This document shows, in pieces, positions 1 through 64,000 of a stretch of DNA of 64,000 nucleotides (position 1 is the stretch's first letter; every line of letters begins with the position of its first letter). The notes under the pieces are model-generated. The model saw only the letters and a list, made by a program, of their open reading frames with translations. It ran no database searches and had not been told where the DNA came from. The DNA comes from Deltaproteobacteria bacterium (lineage in GTDB: Bacteria; Desulfobacterota; B13-G15; RBG-16-54-18), in contig JAFGNJ010000027.1 of assembly GCA_016927065.1 (NCBI GenBank), positions 36,506 to 100,505 of the forward strand, given 5' to 3'. The translations under genes and the position numbers were made by a program.

Positions 1-1
1 G

Positions 2-373
2 ATGATGACCGCACTCGGCGGCCCGTCTATCTCCTGCTCTATGTATACCTCTTTCGGCGACGCCGTCAGGGGCTTTTCAAAGAACTTTTACCCCGGTTTC
101 AATACCACACCGTCGCGCTTTTCCTGTATGATCGCCATGTTTGCCTTTTTTTATCTCTTGCCGTTTTTTCTCGTTTTTTTCTATTCCGGAGTTCTTGTCC
201 CACTGGGATTGATATGTCTGCAACGCCTCCTCCTTGCCTTGACCGATCGGCAGAATCCCATTACCAATTGCCTCTTGCATCCCATTCAGATGGTCTTCAT
301 GGTTGTGGTAGGGGTCAATTCGATGCGTGTGGCTGAGGGCAAAAAGATCGTATGGAAGGGCCGCCGGGTATAA
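2..373 (+). CDS. C-terminal fragment of a membrane protein, truncated at window start; possibly the end of a glycosyltransferase
   Basis: ORF open to the window edge; hydrophobic helices (FAFFYLLPFFLVFFYSGVLVPLGLI); no catalytic motif visible in the fragment. Confidence 0.3.
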   Translation: MMTALGGPSISCSMYTSFGDAVRGFSKNFYPGFNTTPSRFSCMIAMFAFFYLLPFFLVFFYSGVLVPLGLICLQRLLLALTDRQNPITNCLLHPIQMVFMVVVGVNSMRVAEGKKIVWKGRRV

Positions 374-999
374 TCGCCAGGCTCAATTTTTTCAGAGGTC
401 TCGCTATCATCTATGCGGTCGGTCTTGCTGGGCACCTCATAACCCCGCTCAGGCCGCTAATGCTTGCAATAACGCCCTATGTCCTTTTGATAACGGGCGG
501 GATTGTCCTTGTGCCGGTGATCAAGGAGAGGAATTGGCGTGTGTTCGCGTGGTTATTGGGGGCAGGGGTGATCACCTTCTTCATTGAGGTCGTAGGCGTT
601 TCCACGGGGAAGATCTTTGGAAGCTATTCTTATACTGATGTCTTGGGCGCGCGGGTCTTGGGGGTCCCCCCCCTCATCGGTTTCAACTGGATGCTTGTGC
701 TCTTCGGCTGCGGCAACCTGGCACAGATCATTTCCCAACGTGCCGCCCTCCGGATCGCCATAGCCATCCTCTGTGCGCCCCTTTTTGATTATGTAATGGA
801 GCCCGTTGCCGTTGCCTTCAACTATTGGGGGTGGCAGGGAGGAGCACCGCCCATGCAGAACTACATCATATGGGGTTTGATCTCCGGTGTTATGTGCAGC
901 TTGTATCTCTTGTTCCGGTGCAACACGCAAAAGGCATTGCCGGCGTATTACCTCGCCATTCAGCTCGCTTATTTTTTTATACTCAAATTTATCGTGTGA
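352..999 (+). CDS. polytopic integral membrane protein, possibly carotenoid/isoprenoid-lipid associated (DUF422-like)
   Basis: 215 aa, about 6 predicted hydrophobic helices, no soluble domain; lies beside isoprenoid genes; family assignment from memory only. Confidence 0.45.
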   Translation: MEGPPGIIARLNFFRGLAIIYAVGLAGHLITPLRPLMLAITPYVLLITGGIVLVPVIKERNWRVFAWLLGAGVITFFIEVVGVSTGKIFGSYSYTDVLGARVLGVPPLIGFNWMLVLFGCGNLAQIISQRAALRIAIAILCAPLFDYVMEPVAVAFNYWGWQGGAPPMQNYIIWGLISGVMCSLYLLFRCNTQKALPAYYLAIQLAYFFILKFIV

Positions 1000-1075
1000 T
1001 TAGCCAGAAAATAAATGTTTTGCTTGCAACTTGTGAGAAGGGTGAAAAATCGCAATAGCAATGTTCTCGGTATTA

Positions 1076-2158
1076 TCAATAGCCTCGCTTAGCCAGGAAC
1101 TGCAAAAGGTGATGCAAGACGGGGTGTGAAAAGTTGATGGCATCGGCAATGGACTCAGCCCTATGTAATTGTTGATCAATAAATTCTTGCGCCTCAGCCA
1201 CGATCCCCGCCTCTACAACGGCGTCTCTGGCCGCAGGAAATTCCGGCAGGGCAAAGAGGTCCTGTGGAAGTTGAGGGTTTGCCGTGGCCTTCTGGTGATA
1301 GCCGATGGTGAGGTAGGTCTTTTTCTTTCGCCGCCAGTCGCTCCCGACATCTTTACCGAGGGCCTTTTCATCCGCCATGAAATCCAAGAGATCGTCCCTG
1401 ACTTGGAAGGCCAAACCGATGTGTTCCCCCATTTCTTTTAATGCCCCTAATGCATCAGTGGTGGACGCGCTGGAGAGGTATCCAAATTCGAAGGCCAAGG
1501 AAATAAGGCGCGCCGTCTTTTGAGAGATCATGAGGAGATAGTCATCCAGGTTAACATCATCTCTCGTCTCAAATGCTTTATCCCGCGCCTGACCTTCACA
1601 CACCACATACATGCCATCGGTAAAGGCATTAATCATGGTCATGAGTTGGGGTGAAGAGGAGGTTAACAGCTTCCGGTAGGCCAAGGCAATCATGGCATCA
1701 CCCGACAATACGGCAGTGCCGAGATCCCATTTTGCATGCACTGTTTCACATCCCCGCCTAAAACGATCGTCGTCCATGATATCATCATGGACGAGGGTGA
1801 AGTCATGCAGGACCTCGATGGCCACGGCAGAAGGAATGGCATTTTCGTAACTATTATAAAAGTGTTCCGCAGTAATTAAAGTGATCAACGGTCGAATCCG
1901 TTTTCCCGGCAAGGTGAAAAAATATGCAATGGGATCACGCAGTAATTCAACTTCTGTGAAGTTGTCGAATTGCCGCAATTCCATATCAACTCTTTCTTGA
2001 TAGGGGCGCAATATTTTCTTAAATGATTCCATCACTTGCTCATACAATGAAACAGTACCCCTCTTGATCCTAGAAGACAAGATCGGCGTGTGACAAAGGG
2101 CATGACAGCATATTCTATATGTTTTGTCAATAAAAACGCTATCTATATTTACTTTCAC
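1076..2158 (-). CDS. polyprenyl diphosphate synthase (trans-isoprenyl diphosphate synthase family)
   Basis: First Asp-rich motif LVHDDIMDDD and second motif FQVRDDLLD; true start probably the internal Met of MESFKKIL near 2032. Confidence 0.9.
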   Translation of the reverse strand: MKVNIDSVFIDKTYRICCHALCHTPILSSRIKRGTVSLYEQVMESFKKILRPYQERVDMELRQFDNFTEVELLRDPIAYFFTLPGKRIRPLITLITAEHFYNSYENAIPSAVAIEVLHDFTLVHDDIMDDDRFRRGCETVHAKWDLGTAVLSGDAMIALAYRKLLTSSSPQLMTMINAFTDGMYVVCEGQARDKAFETRDDVNLDDYLLMISQKTARLISLAFEFGYLSSASTTDALGALKEMGEHIGLAFQVRDDLLDFMADEKALGKDVGSDWRRKKKTYLTIGYHQKATANPQLPQDLFALPEFPAARDAVVEAGIVAEAQEFIDQQLHRAESIADAINFSHPVLHHLLQFLAKRGY

Positions 2159-2248
2159 GGCAGTTGGTTTGTCAAGACAGTTGTAATTCGCTGTGATCTT
2201 CCCTACAATAATTTAGCTACATGAGTACCACGCAAAGGAGAGGATGGT

Positions 2249-3982
2249 TTGAAGGTTAAGTTGGCAAGGACAGCGGGTTTCTGCATGGGGGTCCGACGCG
2301 CCATGGAGATAGTCCTAACGGAGATCAATAAAGGGACCTCTCCCCTGTATACCTACGGTCCTCTTATTCATAACCAACAGGTATTAGGGCTGCTCGAAAC
2401 CAAAGGTGTGAAGGCAGTCGATGATATCACGGATCTGGATGAAGGGACCATCATCATTCGGGCGCACGGTATCCCTCCGGCAGAGCGCCGTCGCATCAAG
2501 TCTTCCGGCCTGCGGATCAGGGATGCCACCTGCCCTCGTGTGGCCCGGGTACAGGCGATTATCAGCTCTTACACCAAGCAGGGATATCACGCCGTCATCG
2601 TGGGTGACAAGGATCACCCAGAGGTCAAGGGCCTGATGGGCTATGCCAACGGCAGGGCACACGCCATTAAGAGTGCGAAGGGAGCTTCTCAACTGCCTCG
2701 CATGCGAAAGGTTTTTGTAGTCGCCCAGACCACCCAGGCAGGCCCGACCTTTCGCGAAGTGGTGAAGGCCATCAAGGGTCGATTCCCAGACGCACTTGTC
2801 TTTGATACGATTTGCGACGCCACCTATCGTCGCCAGCGGGAGGTCAGGGCGTTATCGGATCATGTCGACGGCGTGGTGGTGGTGGGGGGCTATAACAGCG
2901 GGAATACCCAACGGCTCGCCCAGATCTCACAGGAAGCGGGGATGCCGACCTTCCACGTGGAGACCGAGGAGGAACTCGACAGTGAGAAATTGCGGGATAT
3001 GGAGGTGATAGGGGTTACGGCAGGTGCCTCGACCCCCACCTGGATGATCAAGAGCGTCGTCAGAGAGATAGAGGGCATACAGAGCCGTACCGAGACCTTG
3101 CTCGGCCGTTGGGTCATCAAGGCCGCTCGTTTCTTGTTGCTGAGCAATGTGGTCACGGCAGGAGGGGCCTTTGCCCTTGCCTATGCGGCCGCCCTCCTCG
3201 CAGGGAGAGATACCGGCATTATCTATCCATCGTTAGCCTTTTTTTATATTTACGCCATGCACGTACTAAATCGTTTTTTGGATAAGGGTGCCAGCGCTTA
3301 TAATGATCCTGAGGTAGCTACCTTTTACAGGAAATATCGGACCTTTTTAGTCGTATCGGGAGTTGTCTCTATTATAATGGCTCTTACCCTTTCCTGGTAT
3401 CTGGGTCTGTGGGTTTTTGTCGCCATGGCAGGGTTAAACCTCCTGGGGATCGTATACAGTGTACCCCTTGTGCCGGCAGGCATCAGGCATCTGTGGCCAT
3501 ACACCCGCATTAAGGACTTTCCTGGATCCAAGACCCTCTCGGAGGCCCTGGCTTGGGGGGTGGTGATCGCCCTCCTGCCCCTGTTAGGCCCCCGTCACGT
3601 TGCACTACTGAGTTCATTAGCAGCATTCATCTTCGTATTTTCCCTTACCTATATCCGGTCGGCCATCTTCGACATCTTTCAAGAGCAAGGGGACCTCATC
3701 GTAGGGGCAGAGACCCTGCCCATTATGCTGGGAGAGGAGAGGACCCTGCTGTTGTTGAAGGGTGTCGTCGTGTTTGCGGGGTTGTTCCTCATCGCAGCCC
3801 CCCTCTCCGGTGCGGTTGGCCCTTTTGCATATCTCCTGATTCTTACGGTCATCTCTTCGGCCTTCTGCCTCCTGGCATATGAGAAGCGGTGGCTTTTCCC
3901 CGGCAGGCGCTTTGAGGCCTTGGTGGAAGGCAATTTCTTCCTAGCGGGACTTTTGGGGTTGATATGGCAGATTCTTACATAA
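2249..3982 (+). CDS. ispH: IspH (4-hydroxy-3-methylbut-2-enyl diphosphate reductase) fused to a C-terminal UbiA-like polytopic prenyltransferase domain
   Basis: N-terminus MKVKLARTAGFCMGVRRA is typical IspH; after about residue 285 the protein becomes polytopic with Asp-containing motifs (HVLNRFLDKGASAYND, DIFQEQGD). Confidence 0.85.
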   Translation: MKVKLARTAGFCMGVRRAMEIVLTEINKGTSPLYTYGPLIHNQQVLGLLETKGVKAVDDITDLDEGTIIIRAHGIPPAERRRIKSSGLRIRDATCPRVARVQAIISSYTKQGYHAVIVGDKDHPEVKGLMGYANGRAHAIKSAKGASQLPRMRKVFVVAQTTQAGPTFREVVKAIKGRFPDALVFDTICDATYRRQREVRALSDHVDGVVVVGGYNSGNTQRLAQISQEAGMPTFHVETEEELDSEKLRDMEVIGVTAGASTPTWMIKSVVREIEGIQSRTETLLGRWVIKAARFLLLSNVVTAGGAFALAYAAALLAGRDTGIIYPSLAFFYIYAMHVLNRFLDKGASAYNDPEVATFYRKYRTFLVVSGVVSIIMALTLSWYLGLWVFVAMAGLNLLGIVYSVPLVPAGIRHLWPYTRIKDFPGSKTLSEALAWGVVIALLPLLGPRHVALLSSLAAFIFVFSLTYIRSAIFDIFQEQGDLIVGAETLPIMLGEERTLLLLKGVVVFAGLFLIAAPLSGAVGPFAYLLILTVISSAFCLLAYEKRWLFPGRRFEALVEGNFFLAGLLGLIWQILT

Positions 3983-4057
3983 CTGGCCCATGGATATAGC
4001 TGCCGTTATTTATGGTATTTTTTTATCTTTCAATTTAGACAGGGTAGAAGATAGCAG

Positions 4058-4330
4058 ATGAATGCATTGATAGATATGCTGCAAAACAATGACGTCCTGT
4101 TGGGATTTGCCAGCGTCGAGATAAAATTTGCCTATCTCGGATCGCTCTTCGCCACCTTGCTCTGCGTGATCTATGGTCTGATGATGTGGAACACGTGCAG
4201 AAAAGCTGCACGGGTACGGAGATCAGTGAAGACGATACGGGTGAAACAAAGAAGACCATCTCGAAGGAGACCAGCGAAGACGGTACGGGTCAGACAAATA
4301 AGACCATCCCGGCGGAGACGGCAACGCTAA
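4058..4330 (+). CDS. small ORF with hydrophobic N-terminus and Arg-rich repeat tail; coding status uncertain
   Basis: ATG ORF whose C-terminal half is encoded by an imperfect ~45-nt tandem DNA repeat; same DNA read in the symporter frame gives an acidic repeat. Confidence 0.2.
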   Translation: MNALIDMLQNNDVLLGFASVEIKFAYLGSLFATLLCVIYGLMMWNTCRKAARVRRSVKTIRVKQRRPSRRRPAKTVRVRQIRPSRRRRQR

Positions 4331-4344
4331 GAGAGGGCAGAGAG

Positions 4345-5955
4345 ATGTTTTTTTATTATAATATTATAATCGCTATCGTATACCTTATCGTCTTGGTCTC
4401 CCTTGCATACAAGGTGCATACGAGGACCAGCACGGCCTCCGATAATACGATCGCCGCCAGAGAGATGCGCCCCAGTGTGATGGCCTTATCGTATGGGGCG
4501 GGATTTCTCGGTACGACGGCGGTTATTGGATTTGGAGGGGCTGCGGCATTGTTTGGGTGTTCCCTCTTGTGGTTGAGTTTTTTCACTATCCTTGTGGGGA
4601 TTTTTATAGCCTTCGTTTTTTTCGGCAGGCGGACCCGACGCATGGGGATGGCCCTCAATGCCCATACCTTTCCGGAAATTTTGGGTGAGCGGTATCAGTC
4701 TCGTTTCATTCAGGGTTTTGCCGGGATGGTGGTCTTTGTCTTTATCCCCATCTATGCAGCCGCTATCCTCATCGGGGTCGCACGGTTCATCGAGGTTTTC
4801 CTCCATATACCCTATGTCGTGGCTCTAGGAACGTTCTCATTTTTTTTAGTTCTGTACGTTATCCTGGGCGGGTTTAAGGCCGTGTTGTATACCGATGCCT
4901 TTCAGGGTGTTGTCATGTTTGTCCTGATGGTGATCTTTTGCTACTTGACCTACCATATCCTTGGTGGAATCATTCCAGCTCATCAGGCCCTGACTGATAT
5001 CGCCCCGCTGGTCCCTGAACACTTGGTCCGCGAAGGTCATCTGGGTTGGACGGCAGGGCTGAGAATAGGGAGCCCCTTGTGGTGGACTGCGTGGTCCAGC
5101 CTCATCTACGGTGTGGGGATCGGTATTCTCGCTCAACCCCAGCTCGTTGAGAGATTTTTGAGGTCCCCTTCGGATCGAGATTTGAACCGTTCCGTATTGG
5201 TGGGAGGGATTTTTCTTTTGGCCATGATCGGGGTCCCTCTCACCGTCGGCCCCTTGACCAATAGTATTTTTATGGAAAGGTTTGGCTACATTGCTATAGT
5301 CATGGCCGAAGGAAATATGGATAAGATCATTCCGCTCTATATCGATACCGTTATGCCCTGGTGGTTTGGCATTGTCTTTCTGATGGGGATCTTGACGGCC
5401 TCTCTGGCTGCCTTAAGCTCGCAATTGCATGTAGGAGGCGCTTCTTTTGGGAGGGATTTTTACGGCAAGGCCATGGGGCTGCATGGGGCGATGGAGGGTT
5501 TTACCACTAAGTTGGGGATAACCATGACCATTATCGCAACTATTCTTTGGGGGCTTGTGTTGCCTCCGAGCGTGATCGTTCGCGCTACCGCCTTCTTTTT
5601 TGGACTTTGCGCCGCCTCTTTTTTACCGCTCTATTTTTTTGGCCTCTATTGGAAGGGGGTTACCAAGGCAGGGGGTATCGCAAGCATGGTGGGGGGGATC
5701 GTGGTAAGTTTTATCTGGATGATTTTTTTTCACGACCAGGAATCAACGATCATCGGGCTTTGCCGAGTCCTCTTCGGCGCGTCAAACCTGGTGGCGGACT
5801 TTCCGCCTCACTCCTGGATATGGCAGTTGCAGTATGTGGACCCCGTTATCGTCGCCCTTCCCCTCTCCTGTGTCCTCTGCTTACTGGTCAGCTCTCTGAC
5901 GCGGAAGATGCCCAGGGGCCACCTCAACCTCTGTTTTAAGTATATATCAAAATAA
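4345..5955 (+). CDS. sodium:solute symporter family transporter
   Basis: Polytopic protein with SSS-like N-terminal TM pattern; ATG at 4345 preceded by AGAGGG Shine-Dalgarno; longest ORF begins at GTG 4186. Confidence 0.85.
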   Translation: MFFYYNIIIAIVYLIVLVSLAYKVHTRTSTASDNTIAAREMRPSVMALSYGAGFLGTTAVIGFGGAAALFGCSLLWLSFFTILVGIFIAFVFFGRRTRRMGMALNAHTFPEILGERYQSRFIQGFAGMVVFVFIPIYAAAILIGVARFIEVFLHIPYVVALGTFSFFLVLYVILGGFKAVLYTDAFQGVVMFVLMVIFCYLTYHILGGIIPAHQALTDIAPLVPEHLVREGHLGWTAGLRIGSPLWWTAWSSLIYGVGIGILAQPQLVERFLRSPSDRDLNRSVLVGGIFLLAMIGVPLTVGPLTNSIFMERFGYIAIVMAEGNMDKIIPLYIDTVMPWWFGIVFLMGILTASLAALSSQLHVGGASFGRDFYGKAMGLHGAMEGFTTKLGITMTIIATILWGLVLPPSVIVRATAFFFGLCAASFLPLYFFGLYWKGVTKAGGIASMVGGIVVSFIWMIFFHDQESTIIGLCRVLFGASNLVADFPPHSWIWQLQYVDPVIVALPLSCVLCLLVSSLTRKMPRGHLNLCFKYISK

Positions 5956-6058
5956 AGGGTTCAAGCGTATTGTCATAGAGAAAGTCATTAGATCTTCAGC
6001 CCTTGCATATCTGAGATGAATCAATTGTCTCTTCGCGATGTTTTGGAAGAGCCCCTTC

Positions 6059-7054
6059 TCATTTCCTTTTCATCACCCTACCTTTTGATGCCTTCCTTGT
6101 TATCCTCCTCTTTTTCCTCTTGGGGATTTTTTTGAGTGATTCGGCTTCGACGAATATTTTCTTCACAGCGGACACTTGCTCTTGGATGCCCCGTTCTACC
6201 TTATCGATGGCCTCCTCGACCTGATCCGTGTTGAGGCCGTCCACAAAGTTGACGTCGATGTTGACCAGAATTTCCTCAGGTCCCAGGTGCATGGTGAGTA
6301 GATTTACAACTTCCTTTACCTCTGGGACAGTGTTGATGGCCGCCCTGATTTTTCTCAAATCTCCCTGTGATACCCCCTCCCCGATCAGGAGGCTCTTGGT
6401 TTCTAAGAAGAGTACAAAGGCTACCAGCGCAAGGATAATCCCAATGACAATAGAAGCCACGCCATCGAAGACGGGATTTTTGGTGAGTGATGAGAGAAGG
6501 ATACCCCCCAAGGCTATAGAGAGCCCGAGAATGGCGGCGGAATCCTCCATAAAGATGATGAAGATGGCCGGTGTCTTTGAATCACGGATAGTCCTAAAGA
6601 CCCCCCGTCTTTTAATGGTCCCCTTCAATGTGCGGAAGGCAATCCGCCAGGAATAACTATCAAAGAAGAAGGAGAGAACAATTACTACATACCCCCATCC
6701 TGCGTGCCTGAGAGGTTCGGGGTGGAGGATTTTTGTGATCCCTTCATGAACGGAGAAGACGGCCCCAATGATGAAGACGGAGAGAGAGACGACAAAGGCC
6801 CAGAAGTATCGCTCCATGCCGTAGCCAAAGGGGTGGTTTCGGTCAGGGGGGCGGGTGCTCAGCCGTAACCCCAGCAGGAGGAAGGCCTGGTTGCTCGTAT
6901 CTGCCAGGGAGTGAAAGCCCTCGGCCAACAGGGCGGTGCTGTTAATGAAGATGGCGACGGTGAACTTCATGAGGGCGATGAAGATATTGGCCGTCAAGGC
7001 CACTCTTACCGCCCGTTTTGTCCTGGAAGTCGCTGTTGTTAAATCCTCTAACAC
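6059..7054 (-). CDS. cation diffusion facilitator family divalent-metal efflux transporter
   Basis: CDF signature region FHSLADTSNQAFLLLGLRLSTRPPDRNHPFGYGMERYF, six TM helices, cytoplasmic C-terminal domain. Confidence 0.85.
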   Translation of the reverse strand: MLEDLTTATSRTKRAVRVALTANIFIALMKFTVAIFINSTALLAEGFHSLADTSNQAFLLLGLRLSTRPPDRNHPFGYGMERYFWAFVVSLSVFIIGAVFSVHEGITKILHPEPLRHAGWGYVVIVLSFFFDSYSWRIAFRTLKGTIKRRGVFRTIRDSKTPAIFIIFMEDSAAILGLSIALGGILLSSLTKNPVFDGVASIVIGIILALVAFVLFLETKSLLIGEGVSQGDLRKIRAAINTVPEVKEVVNLLTMHLGPEEILVNIDVNFVDGLNTDQVEEAIDKVERGIQEQVSAVKKIFVEAESLKKIPKRKKRRITRKASKGRVMKRK

Positions 7055-7062
7055 CTGGTTTT

Positions 7063-8493
7063 TCAGAGTTCCTCCACGGTGATCAGATTGGTGGTCCCCG
7101 GCAAATCGACCGGGGTCCCTGCCGTAACCACCACCCGCTGACCCTTAGTCACCCATTCCTGCTGGAGGGCGGCGGTGATCCCCTTGCCCACGATCTCATC
7201 GACGTTGGTGAATTCGGGCACCAGGATGGGGTGCACACCCCAGGAGAGGATGAGTTGCCTGACAGTGGTGGGTTGGGGACTAAAGGCGAGGATGGGATAG
7301 CGGGGTCGATATCGGGAGACCAAACGGGCTGTCCTGCCTGTACGAGTGGGGGTAATAATCGCAGCCACTCCCAGGTCCTCGGCCAACTGGCAGGCGGCAT
7401 GGCTCATAGAATCGGCGATCTCCCCCTTCTGATACGGGTCGGTGGGGAGGAAGGCTGCATGGGGGAAACTTCGCTCCGTCGCCTCGGCGATCATCACCAT
7501 GAACCGCACCGCCTCGACAGGATATCTCCCCATGGCGGTCTCTTCCGATAGCATGATGGCATCGGTGCCGTCGAAGATGGCGTTGGCCACATCCGATGCC
7601 TCAGCTCTGGTGGGCCGCGGAGTATCCACCATTGACCGCAGCATCTGGGTGGCGGTGATAACGGGTTTCCCAAGGCTATTGGCCCGCTTGATCAGGTCTT
7701 TTTGCACCAGAGGGACCTGCTCCAGAGGAATCTCAACACCCAGATCACCTCTGGCCACCATGATGCCGTCGGCCTCGTTCATGATCTCTTCAATGTGTTG
7801 TAAGGCCTCGTGTCGTTCTATTTTTGCGATGATGGGAATATCGGCATGATGAGAATTCAAGACCTCCCTGGCATCTTGAATATCCTCACCCCCCCTGACG
7901 TAGGAAAGTGCGACGAAGTCTACCTCCGCCTGTACACCGAACAGGAGATCGTCCTTATCTTTGTCCGTGAGGACCTTTGTCCGCAATTCTCCACTGGGGA
8001 TATTGATGCCTTTATGGGAACTGAGGTCTCCTCCCACCACCACCTGACACGTAATCTCAGGGGGCTGAATCGCAACTACCGTGACCTCGAGAGTTCCATC
8101 CGCCAGCAGGATTGAGTTTCCCTCGCTGACGTCGTTTGTCAGACCAGGGTAGGTGACCGATAGCTTCTGTGCATTGCCCATGATTTGTTCTGTAGTCAAG
8201 GTGACGGTTGTGCCCGTTTCCAGATGTACGGTTCCTCCCTCGATCTCCCCCACTCGTACCTTTCCCCCACCGAGGTCTTGGAGGATGGCCACCGGTCTCC
8301 CAGCCTTTTCGCTTAGTCGCTTCAACAGAGTGATTTTTTCGCCATGGTCCCGACGATCTCCATGGGAGAAGTTGAGACGAGCCACATCCATGCCTTGTCT
8401 GATCATCTCCTCCATGATGACGGGATTACTGCTGGCTGGCCCGATGGTACAAACTATTTTTGTCTTTCTTATTTTCTTGCTTGGTTCCTTCAC
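7063..8493 (-). CDS. pyk: pyruvate kinase
   Basis: KIVCTIGPAS N-terminus, MVARGDLGVEIP motif, full-length 476 aa; GTG start. Confidence 0.95.
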   Translation of the reverse strand: MKEPSKKIRKTKIVCTIGPASSNPVIMEEMIRQGMDVARLNFSHGDRRDHGEKITLLKRLSEKAGRPVAILQDLGGGKVRVGEIEGGTVHLETGTTVTLTTEQIMGNAQKLSVTYPGLTNDVSEGNSILLADGTLEVTVVAIQPPEITCQVVVGGDLSSHKGINIPSGELRTKVLTDKDKDDLLFGVQAEVDFVALSYVRGGEDIQDAREVLNSHHADIPIIAKIERHEALQHIEEIMNEADGIMVARGDLGVEIPLEQVPLVQKDLIKRANSLGKPVITATQMLRSMVDTPRPTRAEASDVANAIFDGTDAIMLSEETAMGRYPVEAVRFMVMIAEATERSFPHAAFLPTDPYQKGEIADSMSHAACQLAEDLGVAAIITPTRTGRTARLVSRYRPRYPILAFSPQPTTVRQLILSWGVHPILVPEFTNVDEIVGKGITAALQQEWVTKGQRVVVTAGTPVDLPGTTNLITVEEL

Positions 8494-8627
8494 TCGACGA
8501 TCCCCTTTTTTTCTTGGCTCCAGGAGTATTTTTCGTCATCTGGACATAGCAATACTTTTTCGCCGTCCGCCAACGTTTTTTGTATGTTAAGCGCCGTTAT
8601 AAAAAATGGACGTATACAATGGACACA

Positions 8628-8660
8628 AAAGGGCCTATCTACTATAGGCCCTTTCTTTTT
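8628..8660 (-). terminator. intrinsic terminator hairpin (11-bp stem AAAGGGCCTAT/ATAGGCCCTTT, 5-nt loop) flanked by T-runs on both strands
   Basis: Perfect inverted repeat read directly; lies about 40 nt downstream of the minus-strand small-protein gene ending at 8697. Confidence 0.55.
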
Positions 8661-8696
8661 ACAAACTGGTTGTCCTATCCTCCTTATGGTGTAACG

Positions 8697-8951
8697 CTAC
8701 TGATCTTCTCCTTCACTCGGCTCCTTTTTTGGCGTGGTCTTCACCTCTTTAGCCCTCAGACCCGTCTCTAATTTGTCAAGGACGTCGGCTGTCTTCTCCC
8801 GCAGGGAATTTGTTGCCTTGATAATGGCATCACCGATCTGGCTGAGGACTTCGGTTTGTTTCTTCAGATCTCCGAGCCCCCCCGCCTTTTGAAAGGCCAG
8901 AAAGGCCAATATTAAGGCGACGATAGCAACGAACAACGCGAAACCTGCCAT
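8697..8951 (-). CDS. small membrane-anchored protein (N-terminal TM helix, charged coiled-coil tail)
   Basis: MAGFALFVAIVALILAFLAF hydrophobic start then charged helical region. Confidence 0.5.
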   Translation of the reverse strand: MAGFALFVAIVALILAFLAFQKAGGLGDLKKQTEVLSQIGDAIIKATNSLREKTADVLDKLETGLRAKEVKTTPKKEPSEGEDQ

Positions 8952-8953
8952 AC

Positions 8954-9199
8954 CTATTCACCTCCCCCTTTTTTGTCATTTTTGACGTGTCTTTTTTTCT
9001 TCTGTTTGTTGAATTGATTTATCGTGGCGATAATGTAACCCAGGATGATCCCCGCCAGAAAAGACCCGATGGTGATCAATGCCTTGGATAGCTCGGTTTC
9101 CCAAAAAAGGAATTTTACCCCTACCGGCTGGGTATTGTATAAGACATAGACGACGATGAGACAGGTGAGTACGATCAGAGTGATAACGCGCCCCGACAT
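8954..9199 (-). CDS. LapA-like (DUF1049) small inner-membrane protein
   Basis: 81 aa, two TM helices and Lys-rich C-terminus; abuts the downstream small gene. Confidence 0.5.
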   Translation of the reverse strand: MSGRVITLIVLTCLIVVYVLYNTQPVGVKFLFWETELSKALITIGSFLAGIILGYIIATINQFNKQKKKRHVKNDKKGGGE

Positions 9200-9205
9200 A
9201 GCTAG

Positions 9206-10522
9206 CTATCCCCCTTTCTTTCCCTTGCTTGAAGAGAAGACTCGCTTATATATTACAGTAACATACTTGAGATGGCTATTCAAGTCGAAAACCCCTTGGA
9301 TTTCTTTCACGCTCAGCATAGCGGTGATATCCTTGTCATTCTGGACTAATTGTAGAAAATCCGCTTGCTCTCTCCACGCCCGCATGGCATTACGCTGCAC
9401 CCAGTGGTAGGCATCCCCTCGCGCAACACCCTTCCTGATGAGGGCCAAGAGGAGCTGCTGAGAGGCAATAAGCCCCTTGGTCAGATCGAGGTTCTTCTTC
9501 ATCCGGTCGGGATATACCACCAGTCCCTTGATGATATGGGTGAGCCGAGCAAGCATGTAATCCACGAGGATGGTGCTGTCCGGGGCGATGACTCGCTCCA
9601 CCGAGGAGTGGCTGATGTCCCGTTCGTGCCAGAGGGGGATGTTCTCCAGAGAAGCGAGGGAATTGGCCCTTACCAGTCGGGCCAGGCCGGAGAGATTCTC
9701 CGACCCGATAGGGTTTCTCTTGTGGGGCATGGCTGAAGAGCCCTTTTGACCTTCGGCGAATGGTTCCTCGGCCTCCATGACCTCGGTGCGTTGCAGGTGG
9801 CGGATCTCCACGGCGAACTTTTCTATTGAGGAAGCGATCAACGCCAGGGCCGTGAAGAATTCGGCATGCCTATCCCGTTGGATAATCTGTGAAGAAACGG
9901 GGTCGGGGGTGAGCCCCAGTTTTTTACAGACGTATGCCTCCACAGCCGGAGGGGCGTTGGCAAAGGTGCCCACGGCACCCGATAGTTTGCCCACGCTGAT
10001 GGCTGCGATGGCCCGTTCCATGCGCCCTCGGTTGCGGTGCATCTCCTCGTACCAGAGGGCCATCTTGAGGCCGAAGGTGATGGGCTCGGCGTGCACGCCA
10101 TGGGTCCGGCCGATCATGGCCGTCTCTTTATATTTAAAGGCCTTTTCCTTGATCGCCTCCATGAGGTTATTGATGTCTTCAATGATGATTCGTCCCGCCT
10201 CCCGGAGTCTCAGTGAGAGGGCGGTGTCGACGATATCGTAGGAGGTGAGCCCGAAATGGATATACCTTCCCGCATCGCCCACTGTTTCTTCCAATTGGCC
10301 CACGAAAGCGGCAACGTCGTGTTTGGTCTCGTGCTCGATTTCTTCAATGCGTTGAGTGTCGATGTGCGCCCGTTTTTTGATCTGTTGCACGGCCTCAGAA
10401 GGGATCTCTCCCAGCTCGGCCCAGGCCTCGCAGGCCAAGATCTCCACCTTAAGCCAGGTCTGATATTTATGCTCCTCGCTCCAGAGCGCCCCCATCTTTT
10501 CTCTCGTGTATCGCGAGATCAC
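9206..10522 (-). CDS. purB: adenylosuccinate lyase
   Basis: Fumarate-lyase signature SSAMPHKRNP and TSYDIVDTA motif; 438 aa. Confidence 0.95.
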   Translation of the reverse strand: MISRYTREKMGALWSEEHKYQTWLKVEILACEAWAELGEIPSEAVQQIKKRAHIDTQRIEEIEHETKHDVAAFVGQLEETVGDAGRYIHFGLTSYDIVDTALSLRLREAGRIIIEDINNLMEAIKEKAFKYKETAMIGRTHGVHAEPITFGLKMALWYEEMHRNRGRMERAIAAISVGKLSGAVGTFANAPPAVEAYVCKKLGLTPDPVSSQIIQRDRHAEFFTALALIASSIEKFAVEIRHLQRTEVMEAEEPFAEGQKGSSAMPHKRNPIGSENLSGLARLVRANSLASLENIPLWHERDISHSSVERVIAPDSTILVDYMLARLTHIIKGLVVYPDRMKKNLDLTKGLIASQQLLLALIRKGVARGDAYHWVQRNAMRAWREQADFLQLVQNDKDITAMLSVKEIQGVFDLNSHLKYVTVIYKRVFSSSKGKKGG

Positions 10523-10626
10523 CGTTATCGCTCCTTATCTGTTGATTACTTAACTCTAAGGGAGAAGGGGAGAGTTGTCAATGTGAAAATAGAAAGCGCC
10601 AAGGCATGCCGTTTTATACGGTAACC

Positions 10627-10655
10627 TTGACACCCCTTTGAGGCCCTGTTAGATT
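10627..10655 (+). promoter_or_regulatory. sigma70-like promoter (TTGACA - 17 nt - TAGATT) upstream of the GalT-like operon
   Basis: Hexamers and spacing read directly; about 40 nt upstream of the ATG at 10693. Confidence 0.35.
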
Positions 10656-10692
10656 GTTTTCATTGTGCTGAATCTTTCAGAGGAGTTGCAGA

Positions 10693-11718
10693 ATGGGAAT
10701 AGCCTTTAAGGGACGGTTCCAAAACGCGAAAATCTTGGATCCGAAAACGGGATATGAAGAAACAACACTAACCTTGGAAACGAGGTGGGACCCCCTGACG
10801 AAGCGGTCGGTAAGGGTCCTCGATCTCCCCATTAAAAAGCTTGCTACCATGGATATTGATGAAATTCTGAAAAGGGCAGAGGATATTCCGTGTCCCTTTT
10901 GCCCCGATGCTTTGGACGAGGTCACCCCCCGTTTTCCGAATGATTTCATCGAGGGGGGGAGGCTGTGCTTTGGCGAGGTCTGTATTATCCCCAATAGACT
11001 TCCCTTTGATCGATACTGTGCCGTCGTTGTGCTCACTCATCAGCACTATGTTCCTCTCGTCGATTTTACCGAGGAGCAGCTTTTTAACGGGTTTTCCACC
11101 GCCTGTGTCTTCCTGCGCAGGCTCGTAGAGGTGGATTCCTCGGTACGCTTCTTTTCCATCAACTGGAATTATCTCCCCATGTCGGGGGGGAGCATTATCC
11201 ATCCCCACCTTCAAATCATTGGGGGAGATCTCCCGACACACTACCAAGGAGAGATGATCCGGGGGGCGAGGGAATATCGCCAGCAATGGGAAGCTTCTTT
11301 TTGGGATGAGTTAATCGCTAAGGAAAAGGAACTTGGAGAGCGTTATATTGGTGCTGTCGGCAATACGGTGTGGCTGGCGAGCTATGCGCCGTTTGGCTTG
11401 GGTGATACTATGGCCGTTTTTCGTGAACGGACTTCCCTTCTCAATCTCACTGATCAGGATCTGAGAGATTTTACCCAAGGTCTGCTCAAGGTTTTCCGGT
11501 ATTATCAGGAATTCAATTACTATAGTTTCAACCTTAGTCTCTATTCTGGTGAATACGGCGGTGATGACTCCTTTTGGGTAAACGCCAGGATGCTGGCAAG
11601 GAGGTTATTGCCTCCGGTGGGGGCGAGCGATGTCAGTTACTTTGAGAAGTTGCACGGGGAGCCGATCGCATACAAAAGACCTGAACGGCAGTGCGAGGAG
11701 ATGCGAGGGTATTTCTAG
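10693..11718 (+). CDS. GalT-like HIT-superfamily nucleotidyltransferase (galactose-1-phosphate uridylyltransferase family)
   Basis: CPFC zinc-site motif and HPH active-site motif (SIIHPHLQIIGG). Confidence 0.7.
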   Translation: MGIAFKGRFQNAKILDPKTGYEETTLTLETRWDPLTKRSVRVLDLPIKKLATMDIDEILKRAEDIPCPFCPDALDEVTPRFPNDFIEGGRLCFGEVCIIPNRLPFDRYCAVVVLTHQHYVPLVDFTEEQLFNGFSTACVFLRRLVEVDSSVRFFSINWNYLPMSGGSIIHPHLQIIGGDLPTHYQGEMIRGAREYRQQWEASFWDELIAKEKELGERYIGAVGNTVWLASYAPFGLGDTMAVFRERTSLLNLTDQDLRDFTQGLLKVFRYYQEFNYYSFNLSLYSGEYGGDDSFWVNARMLARRLLPPVGASDVSYFEKLHGEPIAYKRPERQCEEMRGYF

Positions 11719-11919
11719 AGACTGTTTTTAGATGCCTGTTGAAAAGTGTTCCGTGGAACAGCAGCCCTCAATATCCGTAGCATCGTGGCGTTCTTCACTA
11801 CCTACGGCCTTGAGTTTAGATGAATTCCCCTCTCCTCGAAACGGCATGACATTGCTGCTGTCAGGGGTGGGGCAAGGACGATCCCTCAGGGGGTTGTTCC
11901 CGTTGCAGGGGAGCGAAAG

Positions 11920-13032
11920 ATGATATTACCCAACGAGGTCTATGTAGATTCCGCTTTGGAGACTCATCCGGTTGTCCATCGGATACGGCAAGGGCTTGAT
12001 CATCTCCCGTGGCATTCCCGAGGCGATCTCGACAGGGTGATTCAGGATGTCCTCTCCTACCAATCGGATCCCTGTGCTGCGGGGAAACAAATTCTCTGTA
12101 TCCGACCTTACCAGGGAAAACTGGTGAAGGATTGCCCTGGGACCATAGGGCACATCTGCTGCGGCTACAAGATCATCAACGTCATGACCAATTGCCCCCT
12201 CGATTGTTCGTACTGCATCCTCCAAACCTATTTGAACAACCCCTGTCTGACACTCTATCCAGAATTCACACGAATTTTCAGTGAAATAGACGAGATCCTG
12301 GATGCGCATCCTCATCGGATCTTTAGGTTTGGCACGGGGGAATTGGGGGACAGCCTGGCCCTCGATGGTATCGTCCGTTTTGCCGATGAGGCCGTCCCCC
12401 TTTTCGCTCGAAAGCTAAACGCGATCTTTGAGATCAAGACCAAGGCCTGTTCAGTGGATCACCTCCTTACCCTGAACCATGGGGGAAGGACCGTGTGCTC
12501 CTGGTCCCTCAATCCACCAACTGTGATAGAAGGAGAAGAGCATAGGGCAGCCTCCCTTGAGGAACGTTTGCGGGCGGCAAGCCGCTGCGCTGATGCGGGG
12601 TATCACGTGGGATTTCACTTTGACCCCCTCATCGCTTATCCGGGATGGGATGATGACTATCGCAGGGTGGTGGACCTCCTCTTTGAGCACATCGAACCCT
12701 GCAGGGCCATCTGGGTGAGTCTCGGTGCACTGCGCTGTTCCACCTCACTGAAACAGGTAGCCCAAGAGCGATTCCCGACCTCGCGTATATTCTCCGGCGA
12801 GTTGATACGGGGCGAGGATGGAAAGTTACGCTACCTCAAGCCCCTCAGGGTAGCGATGTACCGGCATATGGTCTCGTGGCTGAGATCCTATGACGCGGAA
12901 CTCTTTATTTATCTTTGTATGGAGCGGGATGACGTCTGGCAGGAGGTCTTCGGCACCAGCCCGGGGAGCACCGCGGGTCTCAACAGCTGGTTTGAGGAAC
13001 GCGTTCGGCAATTCACCGAAGGTGGACAATGA
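11920..13032 (+). CDS. radical SAM protein, spore photoproduct lyase (SplB) family
   Basis: CPLDCSYC radical SAM cysteine triad (CxxxCxxC) in SplB-like context. Confidence 0.75.
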   Translation: MILPNEVYVDSALETHPVVHRIRQGLDHLPWHSRGDLDRVIQDVLSYQSDPCAAGKQILCIRPYQGKLVKDCPGTIGHICCGYKIINVMTNCPLDCSYCILQTYLNNPCLTLYPEFTRIFSEIDEILDAHPHRIFRFGTGELGDSLALDGIVRFADEAVPLFARKLNAIFEIKTKACSVDHLLTLNHGGRTVCSWSLNPPTVIEGEEHRAASLEERLRAASRCADAGYHVGFHFDPLIAYPGWDDDYRRVVDLLFEHIEPCRAIWVSLGALRCSTSLKQVAQERFPTSRIFSGELIRGEDGKLRYLKPLRVAMYRHMVSWLRSYDAELFIYLCMERDDVWQEVFGTSPGSTAGLNSWFEERVRQFTEGGQ

Positions 13033-14003
13033 CCACAGCGGTGGGCCTCATCTCAGGGGGACTCGACAGCATCCTGGCTGCACGACTCATCCTCGAACAG
13101 GGGATTAAGATTCAAGGGGTGTCGTTCATCACCCCTTTTTTCAATTCCAAAGGCGCGGAGCGGGCAGCCCAGGCAGTGGGTATTCCCCTCCAGGTCCTGG
13201 ATATTACCGAGCCCCACCTTGCCATGTTGCGTAAACCCAAACATGGATACGGCAACAACATGAACCCTTGCATAGACTGTCATATACTCATGCTCAAAGA
13301 GGCGGGGAGGGTGATGGAAGAGGGAGGATATGATTTCCTCTTTACCGGCGAGGTGCTAGGACAGCGCCCCATGTCCCAGAACAAGGCTTCCTTGCGGGTT
13401 GTAGAGCGGGAGTCGGGGTATGAGGGGTTGGTCCTGCGTCCGCTCAGCGCCCAGCTCCTTCCCGAGACCATGCCGGAGCACGCAGGAAAGGTCGACAGGG
13501 AACAGCTTGTGGGGATCAAAGGGCGCTCCCGGAAGGAGCAGATGGAGTTGGCCAAGCGATACCATATTACGGAGTATCTCTCACCTGCCGGAGGGTGCCT
13601 CCTTACCGATCCTATCTTTTCCCGTCGCCTGGGGGATCTCTTCCGGCGTCCTGAGCCAGTCCAGATCAGGGACATAGAACTCCTGAAGATCGGCCGGCAC
13701 CTACGCCTTTCCCCTGCGGTGAAGCTGATCGTGGGGAGGCACGCACAGGACAATGAAAGGATATCGACGATGGTTATTCCCAAAGATGATCTCCTCAAGG
13801 TGGAAAAATACCCTGGCCCCCTCTGCCTCATCCCGTATGGCGGTGCATCAGAGGATATCGCACAGGCCGCCTCCATTTGTCTGAGATACAGTGATGCCCC
13901 CTCGGATGAAGAAGTGACGGTGTTGCGAAGAAGGGGAGGGGAGGAATGCCGGATAAAGGCGCGATCGTGCCCTGTGTCCTTACCTTCAGAGTTGATGATT
14001 TAG
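13029..14003 (+). CDS. PP-loop ATP pyrophosphatase, MnmA/ThiI-like tRNA thiolation family
   Basis: PP-loop SGGLDS near N-terminus, NPCIDCH cysteine motif; 4-nt overlap with upstream radical SAM gene. Confidence 0.7.
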   Translation: MTTAVGLISGGLDSILAARLILEQGIKIQGVSFITPFFNSKGAERAAQAVGIPLQVLDITEPHLAMLRKPKHGYGNNMNPCIDCHILMLKEAGRVMEEGGYDFLFTGEVLGQRPMSQNKASLRVVERESGYEGLVLRPLSAQLLPETMPEHAGKVDREQLVGIKGRSRKEQMELAKRYHITEYLSPAGGCLLTDPIFSRRLGDLFRRPEPVQIRDIELLKIGRHLRLSPAVKLIVGRHAQDNERISTMVIPKDDLLKVEKYPGPLCLIPYGGASEDIAQAASICLRYSDAPSDEEVTVLRRRGGEECRIKARSCPVSLPSELMI

Positions 14004-14071
14004 AAAAAAGATTCAACATATTTTTTTTGAGTCGTAACATACAGGATAAGTTAAAAGGGAGGTGTAGCAGC

Positions 14072-15406
14072 ATGGGGAAACAGTCTATTCTCGGATATGC
14101 TTTGATGATCTTTTTTGTAGCCGTTCTTTGCCTCCCTGCCTCTTCCGCAGGCAGCGATCCGTGTTGTCCGCTCAACGAGGAACTGAGATATCTCCTCCAG
14201 CCTCCATCAGAGGTCCGGTTCTCTTATCAAGTCCGTCATGAGACCTTTTTTTCCGCTTCTTTGGGAAAGGAGAAGAATTTTTTTCTCATCCTCCCTCCCG
14301 AATTTGATCCCCAGTCAGCTGAGCGATACCCTCTCCTTATACTTTTACATGGGTACGATTTTCACCGCAACGGAGGGGGGACGGTGTGCGATCCCAAGGC
14401 CGCCCTTGATATCCTGTGCCGCGAGGCGGAGGAGGAATATCACTGGCTCCTCTGGGAGGAGATCGCCCCTATTGCCGCAGCCATGATGGCAGAACGGAAT
14501 AAGACTTATAAGGACCTCAAGGAGGATTTGCAGGCTCGCTTCGAAGAACTTACGCACTATGGTGGCCTGGGAGCACAGGATTCCAGCCCCGCTGATATCG
14601 CCGTCTCATTGGTTGAGCACAACCTCCACCCTTTCGGCGGCATCGATGATTCCTTTCATCCTATCCGCAAGATGATCATCCTGCTCCCTGATGGCGATAA
14701 CAGCTTTTATACGGACGAGGACGAAAGAAAAGGTCTCTTTCCCCCTACCAGCAACAGAGGCGCATGCGATGTCTTCTACCCAGAGGAGTGCCTGAGGATT
14801 ATAAACGTTCCCCGTCGTTACATGCGGCCCGGTGCGTTGGGGAGATACGAGAGTTATATTATTGAGTTGATGGAGTACCTCCGCAATAAATCCTCTCTGA
14901 AAGGCAAACTCTTTCCACCTCCGCATACAGGGATCGGCGGTTTCTCTATGGGGGGATTCGGCGCCTTGCAGATCGCCCTGCGGCATTCTGAATTGTTCCG
15001 CTCGGTGAGCAGCCAGAGCGGGTTGGTCGATATAGAGCTTCTCACGAACAAGGTAGTTCTTAAGACTACAATGCCCGAGTTCTTGGAGGTCTTTGGTTAT
15101 CTTGCACCTTTGGCCCTTCCGAGCAGCTCGACAATCAATGAGGCCTATCGGAGGGCCCACAACCCGGTGCGCCTGATCAGAGAAGGCAAGGGAAAAGAGT
15201 TATGGGCAAAAATTTATTTCGACTATGGGTCAGGGGAGCGTCTGTCGTCCATCATGGATGGGAACAAGAGATTAGAAGAGGTCCTCGGCGTCAACGGTCG
15301 GATGATCTCAGTACAATCCTATAATGGAAAAGCGGGACACAATTACCTCTTTTGGCGGTCGAGGTTGGGGAACGTGCTCGAACACCACTCGCGGTGTTTG
15401 AGGTAA
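14072..15406 (+). CDS. secreted alpha/beta-hydrolase fold esterase
   Basis: Signal peptide MGKQSILGYALMIFFVAVLCLPASSA; nucleophile elbow GFSMGGFGA; longest ORF from 13946 overlaps upstream gene. Confidence 0.7.
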   Translation: MGKQSILGYALMIFFVAVLCLPASSAGSDPCCPLNEELRYLLQPPSEVRFSYQVRHETFFSASLGKEKNFFLILPPEFDPQSAERYPLLILLHGYDFHRNGGGTVCDPKAALDILCREAEEEYHWLLWEEIAPIAAAMMAERNKTYKDLKEDLQARFEELTHYGGLGAQDSSPADIAVSLVEHNLHPFGGIDDSFHPIRKMIILLPDGDNSFYTDEDERKGLFPPTSNRGACDVFYPEECLRIINVPRRYMRPGALGRYESYIIELMEYLRNKSSLKGKLFPPPHTGIGGFSMGGFGALQIALRHSELFRSVSSQSGLVDIELLTNKVVLKTTMPEFLEVFGYLAPLALPSSSTINEAYRRAHNPVRLIREGKGKELWAKIYFDYGSGERLSSIMDGNKRLEEVLGVNGRMISVQSYNGKAGHNYLFWRSRLGNVLEHHSRCLR

Positions 15407-15410
15407 TATC

Positions 15411-16079
15411 TTATCTCTTTTTATACTCCTTTCTGATTTGCTTCATATCCTCCCACACATGCTTCTTGAACTGTGGATTTCGCAGGAGGAAGGCGGGGTG
15501 GTAGGTGGGCATGAGTTTGGCGCCGTGGTACGAGTGAAAACGTCCCCTGAGGGCGGATATTTTTTCTTCGGTCTCCAAGAGAGTCTGGGCCGCGAAGGTT
15601 CCTAAAGCGCAGATGATCTTGGGTCGGATGACTTCCAGCTGCTTGAGGAGAAAGGGGAGACAGGCTTGAATCTCATCGGGTCGGGGATCGCGGTTGTTTG
15701 GGGGGCGGCATTTCACGATGTTGGCAATGTATACCTCCTCCCTCGTCAGGTCGATGGCCTCGATGATGCGGGTGAGAAGTTCACCGGCCCTGCCGACAAA
15801 GGGCTTGCCCTGCAGATCCTCGTCTCTGCCAGGCCCCTCTCCAACAAAGACGAGGCGGGCGTGGGGGGTTCCTTCGCCGAAGACCAGATGGTTTCTCCCC
15901 TCATGGAGCCGGCACCTCGTGCACTCTCCTATTTCCCGTCTTACTACATTGAGATCCAGCACGGGTCTTTTTTTCTTTTGAGAAAGGAGGGTATTGATCC
16001 CCAGTTCCTTCTGATATCTCAGATGCCCCTTTATCTGGGTGACGATCTGCCTTAATTCGCGATGGATGTCTTCTTTCAT
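15411..16079 (-). CDS. uracil-DNA glycosylase, family 4
   Basis: Motifs GEGPGRDEDLQGKPFVGRAG and CRPPNNR; Cys cluster CTRC. Confidence 0.9.
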   Translation of the reverse strand: MKEDIHRELRQIVTQIKGHLRYQKELGINTLLSQKKKRPVLDLNVVRREIGECTRCRLHEGRNHLVFGEGTPHARLVFVGEGPGRDEDLQGKPFVGRAGELLTRIIEAIDLTREEVYIANIVKCRPPNNRDPRPDEIQACLPFLLKQLEVIRPKIICALGTFAAQTLLETEEKISALRGRFHSYHGAKLMPTYHPAFLLRNPQFKKHVWEDMKQIRKEYKKR

Positions 16080-16083
16080 CTTT

Positions 16084-17277
16084 TTATACTTCTATCAACT
16101 CTTCATCTGCTGGTGTGAGCTTTTCAACCCCATGCTGACGGACGACAAAGGTATTCTCTATCCCTACGGCCCCCTCGGAGGGGAAGACCATCTTAGGCTC
16201 CAAGGCGAAGGTCATCCCCTCTTCTAGAGGATAGTCATGCCCCTGAGCGATGAAAGGGTATTCGTCGATCTCCAGGCCGATGCCGTGGCCGATGAACCGG
16301 GTTTTATGACCGGGAGGTCCCATGAAGTATTCTTTATAGCCCAATTCCTCGGCCACCTCCCACCCCCTGTGAAAGAGTTCTTGGCAGGAAATCCCTGGTC
16401 TGGCTATGGCTGCGACCTCGGTCTCTATTTGACGTGCGGCACGATAGGCATCCTTAAACTTTTGAGGAAGCTTTCCCAAGCAGAACATCCTGGTTTCGTC
16501 AATTTGATATCCATTGTAACAAATCCCGAAGTCGATAAGGATAGGTTCATGAGCCTTAATCGGTTTCAGGCTGGCCCCTACAGGAAAAGCGGGAGAGAGT
16601 CCCTTCCCCCCCATAGGGGCGTCGATAAAGCTTAGCTCTCCGCCTGTGAAACCGCTCAGTACATGCCATGAAAAGGCGTAAGAATTAAAAGACCTCATAC
16701 GGAGGTAGTTTTGATGTCCATGCCGCATGGCTACGGCCAACAAGAGGCCGGCGAGTTCTATTTCCATCATTCCCTCCTTGAGGATGTGCGGCACCTCGGC
16801 GTAGACGATCTTGCCGATCTCACCCGCTTGTTTCATTTGTTTGGTCTCATAAGGGGATTTTATTTTTCTGATCGCCCTGATCATGGATGATGAATCGGTG
16901 ATTGCAACCCCGGAAAATATCTTTTGCAGACGCATATACTCTTTGACCGGAAGGACATCGAGCTCTATGCCGATTGTGCGTGGGACACCACCATGATGAT
17001 CCTCTATGAGGGATGGTATTTCGTTCCATGAGTTGAGAGGAAGCACCTGTTCCACTGCCGATTCCCTCTGGGCACGCTCACCGTATTTTTTGACCATGAG
17101 AATCTCCTTGCCTGTCTGTGGGACGAACAGCAGGGCGTTCTGCATGGTGCCGGAGAAATAGAGGAGGTCCACATCCTGCACGATCAGGGCCGCGGCCCAC
17201 CCCCTCTGATCCAATTCAGTTCGCAATTTCTGTAATCTTCTCTTTATCTCTTCCGCAGGGACATAGTTTTTTTTCAT
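16084..17277 (-). CDS. M24 family metallopeptidase (Xaa-Pro aminopeptidase / creatinase fold)
   Basis: HGIGLEIDEYP metal-binding motif, pita-bread fold length. Confidence 0.85.
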   Translation of the reverse strand: MKKNYVPAEEIKRRLQKLRTELDQRGWAAALIVQDVDLLYFSGTMQNALLFVPQTGKEILMVKKYGERAQRESAVEQVLPLNSWNEIPSLIEDHHGGVPRTIGIELDVLPVKEYMRLQKIFSGVAITDSSSMIRAIRKIKSPYETKQMKQAGEIGKIVYAEVPHILKEGMMEIELAGLLLAVAMRHGHQNYLRMRSFNSYAFSWHVLSGFTGGELSFIDAPMGGKGLSPAFPVGASLKPIKAHEPILIDFGICYNGYQIDETRMFCLGKLPQKFKDAYRAARQIETEVAAIARPGISCQELFHRGWEVAEELGYKEYFMGPPGHKTRFIGHGIGLEIDEYPFIAQGHDYPLEEGMTFALEPKMVFPSEGAVGIENTFVVRQHGVEKLTPADEELIEV

Positions 17278-17474
17278 TAATACATCTCACTCGTACCGGA
17301 TAAGACCATACTTTTTCTTAGCCCCATCTGTCAACTTTTTTTCTAACGGCAGGGATGGAAGGATTTTTTCTCAAACCTTTATCGTTGACAAGAAAGAGAT
17401 AGCGTGATACATTTTTGTGCAGTTATCTTACATTTTCCGTATAATTAACGCTGTTGCTTATCGAACTTCTTTAG

Positions 17475-18851
17475 GTGGAGATCGTGGACATAAACGAAAG
17501 ACAAGTATTACAAACCGTGCGATCTTCCGACTTTCCTGATGCGACGTTCTATCAGCATCTTTCTCTCGGCACAAAAAAATTCCACAATAAGGAGTATGAG
17601 AAGGCCATCAGTGAATGGCAGGAGGCTGCCAAGCTTCGTCCTGATTTTTCAGAAATGACGGCTCTATCGGAATCCGCCTCTTTTCGGAGCAGACTTGATG
17701 ATGTCCCTCTGTTGGGACTTTTATATATACTGTTCTCCTATGCTTTCACCGGCGTGGCCTCCATTCACAGTGAGGATACCCACAAAGAGGTATTTTTTAA
17801 AGAGGGGTGGATCGTTTTCGCCCGTACCACCAGATCTGAAGAGCGTCTCGGCAATTTTCTGAGCCGGAGAGAATACCTTGCTTCATTCAATATGGAGGAT
17901 GTTGTTACACAGGCTAAGGAAAGTGGGGAGAAGCTCGGCACGTTCTTGGTAAAAGGTGGTTTGCTCTCTGAAAAAGAGCTTCTCGAATTATTGGATTTCC
18001 AAATCAAAGAAATTCTTGCCGACCTTTTTTCATGGAATGAAGGAGAGTTTTTTTTCGAACAAGGAGAGGTGTCAGAGGATGATGTGGTGGTAAGTTACAC
18101 CCCCCTGGACATAGCACTCTTTACCGCCAGGAGGGCCCTTGATTTCTCCACGTTCAGAAGGATGATCCCTAATAATAAGATCATCTTTCGTATTCCCCCC
18201 TACATTGAGAATGACAAAACGAGGGTTATGGAAGAACTCGATGCCAATGAGAAGTTCATTTTTTCCTTGATAGATGGCAACAGGAATGTTGACCAGCTGA
18301 TTAAGTTTAGCGGGGATGAGGAAATCTCAGTTATTAATATTCTCTATCGTTTGGTGCTGATGGGCCTTACTAAAAAGACGAAGGATATCGGCACATATGA
18401 AGACAAAGAATTTGCGGAGGTTTCCCGATTTTTGAGGACCTTTTTAGAGGTCTTCAGGCTGGTGTTGGACGGTTTAAAAAAGGAATTGGGGGCTAGGAGT
18501 AGAGGGGTGATAGATAAGGCCCTGGAACAATTGACTGTAGACTATGGCAAGCTATTTCAGGGGGTAGCGATAGACAAAATCCTCCCCCCAGATGAAAACA
18601 AGATCCTCAAGAATATTTCCCTCTACTATCCAGACCCGTCTGAACGTGCGATCTTTATTGATGGTTTTTACACATTAATAAAAAATATTTTACAAGAGAT
18701 GGCCTCTATACTAGGGATGCCCCTGACAAAACGAGTGGTTGCGGAGATCGGTAGGATCAGATGGGACATCTATCGATTTTACACCGATTCACCCATGAAA
18801 AGAAAGGTACTGGAGGCCTTTGATAAAATCGTAGCTCAGTATCCCAAGTGA
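17475..18851 (+). CDS. hypothetical protein with DUF4388-like domains
   Basis: Repeated pattern resembling DUF4388 (GWIVFARTT...GNFL...GLLSEKELLELL); GTG start. Confidence 0.55.
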   Translation: MEIVDINERQVLQTVRSSDFPDATFYQHLSLGTKKFHNKEYEKAISEWQEAAKLRPDFSEMTALSESASFRSRLDDVPLLGLLYILFSYAFTGVASIHSEDTHKEVFFKEGWIVFARTTRSEERLGNFLSRREYLASFNMEDVVTQAKESGEKLGTFLVKGGLLSEKELLELLDFQIKEILADLFSWNEGEFFFEQGEVSEDDVVVSYTPLDIALFTARRALDFSTFRRMIPNNKIIFRIPPYIENDKTRVMEELDANEKFIFSLIDGNRNVDQLIKFSGDEEISVINILYRLVLMGLTKKTKDIGTYEDKEFAEVSRFLRTFLEVFRLVLDGLKKELGARSRGVIDKALEQLTVDYGKLFQGVAIDKILPPDENKILKNISLYYPDPSERAIFIDGFYTLIKNILQEMASILGMPLTKRVVAEIGRIRWDIYRFYTDSPMKRKVLEAFDKIVAQYPK

Positions 18852-18881
18852 TACTAACACAAACGGAAAGGGGATAGATAT

Positions 18882-19175
18882 ATGATGATGCCCATGTATC
18901 TGACGGATGTAGTCCTTTCGCTTTGTCTGATGTTGGCTGTTTATTTGATTATTATGATCGTCTTCCTTTTTGCTCGGAGGAAATATAAGGGTGGATTGAT
19001 AGAGACGGTAATTAACCTGGTTATCTGTACCGTAGGTTTTCTGTTTGTGGCGGATTTTTCGCTCTTTTTGAGCTTTCAGTATGGCCTCAAACTTGCTTTT
19101 ACCATCCATGTTATTTTCAAGATCATCTCTATGATCTTTCTCTCGGTAGGGGGTATGAAGTTCTTTGTAAAATGA
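18882..19175 (+). CDS. small integral membrane protein
   Basis: 97 aa, three hydrophobic helices; AT-rich coding. Confidence 0.4.
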   Translation: MMMPMYLTDVVLSLCLMLAVYLIIMIVFLFARRKYKGGLIETVINLVICTVGFLFVADFSLFLSFQYGLKLAFTIHVIFKIISMIFLSVGGMKFFVK

Positions 19176-19240
19176 GGTCTCATCCCTCGATGATAAAATC
19201 GTATTGATTTTTACTCCCTTCTCCCGTAACATATTACTCT

Positions 19241-19873
19241 TTGCGGGAGAGGAGAGGGATGTCATTAGAGGGATTGATTGAATGGGTTGTTGCATGGGCC
19301 TATACCCCCTATGGGGGCGTGGCCCTTTTTCTTAACGCTGTCGCCGAATCATCCTTTTTTCCTCTGCCTCCCGATGTGTTGCTCATCGTCCTTTCCCTAC
19401 TTCGCCCTCAATGGGCCTTCGGGTACGCCGCACTCTGCAGTGTGGGATCGGTTATCGGGGGGGGTGTAGGCTATTTTCTGGGACTCAAAGGGGGGAGGCC
19501 CCTGATGCGACGCCTTTTCTCAGAGGAACGAATTCGCTTTGTGGAAAGGTATTATCAGAAATACGACGTCTGGGCGGTAGGAATCGCCGGCTTTACCCCC
19601 ATACCCTACAAGGTCTTTACTATTACTGCCGGGGTTTTTAACCTTGATCTAAAGCGGTTTATCCTCGCTTCCGTGGTCAGCAGAAGCGCCCGTTTCTTTT
19701 TGGTGGGGGCCATGATATTCATCTTTGGGGAGGCCGTAAAGGTCTATGCGACCAAATACGTGAATATCATTAGTATCGCCTTTGTGGCCTTATTGGTCCT
19801 CGGGTTTTGGGCCGTCCATTTTTTGACAAAAAGGGCGGCACGGGGCGAGGATACGACTCGGAGAAAGCCATGA
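19241..19873 (+). CDS. YqaA/DedA-like membrane protein (SNARE-associated domain)
   Basis: Polytopic, Gly-rich re-entrant motif GSVIGGGVGYFLG. Confidence 0.65.
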   Translation: MRERRGMSLEGLIEWVVAWAYTPYGGVALFLNAVAESSFFPLPPDVLLIVLSLLRPQWAFGYAALCSVGSVIGGGVGYFLGLKGGRPLMRRLFSEERIRFVERYYQKYDVWAVGIAGFTPIPYKVFTITAGVFNLDLKRFILASVVSRSARFFLVGAMIFIFGEAVKVYATKYVNIISIAFVALLVLGFWAVHFLTKRAARGEDTTRRKP

Positions 19874-21225
19874 ATCCTGCGATTTTTAGGGAGTATGACA
19901 TTAGGGGAGTGGTAGATAAGGATCTTACGAAGGAGACGGTCCGTGAACTCGGTCGGGGAGCTGGCAGTTACTTCGGCCGGCATGGAGTCAAGCGGATTAC
20001 GGTGGGGAGGGATTGTCGTCCGAGTTCCGATCCCTTCTTCGAAGTCCTCGTGGAGGGACTACTGGCCAGCGGCATGGAGGTTATCGATGTGGGTGTTTGT
20101 CCCACGCCGCTGCTCTACTTTTCCATCGTGCACCTGGAACAGGAAGGAGGGGTGATGATTACCGGCAGCCACAACCCTCCTGAGTTCAACGGCTTCAAGA
20201 TCTGCGTGGGTAAGGACGCCATCTACGGCGAAGAAATTCAGCGGGTGCGGGAGATCATTGAGAAGGGGGACTACGTAAAAGGAGAGGGGAACCTTGCTCA
20301 GCACGATATCATCCCGGACTATCATCATTATGTCCTTTCAAACATCCAGGTGAACCGGCCAATCAAGGTAGTGGTCGATGCCGGTAATGGGACGGGAGGA
20401 GTGGTGGGACTCCCCATCATGCGCGAGCTGGGGTGCAAGGTGGAGGCGCTGTACTGTGAGATGGACGGCCGCTTTCCTCACCATCACCCTGACCCCACGG
20501 TGGAGAAGAACCTCACGGACCTTATTGCTACGGTAAAAGATACCGGGGCTGACCTCGGCATTGGCTATGATGGTGATGCCGATCGTATTGGGGTCATCGA
20601 TGAGGAGGGGGGGATAATATGGGGTGATAAGCTGATGATCATCTTTGCCCGCGATATCATCAAAGAGCGGGGAGGGGGTACGTTTATCGGAGAGGTCAAG
20701 TGTTCCCAGACCCTCTACGATGAGATCGAGCGGCTGGGGGGGCGGGCCATCATGTGGAAGACCGGTCACTCCCTGATCAAGGACAAGATGAAAAAGGAGC
20801 GTGCCTTGCTGGCCGGAGAGATGAGCGGACATATGTTCTTCGCCGATCGTTACTTCGGCTTCGACGACGCCATTTATGCCTCCTGCCGCCTCCTGGAGAT
20901 CGTGGGCAAGACGGGGAAAAAGGTCTCAGAACTTCTGGAGGGGATTCCTCAGACAGCTGTTACCCCTGAGATCAGGGTGGAGTGCCCCGATGATATAAAA
21001 TTTAAGATTGTGGAGCGGGCTACTGAACACTTTCGCCGGGAATATCCCGTCATTGACGTCGACGGCATGAGGATCCAGTTCCCGGAAGGCTGGGGCCTGC
21101 TGCGGGCATCCAATACCCAGCCGGCCCTGGTCCTCAGGTTTGAGGCCGTATCCCAGGAGAGATTGGAGGAGATCAGGGGGATGATAGAGACGAAGGTGCA
21201 CGAGTTGATGGAGGGGGTGCAATAG
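19870..21225 (+). CDS. phosphomannomutase/phosphoglucomutase (alpha-D-phosphohexomutase)
   Basis: Active-site serine loop TGSHNPPEFNG, YDIRG N-terminus; ATGA overlap with upstream stop. Confidence 0.9.
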   Translation: MNPAIFREYDIRGVVDKDLTKETVRELGRGAGSYFGRHGVKRITVGRDCRPSSDPFFEVLVEGLLASGMEVIDVGVCPTPLLYFSIVHLEQEGGVMITGSHNPPEFNGFKICVGKDAIYGEEIQRVREIIEKGDYVKGEGNLAQHDIIPDYHHYVLSNIQVNRPIKVVVDAGNGTGGVVGLPIMRELGCKVEALYCEMDGRFPHHHPDPTVEKNLTDLIATVKDTGADLGIGYDGDADRIGVIDEEGGIIWGDKLMIIFARDIIKERGGGTFIGEVKCSQTLYDEIERLGGRAIMWKTGHSLIKDKMKKERALLAGEMSGHMFFADRYFGFDDAIYASCRLLEIVGKTGKKVSELLEGIPQTAVTPEIRVECPDDIKFKIVERATEHFRREYPVIDVDGMRIQFPEGWGLLRASNTQPALVLRFEAVSQERLEEIRGMIETKVHELMEGVQ

Positions 21226-21263
21226 GAGGGAGTGGCCCTCACAGAAGATTCTTAGGGGCCCAC

Positions 21264-22097
21264 ATGTCCATCGCCGGTGGGATCGATAAGGCCCTCTGTC
21301 GCGGAATGAAGCTCGGATGTGATGTCATCCAGCTCTTTACCAAAAACGCCAATCAGTGGCGGGCCAAGCCTCTTCTTCCGGATGCAATCGAGGCCTTCCG
21401 CCAGGCCCGCCGTGAGACAGGGGTCAGGCCCGTTGCGGCGCACGACAGCTACCTCATTAACCTCGCCTCCCCTGATGAAGGGCTCTATAAGCGGTCTGTT
21501 GAAGCCCTCTGGGAGGAGCTGGAGCGGGCCGAGACCCTGGGGCTCCCCTATCTGGTGATGCATCCCGGATCCCATCGGGGGGGCGGTGAAGAGGAGGGGT
21601 TTTATCGGATAGCCCGAGCCATCAATCTCCTCTATTACCAGGGCCCGGATATAAAGGTGCAGATTTTGTTGGAGACCACTGCTGGACAGGGTGCTACCGT
21701 GGGTTATCGCTTTGAGCACTTTGCCCGGATCATAGAGATGATTGAGGAGGATGAACGGATTGGGGTCTGTCTCGATACGAGTCACGTTTTTGCTGCGGGT
21801 TATGCAATCGAGACGTCGGAGGGGTATGAGGCCACCATGAAGGAGTTCGATCGGATCATCGGCCTGGACCGTTTGAAGCTTATTCACCTCAATGACTCCA
21901 AGGTCGCCTTGGGCACACGGGTGGACCGCCATGAACAGATCGGTCAGGGGTACCTGGGGCTGGAGCCCTTTCGTCTACTCATGCAGGACCCCCGTTTGGC
22001 AGACATCCCGTTTATCTTGGAGACCCCCAAGGGGTGGACCGCCAGCGGGGAGGATTGGGATAAGGTGAACCTCCGCACGCTGAGGGGGTTGGTGTAA
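21264..22097 (+). CDS. nfo: endonuclease IV (AP endonuclease family 2)
   Basis: 277 aa TIM-barrel AP endonuclease; metal-ligand HxH/E pattern (MHPGSH, HLNDS). Confidence 0.9.
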   Translation: MSIAGGIDKALCRGMKLGCDVIQLFTKNANQWRAKPLLPDAIEAFRQARRETGVRPVAAHDSYLINLASPDEGLYKRSVEALWEELERAETLGLPYLVMHPGSHRGGGEEEGFYRIARAINLLYYQGPDIKVQILLETTAGQGATVGYRFEHFARIIEMIEEDERIGVCLDTSHVFAAGYAIETSEGYEATMKEFDRIIGLDRLKLIHLNDSKVALGTRVDRHEQIGQGYLGLEPFRLLMQDPRLADIPFILETPKGWTASGEDWDKVNLRTLRGLV

Positions 22098-22100
22098 GGC

Positions 22101-23279
22101 GTGGAAAGCGCGGCTATCTCAGAGAGATTGCGGCAGGTTATCACGGAAGAGATCAGGGCCCAGGGGCCTGTCACCTTTGACCGGTTTATGGAGTTCTGCC
22201 TCTACCACCCGGAGTACGGCTACTATGCCTCGGGAAGGGCCTGTCGGGGACGGGAGGGGGATTATTACACCAGCCCCACGGTCCACCACGTCTTCGGAGC
22301 CCTCATTGCAAAACAGTTGGTCCAAATGTGGAGGATCCTGGGAGGAGAAAAATTCGAGGTCGTGGAGATGGGAGGGGGTGAAGGGTATCTATGTTTGGAT
22401 GTCCTGGATTACGTGCAGCGTTATGAAGCAGAATTCTACAATCTCTTATTTTACCATATGGTGGAGATGAGCCCTGTAGTCATCGAGCGACAAAAGGAGC
22501 TTTTGTCAGATCATTCGGGAAAGGTGATATGGGATGCAGTTGAACATGTTGGCGAGATGAAGATTTACGGTTGTTTTCTCTCCAACGAACTGGTCGACGC
22601 CTTTCCTGTGCATCGAGTGGTGCAGGAGGGTAGGAGATTAAAGGAGGTCTTTGTTGATTCGGTTCAGGGAGGATTGGGAGAGGTGCATGGTGATCCCTCT
22701 ACGCCGGAACTAGAGCAATACTTCCTGCGTTTAGGAATCACCCTGACTGAGGGACAGCGGGCGGAGGTAAACCTGGGGGCCCTGAGATGGCTCCAGGGGG
22801 TGGCCAAGGGGCTGGAGCGGGGCTTTGTCGTCACCATCGATTACGGGTATCCGGCCCAGGAGCTCTACAGCCCGCTTCGGGGGAAGGGGACCTTCCTGTG
22901 CTACCGGGGACACCAGGCCCTCACTGATCCCTATGGGGATCTGGGCCTGCAGGATATGACCGCACATGTGGATTTTACCTCACTCATTGAGTGGGGTAAA
23001 GAGTACGGGCTACAACTCACCGGTTTGCTCCCCCAGTACCGATTCCTCCTCGCCTTGGGAATCCTGGACGAGGTAGCACGGATGGGCGAGGGAAAGGAAG
23101 AATGGGAGGGCATGGCCGAGCGGCTTACCGTCAAGAATCTCATCCTCCCCGGGGGGATGGGTGAGACCTTTAAAGTGTTAATACAACACAAAGGGATACA
23201 GGCCCCTCAATTGGATGGTCTGAGAGGGAATATTCAAGGAGGTGAACAATGGTCGACGAAACAATCATTCGGTCTTTAG
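22101..23279 (+). CDS. class I SAM-dependent methyltransferase, MidA/NDUFAF7-like (DUF185)
   Basis: N-terminal FDRFMEFCLYHPEYGYYAS characteristic of the family; GTG start. Confidence 0.75.
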   Translation: MESAAISERLRQVITEEIRAQGPVTFDRFMEFCLYHPEYGYYASGRACRGREGDYYTSPTVHHVFGALIAKQLVQMWRILGGEKFEVVEMGGGEGYLCLDVLDYVQRYEAEFYNLLFYHMVEMSPVVIERQKELLSDHSGKVIWDAVEHVGEMKIYGCFLSNELVDAFPVHRVVQEGRRLKEVFVDSVQGGLGEVHGDPSTPELEQYFLRLGITLTEGQRAEVNLGALRWLQGVAKGLERGFVVTIDYGYPAQELYSPLRGKGTFLCYRGHQALTDPYGDLGLQDMTAHVDFTSLIEWGKEYGLQLTGLLPQYRFLLALGILDEVARMGEGKEEWEGMAERLTVKNLILPGGMGETFKVLIQHKGIQAPQLDGLRGNIQGGEQWSTKQSFGL

Positions 23280-24454
23280 CCGTAAAGACCACTTCTAAAA
23301 TCGTCCTGTTGGTCATGGACGGGGTAGGGGGGTTACGCGTAGACGGCAAGACAGAATTGGAGGCGGCTCATACCCCTCATTTGGATGAGTTGGCTGCCCG
23401 CTCCATCTGCGGGGTGGCCGACCCTGTCTCACCGGGGATCACGCCGGGGAGCGGACCGGGACACCTGGGGATGTTCGGTTACGACCCCCTGCTCTATGAG
23501 ATCGGCAGGGGGGTCTTGGAGGCCTTGGGGATCGGGATGGAGCTGGGAAAGAGCGATGTGGTGGCGCGCGGCAACTTCGCCACCATGGACCAAAAGGGGA
23601 TCATTGTCGACCGCCGGGCCGGGCGCATCCCCACGGAAAAGAACATGGAGCTCTGCGCCCTCCTGCAGAAGGAGATCCAGGAGATAGAGGGTGTTCAGGT
23701 GGAGGTCAGGCACGGCAAGGAGCACCGTTTTGTCCTGCGCTTTATGAAGGCGGGGCTGGACGGCCGGATCGAAGATACCGATCCGCAGAGAGAAGGCCAT
23801 CCTCCAAAAACGCCGACACCCTTAGTCCCGGAGGCCGAACACACAGCCGAGATCATCAAGCTTTTTGTTGAGCGGGCCAACCGCGTATTACAGGACCATC
23901 ACCCCGCCAACACGGTGCTGTTGCGGGGGATCTCCCAGATCCCCGCAATCCCCAGCATGAGCGACCTGTTCAAGCTGAGCCCTGCCTGCATCGCTACCTA
24001 TCCCATGTACAAGGGGCTGGCGAGGCTTGTAGGGATGGAGATCCTGGAGACAGGCGAGGGCATCGTCGATGAGTTCAAGACGCTCAAAAAGCACTATAAG
24101 GAATTCGACTACTTTTTCCTGCACATCAAGAAGACCGACAGCTACGGCGAGGACGGTAACTTTGAGAAAAAGGTCGAGGTCATCGAAGAGGTGGACCGGC
24201 ACCTTCCCGTGCTCTTGGAGCTGGACCCCGATGTCATCGCGGTGACCGGTGATCACTCTACCCCCTCACTGTTAAAGGGGCACAGCTGGCACCCCAACCC
24301 CTTCATGCTCTGTTCAAAATACGAGCGGATAGATGACGTTCAGGAGTTTGCCGAGGCGGCGTGCGTCAAAGGGGGACTTGGGAGATTACTGGCCGTGCAC
24401 GAGATGCCGTTGATGCTCGCCTCGGCCCTCAAGCTGGAGAAGTTCGGGGCATAA
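23249..24454 (+). CDS. apgM: 2,3-bisphosphoglycerate-independent phosphoglycerate mutase, archaeal-type
   Basis: LLVMDGVGG and GDHSTPS metal-site motifs; 401 aa. Confidence 0.9.
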   Translation: MVDETIIRSLAVKTTSKIVLLVMDGVGGLRVDGKTELEAAHTPHLDELAARSICGVADPVSPGITPGSGPGHLGMFGYDPLLYEIGRGVLEALGIGMELGKSDVVARGNFATMDQKGIIVDRRAGRIPTEKNMELCALLQKEIQEIEGVQVEVRHGKEHRFVLRFMKAGLDGRIEDTDPQREGHPPKTPTPLVPEAEHTAEIIKLFVERANRVLQDHHPANTVLLRGISQIPAIPSMSDLFKLSPACIATYPMYKGLARLVGMEILETGEGIVDEFKTLKKHYKEFDYFFLHIKKTDSYGEDGNFEKKVEVIEEVDRHLPVLLELDPDVIAVTGDHSTPSLLKGHSWHPNPFMLCSKYERIDDVQEFAEAACVKGGLGRLLAVHEMPLMLASALKLEKFGA

Positions 24455-24457
24455 AGA

Positions 24458-24493
24458 GGGGCCAGGCAGAGAGGTTACCCCCTGCCTGGCCCC
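24458..24493. terminator. GC-rich hairpin (12-bp stem GGGGCCAGGCAG/CTGCCTGGCCCC) between convergent genes
   Basis: Perfect inverted repeat starting 4 nt after the apgM stop; weak T-tract. Confidence 0.45.
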
Positions 24494-24524
24494 TGTGGTT
24501 CTACTCCGTATGTTTGGGTAGCTC

Positions 24525-24878
24525 CTATTTGGGTGGTTCAATTTTCTTATTACACCCCACTTCACAGCCATCAAAATAGTATTCCCACCCATCGGGACAT
24601 GACATAGTTGGCTGGTTTGGTAAACAACGGAATACCTCTTGGCCAGTACCAGTCTTTTTATGCCATCCTTGAGGACACTTCATAATTTGCAACGTATCTG
24701 ATGTTGTTGGTTGCGGCGGGGTCTGTTGTGTTTGGGGTGTTGATGGACCGGAACGGGACCATGCCATAAAACCCAGCCCCACGATAAATACCATTACCAT
24801 CACCACTAAAACTGTCCATCTGAAATTTTTCATAAATCCCTCCTTCTTGTTTTTTTGTTTATTATGCTTTATTTTCAA
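24525..24878 (-). CDS. small secreted Cys-containing protein
   Basis: Signal-like hydrophobic segment WTVLVVMVMVFIVGLGFMAW, Pro/Thr/Gln linker, six Cys in C-terminal 50 aa. Confidence 0.5.
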   Translation of the reverse strand: MKIKHNKQKNKKEGFMKNFRWTVLVVMVMVFIVGLGFMAWSRSGPSTPQTQQTPPQPTTSDTLQIMKCPQGWHKKTGTGQEVFRCLPNQPTMSCPDGWEYYFDGCEVGCNKKIEPPK

Positions 24879-24940
24879 TCGACCAGGTCAGAGAGGGTAC
24901 CCCCCCCCCTACCTGGTGGCCGCTGAGATTCTACTACTGC

Positions 24941-25813
24941 CTACTCCTGTTCAATCTTGAATGTTCCGCTGCAGCACGAACCAGAGAGGTCATGATAGGT
25001 GCCGTCAGTGGCGTACCACTTGCCAAGGGCATTTTTGCACAACGTGGCCTTGATCTCATGTAAACAGTCAGCATCTTCGGTGCCTTTCATTCCCTTCAGT
25101 CTCCCCACAAGCGTACAACAGTTGCCTGGCCCAGGGATCACCGTTGCTTTGAGCTTGGCGGTTATCGTACCGGTTGCGGGGTCTAGTACATCTCCCAGCA
25201 CTCCGGAACCACAATTGGTCTGCTGCAGAATCAAGGTGAACTTTGCTGACTCTGGGCCCACAGGGCATGCCGGATCGTCTACACTGATTCCCTTATATTT
25301 GCCGGCGATACAGCACGGACCGGTTTGAGCCTCGCAGGTGAGTTTCAGCTCTAGGTTGTTGTTGCCTTCATTCTCCTCCGTTACCACTTTCCACAGGTCC
25401 ACCACCGCCTTGATGCCTTGGATCCCTGATACCTTCAGCTTGCTTACGTAGGTGGCTGTGCCTCCCGGTGTCTTTAGATGTTTGGCAGGGTCGAAATTCC
25501 AAATAGGGCCTCCGCCCCAGCCGGTGCCGTTTTTGTAGAGATAGACCCCGGCGCTTTTGGGAGTGTGCACCGTCCAGACCTCATCGGGCACGATGCCGGG
25601 GCCGAGGTTCTTAATTACAACTGCCACGCGGCAGTCCTTGGTGAGATAGATATTATCGATGGTGAGGTCGGGCAGTCTACTCACAGGCGGTTTCTTCGTT
25701 TCAGAGATAGCTGCATCCTCTTTTTTTCCAGGCTGCTGGGCGAAGATAGTTCCTGTTGCCAAGATTGCAGCCGACCAAACAACCAATCCCATCAATAATG
25801 CTGATCTCTTCAT
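24941..25813 (-). CDS. secreted protein with N-terminal CARDB-like domain and Cys-rich C-terminal region
   Basis: Signal peptide; PDLTIDNIYLTKDCRVAVVIKNLGPG resembles CARDB; CC/CxxC pairs. Confidence 0.6.
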   Translation of the reverse strand: MKRSALLMGLVVWSAAILATGTIFAQQPGKKEDAAISETKKPPVSRLPDLTIDNIYLTKDCRVAVVIKNLGPGIVPDEVWTVHTPKSAGVYLYKNGTGWGGGPIWNFDPAKHLKTPGGTATYVSKLKVSGIQGIKAVVDLWKVVTEENEGNNNLELKLTCEAQTGPCCIAGKYKGISVDDPACPVGPESAKFTLILQQTNCGSGVLGDVLDPATGTITAKLKATVIPGPGNCCTLVGRLKGMKGTEDADCLHEIKATLCKNALGKWYATDGTYHDLSGSCCSGTFKIEQE

Positions 25814-25862
25814 GATCTTCCCTCCTTAATTACTTTTTTACCGCTGAGTGTCCATTCCCCTC

Positions 25863-25873
25863 AAAAAGGTTCA
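25863..25873 (-). promoter_or_regulatory. candidate ECF-type -35 element TGAACCTTTTT
   Basis: 11-mer on minus strand 50 nt upstream of ATG at 25813; same motif upstream of four other units in this locus. Confidence 0.35.
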
Positions 25874-25913
25874 TTTCCGTTAGTCTCGTCAGTATATGGT
25901 TTCCCCTTGATGC

Positions 25914-26735
25914 TTAAGGCCGAGCAGAACCAGGTAAACTGGCTGGGCGCGGGGTAACATGAACTGATATGTAATCAGATCTGACGTTTCCCGCCCCATC
26001 CAAAACTTGGATGTCAAACCCCGTATCACGTTCTATATCCCTAATAGTAATACTAAAAGGAGGTGTTGTATCAGTAACAGATCCGTACCAACCGCCCATC
26101 CAGACCGCACTGATCCCTGAAAAATCATCGCTGACGTCGAACTCAAAGGTAATATCAACGCTTCCACCGTCCTTATAAATCGTTTCTCCATCGGCGGGCC
26201 GAATGCTGTGAATCGTGGGACGTTCCATGTCACACCTCAGCCTGAGATCCCTGGTGGCTGCCTGCCCCAATCTATCCACGACTTTTGCCTGGAGGGTATA
26301 GGTTCCAGATCTTGCAGGCCGGTGAGGGGAGAGATCGAGTTTAAGGTCCCTGCCGCTCCGACTTGAGACTATAGGCCCTCCGAACGTTTCGTGATAGACT
26401 TGATGCCCTCTGAATAGAATCTCAAAACTACTTAATCCCTGTCTGGCAAATATATCGAAGTCAATGCTGACTCGATAGTCGTCACTCGGCGCACCACAAA
26501 AAAGCAGTATATTATAGTCATCGGTGAGGCTCTCGCAGGAAAATTCGTTGATTTTTGGTCCTGGGAGTCGTACGGTGGTATGTGGTAACGGCTCCAATTT
26601 TTCTTTTGGTTTTTCAACCTTCTCTGCATCGAGTTCCTTTTGTTTCGTGCTTTGTGCTGCCCACAGCGGCATACTTAAGGCCAATGACACAGCTAAAGCA
26701 ACAACCACTCCCCATGTAATAGTTTTGTCTTTCAT
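25914..26735 (-). CDS. secreted protein with Ig-like beta-sandwich region
   Basis: Signal peptide MKDKTITWGVVVALAVSLALSMPLWAA; beta-rich C-terminus. Confidence 0.55.
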   Translation of the reverse strand: MKDKTITWGVVVALAVSLALSMPLWAAQSTKQKELDAEKVEKPKEKLEPLPHTTVRLPGPKINEFSCESLTDDYNILLFCGAPSDDYRVSIDFDIFARQGLSSFEILFRGHQVYHETFGGPIVSSRSGRDLKLDLSPHRPARSGTYTLQAKVVDRLGQAATRDLRLRCDMERPTIHSIRPADGETIYKDGGSVDITFEFDVSDDFSGISAVWMGGWYGSVTDTTPPFSITIRDIERDTGFDIQVLDGAGNVRSDYISVHVTPRPASLPGSARP

Positions 26736-26785
26736 CGCAGTTCCCTCTCCCGTTTTCTCTCTATCTTTTTGTTCCTCATCCCTGC

Positions 26786-26796
26786 AAAAAGGTTCA
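26786..26796 (-). promoter_or_regulatory. candidate ECF-type -35 element TGAACCTTTTT
   Basis: 11-mer on minus strand about 50 nt upstream of ATG at 26735, just downstream of the S8 protease stop. Confidence 0.35.
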
Positions 26797-26814
26797 AAAA
26801 TATTTTCTAGTAAC

Positions 26815-28380
26815 TCAATCTAATAACTTCTTCAGATCAACCAGGCCCGAGCCGAACTGCTTGTCTTTGCCCGGCGGACCGTAGTCTTTTGCTGACTTTT
26901 CTAAAAGAGACCGCACCTCTTCTGGCCTCAGATTAGGGTGCTTCTGTAGCAGGAGGGCCACGGCCCCGCTCGCATAGGCCGCTGCCATGGAGGTGCCGGT
27001 ATAAAAGTCATATTTTTCCCCCGGTTGGGTGGTCATGATGTCCACCCCAGGAGCACAGAGAGTGATAAAGTCCCCTTTAATGCCCTCGGCATATGGTTTG
27101 CTCTTGATGTCCACGGCGGCTACGGCGATCACTTCAGGCAGGGCTGCAGGGTAGGGGGGATAAGTGGTGAGACTTTTATCACCGGCCGCCGCTACGATAA
27201 TAATACCTCGTGCGAAGGCCTCTTTGACGAGGTCGATTATTAAGGGATCTTTAGGCCCTCCCAGGCTGAGGTTTATCACTTGGACAGTTTGTATGATGGC
27301 GTAATCAATACCCTGGGAGAGCCAAAAAGAGGTTGTTGTGGCGGCTATCTTCCCTTCGGCGATGGGCTGACACGTCTTGATGGCCACGATCTTCGCCCCT
27401 GGGGCCAGGCCGCAGATACCGAGACCATTATTGCATTGTGCTGCGATGATGCCGGCTACAGCGGTGCCGTGAAGATCGTGCTGGAATGAGTTGCTGGCCG
27501 TGACGTCCTTTTTATGTGCAATTCGTCCTTTGAGATCTTGATGCAGGTAATCCACACCGGTATCTATTACTGCTACTGTGACGCCTCTTCCATCGATTCC
27601 GGATGGCAATTGATCGGCATTGAGCGACTTGAAGGCGTATTGCAGATCTGCGAGGGGATCAACCTTTGTCCCGGCGGTCCGGTAGAGATAGTTGGGTTGA
27701 GGAGACATCTCGTAGGGTTCACGGGAGAGAATCTCCATGACCTCCTCGACGGGGCGCCCGTCAGGTATCCGCAGGCGGACGAGGGATTTTCCTAAAGAGC
27801 CCAGTTCAACGACTTCTGCCACTTCCAGGCGATAGGACCGACTTATTCGTTCCAAGATAGGTCGTACGGACCGTTTGTCGCCTTGAACCGTTATCAGAAC
27901 CTCCCTTGTGATTATCGATTGCAAGGGGAAGCCCTCTGTGATGTTGATGACCTGCACCCGAGGGCCGGTTTTGATGATAAATGGGGGGCATCCCGGCACT
28001 TCGATGGCAGTACAAAAGGTGTATGTTCCTGGGGAGGCTTGATAGGTGGGCGTAATGCTGACCCGTGTTATGAAGCTCTGTTGAGGATGGACGGTTTGGA
28101 TATGAGAAGCCTTGATTTCAAACCACTTTTTGTGACTCGCTACAGTGGGGATAATGGATACTTCGACGCGTTGATAACGAGACCCGGTAAGATTTATCAG
28201 TTTGATTTCAAAGGTGGCCTCTTGTTCCCTCGTGACGGCCTTTGAGGGAGGGATAATTTCTGTCAGGAACCAATCTGGGCCTTTCATCATAGCGGGTTTC
28301 TGGCCAGACTGAGAGACGGTAGGGCAAAGGCTGCTGTAGCAGAGAAATACGACGAGAGCTAATCGAAGATATACGGACAT
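26815..28380 (-). CDS. subtilisin-like serine protease (peptidase S8)
   Basis: Catalytic triad motifs VAVIDTGVD, HGTAVAGIIAA, GTSMAAAYASGA; start chosen at ATG 28380, 1 nt after anti-sigma stop. Confidence 0.9.
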   Translation of the reverse strand: MSVYLRLALVVFLCYSSLCPTVSQSGQKPAMMKGPDWFLTEIIPPSKAVTREQEATFEIKLINLTGSRYQRVEVSIIPTVASHKKWFEIKASHIQTVHPQQSFITRVSITPTYQASPGTYTFCTAIEVPGCPPFIIKTGPRVQVINITEGFPLQSIITREVLITVQGDKRSVRPILERISRSYRLEVAEVVELGSLGKSLVRLRIPDGRPVEEVMEILSREPYEMSPQPNYLYRTAGTKVDPLADLQYAFKSLNADQLPSGIDGRGVTVAVIDTGVDYLHQDLKGRIAHKKDVTASNSFQHDLHGTAVAGIIAAQCNNGLGICGLAPGAKIVAIKTCQPIAEGKIAATTTSFWLSQGIDYAIIQTVQVINLSLGGPKDPLIIDLVKEAFARGIIIVAAAGDKSLTTYPPYPAALPEVIAVAAVDIKSKPYAEGIKGDFITLCAPGVDIMTTQPGEKYDFYTGTSMAAAYASGAVALLLQKHPNLRPEEVRSLLEKSAKDYGPPGKDKQFGSGLVDLKKLLD

Positions 28381-28381
28381 C

Positions 28382-29026
28382 TCACTCTCCCTGCACCTCC
28401 ACAAACCTGATGACATCCCTTTTCTGCCGTAGTGAGGAGATAATCCCCTGAAGTTCCTCGGCACTCATATCAGATTGCAACTCCACCGTATAGATCCCCA
28501 TAGGAGAAGGGCCTCGAACAATGGTCCCGTTTATTTCCAAGATAACCTCTCGAGCCGTCTTTTCCTGGACTCCGTCCTGAAAGAGTATGGATACTTTTGG
28601 TCCTGTGCCTTCGACTGCTTGCGGTCCGGAGAGGGTACGATAGAATCGCTCCCCAGCACCCCAGGGGTTAAGGGTAAAGAGGCCTATGAGCCCCGCAATC
28701 ACGATGAGCTGTGTGACGATGAGCAGGGCAGGTTGCGGTCTGGGGATAAGCGATGCAACCCTCTGCCAGATCGTTCTTTCTCGTTTTTCGATTTCCGCCA
28801 TGAGATGGGGGAAGATTTGGGGGACAGGGATCTCTTCGGCAATGGCTTGATAGCCTTTCTGTTCTTTCTTAATCGCTGCAAGCTCCTCTTGACAGATCGA
28901 ACAGTGTCGGAGGTGTTTTTTGACCGCTGCTTTCTCCTCTTTCTCCAGGGTGCCATTGAGATACCAGGGAAGAAGCAGATCGACCCCTTCAGGACAGAAG
29001 CCTGCTTTGACTTTTTTTTGTTTCAT
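28382..29026 (-). CDS. anti-sigma factor, zinc-finger (zf-HC2) type with TM helix and periplasmic domain
   Basis: HLRHCSICQEEL HxxxCxxC motif near N-terminus; 4-nt overlap with sigma factor gene. Confidence 0.7.
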   Translation of the reverse strand: MKQKKVKAGFCPEGVDLLLPWYLNGTLEKEEKAAVKKHLRHCSICQEELAAIKKEQKGYQAIAEEIPVPQIFPHLMAEIEKRERTIWQRVASLIPRPQPALLIVTQLIVIAGLIGLFTLNPWGAGERFYRTLSGPQAVEGTGPKVSILFQDGVQEKTAREVILEINGTIVRGPSPMGIYTVELQSDMSAEELQGIISSLRQKRDVIRFVEVQGE

Positions 29027-29625
29027 GCCTCACCTCCTATGCCCATTTGCTGTAAGATTCCTCCCAATCGTTTGCGGGCGTAAAACATCCTTGTCTTAAC
29101 TGTATTGGAGGGGCATCCCATGATCTCGGCTATCTCCTTTATGGAGAGCCCCTGATAATAGGTCATGTCGAGTACCTCCCGGTGTTCCCGGCTTAAGCTG
29201 TTGATGGCCATGCGCATCTTGTCCCTCAACTCGGAGCTATAGGTTGCATCGTCTTGTGTGATCTTATTGTCTGCCGTTATCTCCACGGTCTCTAAATCCT
29301 TGTGCGTAGGTGGCCTCTTTTTGATTTCCTTGCGGACCTTGTTGACGGCGATCCCGAACATCCAGGTAGAGGGTTTTGACTCGCCCCTGAACCGTTTTGC
29401 CCCTCTCCAAATCTCCAGCATGACTTCATTGGCCACCTCCTTGGCCCCCTCTCCTTCGCCGAGTAGGCGATAGGAGAAAAGGTATAACCGCTTATAGTAT
29501 CTATCGTAGATCTCACGGAAGGCCTGGTGATTGCCCGCTGCCACCAACTCCAACAACCTTCCATCTTCCAACGATCGTTTATGTGTTCTCAATAGATAAG
29601 TCCTCGCACAGAGAAAAAGGTTCAA
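29023..29625 (-). CDS. RNA polymerase sigma factor, ECF (sigma-70 region 2 and region 4)
   Basis: Regions 2/4 motifs (YRLL..., YYQGLSIKEIAEIMGCPSNTVKTRMFYARKRL); listed TTG start coincides with promoter motif, so true start is probably a downstream non-ATG codon. Confidence 0.8.
   Translation of the reverse strand: MNLFLCARTYLLRTHKRSLEDGRLLELVAAGNHQAFREIYDRYYKRLYLFSYRLLGEGEGAKEVANEVMLEIWRGAKRFRGESKPSTWMFGIAVNKVRKEIKKRPPTHKDLETVEITADNKITQDDATYSSELRDKMRMAINSLSREHREVLDMTYYQGLSIKEIAEIMGCPSNTVKTRMFYARKRLGGILQQMGIGGEA
29614..29624 (-). promoter_or_regulatory. candidate autoregulatory ECF-type -35 element TGAACCTTTTT
   Basis: 11-mer at the extreme 5' end of the sigma ORF. Confidence 0.35.
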
Positions 29626-29722
29626 AGGGGGTTTTGCCCCTCTTGTGAAATACTAAGCCCCAATCTCCATGAAATGAAGATTGAGGCGTGGGATGACACC
29701 TTTCCTCCTTCAGGATCAAGTG

Positions 29723-30520
29723 TTACGGCCTCATCCGGGCCGCCGTCCCGAAATAACGGTCCTTTTCCTGAAGCACTATCTTGAGCTGATCTGTTGGGTC
29801 GAAGTGGATTTCTGCATAACCTTCCTCCGGTATGACGAGGCCGGCATAGGTGAGTCGCCAGTGCATCTCGGCCATGATGACCCCCTCCAGCTCATAGACC
29901 TGGTCGACGGTGAAGCGCAGGACGATGTTGTTAAGGGTTTTAAAGTCATTATCAATGGTTCTTCGCAGTCCCTGCCAACCCTTAGGATATTGCTGATAGT
30001 CTTTTGATATTAATTCCATATACTGTTCTAGACGTCTGGACATGTAGGCCTTGGCCAGCTTATCCGCTTGCTGCTGGATCAACTCCCACAGCGTGATGGG
30101 AAGATAGGTGAGCCGTTTTATCCCGAAAGCTTTGGGGGCGGAGATAAGACCTGCAGAATTGGTAACCCTGAAGATTAGTTGGTAGCTCTTGTTGGGAAGG
30201 GGGACAAACCTGAACTGCCAACTCTCATGCCCTGTTGCCTTTTCCCATGTTTTTCCGCCGTCAAGGGAGACCTCCACTTTTTTCACCTGAGATCCGGCTC
30301 CATCGGCTGTTCCCACGATCAGGATCTCACCGTTGCTGGTAAGATCCTCCTTAATGATCGTCACGTCGGTCGCGTTCGTGAGATCTTTTTTGCCGATGGC
30401 GGCATTGGTGATGCTCGGTTTATCCAGTTTTTGAGGAGCCATTCCCCAGGCCAACGATACGAGCGACAGCAAGACAATACTGGTTACAACACACCTATAA
30501 CATCCCTTCCATAAAGACAT
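29723..30520 (-). CDS. secreted protein, paralog A (Ig-like N-domain plus NTF2-like-looking C-domain)
   Basis: Signal peptide; extended sequence similarity to the adjacent gene (e.g. FGIKRLTYLPITL, HWRLTYAGL). Confidence 0.6.
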   Translation of the reverse strand: MSLWKGCYRCVVTSIVLLSLVSLAWGMAPQKLDKPSITNAAIGKKDLTNATDVTIIKEDLTSNGEILIVGTADGAGSQVKKVEVSLDGGKTWEKATGHESWQFRFVPLPNKSYQLIFRVTNSAGLISAPKAFGIKRLTYLPITLWELIQQQADKLAKAYMSRRLEQYMELISKDYQQYPKGWQGLRRTIDNDFKTLNNIVLRFTVDQVYELEGVIMAEMHWRLTYAGLVIPEEGYAEIHFDPTDQLKIVLQEKDRYFGTAARMRP

Positions 30521-30573
30521 CGATTTCTCCCCGATGAGAATTTCTTTATCTTTTATTCGTTACTTATTTTATG

Positions 30574-30584
30574 AAAAAAGTTCA
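30574..30584 (-). promoter_or_regulatory. candidate ECF-type -35 element TGAACTTTTTT (variant)
   Basis: Variant 11-mer on minus strand 54 nt upstream of ATG at 30520. Confidence 0.3.
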
Positions 30585-30886
30585 TGAGGCCTTCGCCTGC
30601 TGTTGAGTTATCCGCTTATCTGGAATCGGAGGCCTTATTGTTCTATTTTTTTATAGTAAATTAAGCAGGATAAAAGACCTTGCCTTGGATCTTTGAGCTA
30701 AAATCTTCCTTTTCACGCTAGCTTTATACAGCCAATATTACACGGCAGCCTTAATGCGTCTCGTCAGCGATAACCCAAAAAGTGTTTGAACTACTAACTG
30801 ATTGTTTCCGTGCCCCTTACTGTACGCTGAACACCTTGATATCCGCGATGTAGTGACGTTATCAACACTTCTAGTTCACACACAGC

Positions 30887-31966
30887 TCAGGTGAATGTAA
30901 AGGTAGTAACCCGCCGTACATTCCTTCGCCAATCAGCAGTAATCTCATCTGTATAGGTAATGGTAATAGTGTCTCCTAGTGTAAGGGGGAAAAAACGTGA
31001 CCCCACAAACTTTCCCGAGCGGCGCGGGGTCTCTGTTAGCGTTATATTGCCGTTAAATATAACAACACCGCCTATTACCGTTCTAACTCTTACGGTAATT
31101 ATGTTGGCGCCGACCTTGTCCAGATCGGTAACGATGAACTCGTATACCGACGCAGCTAAAGGGACTATCTGTATTGTCCCATTATATCCGATGGGTGCGG
31201 ATCCAAAGTAGAGATCATTTTTCTGGACCAGAATCGCCAGTTGATCATTGCGATCGAAATGGATCTCTACGTAGCCCTCCTTGGGCTCGAGGAGCCCCGC
31301 GTAGGTGAGCCGCCAATGGATATCGGCCATGATCATCTCTTCCAATTCAAAGATTTGATTCACGCTAAAGCTCAGAACGATGTTATTAAGGGACTTGAAG
31401 TCATTTTCTATAGCCTTGCGCAGGTTTTGCCACCCTCGGGGATAGTTCTGATATCCTCTCGAGATAAAACCCATATACCTATCTCTATCTTTGGCCATAT
31501 ACACCTTGGCCAGTTCATCGAGCCGCTCCTCGATTAATTCCGACAGCGTTATGGGAAGATAGGTGAGCCGTTTTATGCCGAATGTCTTTGGATTGGAAAC
31601 GGCACCATCGGCGTTGGTGACCCGGAGGGTGAGATGATAGGTATAGTTGGGGAGAGGAAGGAACTCATGCTGCCACTTCTCGCGTCCCGTTGCTTCCTTC
31701 CAGGTCTGTCCGCCGTTGAGAGAGACTTCAACCTTTTCGACCGGGGGGCCTCCTCCTGCGGACTGTCCCCCAATGAGGATCTTGCGTTCGCGGGTGAGAT
31801 CATCCTTTATAACCGTTACTTCAGATGTTGTTATAAGGTTCTGTTTGCCGATCGTGGCCGAGGTGATATGTGGTTCATCGGCGGCAGCCACCAATGGCAC
31901 TGTCAACACAGAGAGTACAAGGATAATGTTCAGACACCCATAAAACAGTCTTTTCTGTACCCCCAT
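30887..31966 (-). CDS. secreted protein, paralog B, with extra C-terminal beta-rich extension
   Basis: Start set at Met of MGVQKRLF (signal peptide) with Shine-Dalgarno GGAAAGGGAGG; longest ORF to 32035 would include the promoter motif. Confidence 0.6.
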   Translation of the reverse strand: MGVQKRLFYGCLNIILVLSVLTVPLVAAADEPHITSATIGKQNLITTSEVTVIKDDLTRERKILIGGQSAGGGPPVEKVEVSLNGGQTWKEATGREKWQHEFLPLPNYTYHLTLRVTNADGAVSNPKTFGIKRLTYLPITLSELIEERLDELAKVYMAKDRDRYMGFISRGYQNYPRGWQNLRKAIENDFKSLNNIVLSFSVNQIFELEEMIMADIHWRLTYAGLLEPKEGYVEIHFDRNDQLAILVQKNDLYFGSAPIGYNGTIQIVPLAASVYEFIVTDLDKVGANIITVRVRTVIGGVVIFNGNITLTETPRRSGKFVGSRFFPLTLGDTITITYTDEITADWRRNVRRVTTFTFT

Positions 31967-32023
31967 ATTTCCTCCCTTTCCGTAATACGAGCTCGATCTT
32001 TTATGTAAGTGCTTATTTCCCCA

Positions 32024-32034
32024 ATAAAGGTTCA
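32024..32034 (-). promoter_or_regulatory. candidate ECF-type -35 element TGAACCTTTAT
   Basis: 11-mer on minus strand 58-68 nt upstream of ATG at 31966; overlaps stop of the upstream barrel gene. Confidence 0.35.
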
Positions 32035-33669
32035 TTAAAATGTTAGCTTCAATCCACAGTAATAGACACCTTCTATGTAGTTCTGGTCATAGGCATCCTC
32101 ATCAAAGTGCATATAACTTGCACTGAGGGTCAAGTTAGCAGTAAATAGATTTCGTTCCCACAACACCTGATCAAAGACGGCACTGCACGAGCGACTGATA
32201 TTATCTACGAACCCTAAGGAAGGGTCAGGATCATTATCGTAGTACTCGACGGCTACAGTGAGGCTTAACGATGATTTAGTACGTTCATAGCTGAGAGCGA
32301 GTCCCGCATTACCACTGTAGACCCGATCGATCAATCTTGAAAGGATATATTGTCGATATTCATAGGTCCCTCCGAAGTTCCATGCCCAGTCCAGGGCCAA
32401 CCAGGGATAGTTGATACCGAGAGATACAGTAGGTGTGTGGCTGAAGTACTCACAAGTGTCATCGGTCCTGTTCCAATTCCTGCTATAGGTATAGCCGATG
32501 GAGTAATTCCAGTGCGTGAAGCTTTGGTACACTGTACCGTAGACCATGAGATCATCCTGGTCCGTCGTGCGGGGTTCATCCTTGGTGTAGTATTTTGAAT
32601 GATCAATCATGAGATCAACGGCAAGGCTATTCCACATATCTTCTCTTTTGTAAAAAGGATAGATGGTAGAGCTGAAAGAGGTCAGGTGAGTATGGGTGCG
32701 GTGTTCCGCCAGTGAATGTTTATCTATTTTGTCGTAAGAATACTCATAAAAGAGCATTGTACTCACCATTTCCCACGGGGCGTACTCTATTTCTCCCTTT
32801 ACCCGCTGTACATCCGCTGAGGCATATCCCATGGTCGAATAGAACCAGGGTTCCACGCGCTCAAACTCGGCCCGTATCGTGAGATTGTCGCGCGGACTGA
32901 TATCCCCCCTCGCTAAGAAGGCGTTTCCGTATTGGTCTCGGAGTGTTTTATCCCGCTCATCGTAATTATAGATGCTACGGGCATACTCAGCATCGAAATG
33001 GAGTCGGTCGCTCCACAGGCTCAGGTGAAGATCACCTCCAAACACCTGGTTGAACTGATCTCCGAGCGAGGAATCGGCCCGCAGCGAATCCCGTTCAACA
33101 TCTGAATAGATAAAGGTACCTCCTAGGGTAAGGTGTTCTTTGTAAAAGAGTTCTATCCTCCCGCCGGTGGTGTTTTGGATGTAATCATCCAAGTCTTGAT
33201 CTCGGTTTCTTCCATAGAGGGCCGATACTTTTATCCAATCGTTATATTTGTAGAACCCCTTCGCTCCCAGCAAGGAGGTGCTGAGGGTATACGGGGTATA
33301 ATCCTCGGCGTAATCCCCGCCCCAGAGTTCATAGAATTCATCGTAGAGACGAAAGTAACCCTCCACGAACATCCACTCTCGCTCATCGATTTGGTGTAAT
33401 GAATCGTTACTGTTCCTAAAGTGAGTATAGCCCTGGAACTTTATCTTATCAGTAAATTCGTGGTTGAGATCGAGGATTAGGTTCTCCACATAGAACCAGC
33501 CTTGCTCCAAGGATGATTTTTCCTCGTTACCCCTGACATAGTTATAGTAGCCCTCTGACGAGAGATAAATATCAAAGGAGCCTTTTTCCCAATTGATGGC
33601 GGAGACGGTGATGGGAAGCAGAAAAATAGTAATCGCTATACATAAGGAGAGCAATCTCATGTTATCCAT
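32035..33669 (-). CDS. putative outer-membrane beta-barrel protein
   Basis: Signal peptide MDNMRLLSLCIAITIFLLPITVSA, Tyr/Asp-rich alternating pattern, C-terminal ...GLKLTF ending in aromatic residue. Confidence 0.6.
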   Translation of the reverse strand: MDNMRLLSLCIAITIFLLPITVSAINWEKGSFDIYLSSEGYYNYVRGNEEKSSLEQGWFYVENLILDLNHEFTDKIKFQGYTHFRNSNDSLHQIDEREWMFVEGYFRLYDEFYELWGGDYAEDYTPYTLSTSLLGAKGFYKYNDWIKVSALYGRNRDQDLDDYIQNTTGGRIELFYKEHLTLGGTFIYSDVERDSLRADSSLGDQFNQVFGGDLHLSLWSDRLHFDAEYARSIYNYDERDKTLRDQYGNAFLARGDISPRDNLTIRAEFERVEPWFYSTMGYASADVQRVKGEIEYAPWEMVSTMLFYEYSYDKIDKHSLAEHRTHTHLTSFSSTIYPFYKREDMWNSLAVDLMIDHSKYYTKDEPRTTDQDDLMVYGTVYQSFTHWNYSIGYTYSRNWNRTDDTCEYFSHTPTVSLGINYPWLALDWAWNFGGTYEYRQYILSRLIDRVYSGNAGLALSYERTKSSLSLTVAVEYYDNDPDPSLGFVDNISRSCSAVFDQVLWERNLFTANLTLSASYMHFDEDAYDQNYIEGVYYCGLKLTF

Positions 33670-34003
33670 TGCCTCCTTCTACATTTAACTGCTTCTCAGC
33701 ACCTGTAAAATCATGGTCGCAAAAAAGCCTCCAGAGGGCATACTTAAACCTTGAAGACTCAATACAGCGTGCTTTTTCGCAAACTTTCCTTCTCATCCTC
33801 CCCCTTCTGAAAGATAGCGACAATATTGTTGTATAATATCAGTCCTTTTCAGATTGTACTGTAGCACACTAGTTAAAAGTTTAGCCCTTGTCAAGAATAA
33901 ATATGTTCATTCGGAAGATGGGTATAGACAAAGTTATTAGCAACTTAGGTAACATAAAAGCCGTGGTTAATGTGTCAGGGACAGAAGGAGTGGTGTTATC
34001 CAG

Positions 34004-34597
34004 TTATTGTTGCTGGAGGAGCTTTATTTCCTTTAAGGCAAAATCATCGTGGTTGCCGCACTTGGGACCTTTTGCTGTGACGATGAGCTTGTTGATCCCA
34101 GGGCGCAATACGTGTGAGGGGAGGGGGACCTGGATGGTTCTGAATGTTCTATCCTCTTCTTGATAAACGTAGTTATTGAGGTTATCAATATAATTGCCAT
34201 TGATATATAATTTATTTGTAAAGAAACCGTTGCGGTAGTCTGTACTCTCATTGTCGTTGCGTACGGCAACCATTCCTGCTACCTGCAAGGAGAGGGTGTT
34301 TTTACTTCCCACTGATCCTAGAGTAAATTCCTTCTGATACTCCAGACCGACCCCACTATTATCATCACCTATGTAGCTCATCTCGGGGTCAATAATGATA
34401 GTTTTTGTCATTTCCTCTACGTTGGATATCTCCCTATTAATGTACTGTTCACTCTGGGGGGTAGCTTGGGAAATGTTGGATATTAAGCGAAAAAATAATC
34501 GGGGGGTAACGGGGAAAAGGCCTAATATTAAAAGAATAATTATACAATAACTGAAGCCCTTTTTCATCAATGCCTCTTTTTTCGGAGACGAACCCAA
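34004..34597 (-). CDS. secreted hypothetical protein
   Basis: Signal peptide; likely start at internal Met MKKGFSYCIIILLILG (about 34567). Confidence 0.5.
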   Translation of the reverse strand: MGSSPKKEALMKKGFSYCIIILLILGLFPVTPRLFFRLISNISQATPQSEQYINREISNVEEMTKTIIIDPEMSYIGDDNSGVGLEYQKEFTLGSVGSKNTLSLQVAGMVAVRNDNESTDYRNGFFTNKLYINGNYIDNLNNYVYQEEDRTFRTIQVPLPSHVLRPGINKLIVTAKGPKCGNHDDFALKEIKLLQQQ

Positions 34598-34708
34598 TTT
34601 ATATAATAATTTGACGAAAAGGTCAAGCTTTTTTGTATAAAGAAGCAGTTGACATTAATGCTTTCTGTATGGTTAATTAATACTGTACGATTCTTTGAAT
34701 AATTTTTA

Positions 34709-35788
34709 TTGTCAATGCCTGAGATAAGGGAAAGATATAAGGATGTCAAGAAGATCTTGGTCAAAGGAACAAACTGGGTAGGCGATACCATTATATCGTT
34801 CCCTGCTGTTTACTCCTTACGCCGTCTCTTTCCGAAAGCCCATATTACTGTATTGACAAAATCCCATCTCACCGGGCTCTGGAAGGCTAATACAGATCTC
34901 GATGAAGTAATACCGTATGATATGCCCACAGGCGCGGGCAGGATCTTCGGTGAGTTGAAGGTAGCGCGACGCATCAGAAAGAGAGGTATAGACCTTGCAA
35001 TCGTTTTGCCCCGATCCTTTAGCTCAGCCTGGATGGTTTTTGGGGGAGGGATCCCCCATCGCATTGGGTATAAAGGTGAGGGACGAGATTGGCTTTTGAC
35101 CGAAAGGATCGACCGCACAGGCGATCTTTTGAGTCAGCACCGTATGTACTATTATCTCCATCTCATAGAGCGCATAGGACGCTGTTCCTCCCCCCCTGTT
35201 CCTTCATTATCCCTTAATGGAAATCAAGAAAACTGGTCCAATGCATTTCTTTCGCAGCATGGCCTAAAAGGCACGGTGCTGATTGGTTTTAACCCCGGGG
35301 CCACATATGGGGAGGCCAAGTGTTGGCCTTCGGAGCGATTTATAGAATTGGGGAGGAGATTGAGAAAGGAATATGGTGCCTTTATCCTTATCTTTGGCTC
35401 TTCTCGTCCTCAAGAAAAGGCATTAAATGTCATGATTGCCCAGGGAATCGGTGAAGGATGCCTCAATCTATCAGGGGAAACCTCGTTATTACAGTTGGCG
35501 GCGCTGCTTCGACACTGTCAGGTGTTAGTCACCAATGACACGGGTACCATGCACGTTGCGGCGGCGGTGGGCACACGGGTGATGGCCATATTCGGCCCCA
35601 CTGATCCCCGGACGACCTCACCCCTGGGGGAAGGAAATGTGGTCATCCGCAAGAAAGTTTCATGTAGCCCCTGTCTCAAAAGGGTATGTTCTGAAGATCA
35701 TCGATGTATGGATTTGATAGAGGTGGAAGAAGTTTATCATACGGTATGTGCGCACATACCTGGGGGAACGGTATCGGTGAAAGGATAA
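34709..35788 (+). CDS. ADP-heptose:LPS heptosyltransferase-like glycosyltransferase (GT9)
   Basis: GT9-like N-terminus KILVKGTNWVGDTIISFPA and C-terminal TNDTGTMHVAAAVG motif. Confidence 0.8.
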   Translation: MSMPEIRERYKDVKKILVKGTNWVGDTIISFPAVYSLRRLFPKAHITVLTKSHLTGLWKANTDLDEVIPYDMPTGAGRIFGELKVARRIRKRGIDLAIVLPRSFSSAWMVFGGGIPHRIGYKGEGRDWLLTERIDRTGDLLSQHRMYYYLHLIERIGRCSSPPVPSLSLNGNQENWSNAFLSQHGLKGTVLIGFNPGATYGEAKCWPSERFIELGRRLRKEYGAFILIFGSSRPQEKALNVMIAQGIGEGCLNLSGETSLLQLAALLRHCQVLVTNDTGTMHVAAAVGTRVMAIFGPTDPRTTSPLGEGNVVIRKKVSCSPCLKRVCSEDHRCMDLIEVEEVYHTVCAHIPGGTVSVKG

Positions 35789-36543
35789 TGGAAAAGATCT
35801 CTGTTTACGTCCTTACTTTTAATAATGAGAGGACTATTGAGCGGTGTTTAGAAAGTATCCGGTGGGCCGATGAGTTGGTGATCGTGGATTCTTACAGTAC
35901 CGATGACACGCTGGATAGATGTCGCCGCTTTACCAACCAGGTCTATCAACGAAAGTGGACAAACCACCAAGATCAATATCAGTATGCCGCTGATCTGACG
36001 GCGAACCGCTGGGTGATGTTCGTTGATGCCGATGAAGAGATCCCCCCTGCGTTGGCCCAGGAGATCCAAGAGGAATTAAAGATCAAAGACGGTCAGTGGG
36101 ATGGCTATATCGTACATCGACACACCTATTACCTGGGGCGATGGATACAGCACGGTGGGTGGTACCCTGACTATGAGATCAGATTATACGATCGGAACAA
36201 GGGAAAGTGGGCAGGGGGCCTGCATGCCAAGGTAACGGTGGATGGGAGGATCAAGACCTTGCAGAACCGTTATCACCATTATACTTATCGAGACATTTCC
36301 GATCAGATTCAGACTATTGACAGATATTCTCAGATCGCCTCGGAGGATATGCTTCGAGAGGGTAAAAATTTTAGTCTTATAAATATGTTGCTGAATCCAC
36401 CCTTTCGTTTTATAAAGGAGTATATCTTTAAAAGGGGTTTTCTGGATGGGATACCTGGTTTGATAATTATTGTCTCCACTATGTTTTATGTGTTTATTAA
36501 GCATGCCAAGCTGTGGGAACGGCAAAAAGGATTGAGTGAATAA
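35788..36543 (+). CDS. glycosyltransferase family 2
   Basis: SVYVLTFNNERTIERCL...VIVDSYSTDDT GT2 signature; TAATG stop-start overlap. Confidence 0.8.
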   Translation: MEKISVYVLTFNNERTIERCLESIRWADELVIVDSYSTDDTLDRCRRFTNQVYQRKWTNHQDQYQYAADLTANRWVMFVDADEEIPPALAQEIQEELKIKDGQWDGYIVHRHTYYLGRWIQHGGWYPDYEIRLYDRNKGKWAGGLHAKVTVDGRIKTLQNRYHHYTYRDISDQIQTIDRYSQIASEDMLREGKNFSLINMLLNPPFRFIKEYIFKRGFLDGIPGLIIIVSTMFYVFIKHAKLWERQKGLSE

Positions 36544-36544
36544 T

Positions 36545-37552
36545 ATGGCGGGCAAAGAGACCTTTGAGGGGAAACGGGCACTGATCACCGGAGGGTTAGG
36601 CTTTGTGGGAAGCAACTTGGCTATTCGGCTTGTGGAGGAAGGAGCTGCAGTTACTCTTGTGGATAATATGATCCCCCGTCAAGGTGGCAATTTGTTTAAC
36701 ATTTCTCCCATTGCCGACAAGGTCCATGTAAACTTCAGCGACGTGAGAAATCAACTCTCCATGGATCATCTTGTGCAGGGACAAGATTATATTTTCCATC
36801 TGGCTGGCCAGGTGAATCACGTGGAGAGCGTGCGCAATCCCATTCAGGACCTTGATATCAACTGCCGGGGCACCTTGGTTCTGTTAGAGGCCTGTAGGCG
36901 GTTCAACAGAGATGTCAGGATTATTTTTTCAGGTACCAGGGGAGAATACGGTGCAAGTGTCCATCTGCCCGTCGATGAAAACCATCCCACGAATCCTAAA
37001 GGAATATACGCCGTGACCAACTTAACGGCGGAAAAGATGATCCTCGTCTATCACGATATCCATAAGATCCACGGGGTTTGCCTCAGGATTACCAATACCT
37101 ACGGTGAGCGTCACCAGATGCACCACGATGAATTTGGTGTGCTGAATTGGTTCATCCGTCAGGCCATGGATGGTAAGACCATACCGGTCTTTGGGGATGG
37201 GATGATCTTGCGAGATTTTTTGTACGTAGAAGACGTGGTAGATTGTTTTTTGATGGTGACGACCTGTCCTCAGGCCTATGGCGAGGTATTCAACGTGGGC
37301 ACGGGGGTTCCCATCAATTTTGTTGATCTGGCCAAGAAGATTGTAGCGATCGCAGGTAGTGGCAGGATGGACTTCACCGAATTTACCCCGGAACGGAAAG
37401 AAGTAGAACCGGGGGACTACTATACTGATATTGCCAAGATCAAACAGGTGGTGGGCTGGGAGCCTAAGACCTCCCTTGATGAGGGGATCAGCAGGACCAT
37501 AGCGTTTTATCGACAATATAAAGACCACTATTGGAAGGACCCTGCTCAGTGA
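36545..37552 (+). CDS. NAD-dependent sugar epimerase/dehydratase (SDR family)
   Basis: Rossmann GGLGFVGSNL; catalytic YxxxK region. Confidence 0.85.
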   Translation: MAGKETFEGKRALITGGLGFVGSNLAIRLVEEGAAVTLVDNMIPRQGGNLFNISPIADKVHVNFSDVRNQLSMDHLVQGQDYIFHLAGQVNHVESVRNPIQDLDINCRGTLVLLEACRRFNRDVRIIFSGTRGEYGASVHLPVDENHPTNPKGIYAVTNLTAEKMILVYHDIHKIHGVCLRITNTYGERHQMHHDEFGVLNWFIRQAMDGKTIPVFGDGMILRDFLYVEDVVDCFLMVTTCPQAYGEVFNVGTGVPINFVDLAKKIVAIAGSGRMDFTEFTPERKEVEPGDYYTDIAKIKQVVGWEPKTSLDEGISRTIAFYRQYKDHYWKDPAQ

Positions 37553-38712
37553 AAATCCTCCATCTTTTTTCGGATTGGAAGTGGACGGGGGCGGCCGAAC
37601 CGGTGGTAAACCTTTGCTCGGCCCTCCAGCAGCGAGGACATGAGGTGGTTCTGGCCTATCGGTGTCCTCCCTTTGAGGTCTCGGAAAGTCTAGAAATAAG
37701 AGCGAGGGAGAAAGGCGTTTGTGGCACTGGTGTCTTTCGTCTTGAACCTATCTCTAAGCTTCACAAGATATATTTCTTAAAGGCACTTGTTGGTGATATC
37801 AAAGATATCGCGCGCTACATCGATCAGGATCAATTTGATATCGTCACTGTTCATAATTCTCATGATCATATCGTGGGGGGGTTAGCGGTGAAGGCTTCAA
37901 GAAGACATCCCCCGATAATCCGGATGGATCATAAGCAGAATTCCCTGAAGGCGGATCTTATCAGCAAGTGGTTTTTCAAGAGATATACCGATGGCCTTAT
38001 TACTTTTTCTAAAGGGGGAGAGGAGAGGTTGACGAACGGTTTAGGATTTCCTCCTGACAGGGTGATCAAAGTACCTACAGCCGTGGACCTCACCAGGTTT
38101 GATCCACAGAGGGGCTACAAAGATATGCGCCCGGTTTTCGGGATACCCCCCACATCTCCCGTCGTGGGGATCGCGGCCAGGTTTCAGAGATATAGAAGGA
38201 CCGATATCCTTTTGGAAGCCGTATCGCATCTGACTAAAGATGTTCCTGAGGTAAGGCTTTTATTGGTAGGCCACAGTAGCCAGATGCAAAAGAGTATCAT
38301 AGAACCTATGGAAAATTTAGGGATATCTTCTCACGTGATTTTAGCCGGGTATCGAATGGATGACTATGTCGATACCCTTGCCTGTATGGATGTCTTCGTC
38401 TTGCTTACCCCTGGTTCTGATGGAACGGCCCGTGCCCTGCGGGATGCCATGGCCATGGGGAAGCCGGTAGTTGCAACCACAAAAGGTATTTTGCCGGAGC
38501 TCGTACGTAATGGGGTTAACGGATTTATCGTACAGGAGACTCCGCAGGCCATCTGCCAAGCCCTTTTACCCCTCGTGAAGGATCAGCAATTGCGCCATTC
38601 AGTAGGAAAGGCTGCTCGGAAGACGGCCCAAGAGGAATTTCGCCTGGAGCGTCAGGCCGAAGCGGTGGAGGCGTTTTATCAAAAGATAGTGGAGGCGCTT
38701 CCTCGTTCATGA
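37531..38712 (+). CDS. glycosyltransferase family 4 (GT-B fold)
   Basis: GT-B C-terminal domain pattern; start may be GTG 37549 (GTGA overlap with upstream stop). Confidence 0.8.
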   Translation: MEGPCSVKILHLFSDWKWTGAAEPVVNLCSALQQRGHEVVLAYRCPPFEVSESLEIRAREKGVCGTGVFRLEPISKLHKIYFLKALVGDIKDIARYIDQDQFDIVTVHNSHDHIVGGLAVKASRRHPPIIRMDHKQNSLKADLISKWFFKRYTDGLITFSKGGEERLTNGLGFPPDRVIKVPTAVDLTRFDPQRGYKDMRPVFGIPPTSPVVGIAARFQRYRRTDILLEAVSHLTKDVPEVRLLLVGHSSQMQKSIIEPMENLGISSHVILAGYRMDDYVDTLACMDVFVLLTPGSDGTARALRDAMAMGKPVVATTKGILPELVRNGVNGFIVQETPQAICQALLPLVKDQQLRHSVGKAARKTAQEEFRLERQAEAVEAFYQKIVEALPRS

Positions 38713-39878
38713 AGATCGCCCTTGGCATACGAAATTTTTCTCCCGCCAAGGGTGGGGCTGAAAGATATCTGGTAGAGCTCACACAGTTTCTTGTGCAAGA
38801 GGGGCATGAGGTTCACGTCTTTACGCACAGTTTCGACAAAAGAATAGAAGGCCTTTATCTACATAACGTAACCCTTTTTCCTTTCCCCAAAGGGCTGCGC
38901 ATCCTCTCCTTCGCCTCGAAGTGTCATAAACTCATGAAACGGGATAATTTCGATGTGATCATAGGGGTGGGCAATACCTGGCAGGCAGATCTCTTACAGC
39001 CGCACGGAGGGGTCCATTGGAAATGGTTTTGGCGGAGTTTAAAGGCTTATCAAAGTCCGTGGCTTTGGGGCGCAAAGTTTCTGGGGAGGGTTTTGAGTCC
39101 TAAACAGTGGATTGAAGGGATCGTGGAGGATGCCCCTTATCGTACAGGGGTGAAACAGATTGTAGCCATTTCCGAGATGGTTAAGAGAGATATCGTTGAT
39201 TATTATGGTATTCCCGAGAAGAAAGTAGTGGTGATTTACAATGGTGTTGATACCGAATACTTCCACCCTCGTAACAAAAAATATAGGAAGAAGATCAGAA
39301 GTCAGTATGGTTTAGGCGCACAGGATGTCGTGCTCATATTCGTTGCGCATAACTTCAGGCTTAAAGGATTGCGATGCCTTATTCAGGCCCTACCTTTGAT
39401 TAAGAAAAAGAATGAGAAGATCAAACTTTTGGTGGTAGGCCGTGATAACAACGATCCTTATCGGCGTCTCGCCAAGAAGATGGGATGTGAGAGTGATGTC
39501 TTTTTTGCTGGGGGAGTACGGTATCTTGAGCGATATTATCCGAGTGCGGATATTTTGGTACATCCTACTTTTTACGATGCCTGTTCCTTGGTGGTTCTAG
39601 AGGCCTTGGCCAGTGGGGTGCCGGTGATCACGACGCAATATAATGGTGCAGGGGGAATCATTGCAGATGGGAAGGAAGGGTTTGTATTGGAAGATCCAAG
39701 AAAGGTGGAAATCTTAGCTAAAAAAATCTTGTATTTTGCAGATCCTATAAAGCTTAAAGAGGCCTCGTCTGCTGCCAGAAATTTAGCCAAAAGATATCCG
39801 CTAAAAACGTCTTATGGGGCAATGTTGAAGACCATGCAATCTATTGCGTCTAAAGACTCGCAGTTAAGACAGTTATGA
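38709..39878 (+). CDS. glycosyltransferase family 4 (GT-B fold)
   Basis: GT-B pattern incl. EALASGVPVITT motif; 4-nt overlap upstream. Confidence 0.8.
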   Translation: MKIALGIRNFSPAKGGAERYLVELTQFLVQEGHEVHVFTHSFDKRIEGLYLHNVTLFPFPKGLRILSFASKCHKLMKRDNFDVIIGVGNTWQADLLQPHGGVHWKWFWRSLKAYQSPWLWGAKFLGRVLSPKQWIEGIVEDAPYRTGVKQIVAISEMVKRDIVDYYGIPEKKVVVIYNGVDTEYFHPRNKKYRKKIRSQYGLGAQDVVLIFVAHNFRLKGLRCLIQALPLIKKKNEKIKLLVVGRDNNDPYRRLAKKMGCESDVFFAGGVRYLERYYPSADILVHPTFYDACSLVVLEALASGVPVITTQYNGAGGIIADGKEGFVLEDPRKVEILAKKILYFADPIKLKEASSAARNLAKRYPLKTSYGAMLKTMQSIASKDSQLRQL

Positions 39879-39887
39879 GTTAGGAAG

Positions 39888-40565
39888 ATGAATTTTTTCG
39901 ATTACGGCTTAATTAAATCATTTATTCAGGCATTTCGATACCAAGGGCCGGTAGTGGAGATTGGATCTTTAGTGGTAGACGAAAGTATGAAAGTTTTTGA
40001 TGTGAGGAGTCTATTTCCAAAGAAGAGCTTTTCTGGGGTGGATTTACGGCACGGTGCTGGAGTCGATATCATGGGTGATATTGAAGGATTACCCTTTCAG
40101 CAACATTCTATTGGTACGCTCCTGTGTCTTGACACCATCGAGCATGTCTGGGATGTCCATGCCGCTTTTAAAGAGATAAAAAGGGTATTAAAAAAGGATG
40201 GAATCGCCGTGATTTCCTCCGTATTCAATTTTAAGATTCACGCGTGTCCCCACGATTTTTGGCGGTTTACCCCTGAAGCCTTAGATAGACTCACCAAGGG
40301 TTTCCCGTACAAAATCTTAGGATATCAAGGATATCGAAAACGACCGAGGCATGTTTTTACCGTCGTCTTTGGCAAGGAGTATCGCACTCAAGATATTGAG
40401 AGTCAGATAACGGAATTTAAAAAGTTACTTCAAGGAGAGGCAGTTAGATATTTTTCGGTCTTTGACAGGATGCGTCACTATATTGCTAGCCTCTTTGCCA
40501 AGAAACCGCTCATGGATTTTAGGTACTATAACCACATAGAGGTTCTTCACAAGATTAAGGTTTGA
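39888..40565 (+). CDS. class I SAM-dependent methyltransferase
   Basis: Methyltransferase-fold motifs (VEIGS..., LDTIEHVWD, LKKDGIAVIS). Confidence 0.65.
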   Translation: MNFFDYGLIKSFIQAFRYQGPVVEIGSLVVDESMKVFDVRSLFPKKSFSGVDLRHGAGVDIMGDIEGLPFQQHSIGTLLCLDTIEHVWDVHAAFKEIKRVLKKDGIAVISSVFNFKIHACPHDFWRFTPEALDRLTKGFPYKILGYQGYRKRPRHVFTVVFGKEYRTQDIESQITEFKKLLQGEAVRYFSVFDRMRHYIASLFAKKPLMDFRYYNHIEVLHKIKV

Positions 40566-40592
40566 TTATTCCCTACATTAGGGGAGATTGCC

Positions 40593-41180
40593 ATGAATGT
40601 GACAAAAGCAATAAAAAGGACAATTATTCCTCCTGACCCCTTTTTTATGAATAACAACAAGCTTTATAAAAAGTATCAAATTGGCGATTGGACATATGGT
40701 ACCCCTAAGGTGTTCTCATGGCGTGAAGGTACGACCTTAAAGATTGGACGGTTCTGTGCAATTGCTGATGGTGTAATAATTTTATTGGGCGGAGAACACA
40801 GGATAGATTGGGTGACCACCTACCCGTTTACTAAGCTCTTTCCGAAGGCCAAGGGGTTTACGGGCCATCCTCGTTCCAGAGGTAATGTTATTATAAAAAA
40901 TGATGTGTGGATTGGTACAGATGCATTAATCCTATCGGGCGTTACGATAGGTAACGGCGCTGTGATAGCTGCCCGTAGTGTTGTCAAGGAAAATGTGTTA
41001 CCTTATTCAATAGTTGCTGGGAATCCAGCAAAGCATATTAAGTTTCGGTTTAGTAAGTCAATAATAGATGATTTACAGAAAATTGCGTGGTGGAATTGGC
41101 CTTTGTCAAAAATTGAGGAAGCATGGCCATTGTTGCTTTCGTCGGATATAGGAGCATTTGTAGACAAGTATAAAGCGTGA
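40593..41180 (+). CDS. hexapeptide-repeat acetyltransferase (left-handed beta-helix)
   Basis: Hexapeptide repeats VWIGTDALILSGVTIGNGAVIAARSVV, NPAKHI C-terminus. Confidence 0.8.
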   Translation: MNVTKAIKRTIIPPDPFFMNNNKLYKKYQIGDWTYGTPKVFSWREGTTLKIGRFCAIADGVIILLGGEHRIDWVTTYPFTKLFPKAKGFTGHPRSRGNVIIKNDVWIGTDALILSGVTIGNGAVIAARSVVKENVLPYSIVAGNPAKHIKFRFSKSIIDDLQKIAWWNWPLSKIEEAWPLLLSSDIGAFVDKYKA

Positions 41181-41318
41181 ACACTGTTTGATGCTTTTGA
41201 CGATCAATATGTACATGCAAAAATTATTATAGCAAAATTGAAAAATTAAGAATGAGATCGTCAAAAAAGTTTCTAACGATCAACAGAGATGCCATGATTT
41301 TGTAATAACTAAGGTGAT

Positions 41319-41930
41319 TTGATGATAACTTGGAGTCAGCTTGTCAAAGGTCGCGATCAGATCCACGAGCGCTATCCTACGATATGGGGACTAATGTTGA
41401 TCAAAAGGCCCTCCAGATTGGCAAAGAGTAGGTATGCGCATCCGCGATGTGGGGAGAATAGAAGAATTGACAATAGAGTGAAACATATTTATCCTGATAT
41501 CTGTTATGAAAATATGTATGAAGATCAAAAATTGCTTCATGATTATTAGTCATTAGATGCGATTGATGGGTAATTTGATCTCATTATACTTTTGAAAGCC
41601 ATAGAACATTTGGAGCTGGGAGAAGGGATGACGATGTTAAGCCGGCTCAATGAATTGCTCGTAGATGGAGGTAGGTTGGTTATCAGTGCTCCCAATATTT
41701 TTAACCCCAGCCGGTTTTGGTTTAAAGCGACTCACAAGGTAGCCTATAGCTATGAAGAGTTGGGAGGGATTGTACTTGGTCAGAGCTTTGATGTATCGGG
41801 AATTTATCGTACCTCTAATGATTCCTTTTTAAAGTATTTTTGGCGTCTTACCCTCATTTGTTTCCCGCCTAGAATTTTATATAAGGATTTTGTCAAATCA
41901 ATTCTTATTACGACCTGCAAAAGAGGTTGA
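41319..41930 (+). pseudogene. decayed copy of the locus-specific methyltransferase paralog (intact at 44697 and 47091)
   Basis: Two short ORFs with near-identical nucleotide stretches to 44697..45335 but missing the SAM-binding middle and broken frame. Confidence 0.6.
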
Positions 41931-42016
41931 TCTATAGTTCATCGCAAGGTGTGAGTGGATAAGAACATGATAGAAGCCAATCACTTGATTAAAAAACTCT
42001 TAAAAGGAGATAACAG

Positions 42017-42736
42017 GTGAATGTGAAAGAACTTTCAATTTTTATCAATAACACCCAAAGAGACTTGTACAATTTTATTTATCAAAAAATTTTTGTTAAT
42101 TTTAAATTAAAGAAAAATGTCATTGACCATTTTCATAAACTTTATTATGAATCACATAAAGTAACTTGGGAAAACACATTTTGGTTAGGTATTCAAGCCC
42201 ATAAATGCCCTTTAGATCTCTGGATTTACCAAGAGATTATCTTTGAGATTAAGCCAGATATAATAATAGAATGTGGAACATTTCATGGTGGAAGTGCTTT
42301 GTTTTTAGCATCTATATGTGATTTGTTAAATAAGGGGAAAATTATTTCTATAGATATAGAAAACAAAAAAGACAGACCAAAACATGAAAGAATCACATAT
42401 TTACTTGGTTCTTCAACTTCTGAAGAAATCGTAGAGAAAGTTCAAATCTTCATAAAAAACATTGATAGGATTATGGTCATTTTGGATTCAGATCATAGCA
42501 AAGAACATGTCCTAAGGGAATTAGAAATTTATAGTAAATTTGTGACAAAAGGCAGTTATATCATTGTTGAGGACACAAACATTAATGGCCATCCTATAGG
42601 ACCAGACTTTGGGCCAGGTCCGATGGAGGCAGTTAAGGAATTTTTAAAGATGAAAAGAGATTTTGCCATAGATAAGTCAAGAGAAAAATTTTATCTAACT
42701 TTTAATCCAGATGGATATCTCAAAAGGGTAAGATGA
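42017..42736 (+). CDS. CmcI-family (cephalosporin hydroxylase-like) sugar O-methyltransferase
   Basis: ECGTFHGGSALFLA motif; strongly AT-rich coding; GTG start. Confidence 0.65.
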   Translation: MNVKELSIFINNTQRDLYNFIYQKIFVNFKLKKNVIDHFHKLYYESHKVTWENTFWLGIQAHKCPLDLWIYQEIIFEIKPDIIIECGTFHGGSALFLASICDLLNKGKIISIDIENKKDRPKHERITYLLGSSTSEEIVEKVQIFIKNIDRIMVILDSDHSKEHVLRELEIYSKFVTKGSYIIVEDTNINGHPIGPDFGPGPMEAVKEFLKMKRDFAIDKSREKFYLTFNPDGYLKRVR

Positions 42737-42803
42737 CAAGAAGAAAATACTTTTTCGTCTGAACTACCAAAAGAAGATATCTTTTTATCTGAACTATTGT
42801 GAA

Positions 42804-43463
42804 ATGGATAGTAAACGAAGGAACTTATATTATTTCAGCGTTCGAAATGATCTTATCCGACTTATCCCTCTCCATGCAAAACGAATTTTAGAAGTGGGAT
42901 GTGCAGGTGGTATGACCGGGAAAGCATTAAGGGAGAAAGGATTTAAAGAAATTGTAGGTATTGAGGTCAATAGAAAAATCGCTCAAAAAGGGAAATTGTA
43001 TTACGATAAATTAATTATTGGAGATGTAGAGAAAATAAAACTTCCATTTGAAAAAGGGCATTTCGATTGTATTCTATATGGTGATGTCTTAGAGCATTTG
43101 GTGGATCCGTGGAAAGTGTTAAAAGAGCACAACGCATTGTTAAAGTTGGAGGGGGTCATTATCTGTAGTATCCCGAACGTACGACATTACAAGATTATCA
43201 AAAAACTGGTCTTCAGTGGAACTTGGGAGTATACTGAGTATGGGATATTGGATAGAACCCATCTCCGTTTTTTCACACTGGATTCAATTAGAAAGATGTT
43301 AAGAGAGACGGGTTTTGAGATCAGAGATTTGATAAAGCGCCCTTCGGGCGCAAAATGGTTGAAGGTTTTAAATCGACTTTTAAAGAATCTAATAATTAAT
43401 TTTTTGGTGGGGCAATATACGGTTGTGGCGGTAAAAAGAGAAGAGGCGGAAGGTAGCGTATAG
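42804..43463 (+). CDS. class I SAM-dependent methyltransferase
   Basis: Motif I ILEVGCAGGMTG, motif post-II GDVLEHLVDP. Confidence 0.8.
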   Translation: MDSKRRNLYYFSVRNDLIRLIPLHAKRILEVGCAGGMTGKALREKGFKEIVGIEVNRKIAQKGKLYYDKLIIGDVEKIKLPFEKGHFDCILYGDVLEHLVDPWKVLKEHNALLKLEGVIICSIPNVRHYKIIKKLVFSGTWEYTEYGILDRTHLRFFTLDSIRKMLRETGFEIRDLIKRPSGAKWLKVLNRLLKNLIINFLVGQYTVVAVKREEAEGSV

Positions 43464-43626
43464 TCAAGATGGGCATTTCGGCTCGATGTTAAAAAAAATT
43501 GCTTGCATCTCGCTGATCTCCTTGATGCGACAATTTTTGATATTTTGATATTAATATTTTTAAAAATAGTTCGTATGAGGGGTCATATAACTTCTCATTT
43601 GACAAATCTTCTTCGAACGGGCAAAG

Positions 43627-44538
43627 ATGGCTGAACTTCAGGTAAGCATTGTCATTCCATGCTACAATAGCGCAAAATTTATTGATACAACCTTGCAAGC
43701 AGTATTCAATAGTACTTACAAGGACTTCGAGGTACTAGTTATAGACGATGGTTCCACAGATGGTACCAAGAAGGTTTTACAAGAGAAAGGTTGGATCAAA
43801 AAGGTCCGATACGTTTACCAGGAAAACAAAGGCATAGCTGGTGCACGCAATGCGGGGATTACAATCGCTCAAGGGAAATACATAAGTCTTTTAGATCATG
43901 ATGACCAACCGTTACCTGAAAAATTGGAAAGAATGGTTTCTTACCTGAATAACCACCCTGAATTTAAGATGGCTTACTCGCCATGTATTATTGAACGTAT
44001 TGATAAAGGTGGAGAGCGCTATAAACAGGGTATATACTCATCACATACGCCCCGTTGGCTTCGAAACAAGTATGAAGGTGATCTTTTTGAAAATCTATTT
44101 TATATGCGCATTCTTATTACCAGTGTTCTTATGTATAAGGAGGCGGCTTTGGCCGTCGGTCTTTTTGACGAAACCTTTAAGGTATGTGAAGATCTAGAGT
44201 TCTACTTGAGATTTGGCGCACAGTATAGAATTGGTTTTATTAAAGAACCTTGCAATGTTCATATCGAACACTTTTCAAATAGCAGCAAGCATTTTGCCGA
44301 TTTATACCCTACCTATGCAATTCTTGCGTATAATCGTCACTATCAAAGCCTAAAAAAGAAAAGTTCCAGGGCCGAAAAGATTTATCGTGAGCGCATGACA
44401 GCTGCCTACAGAGGGCTTGCAGACGTATCATTAAAGAACGACAATAGAAAGGGCGCAAGAAAATATGCTGTTGATGCAATCCGCATGAATCCATACCATC
44501 CGAAATATTATTTTAAAATGTTTAAAACTTGGCTATGA
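43627..44538 (+). CDS. glycosyltransferase family 2
   Basis: VSIVIPCYNSAKFI...VLVIDDGSTDGT, DxD-like DHDD. Confidence 0.85.
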   Translation: MAELQVSIVIPCYNSAKFIDTTLQAVFNSTYKDFEVLVIDDGSTDGTKKVLQEKGWIKKVRYVYQENKGIAGARNAGITIAQGKYISLLDHDDQPLPEKLERMVSYLNNHPEFKMAYSPCIIERIDKGGERYKQGIYSSHTPRWLRNKYEGDLFENLFYMRILITSVLMYKEAALAVGLFDETFKVCEDLEFYLRFGAQYRIGFIKEPCNVHIEHFSNSSKHFADLYPTYAILAYNRHYQSLKKKSSRAEKIYRERMTAAYRGLADVSLKNDNRKGARKYAVDAIRMNPYHPKYYFKMFKTWL

Positions 44539-44696
44539 ATTGAGCAAGAAAGTGTTCTTGGAAATTTTTGATATTGGGAAATATGTTCAACATCATCTGG
44601 TAAACAGAAGAACAAGCTAGCTTTTTAGTACAAAAGTGTTTTAATAAACTATCCTACACTGAGTTAGTAAGAAACAGACAAATATAGAGGGGTAGT

Positions 44697-45335
44697 ATGT
44701 TAGATATGTTATATTGGAGTCAGCTTGTCAAAGGTCGCGATCAGATCCACGAACGATATCCTACGATATGGGGTTTACGGTTAATCAAGAGACCCTCCAG
44801 GTTGGTTAAAACCCTTCTTCGTCCAGGTATGCGCATCCTTGATGTCGGCGCGAGTGACAGAAGGATGGAGAGAGGAATTAAGGAGATTTACCCTAACGTT
44901 ATTTACAAAAGCATGGATGTTGATCGCGGATTGCCTCATGATTATTATACTTTGGATGGAATAAATGAGCAGTTCGATCTTATTATGCTTTTTGAAGTTA
45001 TAGAGCATCTGGAGTTGGAAGTAGGGATAAAAATGTTAAGTCGGCTCAATGAATTGCTCGTACATGGAGGTAGGTTGGTTATCAGTACTCCCAATATTTT
45101 TAACCCCAGCCGATTTTGGTTCGATGCGACTCACAAGGTAGCCTATAGCTATGAAGAGTTGGGAGGGATTTTGCTTGGTCAGGGGTTTGAAGTACTGGAT
45201 ATCTACCGCACCTTTAACGCTTCATTTCCAAAGTATTTTGTGCGCCTCACCCTTTTCTACCCCTTGCATAGGATTTTAAATGTAGATTTTGCCAAGTCTA
45301 TTGTATTTCTGGCCCAAAAAAGAGGGAACCGGTGA
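44697..45335 (+). CDS. methyltransferase-fold protein, locus-specific paralog family (copy 2)
   Basis: ILDVGASDRRMERG motif I-like, EVIEHLE motif; paralog of 47091 and of the decayed copy at 41319. Confidence 0.65.
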   Translation: MLDMLYWSQLVKGRDQIHERYPTIWGLRLIKRPSRLVKTLLRPGMRILDVGASDRRMERGIKEIYPNVIYKSMDVDRGLPHDYYTLDGINEQFDLIMLFEVIEHLELEVGIKMLSRLNELLVHGGRLVISTPNIFNPSRFWFDATHKVAYSYEELGGILLGQGFEVLDIYRTFNASFPKYFVRLTLFYPLHRILNVDFAKSIVFLAQKRGNR

Positions 45336-45380
45336 TGAGAAAATATTACCTTCATATACCAACAGCAAGCAGAGTGATGT

Positions 45381-45986
45381 ATGCGCATTGCTTATAAACT
45401 ATCAAAATTCTTTTTTAAATTGGCCAATCAAAAGCAGGTTATCGAATGGGTAAAAATATATGGTGCGTTTGATAAGACTAATTACGAAGATTATACAATA
45501 CGCAATCTTAAGAGCGAGTCCTCAATCTACCATGGCGAGCTTATTAAATGGGCACAAGACATTATGCCTTCTCCTCGCAAAGTTTTACTATCAGGTGATT
45601 GCAACAACCCCGCACAATTTGTGCAGGAAAAAATTCGAGCTAAGGAGATGTACACAGCAGGTCTATTAGATGTTGATTTCAAATGGGGTTTCGATGAAGA
45701 TCCTCCCACAATGGGCCAGTTTGACCTTATTATCAGTCAAGCAATTTTGGAGCATCTGCTAAATCCTTATAAGCATATGCACGATCTGGCTGGTCTTTTG
45801 GTGCCTGATGGTTATTTGATAGTGCATACTGTAATCCCTGGTTTTTGATATCATCGATATCCTATTGATGCCTTTCGTTTTTTCCCTGACTGGTTTGAAG
45901 AAATAGCGAAGAGGTTAAATTTTTCGATAGTTAAAAAAAGAATCAAACGGACCCACATATTTTATATGTATAAAAAAATCAGTTAA
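45381..45986 (+). pseudogene. methyltransferase-fold-like ORF interrupted by an in-frame TGA at 45846-45848
   Basis: Reading frame continues through the TGA for 45 more codons to TAA at 45984; TGA replaces a likely Trp codon. Confidence 0.5.
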
Positions 45987-46060
45987 GAGCAGGAAAGATT
46001 TGAATGTAGAAGAGCTTTGATTTGCTATGTGTATTATAAAACTAAGACACAAGGGTGACA

Positions 46061-47044
46061 ATGAAGGTAACCATCTTACTCTCGCGTAATGCTGGTACAA
46101 GATATCGATTTCCTCAGTTTATACAAGCCCTTACCAGAGAAGGAATACAGGCAGAAATATATAGGTTTCAATCTTCTCTTCCACTTTTTCTTAAGTTGTT
46201 ACAAGATTTGAAGAAAGCAGATATCGTAGTAATATTGAGAAAACTCTTATCACCATGGAAACAGCAGTTAATCCGAAGATTCGCAAAAAAAATTGTTTTT
46301 GAATATGATGATTCAATTATGTATCGATCTTCACGTTGGGAGAATCAATACTCCCGTACCCGGAGAGCACGATTTAAAGATATGGTGAAGATATGCGACC
46401 TCATCATTGCTGGCAATCAATTTCTCAAGGGAGAAGCGACGAAGTACGTGAATGAGGAAAAAGTGCATGTTATACCCACGGTCGTTGATATTGAAAGATA
46501 TGTACGAAAGCAATATCATGATTCAAAAGATGAAGTGATAATTGGCTGGTTTGGAAGCAAGGGGACCCTCTATTACCTCAAGAAACTTGTTCCGGCGCTT
46601 ACAGAAATCGGCAAAAGATTTCCCTTTGCTCAATTGAAGATCGTATGCAATGATTTTCTTGATATCCCCAATATGAAAGTGATAAAAAAAGAATGGTCAG
46701 AAACGGATGAGGTTGCTGATCTTCAGAGCTTTGATATCGGGTTGGGTCCTTTGACGGATGATGTATGGACACGAGGTAAGTGTGGTCTGAAACTGGTTCA
46801 ATATCTAGCAGTGGGGATCCCAGTCATTTGTTCCCCGGTAGGAGCGAATAAGGAAATTGTTAGCGATGGTGATGTTGGATTATGGGCCCGGGATACGCGG
46901 GAATGGATAGAGAAACTTAGTTTACTCATTGAAAAACCAGAGATGAGAAAAAAGATGGGGGAAAAAGGAAGAGAGAGAATAGAGAAGCAATATTCTCTTC
47001 AGGCCGTTGCCCCTAAATTAATTGATATACTAAGCAGATTGTGA
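46061..47044 (+). CDS. GT-B fold glycosyltransferase (GT4-like), paralog of 48477
   Basis: Similarity to 48477 protein (YSRTR...FLK..A.K, WFGSKGTLYYL vs WIGDHGSIHYL); ATG 46061 preceded by AAGGGTGA. Confidence 0.75.
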   Translation: MKVTILLSRNAGTRYRFPQFIQALTREGIQAEIYRFQSSLPLFLKLLQDLKKADIVVILRKLLSPWKQQLIRRFAKKIVFEYDDSIMYRSSRWENQYSRTRRARFKDMVKICDLIIAGNQFLKGEATKYVNEEKVHVIPTVVDIERYVRKQYHDSKDEVIIGWFGSKGTLYYLKKLVPALTEIGKRFPFAQLKIVCNDFLDIPNMKVIKKEWSETDEVADLQSFDIGLGPLTDDVWTRGKCGLKLVQYLAVGIPVICSPVGANKEIVSDGDVGLWARDTREWIEKLSLLIEKPEMRKKMGEKGRERIEKQYSLQAVAPKLIDILSRL

Positions 47045-47090
47045 AATATCTTTTTAAGATAATTGGAATGTCTATTTCCAAGGAATAACG

Positions 47091-47741
47091 ATGTTGGACT
47101 GGAGTCAAATAATTCATTATCGTGATCAAATTCATGAACGTTATCGGAAGATATGGAACATTCCTTTGATTAAGAGACGGTTTAGCCTCTTAGAGAGAAA
47201 CATTCGTCCTGGGATGCGCCTTCTCGATGTGGGGGCTGGAGAGCGAGGGATGGAAGATAAGATCGTGAAAAAACACAATGGAGTAATATACAAAAGTATG
47301 GACATAGATCGTCGTCTCCACCATGACTATTACTCGCTAGATGATATTGATGAACAGTTTGATCTTGTTTTGCTCCTCGATGTCATTGAGCATGTGGAGT
47401 TGGAGGAAGGGGTGAAGATGTTACAGCGAATCAATGAACTCCTCGTCGATGGTGGGAATTTGATTATCAATACGCCGAACATATTTAATCCTAATCGTTT
47501 TTGGTTAGATGCTACTCATAAAGTGGCATACAGCTATGAGGAGCTGGGTGGTATCTTGCTCAGCCAAAGCTTCGATGTGTTGGAAATCTATCGTACCTAT
47601 AATGATTCATTCCCAAAGTATATTCTCCGCCTTACACTTTGTTATCCCCTGCATAGAATGTTAAATGTTGATTTTGCAAAATCTATTATAATCTTGGCGA
47701 GCAAGAAGAAGGATACTGTAGAAGTACGGGTGTCTGAATGA
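47091..47741 (+). CDS. methyltransferase-fold protein, locus-specific paralog family (copy 3)
   Basis: Full-length similarity to 44697 protein; LLDVGAGERGMED motif I. Confidence 0.65.
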   Translation: MLDWSQIIHYRDQIHERYRKIWNIPLIKRRFSLLERNIRPGMRLLDVGAGERGMEDKIVKKHNGVIYKSMDIDRRLHHDYYSLDDIDEQFDLVLLLDVIEHVELEEGVKMLQRINELLVDGGNLIINTPNIFNPNRFWLDATHKVAYSYEELGGILLSQSFDVLEIYRTYNDSFPKYILRLTLCYPLHRMLNVDFAKSIIILASKKKDTVEVRVSE

Positions 47742-48469
47742 GCGTTAGTAGAATAAGGGCCCATAATTTGGTAATAGAAATCCTGAAAAATGCGGGAAAG
47801 CCAGGAAAAATTCTGGATGCTCCTGCGGGAACCGGTACAATATCTAAAACATTGCAGGATGCAGGATTTGAAGTCTATGCCGCTGATATAACACCTGAGT
47901 TGTTTAAGCTTCCAGATATTCATTGTGAGAAGGCAGACCTCAATTCCCGTCTCCCTTATAAGGATGGATTTTTTGATTATATTTTAAATTCCAATGGTAT
48001 TGAACATCTGGAGGACCAGTATAATTTTGTCCGGGAGTGTTACCGGATTCTAAAGCCAAACGGCAAACTACTTATCACGACCCCTAATATCCTGAACTTA
48101 AAAGCGCGGGTTGCATATATGTTACTTGGCTTCCATACGTTTCATGATAGACCCCACGATGAAGTAGGTGATTACGAGGGCGGCGGGCATATTAATATGG
48201 CCTCCTACTTCGATTTGCGAGTAAATCTGCACAGAAACGGGTTTAAAATCATCTCAATTTCAACGCATATGTACAGTGCTACTGCTCTGTTTTTTTCCTT
48301 TCTTGTTCCGTTTGTGTATGTGATGATGTTTAAATCCTTTAAGAGAGAAAAGAATAGAGAACAGAGAGTGAGGAACAAAGACATCGCAAAACATGTTTTA
48401 TCAGCCGATCTTCTGTTTGGTAAAAAGCTTTTTGTGCTCGCAGAAAAAGATCACCGTTATAAAAAATAG
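47738..48469 (+). CDS. class I SAM-dependent methyltransferase
   Basis: Motif I ILDAPAGTGTIS, YRILKPNGKLLITTPN. Confidence 0.8.
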   Translation: MSVSRIRAHNLVIEILKNAGKPGKILDAPAGTGTISKTLQDAGFEVYAADITPELFKLPDIHCEKADLNSRLPYKDGFFDYILNSNGIEHLEDQYNFVRECYRILKPNGKLLITTPNILNLKARVAYMLLGFHTFHDRPHDEVGDYEGGGHINMASYFDLRVNLHRNGFKIISISTHMYSATALFFSFLVPFVYVMMFKSFKREKNREQRVRNKDIAKHVLSADLLFGKKLFVLAEKDHRYKK

Positions 48470-48476
48470 TTACGCT

Positions 48477-49475
48477 ATGCGAGTTCTCTTTCTCATCCAA
48501 GGTTGGGATGTAGCAGCTAGTCGGTATAGAGTACTTCAATATCTGCCATATCTGGAGAAAAGGGGGGTCGAGACCCACGTAGCCACGTATCCCAGGGGTA
48601 TTACCGACTTTGCAACGTTCTTGAGGAGGGTTGCAGATTATGATGTGCTCTTTCTTCAGAGAAAAAGATATAATCCACCTTTTTTGCAGCTTTTACGCTG
48701 GAGGGCACAGGGGATCGTGTATGACTTTGACGATGCTGTGATGTATAGAAACTCTACGGCGCCATCACCTTACTCCAGAACCCGTCAGAAAAGATTTGCC
48801 CGTATCATAAGGGCCGCAGATTATGTCATTGCTGGTAATAATTTCTTGAAAGATCAAGCTTCGAAATTTACCGAACAGGTAACTGTGATACCTACGTCAA
48901 TTGACCGGGATCGATATGATGTTAAAGACTACCAAGAAAAAAAGAACAGGGTATCGATCGGGTGGATCGGAGATCACGGGAGCATCCACTATCTGCAAAA
49001 AATGCGGTCTATCTTTGAAAAACTGGGCAGGAGATATCCTGACCTCGAGCTTAAAATCATCTGCGATACCTTCTTTGACTGTAAAAACATTGAGGTTGTC
49101 AAAAAGCCGTGGAGCCAGAAAGAAGAGGTTGAGGACTTGAAAAGCCTAGACATCGGTGTGATGCCTCTCTTGGATGATCCCTGGTCGTGGGGCAAATGTG
49201 GACTCAAGATACTGCAGTATTATGGAGTAGGAGTGCCGGTAGTCTGCACGCCCGTGGGTGTCAACAGGGATGTGGTACAAAATGGGGTGAACGGTTTTTG
49301 GGCCATGACCAATGACGAATGGATTGAGAAGCTCTCCGTATTGATTGAAGACCCTTCCCTGCGGCAAAAGATGGGGTTACGAGGCCGAGAGTTGGTGAGA
49401 AAGTCATATTCCATACAAGGGTGTGCGTCAATATTTTATGGGGTGTTGGATGAGGTGGCCCGTGGGGGTGTCTGA
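48477..49475 (+). CDS. GT-B fold glycosyltransferase (GT4-like), paralog of 46061
   Basis: Paralog of 46061 protein; ATG at 48477. Confidence 0.75.
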   Translation: MRVLFLIQGWDVAASRYRVLQYLPYLEKRGVETHVATYPRGITDFATFLRRVADYDVLFLQRKRYNPPFLQLLRWRAQGIVYDFDDAVMYRNSTAPSPYSRTRQKRFARIIRAADYVIAGNNFLKDQASKFTEQVTVIPTSIDRDRYDVKDYQEKKNRVSIGWIGDHGSIHYLQKMRSIFEKLGRRYPDLELKIICDTFFDCKNIEVVKKPWSQKEEVEDLKSLDIGVMPLLDDPWSWGKCGLKILQYYGVGVPVVCTPVGVNRDVVQNGVNGFWAMTNDEWIEKLSVLIEDPSLRQKMGLRGRELVRKSYSIQGCASIFYGVLDEVARGGV

Positions 49476-51159
49476 TGATCTATCATATAAGCGGGGGGTG
49501 AAGGGATGGCGATGGACCCTTGTCGAAGGCACGGCTCAGGAGTTACCCCCCTCGTTGCTCGATGATCCAGAGCGATTTCTGTGCAAACACCCTCCACAAA
49601 AAGTTTTAAAAGAATCCCCTGTCCGAACGGTCTCGATTATTTCAGGGCCTCGTGGAAGGCTCTTCCTGAAACGCTATAAGATAAAAAAATTCAAAGAGAA
49701 ATTTAAATACCTCGCGGTCCCCTCCAAGGCACACAAAGAATGGTTGATGGGGCGTCAAGCACTGCGCAAAGGAATCCCCACCCCCATGCCTTTGGCCATA
49801 GCCGAGAGGCGAAAAGGGATTTTTTTACAAGATGCCTTTCTCATAACCCAAGCCATTTTCCCTTCAAGCTCCTTCATTGAATTGATTTTGGACGGAAGAC
49901 ATAAGGACCTTCTATCCCCTGCAGCCCGATTAATCCATCAGATCCATGAAGCCGGTCTCTTCCATCAGGATCTGCATGCCGGCAATATCTTGGTCGGCGA
50001 AAATAATAACAAGCTTTACCTCATTGACCTCCATCGTTCCAGATTCGTAAAGAGTGTTTCCCAACGCAGGAAACTATGGAACCTGGCGCAGTTTTTTTAT
50101 TCTCTCAAAGGATTAATTTCGAATAAAAATAAAAAGGTTTTTTTAAATAGGTACGATAAAGAAGGGAAGACATTTAACAAGGGATTTGAGGAAACTTTGC
50201 GGAGAATCGAGAGGGTGGAGGAGCGGATTTATCGGCGGCATATGAAGAGCAGGACGAAGCGATGTCTCAAAGACAGCGGAGGATTTTATGTCGCCAAGGA
50301 TGATTCCTGGCGGATATGGGCACGGAGGGGGTGGGAGTTCCAGACATTGCTGCAGCTCATAAAAAAACACAAGAAAATTGTTGACAAGGGTACCGATGGC
50401 TTGATCAAGACAGATCGCCGTTCAGCTATCTCCCTTTTCAATTATAGGAAGACCAGGATTTGCGTGAAGGAATACCGTTATAGGGGGGGGCTGGGATGCA
50501 TAAAGGACTGTTTCAGAAGATCCAGGGCCCGCAGGGGATGGCTGATGGGCAATGGGTTGGTGGTCAGGGGCGTCCCAGGGATTACGCCGCAGGCCCTCTT
50601 GGAGCGCAGGGTGAGAGGGTTTTTAAAGGATGCCTTTCTCATCATGGAGACCCCCCCCGGCTATGTCGAGCTTGACCGCTATATGGTTCGGTCTTTTGAA
50701 GGCTTCCCTCATAAAAAACTTAAGGCAAGGACCTTTCTGATGGCCTTGGCAGGGTTCATAGCTCACCTGTATACGCTCAGGATTTCTCATAGGGACCTGA
50801 AGGCCTGCAACATCATGGTGCGGGAGGAGCACGTGGGGTGGGAATTCGGTTTAGTCGATATGGATGATATCCGTTTGGACAAAAACATCCGCACCAGGAG
50901 GTTTGTGAAGGCATTGATTCAATTACATACGTCTACTCCCCTTTTTATCGGCATGGACGATCGAATTGCATTCCTGAGCGAGTATCTGCGGTTGATCGGC
51001 CGAGGTGACATAAGGGAGATCATCAGCGCGGTGAGCAGGGGCAGTAGGGGAAGACAATTGGTCTATGTAGACCCTCAGGGTGATGTGATCATGGATGTTG
51101 CTTGGGAAAAGACTTGCGCTTCCTGTTGTGAACCCGCTCTTTCAAAAGAGGACTTGTGA
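49423..51159 (+). CDS. tandem two-domain lipopolysaccharide (Kdo/WaaP-type) kinase-like protein
   Basis: Two kinase catalytic loops: FHQDLHAGNILV...LIDLHRS and SHRDLKACNIMV...LVDMDD; start uncertain. Confidence 0.7.
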   Translation: MRQYFMGCWMRWPVGVSDDLSYKRGVKGWRWTLVEGTAQELPPSLLDDPERFLCKHPPQKVLKESPVRTVSIISGPRGRLFLKRYKIKKFKEKFKYLAVPSKAHKEWLMGRQALRKGIPTPMPLAIAERRKGIFLQDAFLITQAIFPSSSFIELILDGRHKDLLSPAARLIHQIHEAGLFHQDLHAGNILVGENNNKLYLIDLHRSRFVKSVSQRRKLWNLAQFFYSLKGLISNKNKKVFLNRYDKEGKTFNKGFEETLRRIERVEERIYRRHMKSRTKRCLKDSGGFYVAKDDSWRIWARRGWEFQTLLQLIKKHKKIVDKGTDGLIKTDRRSAISLFNYRKTRICVKEYRYRGGLGCIKDCFRRSRARRGWLMGNGLVVRGVPGITPQALLERRVRGFLKDAFLIMETPPGYVELDRYMVRSFEGFPHKKLKARTFLMALAGFIAHLYTLRISHRDLKACNIMVREEHVGWEFGLVDMDDIRLDKNIRTRRFVKALIQLHTSTPLFIGMDDRIAFLSEYLRLIGRGDIREIISAVSRGSRGRQLVYVDPQGDVIMDVAWEKTCASCCEPALSKEDL

Positions 51160-52107
51160 AACCGTCTTGATTCGATTGGTTCCTTTGATCTCCAAGGGGG
51201 AAAGGGGAAGGAAGATGAGGCGGAGGCGTTCACCATAGGTATCGGAGAGTAATCGGATATAGTGGGCCTGCATTGTCTTCCTTTGTTGGTGGAAGGCGCA
51301 ATCCGCCTGCTCAATGCAATTGTTGACAATCAGATAGTGCACGGGAAGCCCGTGAGTGTCGAAGTTGTGGATGATACGTTCCGTCTGCTTGACCCCTAAC
51401 GACTCGGGGATGGTGACCACGATGTATTCCGTGAGGCGCTCATCTCTGATAAAGGCGGCAATTTCATTGGAGAGTGCCTGCCATCCGGTGATGATTTCCA
51501 AGAGTGATCGCTTGCCTTTCTGCAGCTTCACCGCTTCCTTCGCTTTTTCAAAATAACTATACAGGTTGAGATAGAATTTCGTCGCCCCCTCCAGGTGGCG
51601 TAGGAAGATCTCGGGGAGGTGGAGCAGGCGCAGGGTGTGTCCTGCCGGGGCGGTGTCCCATACCACCAGGTCATACCGTCCCTCGCGCACCAGTTCCATG
51701 ATGAAATAGAGCATATACTCCTCTTCTATCCCCGGTGCGCCTCCCACATAGTCCATGACAAAGTCATAATCGAGGTCGGTAAACGAGGATACTACCTCAT
51801 AGATCTCACGACCGAAACGCTCCTTCCATTTTTCCCGAACGATCTCAGAGGAGACCTCCAGGGCAGTAAGATCGGTGCAAAGAGGGATAGGGGTTTCTCG
51901 GGGGCCGACGGTGATCTCAAAGATATCCGAGAGGGACGGCGTCGGGTCGCTGGACAGGATAAGGGTCTTCTTCCCCAATTCGGCCATGTGCATGGCTATG
52001 GCCGCCGCACAGGTGGTTTTCCCCACTCCGCCTTTTCCCCCTACCAGGATCAATTGTTTTGATCTCCTCTCTAAATCGGAGAAAGACCTTTTCTCTGCGC
52101 TCATCAC
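51142..52107 (-). CDS. ArsA/GET3-family P-loop ATPase (single domain)
   Basis: Deviant Walker A GGKGGVGKTT; 18-nt 3' overlap with convergent kinase gene. Confidence 0.8.
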   Translation of the reverse strand: MMSAEKRSFSDLERRSKQLILVGGKGGVGKTTCAAAIAMHMAELGKKTLILSSDPTPSLSDIFEITVGPRETPIPLCTDLTALEVSSEIVREKWKERFGREIYEVVSSFTDLDYDFVMDYVGGAPGIEEEYMLYFIMELVREGRYDLVVWDTAPAGHTLRLLHLPEIFLRHLEGATKFYLNLYSYFEKAKEAVKLQKGKRSLLEIITGWQALSNEIAAFIRDERLTEYIVVTIPESLGVKQTERIIHNFDTHGLPVHYLIVNNCIEQADCAFHQQRKTMQAHYIRLLSDTYGERLRLIFLPLSPLEIKGTNRIKTVSQVLF

Positions 52108-52114
52108 CGTTTTC

Positions 52115-52378
52115 CTACAATAATACCCCCACCAGGGTCTCAGTGGTTTGGACTCCTTGCAGCCCGCGAATTTGATTGATGACCATTCGTGATAGATCAG
52201 GTATGTTTTTGATCTGGACCTGCACTACTACGTCCCAGCGACCGAAGACCAGATCGGTCTCTTCCACCCCCGGCAGGGCGCTGATCTGCGAGATAGTGTC
52301 GGCCTCCAGTCCGGGAACGAGACTAACCAAGATATAGGCTTTCATCATATTCTCACCCCCCTCTCCTTGTATCTTCAC
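52115..52378 (-). CDS. stand-alone Lrp/AsnC-type ligand-binding (RAM) domain protein
   Basis: About 75-aa beta-alpha-beta-beta-alpha-beta-like pattern; start probably internal Met (MKAYILV). Confidence 0.45.
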   Translation of the reverse strand: MKIQGEGGENMMKAYILVSLVPGLEADTISQISALPGVEETDLVFGRWDVVVQVQIKNIPDLSRMVINQIRGLQGVQTTETLVGVLL

Positions 52379-53257
52379 CTATGAGAGACCTCGGCATCTG
52401 GTCTCTCTCCTCGACTTCAATTCTTCCACCACGTTATATGTGCAGTTCATATCTCCATAACCCTCGCCAAGTTCTTCTTTATCTTTGTTGAGACCGTGAA
52501 AATCACTTCCCCCTGTGACGACAAGTCCATATCTTTGCGCGAGATAGAGGTAAAATTTCGTCTGGCCTTCTGAGTGTTCAGGGTAATATGTCTCTATTCC
52601 ATCCAGGCCTTTTTCTTTTAATACAACTACTACGGTTTCAAGATCCTGTAGTTGGATCTGGTTAAGGGTAAAGGGATGGGCCAAGACCGCTACCCCTCCA
52701 GCCTTGTGAATGACGCTGATGGCCTCTGCCGGGGAGAATCTAAACTTCTCCACGTAGGCAGGTCCTCCCTTGCCAAGGTAGCGATCGAAGGCATCTTGGA
52801 TATTCTTCGCATAACCCTTTTGGACCAGTGCGTATGCGAAGTGTGGACGACCTGTCTGCCCGTCTTCCGGGGCTTTTTTGATCTCTGAGAGTTCTATTTT
52901 GATCCCGAGTCTTTGGAGCTTTTCGATCATTTTTAGATTTCGTTCTACGCGGGCCCGTTGAACAACCGTTAATTTGTCCAATAGTTCTCCATTGGTGTGA
53001 TCAATATAGTATCCTAATAAGTGCATGGTCCCTTTAGGAAAATCCACGCTTAACTCAACCCCGGGGATTACCTCTAATCCCAGCTTGCTTCCCTCCTGCA
53101 ATCCTTCTGCTATACCCTCTATGGTGTCATGGTCGGTAATGGCAATGGCACGAAGCCCCTTTTTTTTGGCATATTGTACTACCTCGCTAGGACTCATTGT
53201 CCCATCGGAAGCCGTGGTGTGGATGTGGAGATCGATTTCGCTCATGGGTGTAGCCAC
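52379..53257 (-). CDS. PHP-domain metal-dependent phosphoesterase
   Basis: IDLHIHTTASDG and AITDHD motifs. Confidence 0.85.
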   Translation of the reverse strand: MATPMSEIDLHIHTTASDGTMSPSEVVQYAKKKGLRAIAITDHDTIEGIAEGLQEGSKLGLEVIPGVELSVDFPKGTMHLLGYYIDHTNGELLDKLTVVQRARVERNLKMIEKLQRLGIKIELSEIKKAPEDGQTGRPHFAYALVQKGYAKNIQDAFDRYLGKGGPAYVEKFRFSPAEAISVIHKAGGVAVLAHPFTLNQIQLQDLETVVVVLKEKGLDGIETYYPEHSEGQTKFYLYLAQRYGLVVTGGSDFHGLNKDKEELGEGYGDMNCTYNVVEELKSRRETRCRGLS

Positions 53258-53259
53258 GT

Positions 53260-54123
53260 TTAAAAGACCTCTCTGAGCCCCACGGCGAGGGTGGGGAAGG
53301 GGATAGGGATGAAGGCGGTAAAGAAGATGACAAAGGTGAGGCCCCCAAGGACCTTTCTACGCCAACCCAAAGGGGTACGGTCGTCGAGGGGGGGAGGATG
53401 CTGGTAACCGATTCGGCTAAAGTGCAATAGGATTGCCAACACGAGCCATCCGAGGTTGTAGATGAGACCGAGGAGGGTGATCCCCACCAGAGTAAGACGG
53501 AAGATGATCTTGCTGTGGCGACCGAAGAGTGCGTAGATGATGTGCCCCCCGTCGAGCTGTCCTGCAGGTAAGAGATTAAGGGCGGTGATAAAAAATCCCA
53601 ACCATCCCGCATACGCAATGGGATGCAAGATGACATCGGTACCTGGGGGGAGATTCCCCAGGACTATCCGCTGCAGGAGCGAGAACAGGGGGGAATTACC
53701 CAATGAAATACTCCTTGCTGCGAGCTGGGATACATCCGTAACCTCAGATAAGAGGAACCCTACGATCACTGCCGGAATGGCCAGTGCAAGACCAAACAGA
53801 GGTCCCCATGACCCGATGTCGAAGAGGGCCTTGCGTTGGGGTATGGGACCTTTCATCCTGATGAAGGCCCCGAGGGTACCAAAAGGGGGGAGGGGCAAGG
53901 GTATAAAATAGGGGAGCGAGCAAGGCACACCGTATTTGCGGCTGGCAAGATAATGCCCGGTCTCATGGGCTCCGAGAATGGAAAGAATGGCTATGGAATA
54001 ACAGATGCCACCCGTTATTGAGTAGCTCAATGTACCTGATGTGGATAATCCCAACCCTCCAATAAAAAGGGTAGAGCCAACGGTCATGAGAAAAAGGACC
54101 ACATTGGGCCAAAAAGATCTCAT
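53260..54123 (-). CDS. M50 (site-2 protease) family zinc metalloprotease
   Basis: HExxH within TM helix (GAHETGHYL) and LDGG motif (AGQLDGGHIIY). Confidence 0.85.
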   Translation of the reverse strand: MRSFWPNVVLFLMTVGSTLFIGGLGLSTSGTLSYSITGGICYSIAILSILGAHETGHYLASRKYGVPCSLPYFIPLPLPPFGTLGAFIRMKGPIPQRKALFDIGSWGPLFGLALAIPAVIVGFLLSEVTDVSQLAARSISLGNSPLFSLLQRIVLGNLPPGTDVILHPIAYAGWLGFFITALNLLPAGQLDGGHIIYALFGRHSKIIFRLTLVGITLLGLIYNLGWLVLAILLHFSRIGYQHPPPLDDRTPLGWRRKVLGGLTFVIFFTAFIPIPFPTLAVGLREVF

Positions 54124-54137
54124 GGAGGTCGGTTAAG

Positions 54138-54227
54138 CTATTTCCTTTTGTGGCGATCTCTGACAAGTTGTTTTTTGTGTTTGTGTTTTCTCATTTTCTT
54201 ACGTCTTTTTTTTGTAACGCTTCCCAT
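54138..54227 (-). CDS. 29-aa highly basic small protein resembling ribosomal protein bS22 (formerly AURKAIP1/COX24-like)
   Basis: Not in ORF track; MGSVTKKRRKKMRKHKHKKQLVRDRHKRK; AAAGGAG Shine-Dalgarno 7 nt upstream. Confidence 0.5.
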   Translation of the reverse strand: MGSVTKKRRKKMRKHKHKKQLVRDRHKRK

Positions 54228-54229
54228 AT

Positions 54230-54559
54230 CTAATCTCCTTTTCCAGTTGCTGTTTCTATCCATTGCAAATAATCGGCATCGCCCTTTTCTAATGATATGG
54301 CGGTGATCTCCGGGACCTCATAGCTATGAAGTTCTCTAATGCGGCTCCGTATTTTCTCGAAGAGATCCGCCCGGCTTTTAATCAAGATGAGGCTTTCACT
54401 TTCGTCACAGATATCACCCTTCCACCGGTAGATGGAGCGGATCTGAGGTATTATGTTTGCGCAGGCGGCCAGCCCTTCTTCCACTAAATGTTTACCAATC
54501 GAAGCAGCCTCCTGTTCAGAGGCAGCGGTTACAAAAATGATAACAGTTTTACTTTTCAC
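54230..54559 (-). CDS. cutA: divalent-cation tolerance protein CutA
   Basis: 109 aa; CutA1-like pattern (ACANIIP, SIYRWKG, HSYEVPE). Confidence 0.85.
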   Translation of the reverse strand: MKSKTVIIFVTAASEQEAASIGKHLVEEGLAACANIIPQIRSIYRWKGDICDESESLILIKSRADLFEKIRSRIRELHSYEVPEITAISLEKGDADYLQWIETATGKGD

Positions 54560-54808
54560 GGCTTTCCTTCTTTAAACAAAGCTTACTATAGGGAACCTCG
54601 CTGAAACAGATATCACGTTATCGTAGATAGTCCAAGCGAAGAGGTTTCTTTGTTCATCTGCTATATTTCATGCTATCATAAGCTACGTTCTTGTATGGTC
54701 AGAGGATAAGTTTAAAAAATTACAATAACAGGAGCCACTTGTCAAGGAGAACTCGTTTGACATTAAGGTGAAAGTTGCTATCTTTGAAATGGAGATGCAG
54801 CATTTTTT

Positions 54809-56134
54809 GTGGAGGTTACAGGGTTGACCAAAACCAAAAAAAGAAAGATGCGGTTGGAGCATTTGACCAAATTTCAAGATAAAGTCTCGCAGTGTATGAA
54901 GTGTGGCTTCTGTATGTACTTCTGTCCTGTCTACCGGGAGATCCATACTGAACCTGTCGTAGCTCGGGGAAGGAATGTCCTCGCCATGGAACTCCTGGAG
55001 GGCGTCCCCTTTGATTGGGGGCACTTGGAAGAACGCTATAGTAAATGTCTTACGTGTAATCGATGCGCTCAATTCTGCCCTGCAAAAGTAGAAGTAGCCA
55101 CCATCACCATGGCAGCCAGGGCTGATATCGTTGCCAATAAAGGACTCCCCTTTGCCAAGAAGGTAGTATTTGAAAAACTCCTGAAGAAGAGAGGCCTCTT
55201 TGGTAGGGTGTTGAAGCTTGCCTCGAAGCTTCAGTGGTTGCTTCCGAGGACAAAGGGGAAGATCCGTCACCTTCCCGTCTTCCTTTCCGCCCTGGCCAAA
55301 GGCAGACAGATTCCGGAGATCGCCCCTACGTTTCTGCGCGATAAACTCCCAGAGATCAACTCACCCCCGCCGGGGGTCACAAAGCGTATGCGGGTCGCCT
55401 TTTTCGTGGGGTGTGCCACTGATTATGTCTTTCCTGACGTAGGGAAGCGGACCATAGACTTCCTGACCAGCCAGGGAGTTGAGGTGGTCTTCCCCAAAGG
55501 ACAGGGGTGTTGCGGAATGCCGGTTTTTGGTAGCGGCGATTTTGTTACCGCCAGGGAGATGGCCGATAGAAACGTAGCGGTCTTTTCTCAGTTGAAAGAT
55601 GTGGATTACATCGTTACCTCCTGTGCGACATGTGGGTCTGCCTTGAAAGAGGGGTATATAACCTACTTAGCGGATACCCCAGACAGGGAACAGCGGTATA
55701 AAGAGTTTAGGGACAAAGTGAAGGATATCAACGAATTCATCATCGATATTCTCAAGCCCCCTCCTGAGGCGTTTCGCACTACCTTGCCCAAGGGGACTAA
55801 AATCACGTACCATGATCCCTGCCATTTGGTGCGGTATCAGAATATCTCAGCGCAGCCGCGTGAGGTCATTAAGTCCATCCCGGGTCTAGAGCTAGTGGAG
55901 ATGAGGGAGCCGGACCGATGCTGCGGCATGGGGGGGTCTTTCAATGTTCAATACTATGACCTCTCAAAGAAGATAGCCGATCATAAGATGAAAGCAATCG
56001 CCGATACCGACGCCGATATCGTGGTTACGGCCTGCCCTGGTTGCATGATTCAATTGATCGACAACACTATCCAGAAGAAAATGCCCCAGCGGGTGATGCA
56101 CGTGATGGAGCTGTTGGGTTCAAGGACTGATTAA
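54809..56134 (+). CDS. (Fe-S)-binding oxidoreductase subunit with two 4Fe-4S motifs and two CCG domains (GlcF/GlpC/LutA-like)
   Basis: CMKCGFCMYFCP and CLTCNRCAQFCP ferredoxin motifs; CCG motifs GCCGMP and CCGMGG. Confidence 0.8.
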   Translation: MEVTGLTKTKKRKMRLEHLTKFQDKVSQCMKCGFCMYFCPVYREIHTEPVVARGRNVLAMELLEGVPFDWGHLEERYSKCLTCNRCAQFCPAKVEVATITMAARADIVANKGLPFAKKVVFEKLLKKRGLFGRVLKLASKLQWLLPRTKGKIRHLPVFLSALAKGRQIPEIAPTFLRDKLPEINSPPPGVTKRMRVAFFVGCATDYVFPDVGKRTIDFLTSQGVEVVFPKGQGCCGMPVFGSGDFVTAREMADRNVAVFSQLKDVDYIVTSCATCGSALKEGYITYLADTPDREQRYKEFRDKVKDINEFIIDILKPPPEAFRTTLPKGTKITYHDPCHLVRYQNISAQPREVIKSIPGLELVEMREPDRCCGMGGSFNVQYYDLSKKIADHKMKAIADTDADIVVTACPGCMIQLIDNTIQKKMPQRVMHVMELLGSRTD

Positions 56135-56155
56135 GGGATTTTGAGAAGAGGGTTT

Positions 56156-56413
56156 CTAGATCTCCTCTTGGTGCTTTTTCTCCTGTAAACTCTTTCGGAT
56201 CTCAGAGATGATAGCGTTGGCCTTCGCCTCCAGCTCTTCAGGCACCATGACTGCTGCCCACCCCTTTTGGGGGATGAAAATCCCGTCGTAGGCGGTATCG
56301 TGATAGGATCTGATCATACAGGGGATTTCTTCCTCTTGTAAGGTCTGGGCGATTAGATCCGCTTCGAATTTATTTTCGGCTACCGTGATTTTTTTGTAGT
56401 TTTCCCCGCTCAT
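56156..56413 (-). CDS. small DUF2007-like protein
   Basis: 85 aa, acidic; pattern similar to DUF2007 family. Confidence 0.4.
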   Translation of the reverse strand: MSGENYKKITVAENKFEADLIAQTLQEEEIPCMIRSYHDTAYDGIFIPQKGWAAVMVPEELEAKANAIISEIRKSLQEKKHQEEI

Positions 56414-56495
56414 GATATTTCCTTTTTGGTAGGGGATAATACCATCGGATCATCCTCCGGTCAAGGATATCTCCTCTGAATTCAGTACTCTTCCC

Positions 56496-57707
56496 TTGAT
56501 TGTTGTTCTCACTAACGATACTATGGTATCGGTGAGGGAGATGATGGGAACCCACCGGCTTACGCGGAGGGAATTTTTAGCGACCTGCGGCAAAGGTCTT
56601 TTGGCCCTTACCGCTACCCCCCTTGTCTTGCACAGTGAGGCTTACCCTTCTGAAAAAACCGGGTTGGAGAGTGGATGGGGATTGGTGGAGACAAAACTCT
56701 CCCTCTATTTTCAACCCCTTACAGACAACGACGTTCAGTGTTTACTTTGCCCACGGGAGTGCGTGATCTCCGCAGGTGAAAGGGGGTATTGTGAGGTAAG
56801 GGAAAACAGAAAAGGGAAGCTATACAGCCTCGTTTATGGGAATCCCTGCGCAGTCCATATAGATCCTATCGAGAAAAAACCGTTTTTCCATGTTCTGCCG
56901 GCAACCCCTTCATTTTCCATCGCTACCGCGGGTTGCAACTTCGACTGCAAGTTCTGCCAGAATTGGGAGATTTCTCAGGAGGTGCCGGAGAAAACCCTCA
57001 ATTTCCGATTACCACCTGCTCAGGTGGTGGAGATGGCCCGCGAGAATCGATGCCTTAGCATTGCATCGACCTATGTAGAGCCTACCATCTTCTTCGAGTA
57101 CATGTATGACATCTCGGTTCTGGCCAAGAAGAAGGGGATCTTGAGCGTCTATCACTCCAATGGCTATATTAATCCCCAGCCCTTGGCAGGCCTCAGCCCT
57201 TATCTGGGGGCCGCCTGTATTGACCTTAAAGGTTTTACCAATGATTTCTATCAGGAAATGACTGAAGGAAGTCTTGAGCCGGTCCTGCGCACCATCAAGA
57301 CCTTACGGCAGAAGGGTGTTCACGTGGAGTTGGTCAATCTTGTTATCCCCACTAAGAATGATGATATGAAGGTGGTGCAAGAGATGTGTCAGTGGATCAA
57401 GGAGGAACTCGGTCCTGATGTTCCTCTCCATTTCAGCCGCTTTTATCCTCTGTATAAACTGCGCAATCTCCCCCCCACCCCGGTGAAGACTCTGGAACGG
57501 GCGAGGGAAACCGCACTCGCTGTCGGCCTTGAATATGTCTATATCGGGAACGTCCCTGGCCATGCAGGGGAGAATACCTACTGCCCCCATTGTAAGAAGG
57601 TCCTCATCGCCAGGAAGGGGTATTATATCCTTGCCAATCATGTGATCAAAGGACGGTGTAAATATTGCGGCAAGGAGATCCCCGGGATCTGGAAGGAGTG
57701 GTTGTAG
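56496..57707 (+). CDS. radical SAM enzyme of the PFL-activase-like / AmmeMemoRadiSam type with twin-arginine-like N-terminus
   Basis: N-terminal Cys cluster CLLCPREC...YCEV then GCNFDCKFCQN radical SAM motif; N-terminus THRLTRREFLATCGKGLLALTATPLVL. Confidence 0.75.
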   Translation: MIVVLTNDTMVSVREMMGTHRLTRREFLATCGKGLLALTATPLVLHSEAYPSEKTGLESGWGLVETKLSLYFQPLTDNDVQCLLCPRECVISAGERGYCEVRENRKGKLYSLVYGNPCAVHIDPIEKKPFFHVLPATPSFSIATAGCNFDCKFCQNWEISQEVPEKTLNFRLPPAQVVEMARENRCLSIASTYVEPTIFFEYMYDISVLAKKKGILSVYHSNGYINPQPLAGLSPYLGAACIDLKGFTNDFYQEMTEGSLEPVLRTIKTLRQKGVHVELVNLVIPTKNDDMKVVQEMCQWIKEELGPDVPLHFSRFYPLYKLRNLPPTPVKTLERARETALAVGLEYVYIGNVPGHAGENTYCPHCKKVLIARKGYYILANHVIKGRCKYCGKEIPGIWKEWL

Positions 57708-57720
57708 GAGTGTGAGATAC

Positions 57721-59067
57721 TCACCACTGGGCTGGCGCCCGTAAAGGGCCTTCCCACTTGGCATGAATCTCTCGCATCTTGCTGCGCCACATGGAGAAGT
57801 TGAGGATTAAGGCCAGTGGGATATTTTTGAGAGGGGCATGCCAAAGCCGCGAGATAATGGAACGCGGCGCGCAACAATACTTTTTGGCCCAGAGATAGCC
57901 CTCCTGTAGTTCATCGGGGGTCATTAAGGCGGGAAGAAAGAGGACTTGCCCGACATCGTATTTACGCCAATCCTTGCTTGCTTCCAGAAGGCGACCTTCC
58001 TTGATGAGGCGGCGCCGCAACGCGGTGCCTGGGTAGGGGGTAAGGATTGAGAAGACCGGCACCTCCATTCCCGACTCTTGGACATAGTCCACCGTACGGC
58101 GAAAGATATCCCTGGTGTCATCGTCGTGTCCAAAGATAAAGGCCCCCTGAACGATGATCCCCGCTCGGTGGAAGTCACGCACATGCTGTGTAAACTGCTT
58201 TGTACTGGCCCACGATTTTCCCGCTATGTCGAGGTTTAATTGATCAAGGGATTCGAAACCGACAAAGAGCTGTGTGCAGCCACTTTTTGCCGCTAGATCG
58301 AGGAGTTCCGGGTCTTCTGACATCCTGAGGGAGGCAAAACTCGCCCAGCGGATCTTGAGGGGAATCAGGGCTCGAAGCAATTCCTTGGCATATCGAGGGG
58401 TGCCGCCGATGTTATCGTCGACGAAGAAGACGTTGAGCTGCGAGTAGATATCCGATACTTCTTTGATCTCGGCTACTACGTCCTGCACCGGGCGGGGCCG
58501 GTATTTGTATCCAAAGAAGAGGGGAACCGAACAAAATTCGCAATTATTAGGACAGCCTCGGGTGGCTTGCGCGGCAAAAATATGGCGGTGATGGTGCCGC
58601 CGCAAGAGGTCTCTGCGAGCGAAAGGTTTTCCATAGATAGGAGGTGGTTTGGGAGAGTGATAGATGTTTTTCAGTGTTCCTGCGCTGAGGTCCGCTAAAA
58701 GCATTGGCATAACTCCTTCGGCTTCTCCTCGCACCACCGCATCGCAGTGTTCCAAGGCTTCCTCCGGTTCATTACTGACATGCAGACCGCCCATCACCAC
58801 GGGGATCGAGCGGGAGCGAAAGTAGTCCGCCAATTCATAGGCATGGGGCGCATTCATGGTAAGGGAGGAGATCCCCACCACATCCGCCTCCCTATTCAAG
58901 TCCACTGGCTCTAGATCCTCGTCCACTACTTCGACCTCCCATTCCTCTTCGGGGAAGAGGGCGGCAACTGTGGTGATACCGAGGACAGGGAAGGGGAACG
59001 GAGGGTGATCCGAGCTCACCACGGATTTATCGATGGCATGGATCAAATATGCTTTCCGTCTTGACAT
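57721..59067 (-). CDS. B12-binding domain radical SAM protein
   Basis: N-terminal B12-binding-like domain, radical SAM motif ATRGCPNNCEFCSV. Confidence 0.8.
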   Translation of the reverse strand: MSRRKAYLIHAIDKSVVSSDHPPFPFPVLGITTVAALFPEEEWEVEVVDEDLEPVDLNREADVVGISSLTMNAPHAYELADYFRSRSIPVVMGGLHVSNEPEEALEHCDAVVRGEAEGVMPMLLADLSAGTLKNIYHSPKPPPIYGKPFARRDLLRRHHHRHIFAAQATRGCPNNCEFCSVPLFFGYKYRPRPVQDVVAEIKEVSDIYSQLNVFFVDDNIGGTPRYAKELLRALIPLKIRWASFASLRMSEDPELLDLAAKSGCTQLFVGFESLDQLNLDIAGKSWASTKQFTQHVRDFHRAGIIVQGAFIFGHDDDTRDIFRRTVDYVQESGMEVPVFSILTPYPGTALRRRLIKEGRLLEASKDWRKYDVGQVLFLPALMTPDELQEGYLWAKKYCCAPRSIISRLWHAPLKNIPLALILNFSMWRSKMREIHAKWEGPLRAPAQW

Positions 59068-59261
59068 TGTGATATCTGTCCGGGTCGCTTTAATGAATTA
59101 TGGTTATATAATAACACAGAGAAGGCATGAACGAAAAGCCCGTGCATAGTCATTTCCTTGTTTATACAATGATTTTACCCCTTCTCGCAAACTATAAACG
59201 ATAAAAACAGTTGCTTTTTCTCAGGTGATCATTTATTTTTAACTTTTATTCTCTGAGGAGG

Positions 59262-61157
59262 TTGATTATGCTGAAGTTTATGAGGACCCATGCCACCTCG
59301 TGGGCTATCAAGATCATTCTGGTATTGATCATTATAGTCTTTGTCCTTTGGGGAGCAGGAAGTATTAAGGAAAGAGAAGAGACAGTTGTGGCCACCGTCG
59401 GACATCAGTCTATCACCACAGAAGAGTTCGGACGAGCATACAATAGCATTTTGGCATACTATGAGCGGGTTTTCGGACAGCAACTTCCCCCTGATTTTCT
59501 TAAAGGAATGGATATCAAACAACAGGTCCTTGACCAATTGGTCAATACAGCAGTGGTGCAGCAGGAGGTTCAAGAGATAGGCCTTCAAGTGACAGATGAG
59601 GAGTTTAAGGAAGCGATCAAACAAGACCCAACCTTTCAACGGGGGGGGAAGTTTGACCGCGGCCTGTACGAACAGATTGTGCGTAACCTGGGTACTCAAT
59701 TACTAGTCCAGATCCACACAGATTTAATGAACCAGCGTTTTGTGGAGCTTATCGGAGATACCGCCGTGATCCTAAACGAAGAAGAGGTAAAAGAGCTCTA
59801 TGCAGTGGAAAACGAGAAGATTAGTTTGAGTTTTGTTAAGGTTTCCCCAGAGGGTTTTACAAAGAAGGTTGTGGTGACCGCGGGTGAATTGGAACAATAC
59901 TACGCGGAGCACAAGGAGGAATTTCGTACTCCTTCACAGGTGAGTGTTCTCTATGTTCGATTTTCTCCCAATGCATATCTCAATGAGGTCACTGTTTCAA
60001 CGCAGGAGGTCCAAGATTATTATGATATGAATAGAGAGCAGTATCAAAGCCCTGAACAGGTGCGGATTAGACATATCCTCATTAGGGTTGGTTCCGAGGC
60101 TACCCCTGAAGAAGTGGATAAAGCGAAACAAAAAGCGGAGAAGATCCTTGCACAAGCCCGCCAAGGGGCGAATTTTGCTGCCTTGGCGCGTCAATACTCC
60201 GATGACTCGTCAGCTTCTGAAGGGGGTGACGTGGGCTATTTCTCTCGGGGCGAGATGGAGCCAGCCTTTGAAAAAACGGTTTTTTCTCTTCGAAAAGGAG
60301 AGATAGGGCCTGTAATTCGGACCAGTCAAGGTTTTCATATTGTTAAGGTTGAAGATGTGCAAAAGGAAAAAAGTAAATCCCTCGATGAAGCAGAGGAAGA
60401 GATCATTTCTTTTCTGAGGTGGGAGAAGGCGAAACATTTGGCTGCTATGAATGCTGAAGATGCTGCCTATCAGGCGAAAAACCGAGAAGGTTTGAAACCC
60501 TATGCCGATGAGAAGGGACTTCAAGTGAGGAATGGAGGGCCCTTTATAGCAGGCACGGGGGGGTATGAGGAGAAAATGTCCTCTATAGCCTTTACGTTGG
60601 ATGCGGGTGATATTTCGTCGGCTTTTCAGGATGGTGAGGACTACTTTGTCTTGGAAGTAACTGATAAGGTACCGCCTTTGATCCCTCCGTTAGAGGAGGT
60701 AACAGAACGGGTGCAGGGAGCACTGGTCTCCTCATCGGCCCAAGGGTTAGCGCAGAGTACCGCCCAGAATCTCCTTGAAGCCTGGAAGAAAGGAGAAGGA
60801 TTTGAGGAGGTATTAAGGGCCAATGGCTTACTGGTGGAGAAGACCGGTTTCTTCAAGAGGAGTTCAACGTCACCTCCTTCCATAGGCCCCCTAGGAGCAG
60901 ATGCTGATGAGATTGCTACCTTGAGCCGAGAGGCGCCCTGGCCTGATGACATAGTTGAGGTGAACGGTGCTTTTATTGTGGCCAGACTTGAAGGCGTAGA
61001 GCGGGTGGACGAAAGAGAATATGAAAAGGAGAATACCGCCTATCGCACGCAGCTCAACAACCGTAAGACAATGGAACTGTTTAAGGCATGGCTTACGGTG
61101 GCGAAGCAACGGGCAGATATTGAGATTAATGAGAAGCTTTTAGGAAGATATCGGTAA
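59262..61157 (+). CDS. periplasmic chaperone / peptidyl-prolyl isomerase, PpiD/SurA-like with parvulin domain
   Basis: N-terminal TM anchor, SurA-N-like region, parvulin motifs RIRHILIRV and GDVGYFSRGEMEPAFE...GFHIVKV. Confidence 0.8.
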   Translation: MIMLKFMRTHATSWAIKIILVLIIIVFVLWGAGSIKEREETVVATVGHQSITTEEFGRAYNSILAYYERVFGQQLPPDFLKGMDIKQQVLDQLVNTAVVQQEVQEIGLQVTDEEFKEAIKQDPTFQRGGKFDRGLYEQIVRNLGTQLLVQIHTDLMNQRFVELIGDTAVILNEEEVKELYAVENEKISLSFVKVSPEGFTKKVVVTAGELEQYYAEHKEEFRTPSQVSVLYVRFSPNAYLNEVTVSTQEVQDYYDMNREQYQSPEQVRIRHILIRVGSEATPEEVDKAKQKAEKILAQARQGANFAALARQYSDDSSASEGGDVGYFSRGEMEPAFEKTVFSLRKGEIGPVIRTSQGFHIVKVEDVQKEKSKSLDEAEEEIISFLRWEKAKHLAAMNAEDAAYQAKNREGLKPYADEKGLQVRNGGPFIAGTGGYEEKMSSIAFTLDAGDISSAFQDGEDYFVLEVTDKVPPLIPPLEEVTERVQGALVSSSAQGLAQSTAQNLLEAWKKGEGFEEVLRANGLLVEKTGFFKRSSTSPPSIGPLGADADEIATLSREAPWPDDIVEVNGAFIVARLEGVERVDEREYEKENTAYRTQLNNRKTMELFKAWLTVAKQRADIEINEKLLGRYR

Positions 61158-61211
61158 CCGTGCCAAATTTTCTTGACAAATCTCTCTTAATTTGGTAAGA
61201 GTTATTGTACT

Positions 61212-61784
61212 TTGATAATGTGCAGAGTTAAAGATAATCAGATGGATATTGCAAATCGGCTGAGCAAAATTTGTATAGTGGCCATGATGGTCATCTTCTT
61301 TTGTGCTGTCTTAGCCGGTGCACAAGGAAAGACTGAGGAAAACAAGGAGCTGATGGGCCTTGTCGAAGTAAAGGAGTGTGAGGGGGTGGGGGTGAGCCAT
61401 TGCGAACTGGCCAAAAATCTTGTTCTCACCCTGAAGATGGGGGAGGATTTAATCTGTGAGGCCTGTTTCATTCAATTACAGGCATTAGGAATTGCCCCGG
61501 GTGAAGAGTGGAGCTACGCGGATCCTCACAAAGTTGTTACACAGGAAGATATTCAGGAAGTGGCATTGGAAATCCATCGGGCTTATAACAATGGTATGGT
61601 CCGCGTCGATGGTTTTGTAGCGGCGGCAGGCATCAATAGTTTCTGCCGCGATATAAAAGGGATTTCTCCTCCACCGGAGAAGGAGGAAAAAGGACAGCCG
61701 GAAAAGCAGCCTGAGGAACAACCAACTACAGCCACCCCACCGCAGGCTGAAGAGACCGGCGTTCAAAAAGAGAAAAAAGAATAA
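61212..61784 (+). CDS. secreted hypothetical protein with Pro/Glu-rich C-terminal tail
   Basis: Signal-like MMVIFFCAVLAGAQG; low-complexity C-terminus. Confidence 0.5.
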   Translation: MIMCRVKDNQMDIANRLSKICIVAMMVIFFCAVLAGAQGKTEENKELMGLVEVKECEGVGVSHCELAKNLVLTLKMGEDLICEACFIQLQALGIAPGEEWSYADPHKVVTQEDIQEVALEIHRAYNNGMVRVDGFVAAAGINSFCRDIKGISPPPEKEEKGQPEKQPEEQPTTATPPQAEETGVQKEKKE

Positions 61785-61858
61785 GCTTTGGGCTGCGTTC
61801 GCAAAGACAGGCGTTGTGAAATATCCTACACCAGGTACCACAACATTAGAAATACTTA

Positions 61859-61884
61859 AGGCCTCTGCATAAGAGGTTTTTTTG
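61859..61884 (+). terminator. weak intrinsic terminator (5-bp stem CCTCT/AGAGG plus T7)
   Basis: Short hairpin followed by TTTTTTT about 75 nt after the stop at 61784. Confidence 0.3.
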
Positions 61885-62034
61885 TGTCTTTATCAAACAT
61901 AGAGAGAATTTACTTCCGCGTACAGATTGGCACGGCACGCTTTCGGAGCGCAGAAAAGATCGAAGCGTTATCAATCCATCAACACGTTTGATGTGAGTTT
62001 CTTAGAAGAGACTGATTACATTACGGAGATACCG

Positions 62035-62469
62035 ATGGCTCGTATTACGATTGGACTTCCTGAGCAATTTCAGTTTTCAACCGATATTGCAGTACGCATT
62101 AGTGATATCAATTATGGCGGGCATCTTGGGCATGATTCCATAATCTCTCTTATGCATGAAACCCGGGTGAGATTTTTAAACTCTCGTGGTTTTTCCGAAT
62201 CAGATATCGAAGGCTTCGGTCTGATCATGACAGATTTGGCAGTTGTCTATAAAGCAGAGGTCTTGTACGGAGAAATATTGACGATTGAAATTGGTATTCA
62301 AAATATTACTAAATACGGTTGGGATTTTGTTTATCGCGTTATCAACAAGAAGACGGATAAAGAAGTGGCGCGGGCAAAAACAGGGGTATTGATTTTTGAT
62401 TATAAGCAAAAAAAGGTTATTGTGATACCGGAACGTTTTATGAAAGACTTTGGATTAGGAAAAGACTAA
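62035..62469 (+). CDS. hotdog-fold acyl-CoA thioesterase (4HBT/YbgC-like)
   Basis: About 145 aa from internal Met with GGAG Shine-Dalgarno; longest ORF starts 61927. Confidence 0.7.
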   Translation: MARITIGLPEQFQFSTDIAVRISDINYGGHLGHDSIISLMHETRVRFLNSRGFSESDIEGFGLIMTDLAVVYKAEVLYGEILTIEIGIQNITKYGWDFVYRVINKKTDKEVARAKTGVLIFDYKQKKVIVIPERFMKDFGLGKD

Positions 62470-62633
62470 CAGTCGGACTATAATGGCCACAGGAAAAATC
62501 TAAGGCTGTCATCATATAATGATTTACACGGAAGATGCACAAAATAAGTTTTCTATTGCAAGAAGAAGTGTTGTGTGATAAATTTTTCATCAGTTTATAC
62601 GTATTGACTAAATAGTTATTCAGCGGAGGTATA

Positions 62634-62849
62634 GTGAGCAGAGACGATTTAATCAAGCTTGAAGGAATAGTGACTAAGGTTATAGGACGGGGGAGTATGG
62701 AGATCGAGTGTGATAATAATACTATTGTTAAAGGTGTCCTCTGTGGCCGGATGAAAAAAAAGAGAGTTCGGGTGATGGAGGGCGACCGAGTTCAAGTAAG
62801 TGTTTCACCGTATGATACCACTCACGGTATCGTTACGTGGCGTTTTTGA
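62634..62849 (+). CDS. infA: translation initiation factor IF-1
   Basis: 71 aa S1-like fold; pattern matches IF-1 (LEGIVTKV..., GRMKKKRVRVMEGDRVQVSVSPYD); GTG start after GGAGGT. Confidence 0.85.
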   Translation: MSRDDLIKLEGIVTKVIGRGSMEIECDNNTIVKGVLCGRMKKKRVRVMEGDRVQVSVSPYDTTHGIVTWRF

Positions 62850-63006
62850 AAGAGTTCTTTGTAAGAAAGAGGAAAAGAGTCGCTTCCTTTAATTACATCA
62901 AAAAATATTTCCTATCTTCCCACCGCGTTTAATCGCACAAATAGTTAAGCTCAGTCACGCTAGTGCCAAGTCTAAAAGCACTGTGCACACCATTGAGGTA
63001 TGCTCC

Positions 63007-63624
63007 CTATTTTACATCTGCGTCATTATCAAATCCTCTTTGTTCCCAATATCCCTTATAAGGCTTATCCGACAATTCAATTTCTTTAACCCACTTTACC
63101 CATTTGTATCCCAACTTTGATTCGGCCACCACTTGAAAGGGAAAGCCCCGCTGGGCATCGAGGACCCGCCCATTGATCTTGGCCGCTAGCAAAATGTCAA
63201 GGCGGATAATATCATCATAGAATAGAGAAGAGGAATAGCCATCAACAGCATAGAAGATGACGGTTTGCACCCCTTTTTTTGGCTTTGCCAGGGCCAGCAG
63301 ATCGGCCAGGCGCACCCCCTCAAAGAGGAGGTGTTCGTCCCAACCTTCCACACAATAGAGGGTGACGGCACGTTTTGCGTTGGGTAAATTCAGTACTTCT
63401 TGATAGGTCAAGGATTGGGGGGTTTGCACCAAACCCGTTATGCGAAGCCGGTATTGCTCGATATCGACCTGCTGGGGGCCCTTAATAGAATTGTCGTATT
63501 TTCTGTCAAAGGGATCAAGATGTTCACCTTTATACTCCCGGATTTCACGCTCCGCCTGCGGTGCGGGACACGCCATCAAGCCTATGCCTGCAAATATCAA
63601 GGATATCCAGATGAGGTGCTTCAT
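63007..63624 (-). CDS. sulfite-oxidase-family molybdopterin-binding oxidoreductase domain protein, lipoprotein-like
   Basis: Signal plus Cys (LIFAGIGLMAC); Moco-binding-domain pattern (LYCVEGWDE...). Confidence 0.75.
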   Translation of the reverse strand: MKHLIWISLIFAGIGLMACPAPQAEREIREYKGEHLDPFDRKYDNSIKGPQQVDIEQYRLRITGLVQTPQSLTYQEVLNLPNAKRAVTLYCVEGWDEHLLFEGVRLADLLALAKPKKGVQTVIFYAVDGYSSSLFYDDIIRLDILLAAKINGRVLDAQRGFPFQVVAESKLGYKWVKWVKEIELSDKPYKGYWEQRGFDNDADVK

Positions 63625-63826
63625 ATCAATACCCTCCCTTGTTGCTTTTATTTATAGACTACCCCCTTTTCCCCTTGGCGGTCTCTCTGGGGGTACGACA
63701 GAGGATTGTTAGAGTGTCAAGTGTAAAGGGTTATGAAGGAGTTTAAGTTTTCACCACTCTCCCGCACACCATCCTCATGGTCGTCCGGGAGAGTGGCATT
63801 CAACATTTTCAATAAAAAACGGTCTT

Positions 63827-64000
63827 CTATTTCTTTTTCTTTGCTGTCTTCTTTTTCGCCTTCTTGGGTGCTTTCTTTTTTGATTTTTTTGTCGATATGT
63901 TAAAGAGGACATACAAAGGGCAAAATCCTACCAGGCTCGTTAGGAAAAAAATCACCGCAATGATGCCGAGGATGATGGCAGCGGTGCCCGACAGGTTGCC
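63827..64000 (-). CDS. DUF2892-like small membrane protein, N-terminally truncated at window end
   Basis: Not in ORF track; ...LVGFCPLYVLFN motif then Lys-rich tail; open to window edge. Confidence 0.4.
   Translation of the reverse strand, partial: GNLSGTAAIILGIIAVIFFLTSLVGFCPLYVLFNISTKKSKKKAPKKAKKKTAKKKK

Follow-up and report, generated by a model that had tools for sequence, protein, structure and literature searches.

Radical SAM enzymes are, to our knowledge, treated as strictly cytoplasmic, since SAM and a very low-potential electron are needed at each turnover. Hydrogenase small subunits, formate dehydrogenase and Rieske proteins, which are exported by the Tat pathway, serve only electron transfer or act on periplasmic substrates. 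The molecular function of Memo and AMMECR1, both linked to human disease, is an old puzzle. The canonical AmmeMemoRadiSam radical SAM enzyme (TIGR04337) bears no signal and is encoded with an AMMECR1-like (TIGR04335) and a Memo-like (TIGR04336) protein. In the abstract of Burroughs et al. 2019 Memo is reportedly linked to 'nucleotide base and aliphatic isoprenoid modification', and membrane-linked contexts of Memo systems may already be described in that work. The published functional guess for the AmmeMemoRadiSam system is RNA base modification (PMC2034487).

The window analysed here is a 64,000-nt stretch from a Deltaproteobacteria bacterium (GCA_016927065.1, contig JAFGNJ010000027.1, positions 36,506-100,505, forward strand). 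It contains a gene whose product, as far as can be judged from sequence, is best read as a Tat-exported or Tat-anchored variant of this known but uncharacterised system. With a probability of about 0.7, the enzyme is synthesised as a precursor whose Tat signal peptide is genuine, and is exported by the Tat pathway. A literature search found no description of a Tat-exported or periplasmic radical SAM enzyme, nor of signals on AmmeMemoRadiSam components.

Gene start and family assignment

An earlier note on this DNA had placed the enzyme at 56496-57707. These coordinates hold for the maximal ORF on the forward strand, which encodes 403 aa from TTG 56496 and includes the peptide THRLTRREFLATCGKGLLALTATPLVL, but overshoot the 5' end of the gene by about 45 nt. 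Translation most likely begins at ATG 56541 or 56544 (MMGTHRL or MGTHRL), because two database proteins, P0001 (388 aa, NCBI) and P0002 (387 aa), of otherwise identical sequence, begin there and close homologs start 3-8 residues ahead of the arginine pair. The 130-nt leader gave no credible Rfam match, either to a SAM riboswitch or to other regulatory RNAs. The features of the gene and of its product are collected in Table 1, where residues are numbered on the 387-aa protein.

Table 1. Features of the radical SAM gene and its predicted product, in window coordinates
Feature	Position	Strand	Basis
Gene for 387-aa precursor, AmmeMemoRadiSam-type radical SAM enzyme	56544..57707	+	ORF list; TIGR04337; P0001/P0002
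Alternative start ATG, giving 388 aa	56541	+	
Predicted Tat signal peptide, residues 1-33	56544..56642	+	sequence; TIGR01409; AF2 pLDDT; hydropathy
Parts of the predicted signal: n-region MGTHRL, twin-arginine motif, h-region GLLALTATPLVL, c-region HSEA			
Twin-arginine motif T7-R8-R9-E10-F11-L12	56562..56579	+	
Catalytic domain, residues 55-384	56706..57695	+	TIGR04337 match range
N-terminal Cys4 motif CLLCPRECx9C, C66/C69/C73/C83	56739..56792	+	invariant in alignments A1, A3
Radical SAM cluster motif CNFDCKFC, residues 131-138, C131/C135/C138	56934..56957	+	
C-terminal CPHC...CKYC (CxxC...CxxC), C347/C350/C372/C375	57582..57668	+	invariant in alignments A1, A3

Membership of the AmmeMemoRadiSam family is confirmed by the match of the window protein to TIGR04337 (366.3 bits over a cutoff of 220, model positions 3-334 of 349), and membership of the radical SAM superfamily by PF04055 (69.7 bits, gathering threshold 29.5). 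An AF2 model with a mean pLDDT of 85.9 predicts, for the catalytic domain, a partial TIM-barrel radical SAM fold of the PflA/HydE type; the best PDB folds are those of PflA, 3cb8 and 8fo0, with a TM of about 0.8 on the target and 15-17% identity, and a sequence search returned no solved structure at E < 1e-3. Residues 1-40 lie outside the fold, with pLDDT values of 32-53, against values over 90 in the core from about residue 41. The AmmeMemoRadiSam / PFL-activase type proposed in the earlier note agrees with these results, and the N-terminal cysteine cluster and CxxxCxxC core which it described are both located in Table 1. Models for glycyl-radical activases scored far under their cutoffs (TIGR02493, 42.9 vs 231.75 bits; TIGR02494, 32.4 vs 174.35), and no glycyl-radical enzyme gene was found in the neighbourhood. 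Many homologs are named 'pyruvate formate lyase activating enzyme' by JGI.

Two further cysteine motifs flank the radical SAM core. The N-terminal one, at least 85% conserved in the signal-less and in the Tat class alike, is presumed to hold an auxiliary metal or Fe-S cluster, the metal itself being putative. The C-terminal one, kept in 50 of 51 Tat-class genes from the genome loci, is presumed to form a zinc-ribbon-like or a second auxiliary site.

Anatomy and conservation of the predicted N-terminal signal

The N-terminus MGTHRLTRREFLATCGKGLLALTATPLVLHSEA is built like a Tat signal. The fit to the twin-arginine consensus ahead of a hydrophobic stretch, noticed before from the letters, was found again: T-R-R-E-F-L, at residues 7-12, satisfies the S/T-R-R-x-F-L-K consensus and is followed by the h-region and by HSEA. 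The hydropathy of the h-region, 1.95, is within the range of the Tat-type class, and small residues at -3/-1 provide a possible signal-peptidase site after S-E-A. The TIGR01409 Tat-signal HMM scored 15.2-15.5 bits on the window protein, just under its curated cutoff of 16.7, and a Pfam search of the N-terminal peptides returned no family, hence no TAT-signal family. Only this one, among the window ORFs of at least 150 aa, combines an N-terminal [ST]RRx[FLIVM][LIVMF] with a hydrophobic stretch; because of this, and of its conservation in homologs, the motif is judged to be more than a chance occurrence. A lipoprotein reading of the 'LATC' was rejected, as its cysteine directly follows RRxFL, ahead of the h-region, and is merely clade-specific.

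Of the 120 closest homologs, 114 have an arginine pair of the RR, KR or RK type followed by an h-region: RRxF was found in 94 and the KR or RK variants in 20, the other six being shorter gene calls. The possibility, raised in the earlier note, that homologs lack the extension is thus not borne out. Export of a normally cytoplasmic radical SAM enzyme, or its anchoring through this region, had been pointed out as unusual. Among 89 family genes taken from species-level genomes, 53 encode Tat-like N-termini, and these are spread over at least 12 phyla. On the core-domain tree the Tat label is clade-like, with 17 changes compared to about 81 when labels are shuffled.

A set of 116 diverse N-termini, selected for the presence of the [RK]R motif, was matched by TIGR01409 in 64 cases at E ≤ 0.1 (best 8e-6); the only other recurrent matches were signals of known Tat substrates, among them formate dehydrogenase, NiFeSe hydrogenase small subunit, TorA and PhsA. 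Within this [RK]R-selected set the second arginine (R9, corresponding to R10 of the MMGTHRL form) is invariant and the phenylalanine of the motif at least 90% conserved, while the remainder of the signal region diverges, with a mean column identity of 15%. In alignment A1 both R8 and R9 are conserved at 90% or more. The h-regions of the Tat class are much less hydrophobic than the Sec signals of partner proteins (1.77 vs 2.96, p ~1e-33), and richer in Gly, Ala, Ser and Thr.

A variant of the preferred reading, differing from it solely in the fate of the signal, holds that the peptide is inserted by Tat and, remaining uncleaved, ties the protein to the membrane by its N-terminus in the manner of Rieske proteins, keeping the catalytic domain on the periplasmic face beside a membrane-embedded substrate. 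The c-region of the window protein, H-S-E-A, is a moderate -3/-1 site at most, the partners found in relatives are lipoproteins or polytopic membrane proteins, and some homologs have very hydrophobic, anchor-like N-termini. Sec-type hydrophobic N-termini without RR are borne by 14-15 homologs that keep all the cluster cysteines. This combination fits poorly with the export of an Fe-S protein already loaded with its clusters, and these N-termini could be anchors. However, many homologs show good A-x-A type c-regions (AEA, AHA, ADA, AQA) just ahead of the first conserved residues of the domain, and the h-region falls short of the length and hydrophobicity expected of a stable anchor; permanent anchoring is considered rather doubtful.

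Partner genes and proposed export

A tblastn search of the whole window with four Memo/AMMECR1 proteins returned nothing better than E = 0.36, in line with the absence of nearby partners noticed earlier: the window copy is an orphan, with no partner gene within 64 kb. Searches of the window with MFS-SpeE, a DUF4405-like protein, DUF362, TatA and TatC were similarly negative, and Memo and AMMECR1 are also absent within ±10 kb of the gene in four syntenic relatives. In other relatives, at 64-66% identity, the enzyme gene is found in operons with Memo and AMMECR1. A polytopic 'fused MFS/spermidine synthase' protein is repeatedly encoded close by in relatives. Every one of the 24 Memo-AMMECR1 fusions adjoining Tat-class enzymes bears a Sec or lipoprotein signal; among 120 homologs of one of these fusions, 96 have such a signal as well. 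With these signals on the partners, what looked like a peculiarity of a single enzyme would become an exported form of the entire system. In two relatives, L088 and L089 (71-79% identity), genes for TatC and TatA follow the orthologous gene at a distance of 5-9 kb downstream. Co-localisation of the partners is not obligatory, since at six loci an exported Memo-AMMECR1 protein is paired with a signal-less enzyme.

The same six loci show that the radical SAM step can be cytoplasmic in a system of this kind, and two operons, L003 and L004, also contain signal-less Memo/AMMECR1 copies. Both observations would suit an enzyme which remains in the cytoplasm, the Tat-like peptide being a membrane-targeting, chaperone-binding or regulatory tail, much like the vestigial Tat motif of NarG, and which works at the cytoplasmic face, where SAM and electrons are available and their supply poses no problem. 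This is held to be unlikely, given that the complete n/h/c anatomy is kept, that the partners adjoining Tat-class enzymes are, by their signals, exported in every case, and that purifying selection clearly acts on RR/KR across phyla, whereas vestigial Tat motifs, such as that of NarG, lose the RR.

According to the preferred reading of Tat export, the enzyme would fold in the cytoplasm, where the radical-SAM [4Fe-4S] cluster and two further Cys4 metal centres would be inserted; TatBC would then recognise T-R-R-E-F-L, and the folded protein would be transferred to the periplasmic side of the inner membrane, the signal being cut after HSEA or kept as an anchor. Once outside, the enzyme would work with exported Memo-AMMECR1 proteins and catalyse the SAM-dependent radical reaction of its cytoplasmic relatives, the candidate substrate being associated with the envelope or the membrane, or being a partner protein; most relatives also have the polytopic 'fused MFS/spermidine synthase' membrane protein. 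We know of no periplasmic source of SAM or of low-potential reductant, and for this reason catalysis at that site would need something further.

A tentative extension is that of a self-contained radical SAM pathway outside the cytoplasmic membrane. Such an envelope-side machine would consist of the Tat-exported enzyme, Memo-AMMECR1 proteins exported by Sec or lipoprotein signals, and the MFS/spermidine-synthase-like protein, whose SAM-fold domain would lie on the periplasmic side, and it would modify a membrane lipid or isoprenoid, or activate a partner protein. SAM could cross by way of the membrane partner, or the folded enzyme could bring bound SAM along when Tat transports it, in which case the enzyme could be a pre-loaded, possibly single-turnover activase; electrons would be provided by exported DUF362/ferredoxin-type or cytochrome-b-like partners.

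Another reading, which would suit the lack of any known periplasmic SAM, is that the exported protein no longer performs SAM radical chemistry outside. It would either belong to a periplasmic Memo-AMMECR1 complex, as a structural subunit or as one that transfers electrons through its Fe-S clusters, a role which its three putative metal centres would suit, or act once in the cytoplasm before export. However, 48 of the 53 columns conserved in signal-less enzymes, including all 11 cysteines, are equally conserved in the Tat class, and the chemistry appears unchanged for this reason. Since SAM-cluster and signature residues are kept as well as in cytoplasmic members, or better, and this is not expected where SAM chemistry has been abandoned, such a role is very improbable. 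Finally, the proposal that the N-terminal region is untranslated, with a downstream start (e.g. the GTG of VETKLS...; TTG/GTG codons occur at 56683/56686, and a few database gene calls, P0013 and P0040, begin downstream) and a Tat-like sequence arising by chance in the 5' leader, is essentially refuted, together with the start-codon artefact considered in the earlier note, by an open frame, by a peptide conserved at the amino-acid level over synonymous changes of the arginine codons in distant relatives (CGG AGG, AGA AGG, CGC AGG, CGC CGG), and by the lack of RNA families matching the region.

A Tat-signal clade spread over a dozen or more phyla, with partners bearing export signals, challenges the assumption that these enzymes are strictly cytoplasmic, and suggests that a chemistry held to be confined to the cell interior may occur outside the inner membrane in many anaerobic bacteria. 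It also raises the question of the route by which SAM and reducing power would enter the periplasm. RNA base modification could not apply to an exported version, because the enzyme would lie outside the cytoplasm; such a version points to a membrane or envelope substrate, or to a partner protein.

Comparison with known systems

The window protein has in common with the canonical signal-less AmmeMemoRadiSam enzyme all 11 conserved cysteines and 48 of 53 conserved columns, and differs from it in the predicted 33-residue Tat-type signal and in a gene unlinked to Memo and AMMECR1. At the level of the system, the Tat-type relatives depart from the canonical arrangement in that their partners are, by signal, exported and are joined by the MFS/spermidine-synthase-like protein. 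PflA and the other activases of glycyl-radical enzymes provide the best structural match, with a CxxxCxxC near the N-terminus of a partial barrel; PflA is, however, cytoplasmic, and the window protein has additional N- and C-terminal Cys4 motifs.

The S/T-R-R-x-F-L signal and the insertion of cofactors before transport are features of Tat-exported Fe-S proteins, such as [NiFe] and [NiFeSe] hydrogenase small subunits, formate dehydrogenase and Rieske proteins, which the window protein would resemble in both respects; unlike them, a radical SAM enzyme depends on SAM as a co-substrate and must receive a very low-potential electron every time it turns over. Radical SAM chemistry is tied to a periplasmic end product in the case of anaerobic sulfatase-maturing enzymes and of HxsB/HxsC of the HXS anti-phage system (PMC13128918). 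In those systems, the export signal is borne by the substrate and the enzymes are assumed to do their work before export takes place, whereas here it is the enzyme itself that bears the signal.

Family assignment and the N-terminal extension

The translated ORF carries, from N- to C-terminus, MMGTHRLTRREFLATCGKGLLALTATPLVLHSEAYPSEK, CLLCPRECx9C, CNFDCKFC and, near the C-terminus, CPHC...CKYC. NCBIfam comparison assigned it to TIGR04337, 'AmmeMemoRadiSam system radical SAM enzyme', with 366.3 bits (cutoff 220), which together with the CNFDCKFC motif bears out the type proposed in the earlier note; the alignment begins at residue 71 of the maximal ORF. Models of glycyl-radical activases scored far under their cutoffs, Radical_SAM was the sole Pfam match, and PflA is the top solved-structure match of the enzyme domain in an AlphaFold2 model. 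An identical NCBI protein of 388 aa, beginning with MMGTHRL, is annotated as 'AmmeMemoRadiSam system radical SAM enzyme [Deltaproteobacteria bacterium]'. The start codon was taken as ATG 56544 (or 56541), and residues are numbered on a 387-aa protein.

The twin-arginine motif, whose presence in homologs the earlier note had left to be checked, is conserved: RRx[F..][L..] is found in 94 of the 120 best homologs (61-100% identity), T-K-R-x-F in 17 and T-R-K-x-F in 3, so that RR, KR or RK is kept in 114, the other 6 being merely shorter gene calls. In syntenic relatives the Arg-pair codons vary synonymously (CGG AGG, AGA AGG, CGC AGG, CGC CGG). Alignment of 116 diverse N-termini gave a mean column identity of only 15%, with an invariant second Arg and a Phe conserved at 90% or more in this set, pre-selected for a [RK]R motif. 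A family survey using one genome per species returned at least 600 pattern matches, 593 among those listed encoding relatives. In the best 80 loci of these 593, the N-termini of 89 family genes are Tat-like in 53 cases, very hydrophobic without RR (Sec/anchor-type) in 15, and devoid of a signal in 21. Tat-like N-termini in these 80 loci come from Thermodesulfobacteriota, Desulfobacterales, Desulfomonilia, Bacteroidota, Ignavibacteriota, Acidobacteriota, Planctomycetota, Omnitrophota, Verrucomicrobiota, Chloroflexota, KSB1, Eisenbacteria and one Aenigmatarchaeota MAG. Among the 150 cluster representatives listed (50% identity clustering), 25 of 135 intact cores are Tat-like. In a tree of 254 catalytic domains built by neighbour joining, the Tat label requires 17 changes, against about 81 (minimum 68) with shuffled labels; it marks clades, not scattered accidents.

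Tat character was judged by three proxies: the curated Tat-signal HMM TIGR01409, hydropathy (12-residue Kyte-Doolittle maximum) and a structure model. The HMM scores the window peptide at 15.2-15.5 bits, slightly under its cutoff of 16.7, and matches 64 of the 116 N-termini at E <= 0.1 (best 8e-6); their other recurrent matches are only signal regions of known Tat substrates. Lower hydropathy and higher Gly/Ala/Ser/Thr content are an established contrast of Tat with Sec signals. Mean h-region hydropathy is 1.77 in Tat-type enzymes (1.95 in the window) versus 2.96 in partner Memo-AMMECR1 signal peptides (p ~1e-33), and Gly/Ala/Ser/Thr content 46% versus 29%, the partner set being in both cases pre-filtered for hydrophobic N-termini. 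In the AlphaFold2 model (mean pLDDT 85.9), residues 1-40 lie outside the fold at pLDDT 32-53, and the domain from about residue 41 exceeds 90.

No tatA or tatC was found in the 64-kb window. In the relatives L088 and L089 (71-79% identity) tatC, plus tatA in L089, lies 5-9 kb downstream of the ortholog; the equivalent stretch of the window has neither. The molybdopterin-binding protein of the window begins with MKHLIWISLIFAGIGLMACPAPQ, which resembles a Sec or lipoprotein signal, not Tat; a Tat signal is usual for cofactor-containing periplasmic molybdopterin enzymes.

The Sec/anchor-type enzymes, mostly from Omnitrophota, keep CxxxCxxC in 14/14 and the C-terminal CxxC...CxxC in 12/14. In L037, L049 and L054, CxxCH insertions (CGDCH, CLKCH, CGTCH), each following an ARFW-like element, lie between the signal region and CxxCPxxC; they resemble either a second copy of an N-terminal motif or a potential site for haem-c attachment.

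Partners in relatives and the neighbourhood of the window copy

The partner context in relatives alters the view of the Tat-type enzyme. True AmmeMemoRadiSam operons occur at 64-66% identity (L003, L004/5, L006/7, L008), and in them a Memo-AMMECR1 fusion or one AMMECR1 copy opens with a signal peptide of classical type, such as MKYLKKFIPIFLFLILYHSAWG or MAKRFLLSILIVLISLTVQG. In the best 80 loci, complete Memo-AMMECR1 fusions next to Tat-class enzymes are signal-bearing in 24 of 24 cases, frequently with a lipobox (LVPGC, FLCSC, LLNSC, FPAGC); those next to Sec/anchor-class enzymes are so in 6 of 6, and beside signal-less enzymes 6 have a signal and 2 do not. A hydrophobic N-terminal signal is present in 96 of 120 homologs of one signal-bearing fusion. 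Wholly cytoplasmic sets are found in L082, L087 and L074, where a triple fusion represents the entirely cytoplasmic end of the system's range; in L064 a cytoplasmic and an exported set are adjacent. In L003 and L004, signal-bearing and signal-less Memo/AMMECR1 paralogs accompany a single radical SAM gene, which is Tat-type.

A recurrent neighbour is a polytopic membrane protein of 700-830 aa with a central spermidine-synthase-like domain, matching NF037959 'fused MFS/spermidine synthase' (52-59 bits, cutoff 40) and PF01564. Searching by tblastn (E <= 1e-5) located it in 53 loci, 51 of them distinct, with ORFs of at least 600 aa in 43; its gene shares the locus with the radical SAM gene, mostly immediately adjoining. 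A crude positive-inside count weakly suggests a periplasmic soluble domain in 36 of the 43 homologs. Two other neighbours are lineage-specific. DUF362 proteins, about 330-360 aa long and bearing Tat signals of their own (e.g. MTSRRGFLKRGLLLGGAAIVG), are encoded immediately 5' of Tat-type enzyme genes in nine loci. In some Bacteroidota a small His-rich protein (about 110 aa, four TM helices, weak DUF4405 match of 19 bits) lies 5' of the MFS/spermidine-synthase-like protein or is fused to it (L064, L073), and could be a haem-b electron conduit.

None of these partner genes was detected by tblastn within the 64-kb window, in agreement with the earlier remark on Memo and AMMECR1. Around the enzyme gene, close relatives (L001, L002, L088, L089, L090; 68-100% identity; the five orphan loci) show another, conserved neighbourhood, consisting of an HdrD/GlpC-like CCG iron-sulfur protein, a divergent DUF2007 gene, the enzyme gene and a PpiD/SurA-like periplasmic chaperone, sometimes with a convergent B12-binding radical SAM gene. 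The latter is at the equivalent site in L002 and L089 and missing from L088 and L090; its best matches, HpnJ (111 bits) and TIGR04072 'lipid biosynthesis B12-binding/radical SAM' (92 bits), are both far under cutoffs. The neighbourhood is set among LPS-kinase-like and glycosyltransferase genes, with a lipid-A-acyltransferase-like gene in L088 and L089. Flanked by a divergent neighbour 5' and a convergent one 3', the window gene appears monocistronic.

Features in the window and in loci of relatives (L numbers)
Locus	Feature	Position	Strand	Remarks
Window	HdrD/GlpC-like CCG/4Fe-4S protein	54809-56134	+	upstream; in all five orphan loci
Window	DUF2007 protein, small	56156-56413	-	divergent from enzyme gene; in all five orphan loci
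Window	Enzyme ORF, maximal	56496-57707	+	403 aa counted from TTG
Window	B12-binding radical SAM protein	57721-59067	-	convergent with enzyme gene
Window	Molybdopterin-binding oxidoreductase domain protein	63007-63624	-	205 aa; PF00174, 115 bits
L003	Memo/AMMECR1 paralogs	8667-9966
L004	Memo/AMMECR1 paralogs	6966-9902
L004	MFS/spermidine-synthase-like protein	11395-13734	-
L072	MFS/spermidine-synthase-like protein	about 4691-6823	+
L072	His-rich DUF4405-like protein	about 4343-4681
L055	His-rich DUF4405-like protein	about 7465-7797
L074	Radical SAM + Memo + AMMECR1 fusion	9935-12379	+	815 aa, no signal
L088	tatC	16084-16863		near orthologous Tat-type enzyme gene
L089	tatC	16847-17617		near orthologous Tat-type enzyme gene
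L089	tatA	19684-19878		near orthologous Tat-type enzyme gene
L019, L023, L027, L030, L039, L058, L063, L068, L080	DUF362 protein			upstream of radical SAM gene
L012, L013, L014, L016, L018, L020, L026, L031, L036, L044, L057, L066, L069	Sec/anchor-type enzyme

Proposed action and relation to known systems

To judge from sequence, the protein is most likely a radical SAM enzyme that Tat exports or anchors and that acts on the outer side of the cytoplasmic membrane; family membership, signal anatomy, conservation and the exported partners in relatives are the parts of this reading that the data show. Tat would transport it folded, with its Fe-S centres already assembled in the cytoplasm; Sec is unable to move proteins whose Fe-S centres need cytoplasmic assembly, and Tat export would therefore be sensible for this enzyme. 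The signal would be cut after HSEA or kept as an anchor.

That the enzyme instead stays cytoplasmic, as a tethered protein, we consider unlikely; the idea stays alive because we know of no periplasmic SAM pool or low-potential donor, because the Sec-type N-termini of some homologs are hard to square with export of an Fe-S holo-protein, because six systems pair a cytoplasmic enzyme with exported partners, and because L003 and L004 mix exported and cytoplasmic Memo/AMMECR1 around a sole, Tat-type enzyme. An exported but catalytically retired protein is argued against by conservation, since, of 53 alignment columns with at least 85% conservation in signal-less members, 48 keep their residue at a level of at least 85% in the Tat class, including all 11 cysteines, DPxEKKP, GCNxxCxxCxN and TYxxP; if anything, the Tat class is the more constrained.

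The exported enzyme might act on a Sec-exported partner, which it would encounter already folded outside; this is made plausible by the protein-activase fold of the enzyme and by the invariant RGCIG cysteine of AMMECR1, earlier proposed as a radical carrier (PMC2034487). Alternatively, the substrate might be a membrane lipid or isoprenoid accessible from both faces, which would be in keeping with the occurrence of exported partners beside enzymes of all three forms (Tat, anchor-like and cytoplasmic).

The whole case is built on sequence inference, and the presumed partners of the window copy are missing from the 64 kb. The signal may already have been flagged by automatic annotation. Our literature search, outside which fell Burroughs et al. 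2019, a paper that may mention membrane-linked contexts, found no Tat-exported radical SAM enzyme and no export signals on the AmmeMemoRadiSam system. Such an enzyme would be a surprise for radical SAM specialists, and the Tat-type system would offer a handle on Memo/AMMECR1 function. The tie of the family to Memo and AMMECR1 is already known (TIGR04335-04337; PMC2034487), and is also attributed to Burroughs et al. 2019 as cited in PMC7159879; the published guess for AMMECR1 and this enzyme is RNA base modification (PMC2034487). The nearest case is HXS, whose radical SAM enzymes mature a periplasmic effector (PMC13128918).
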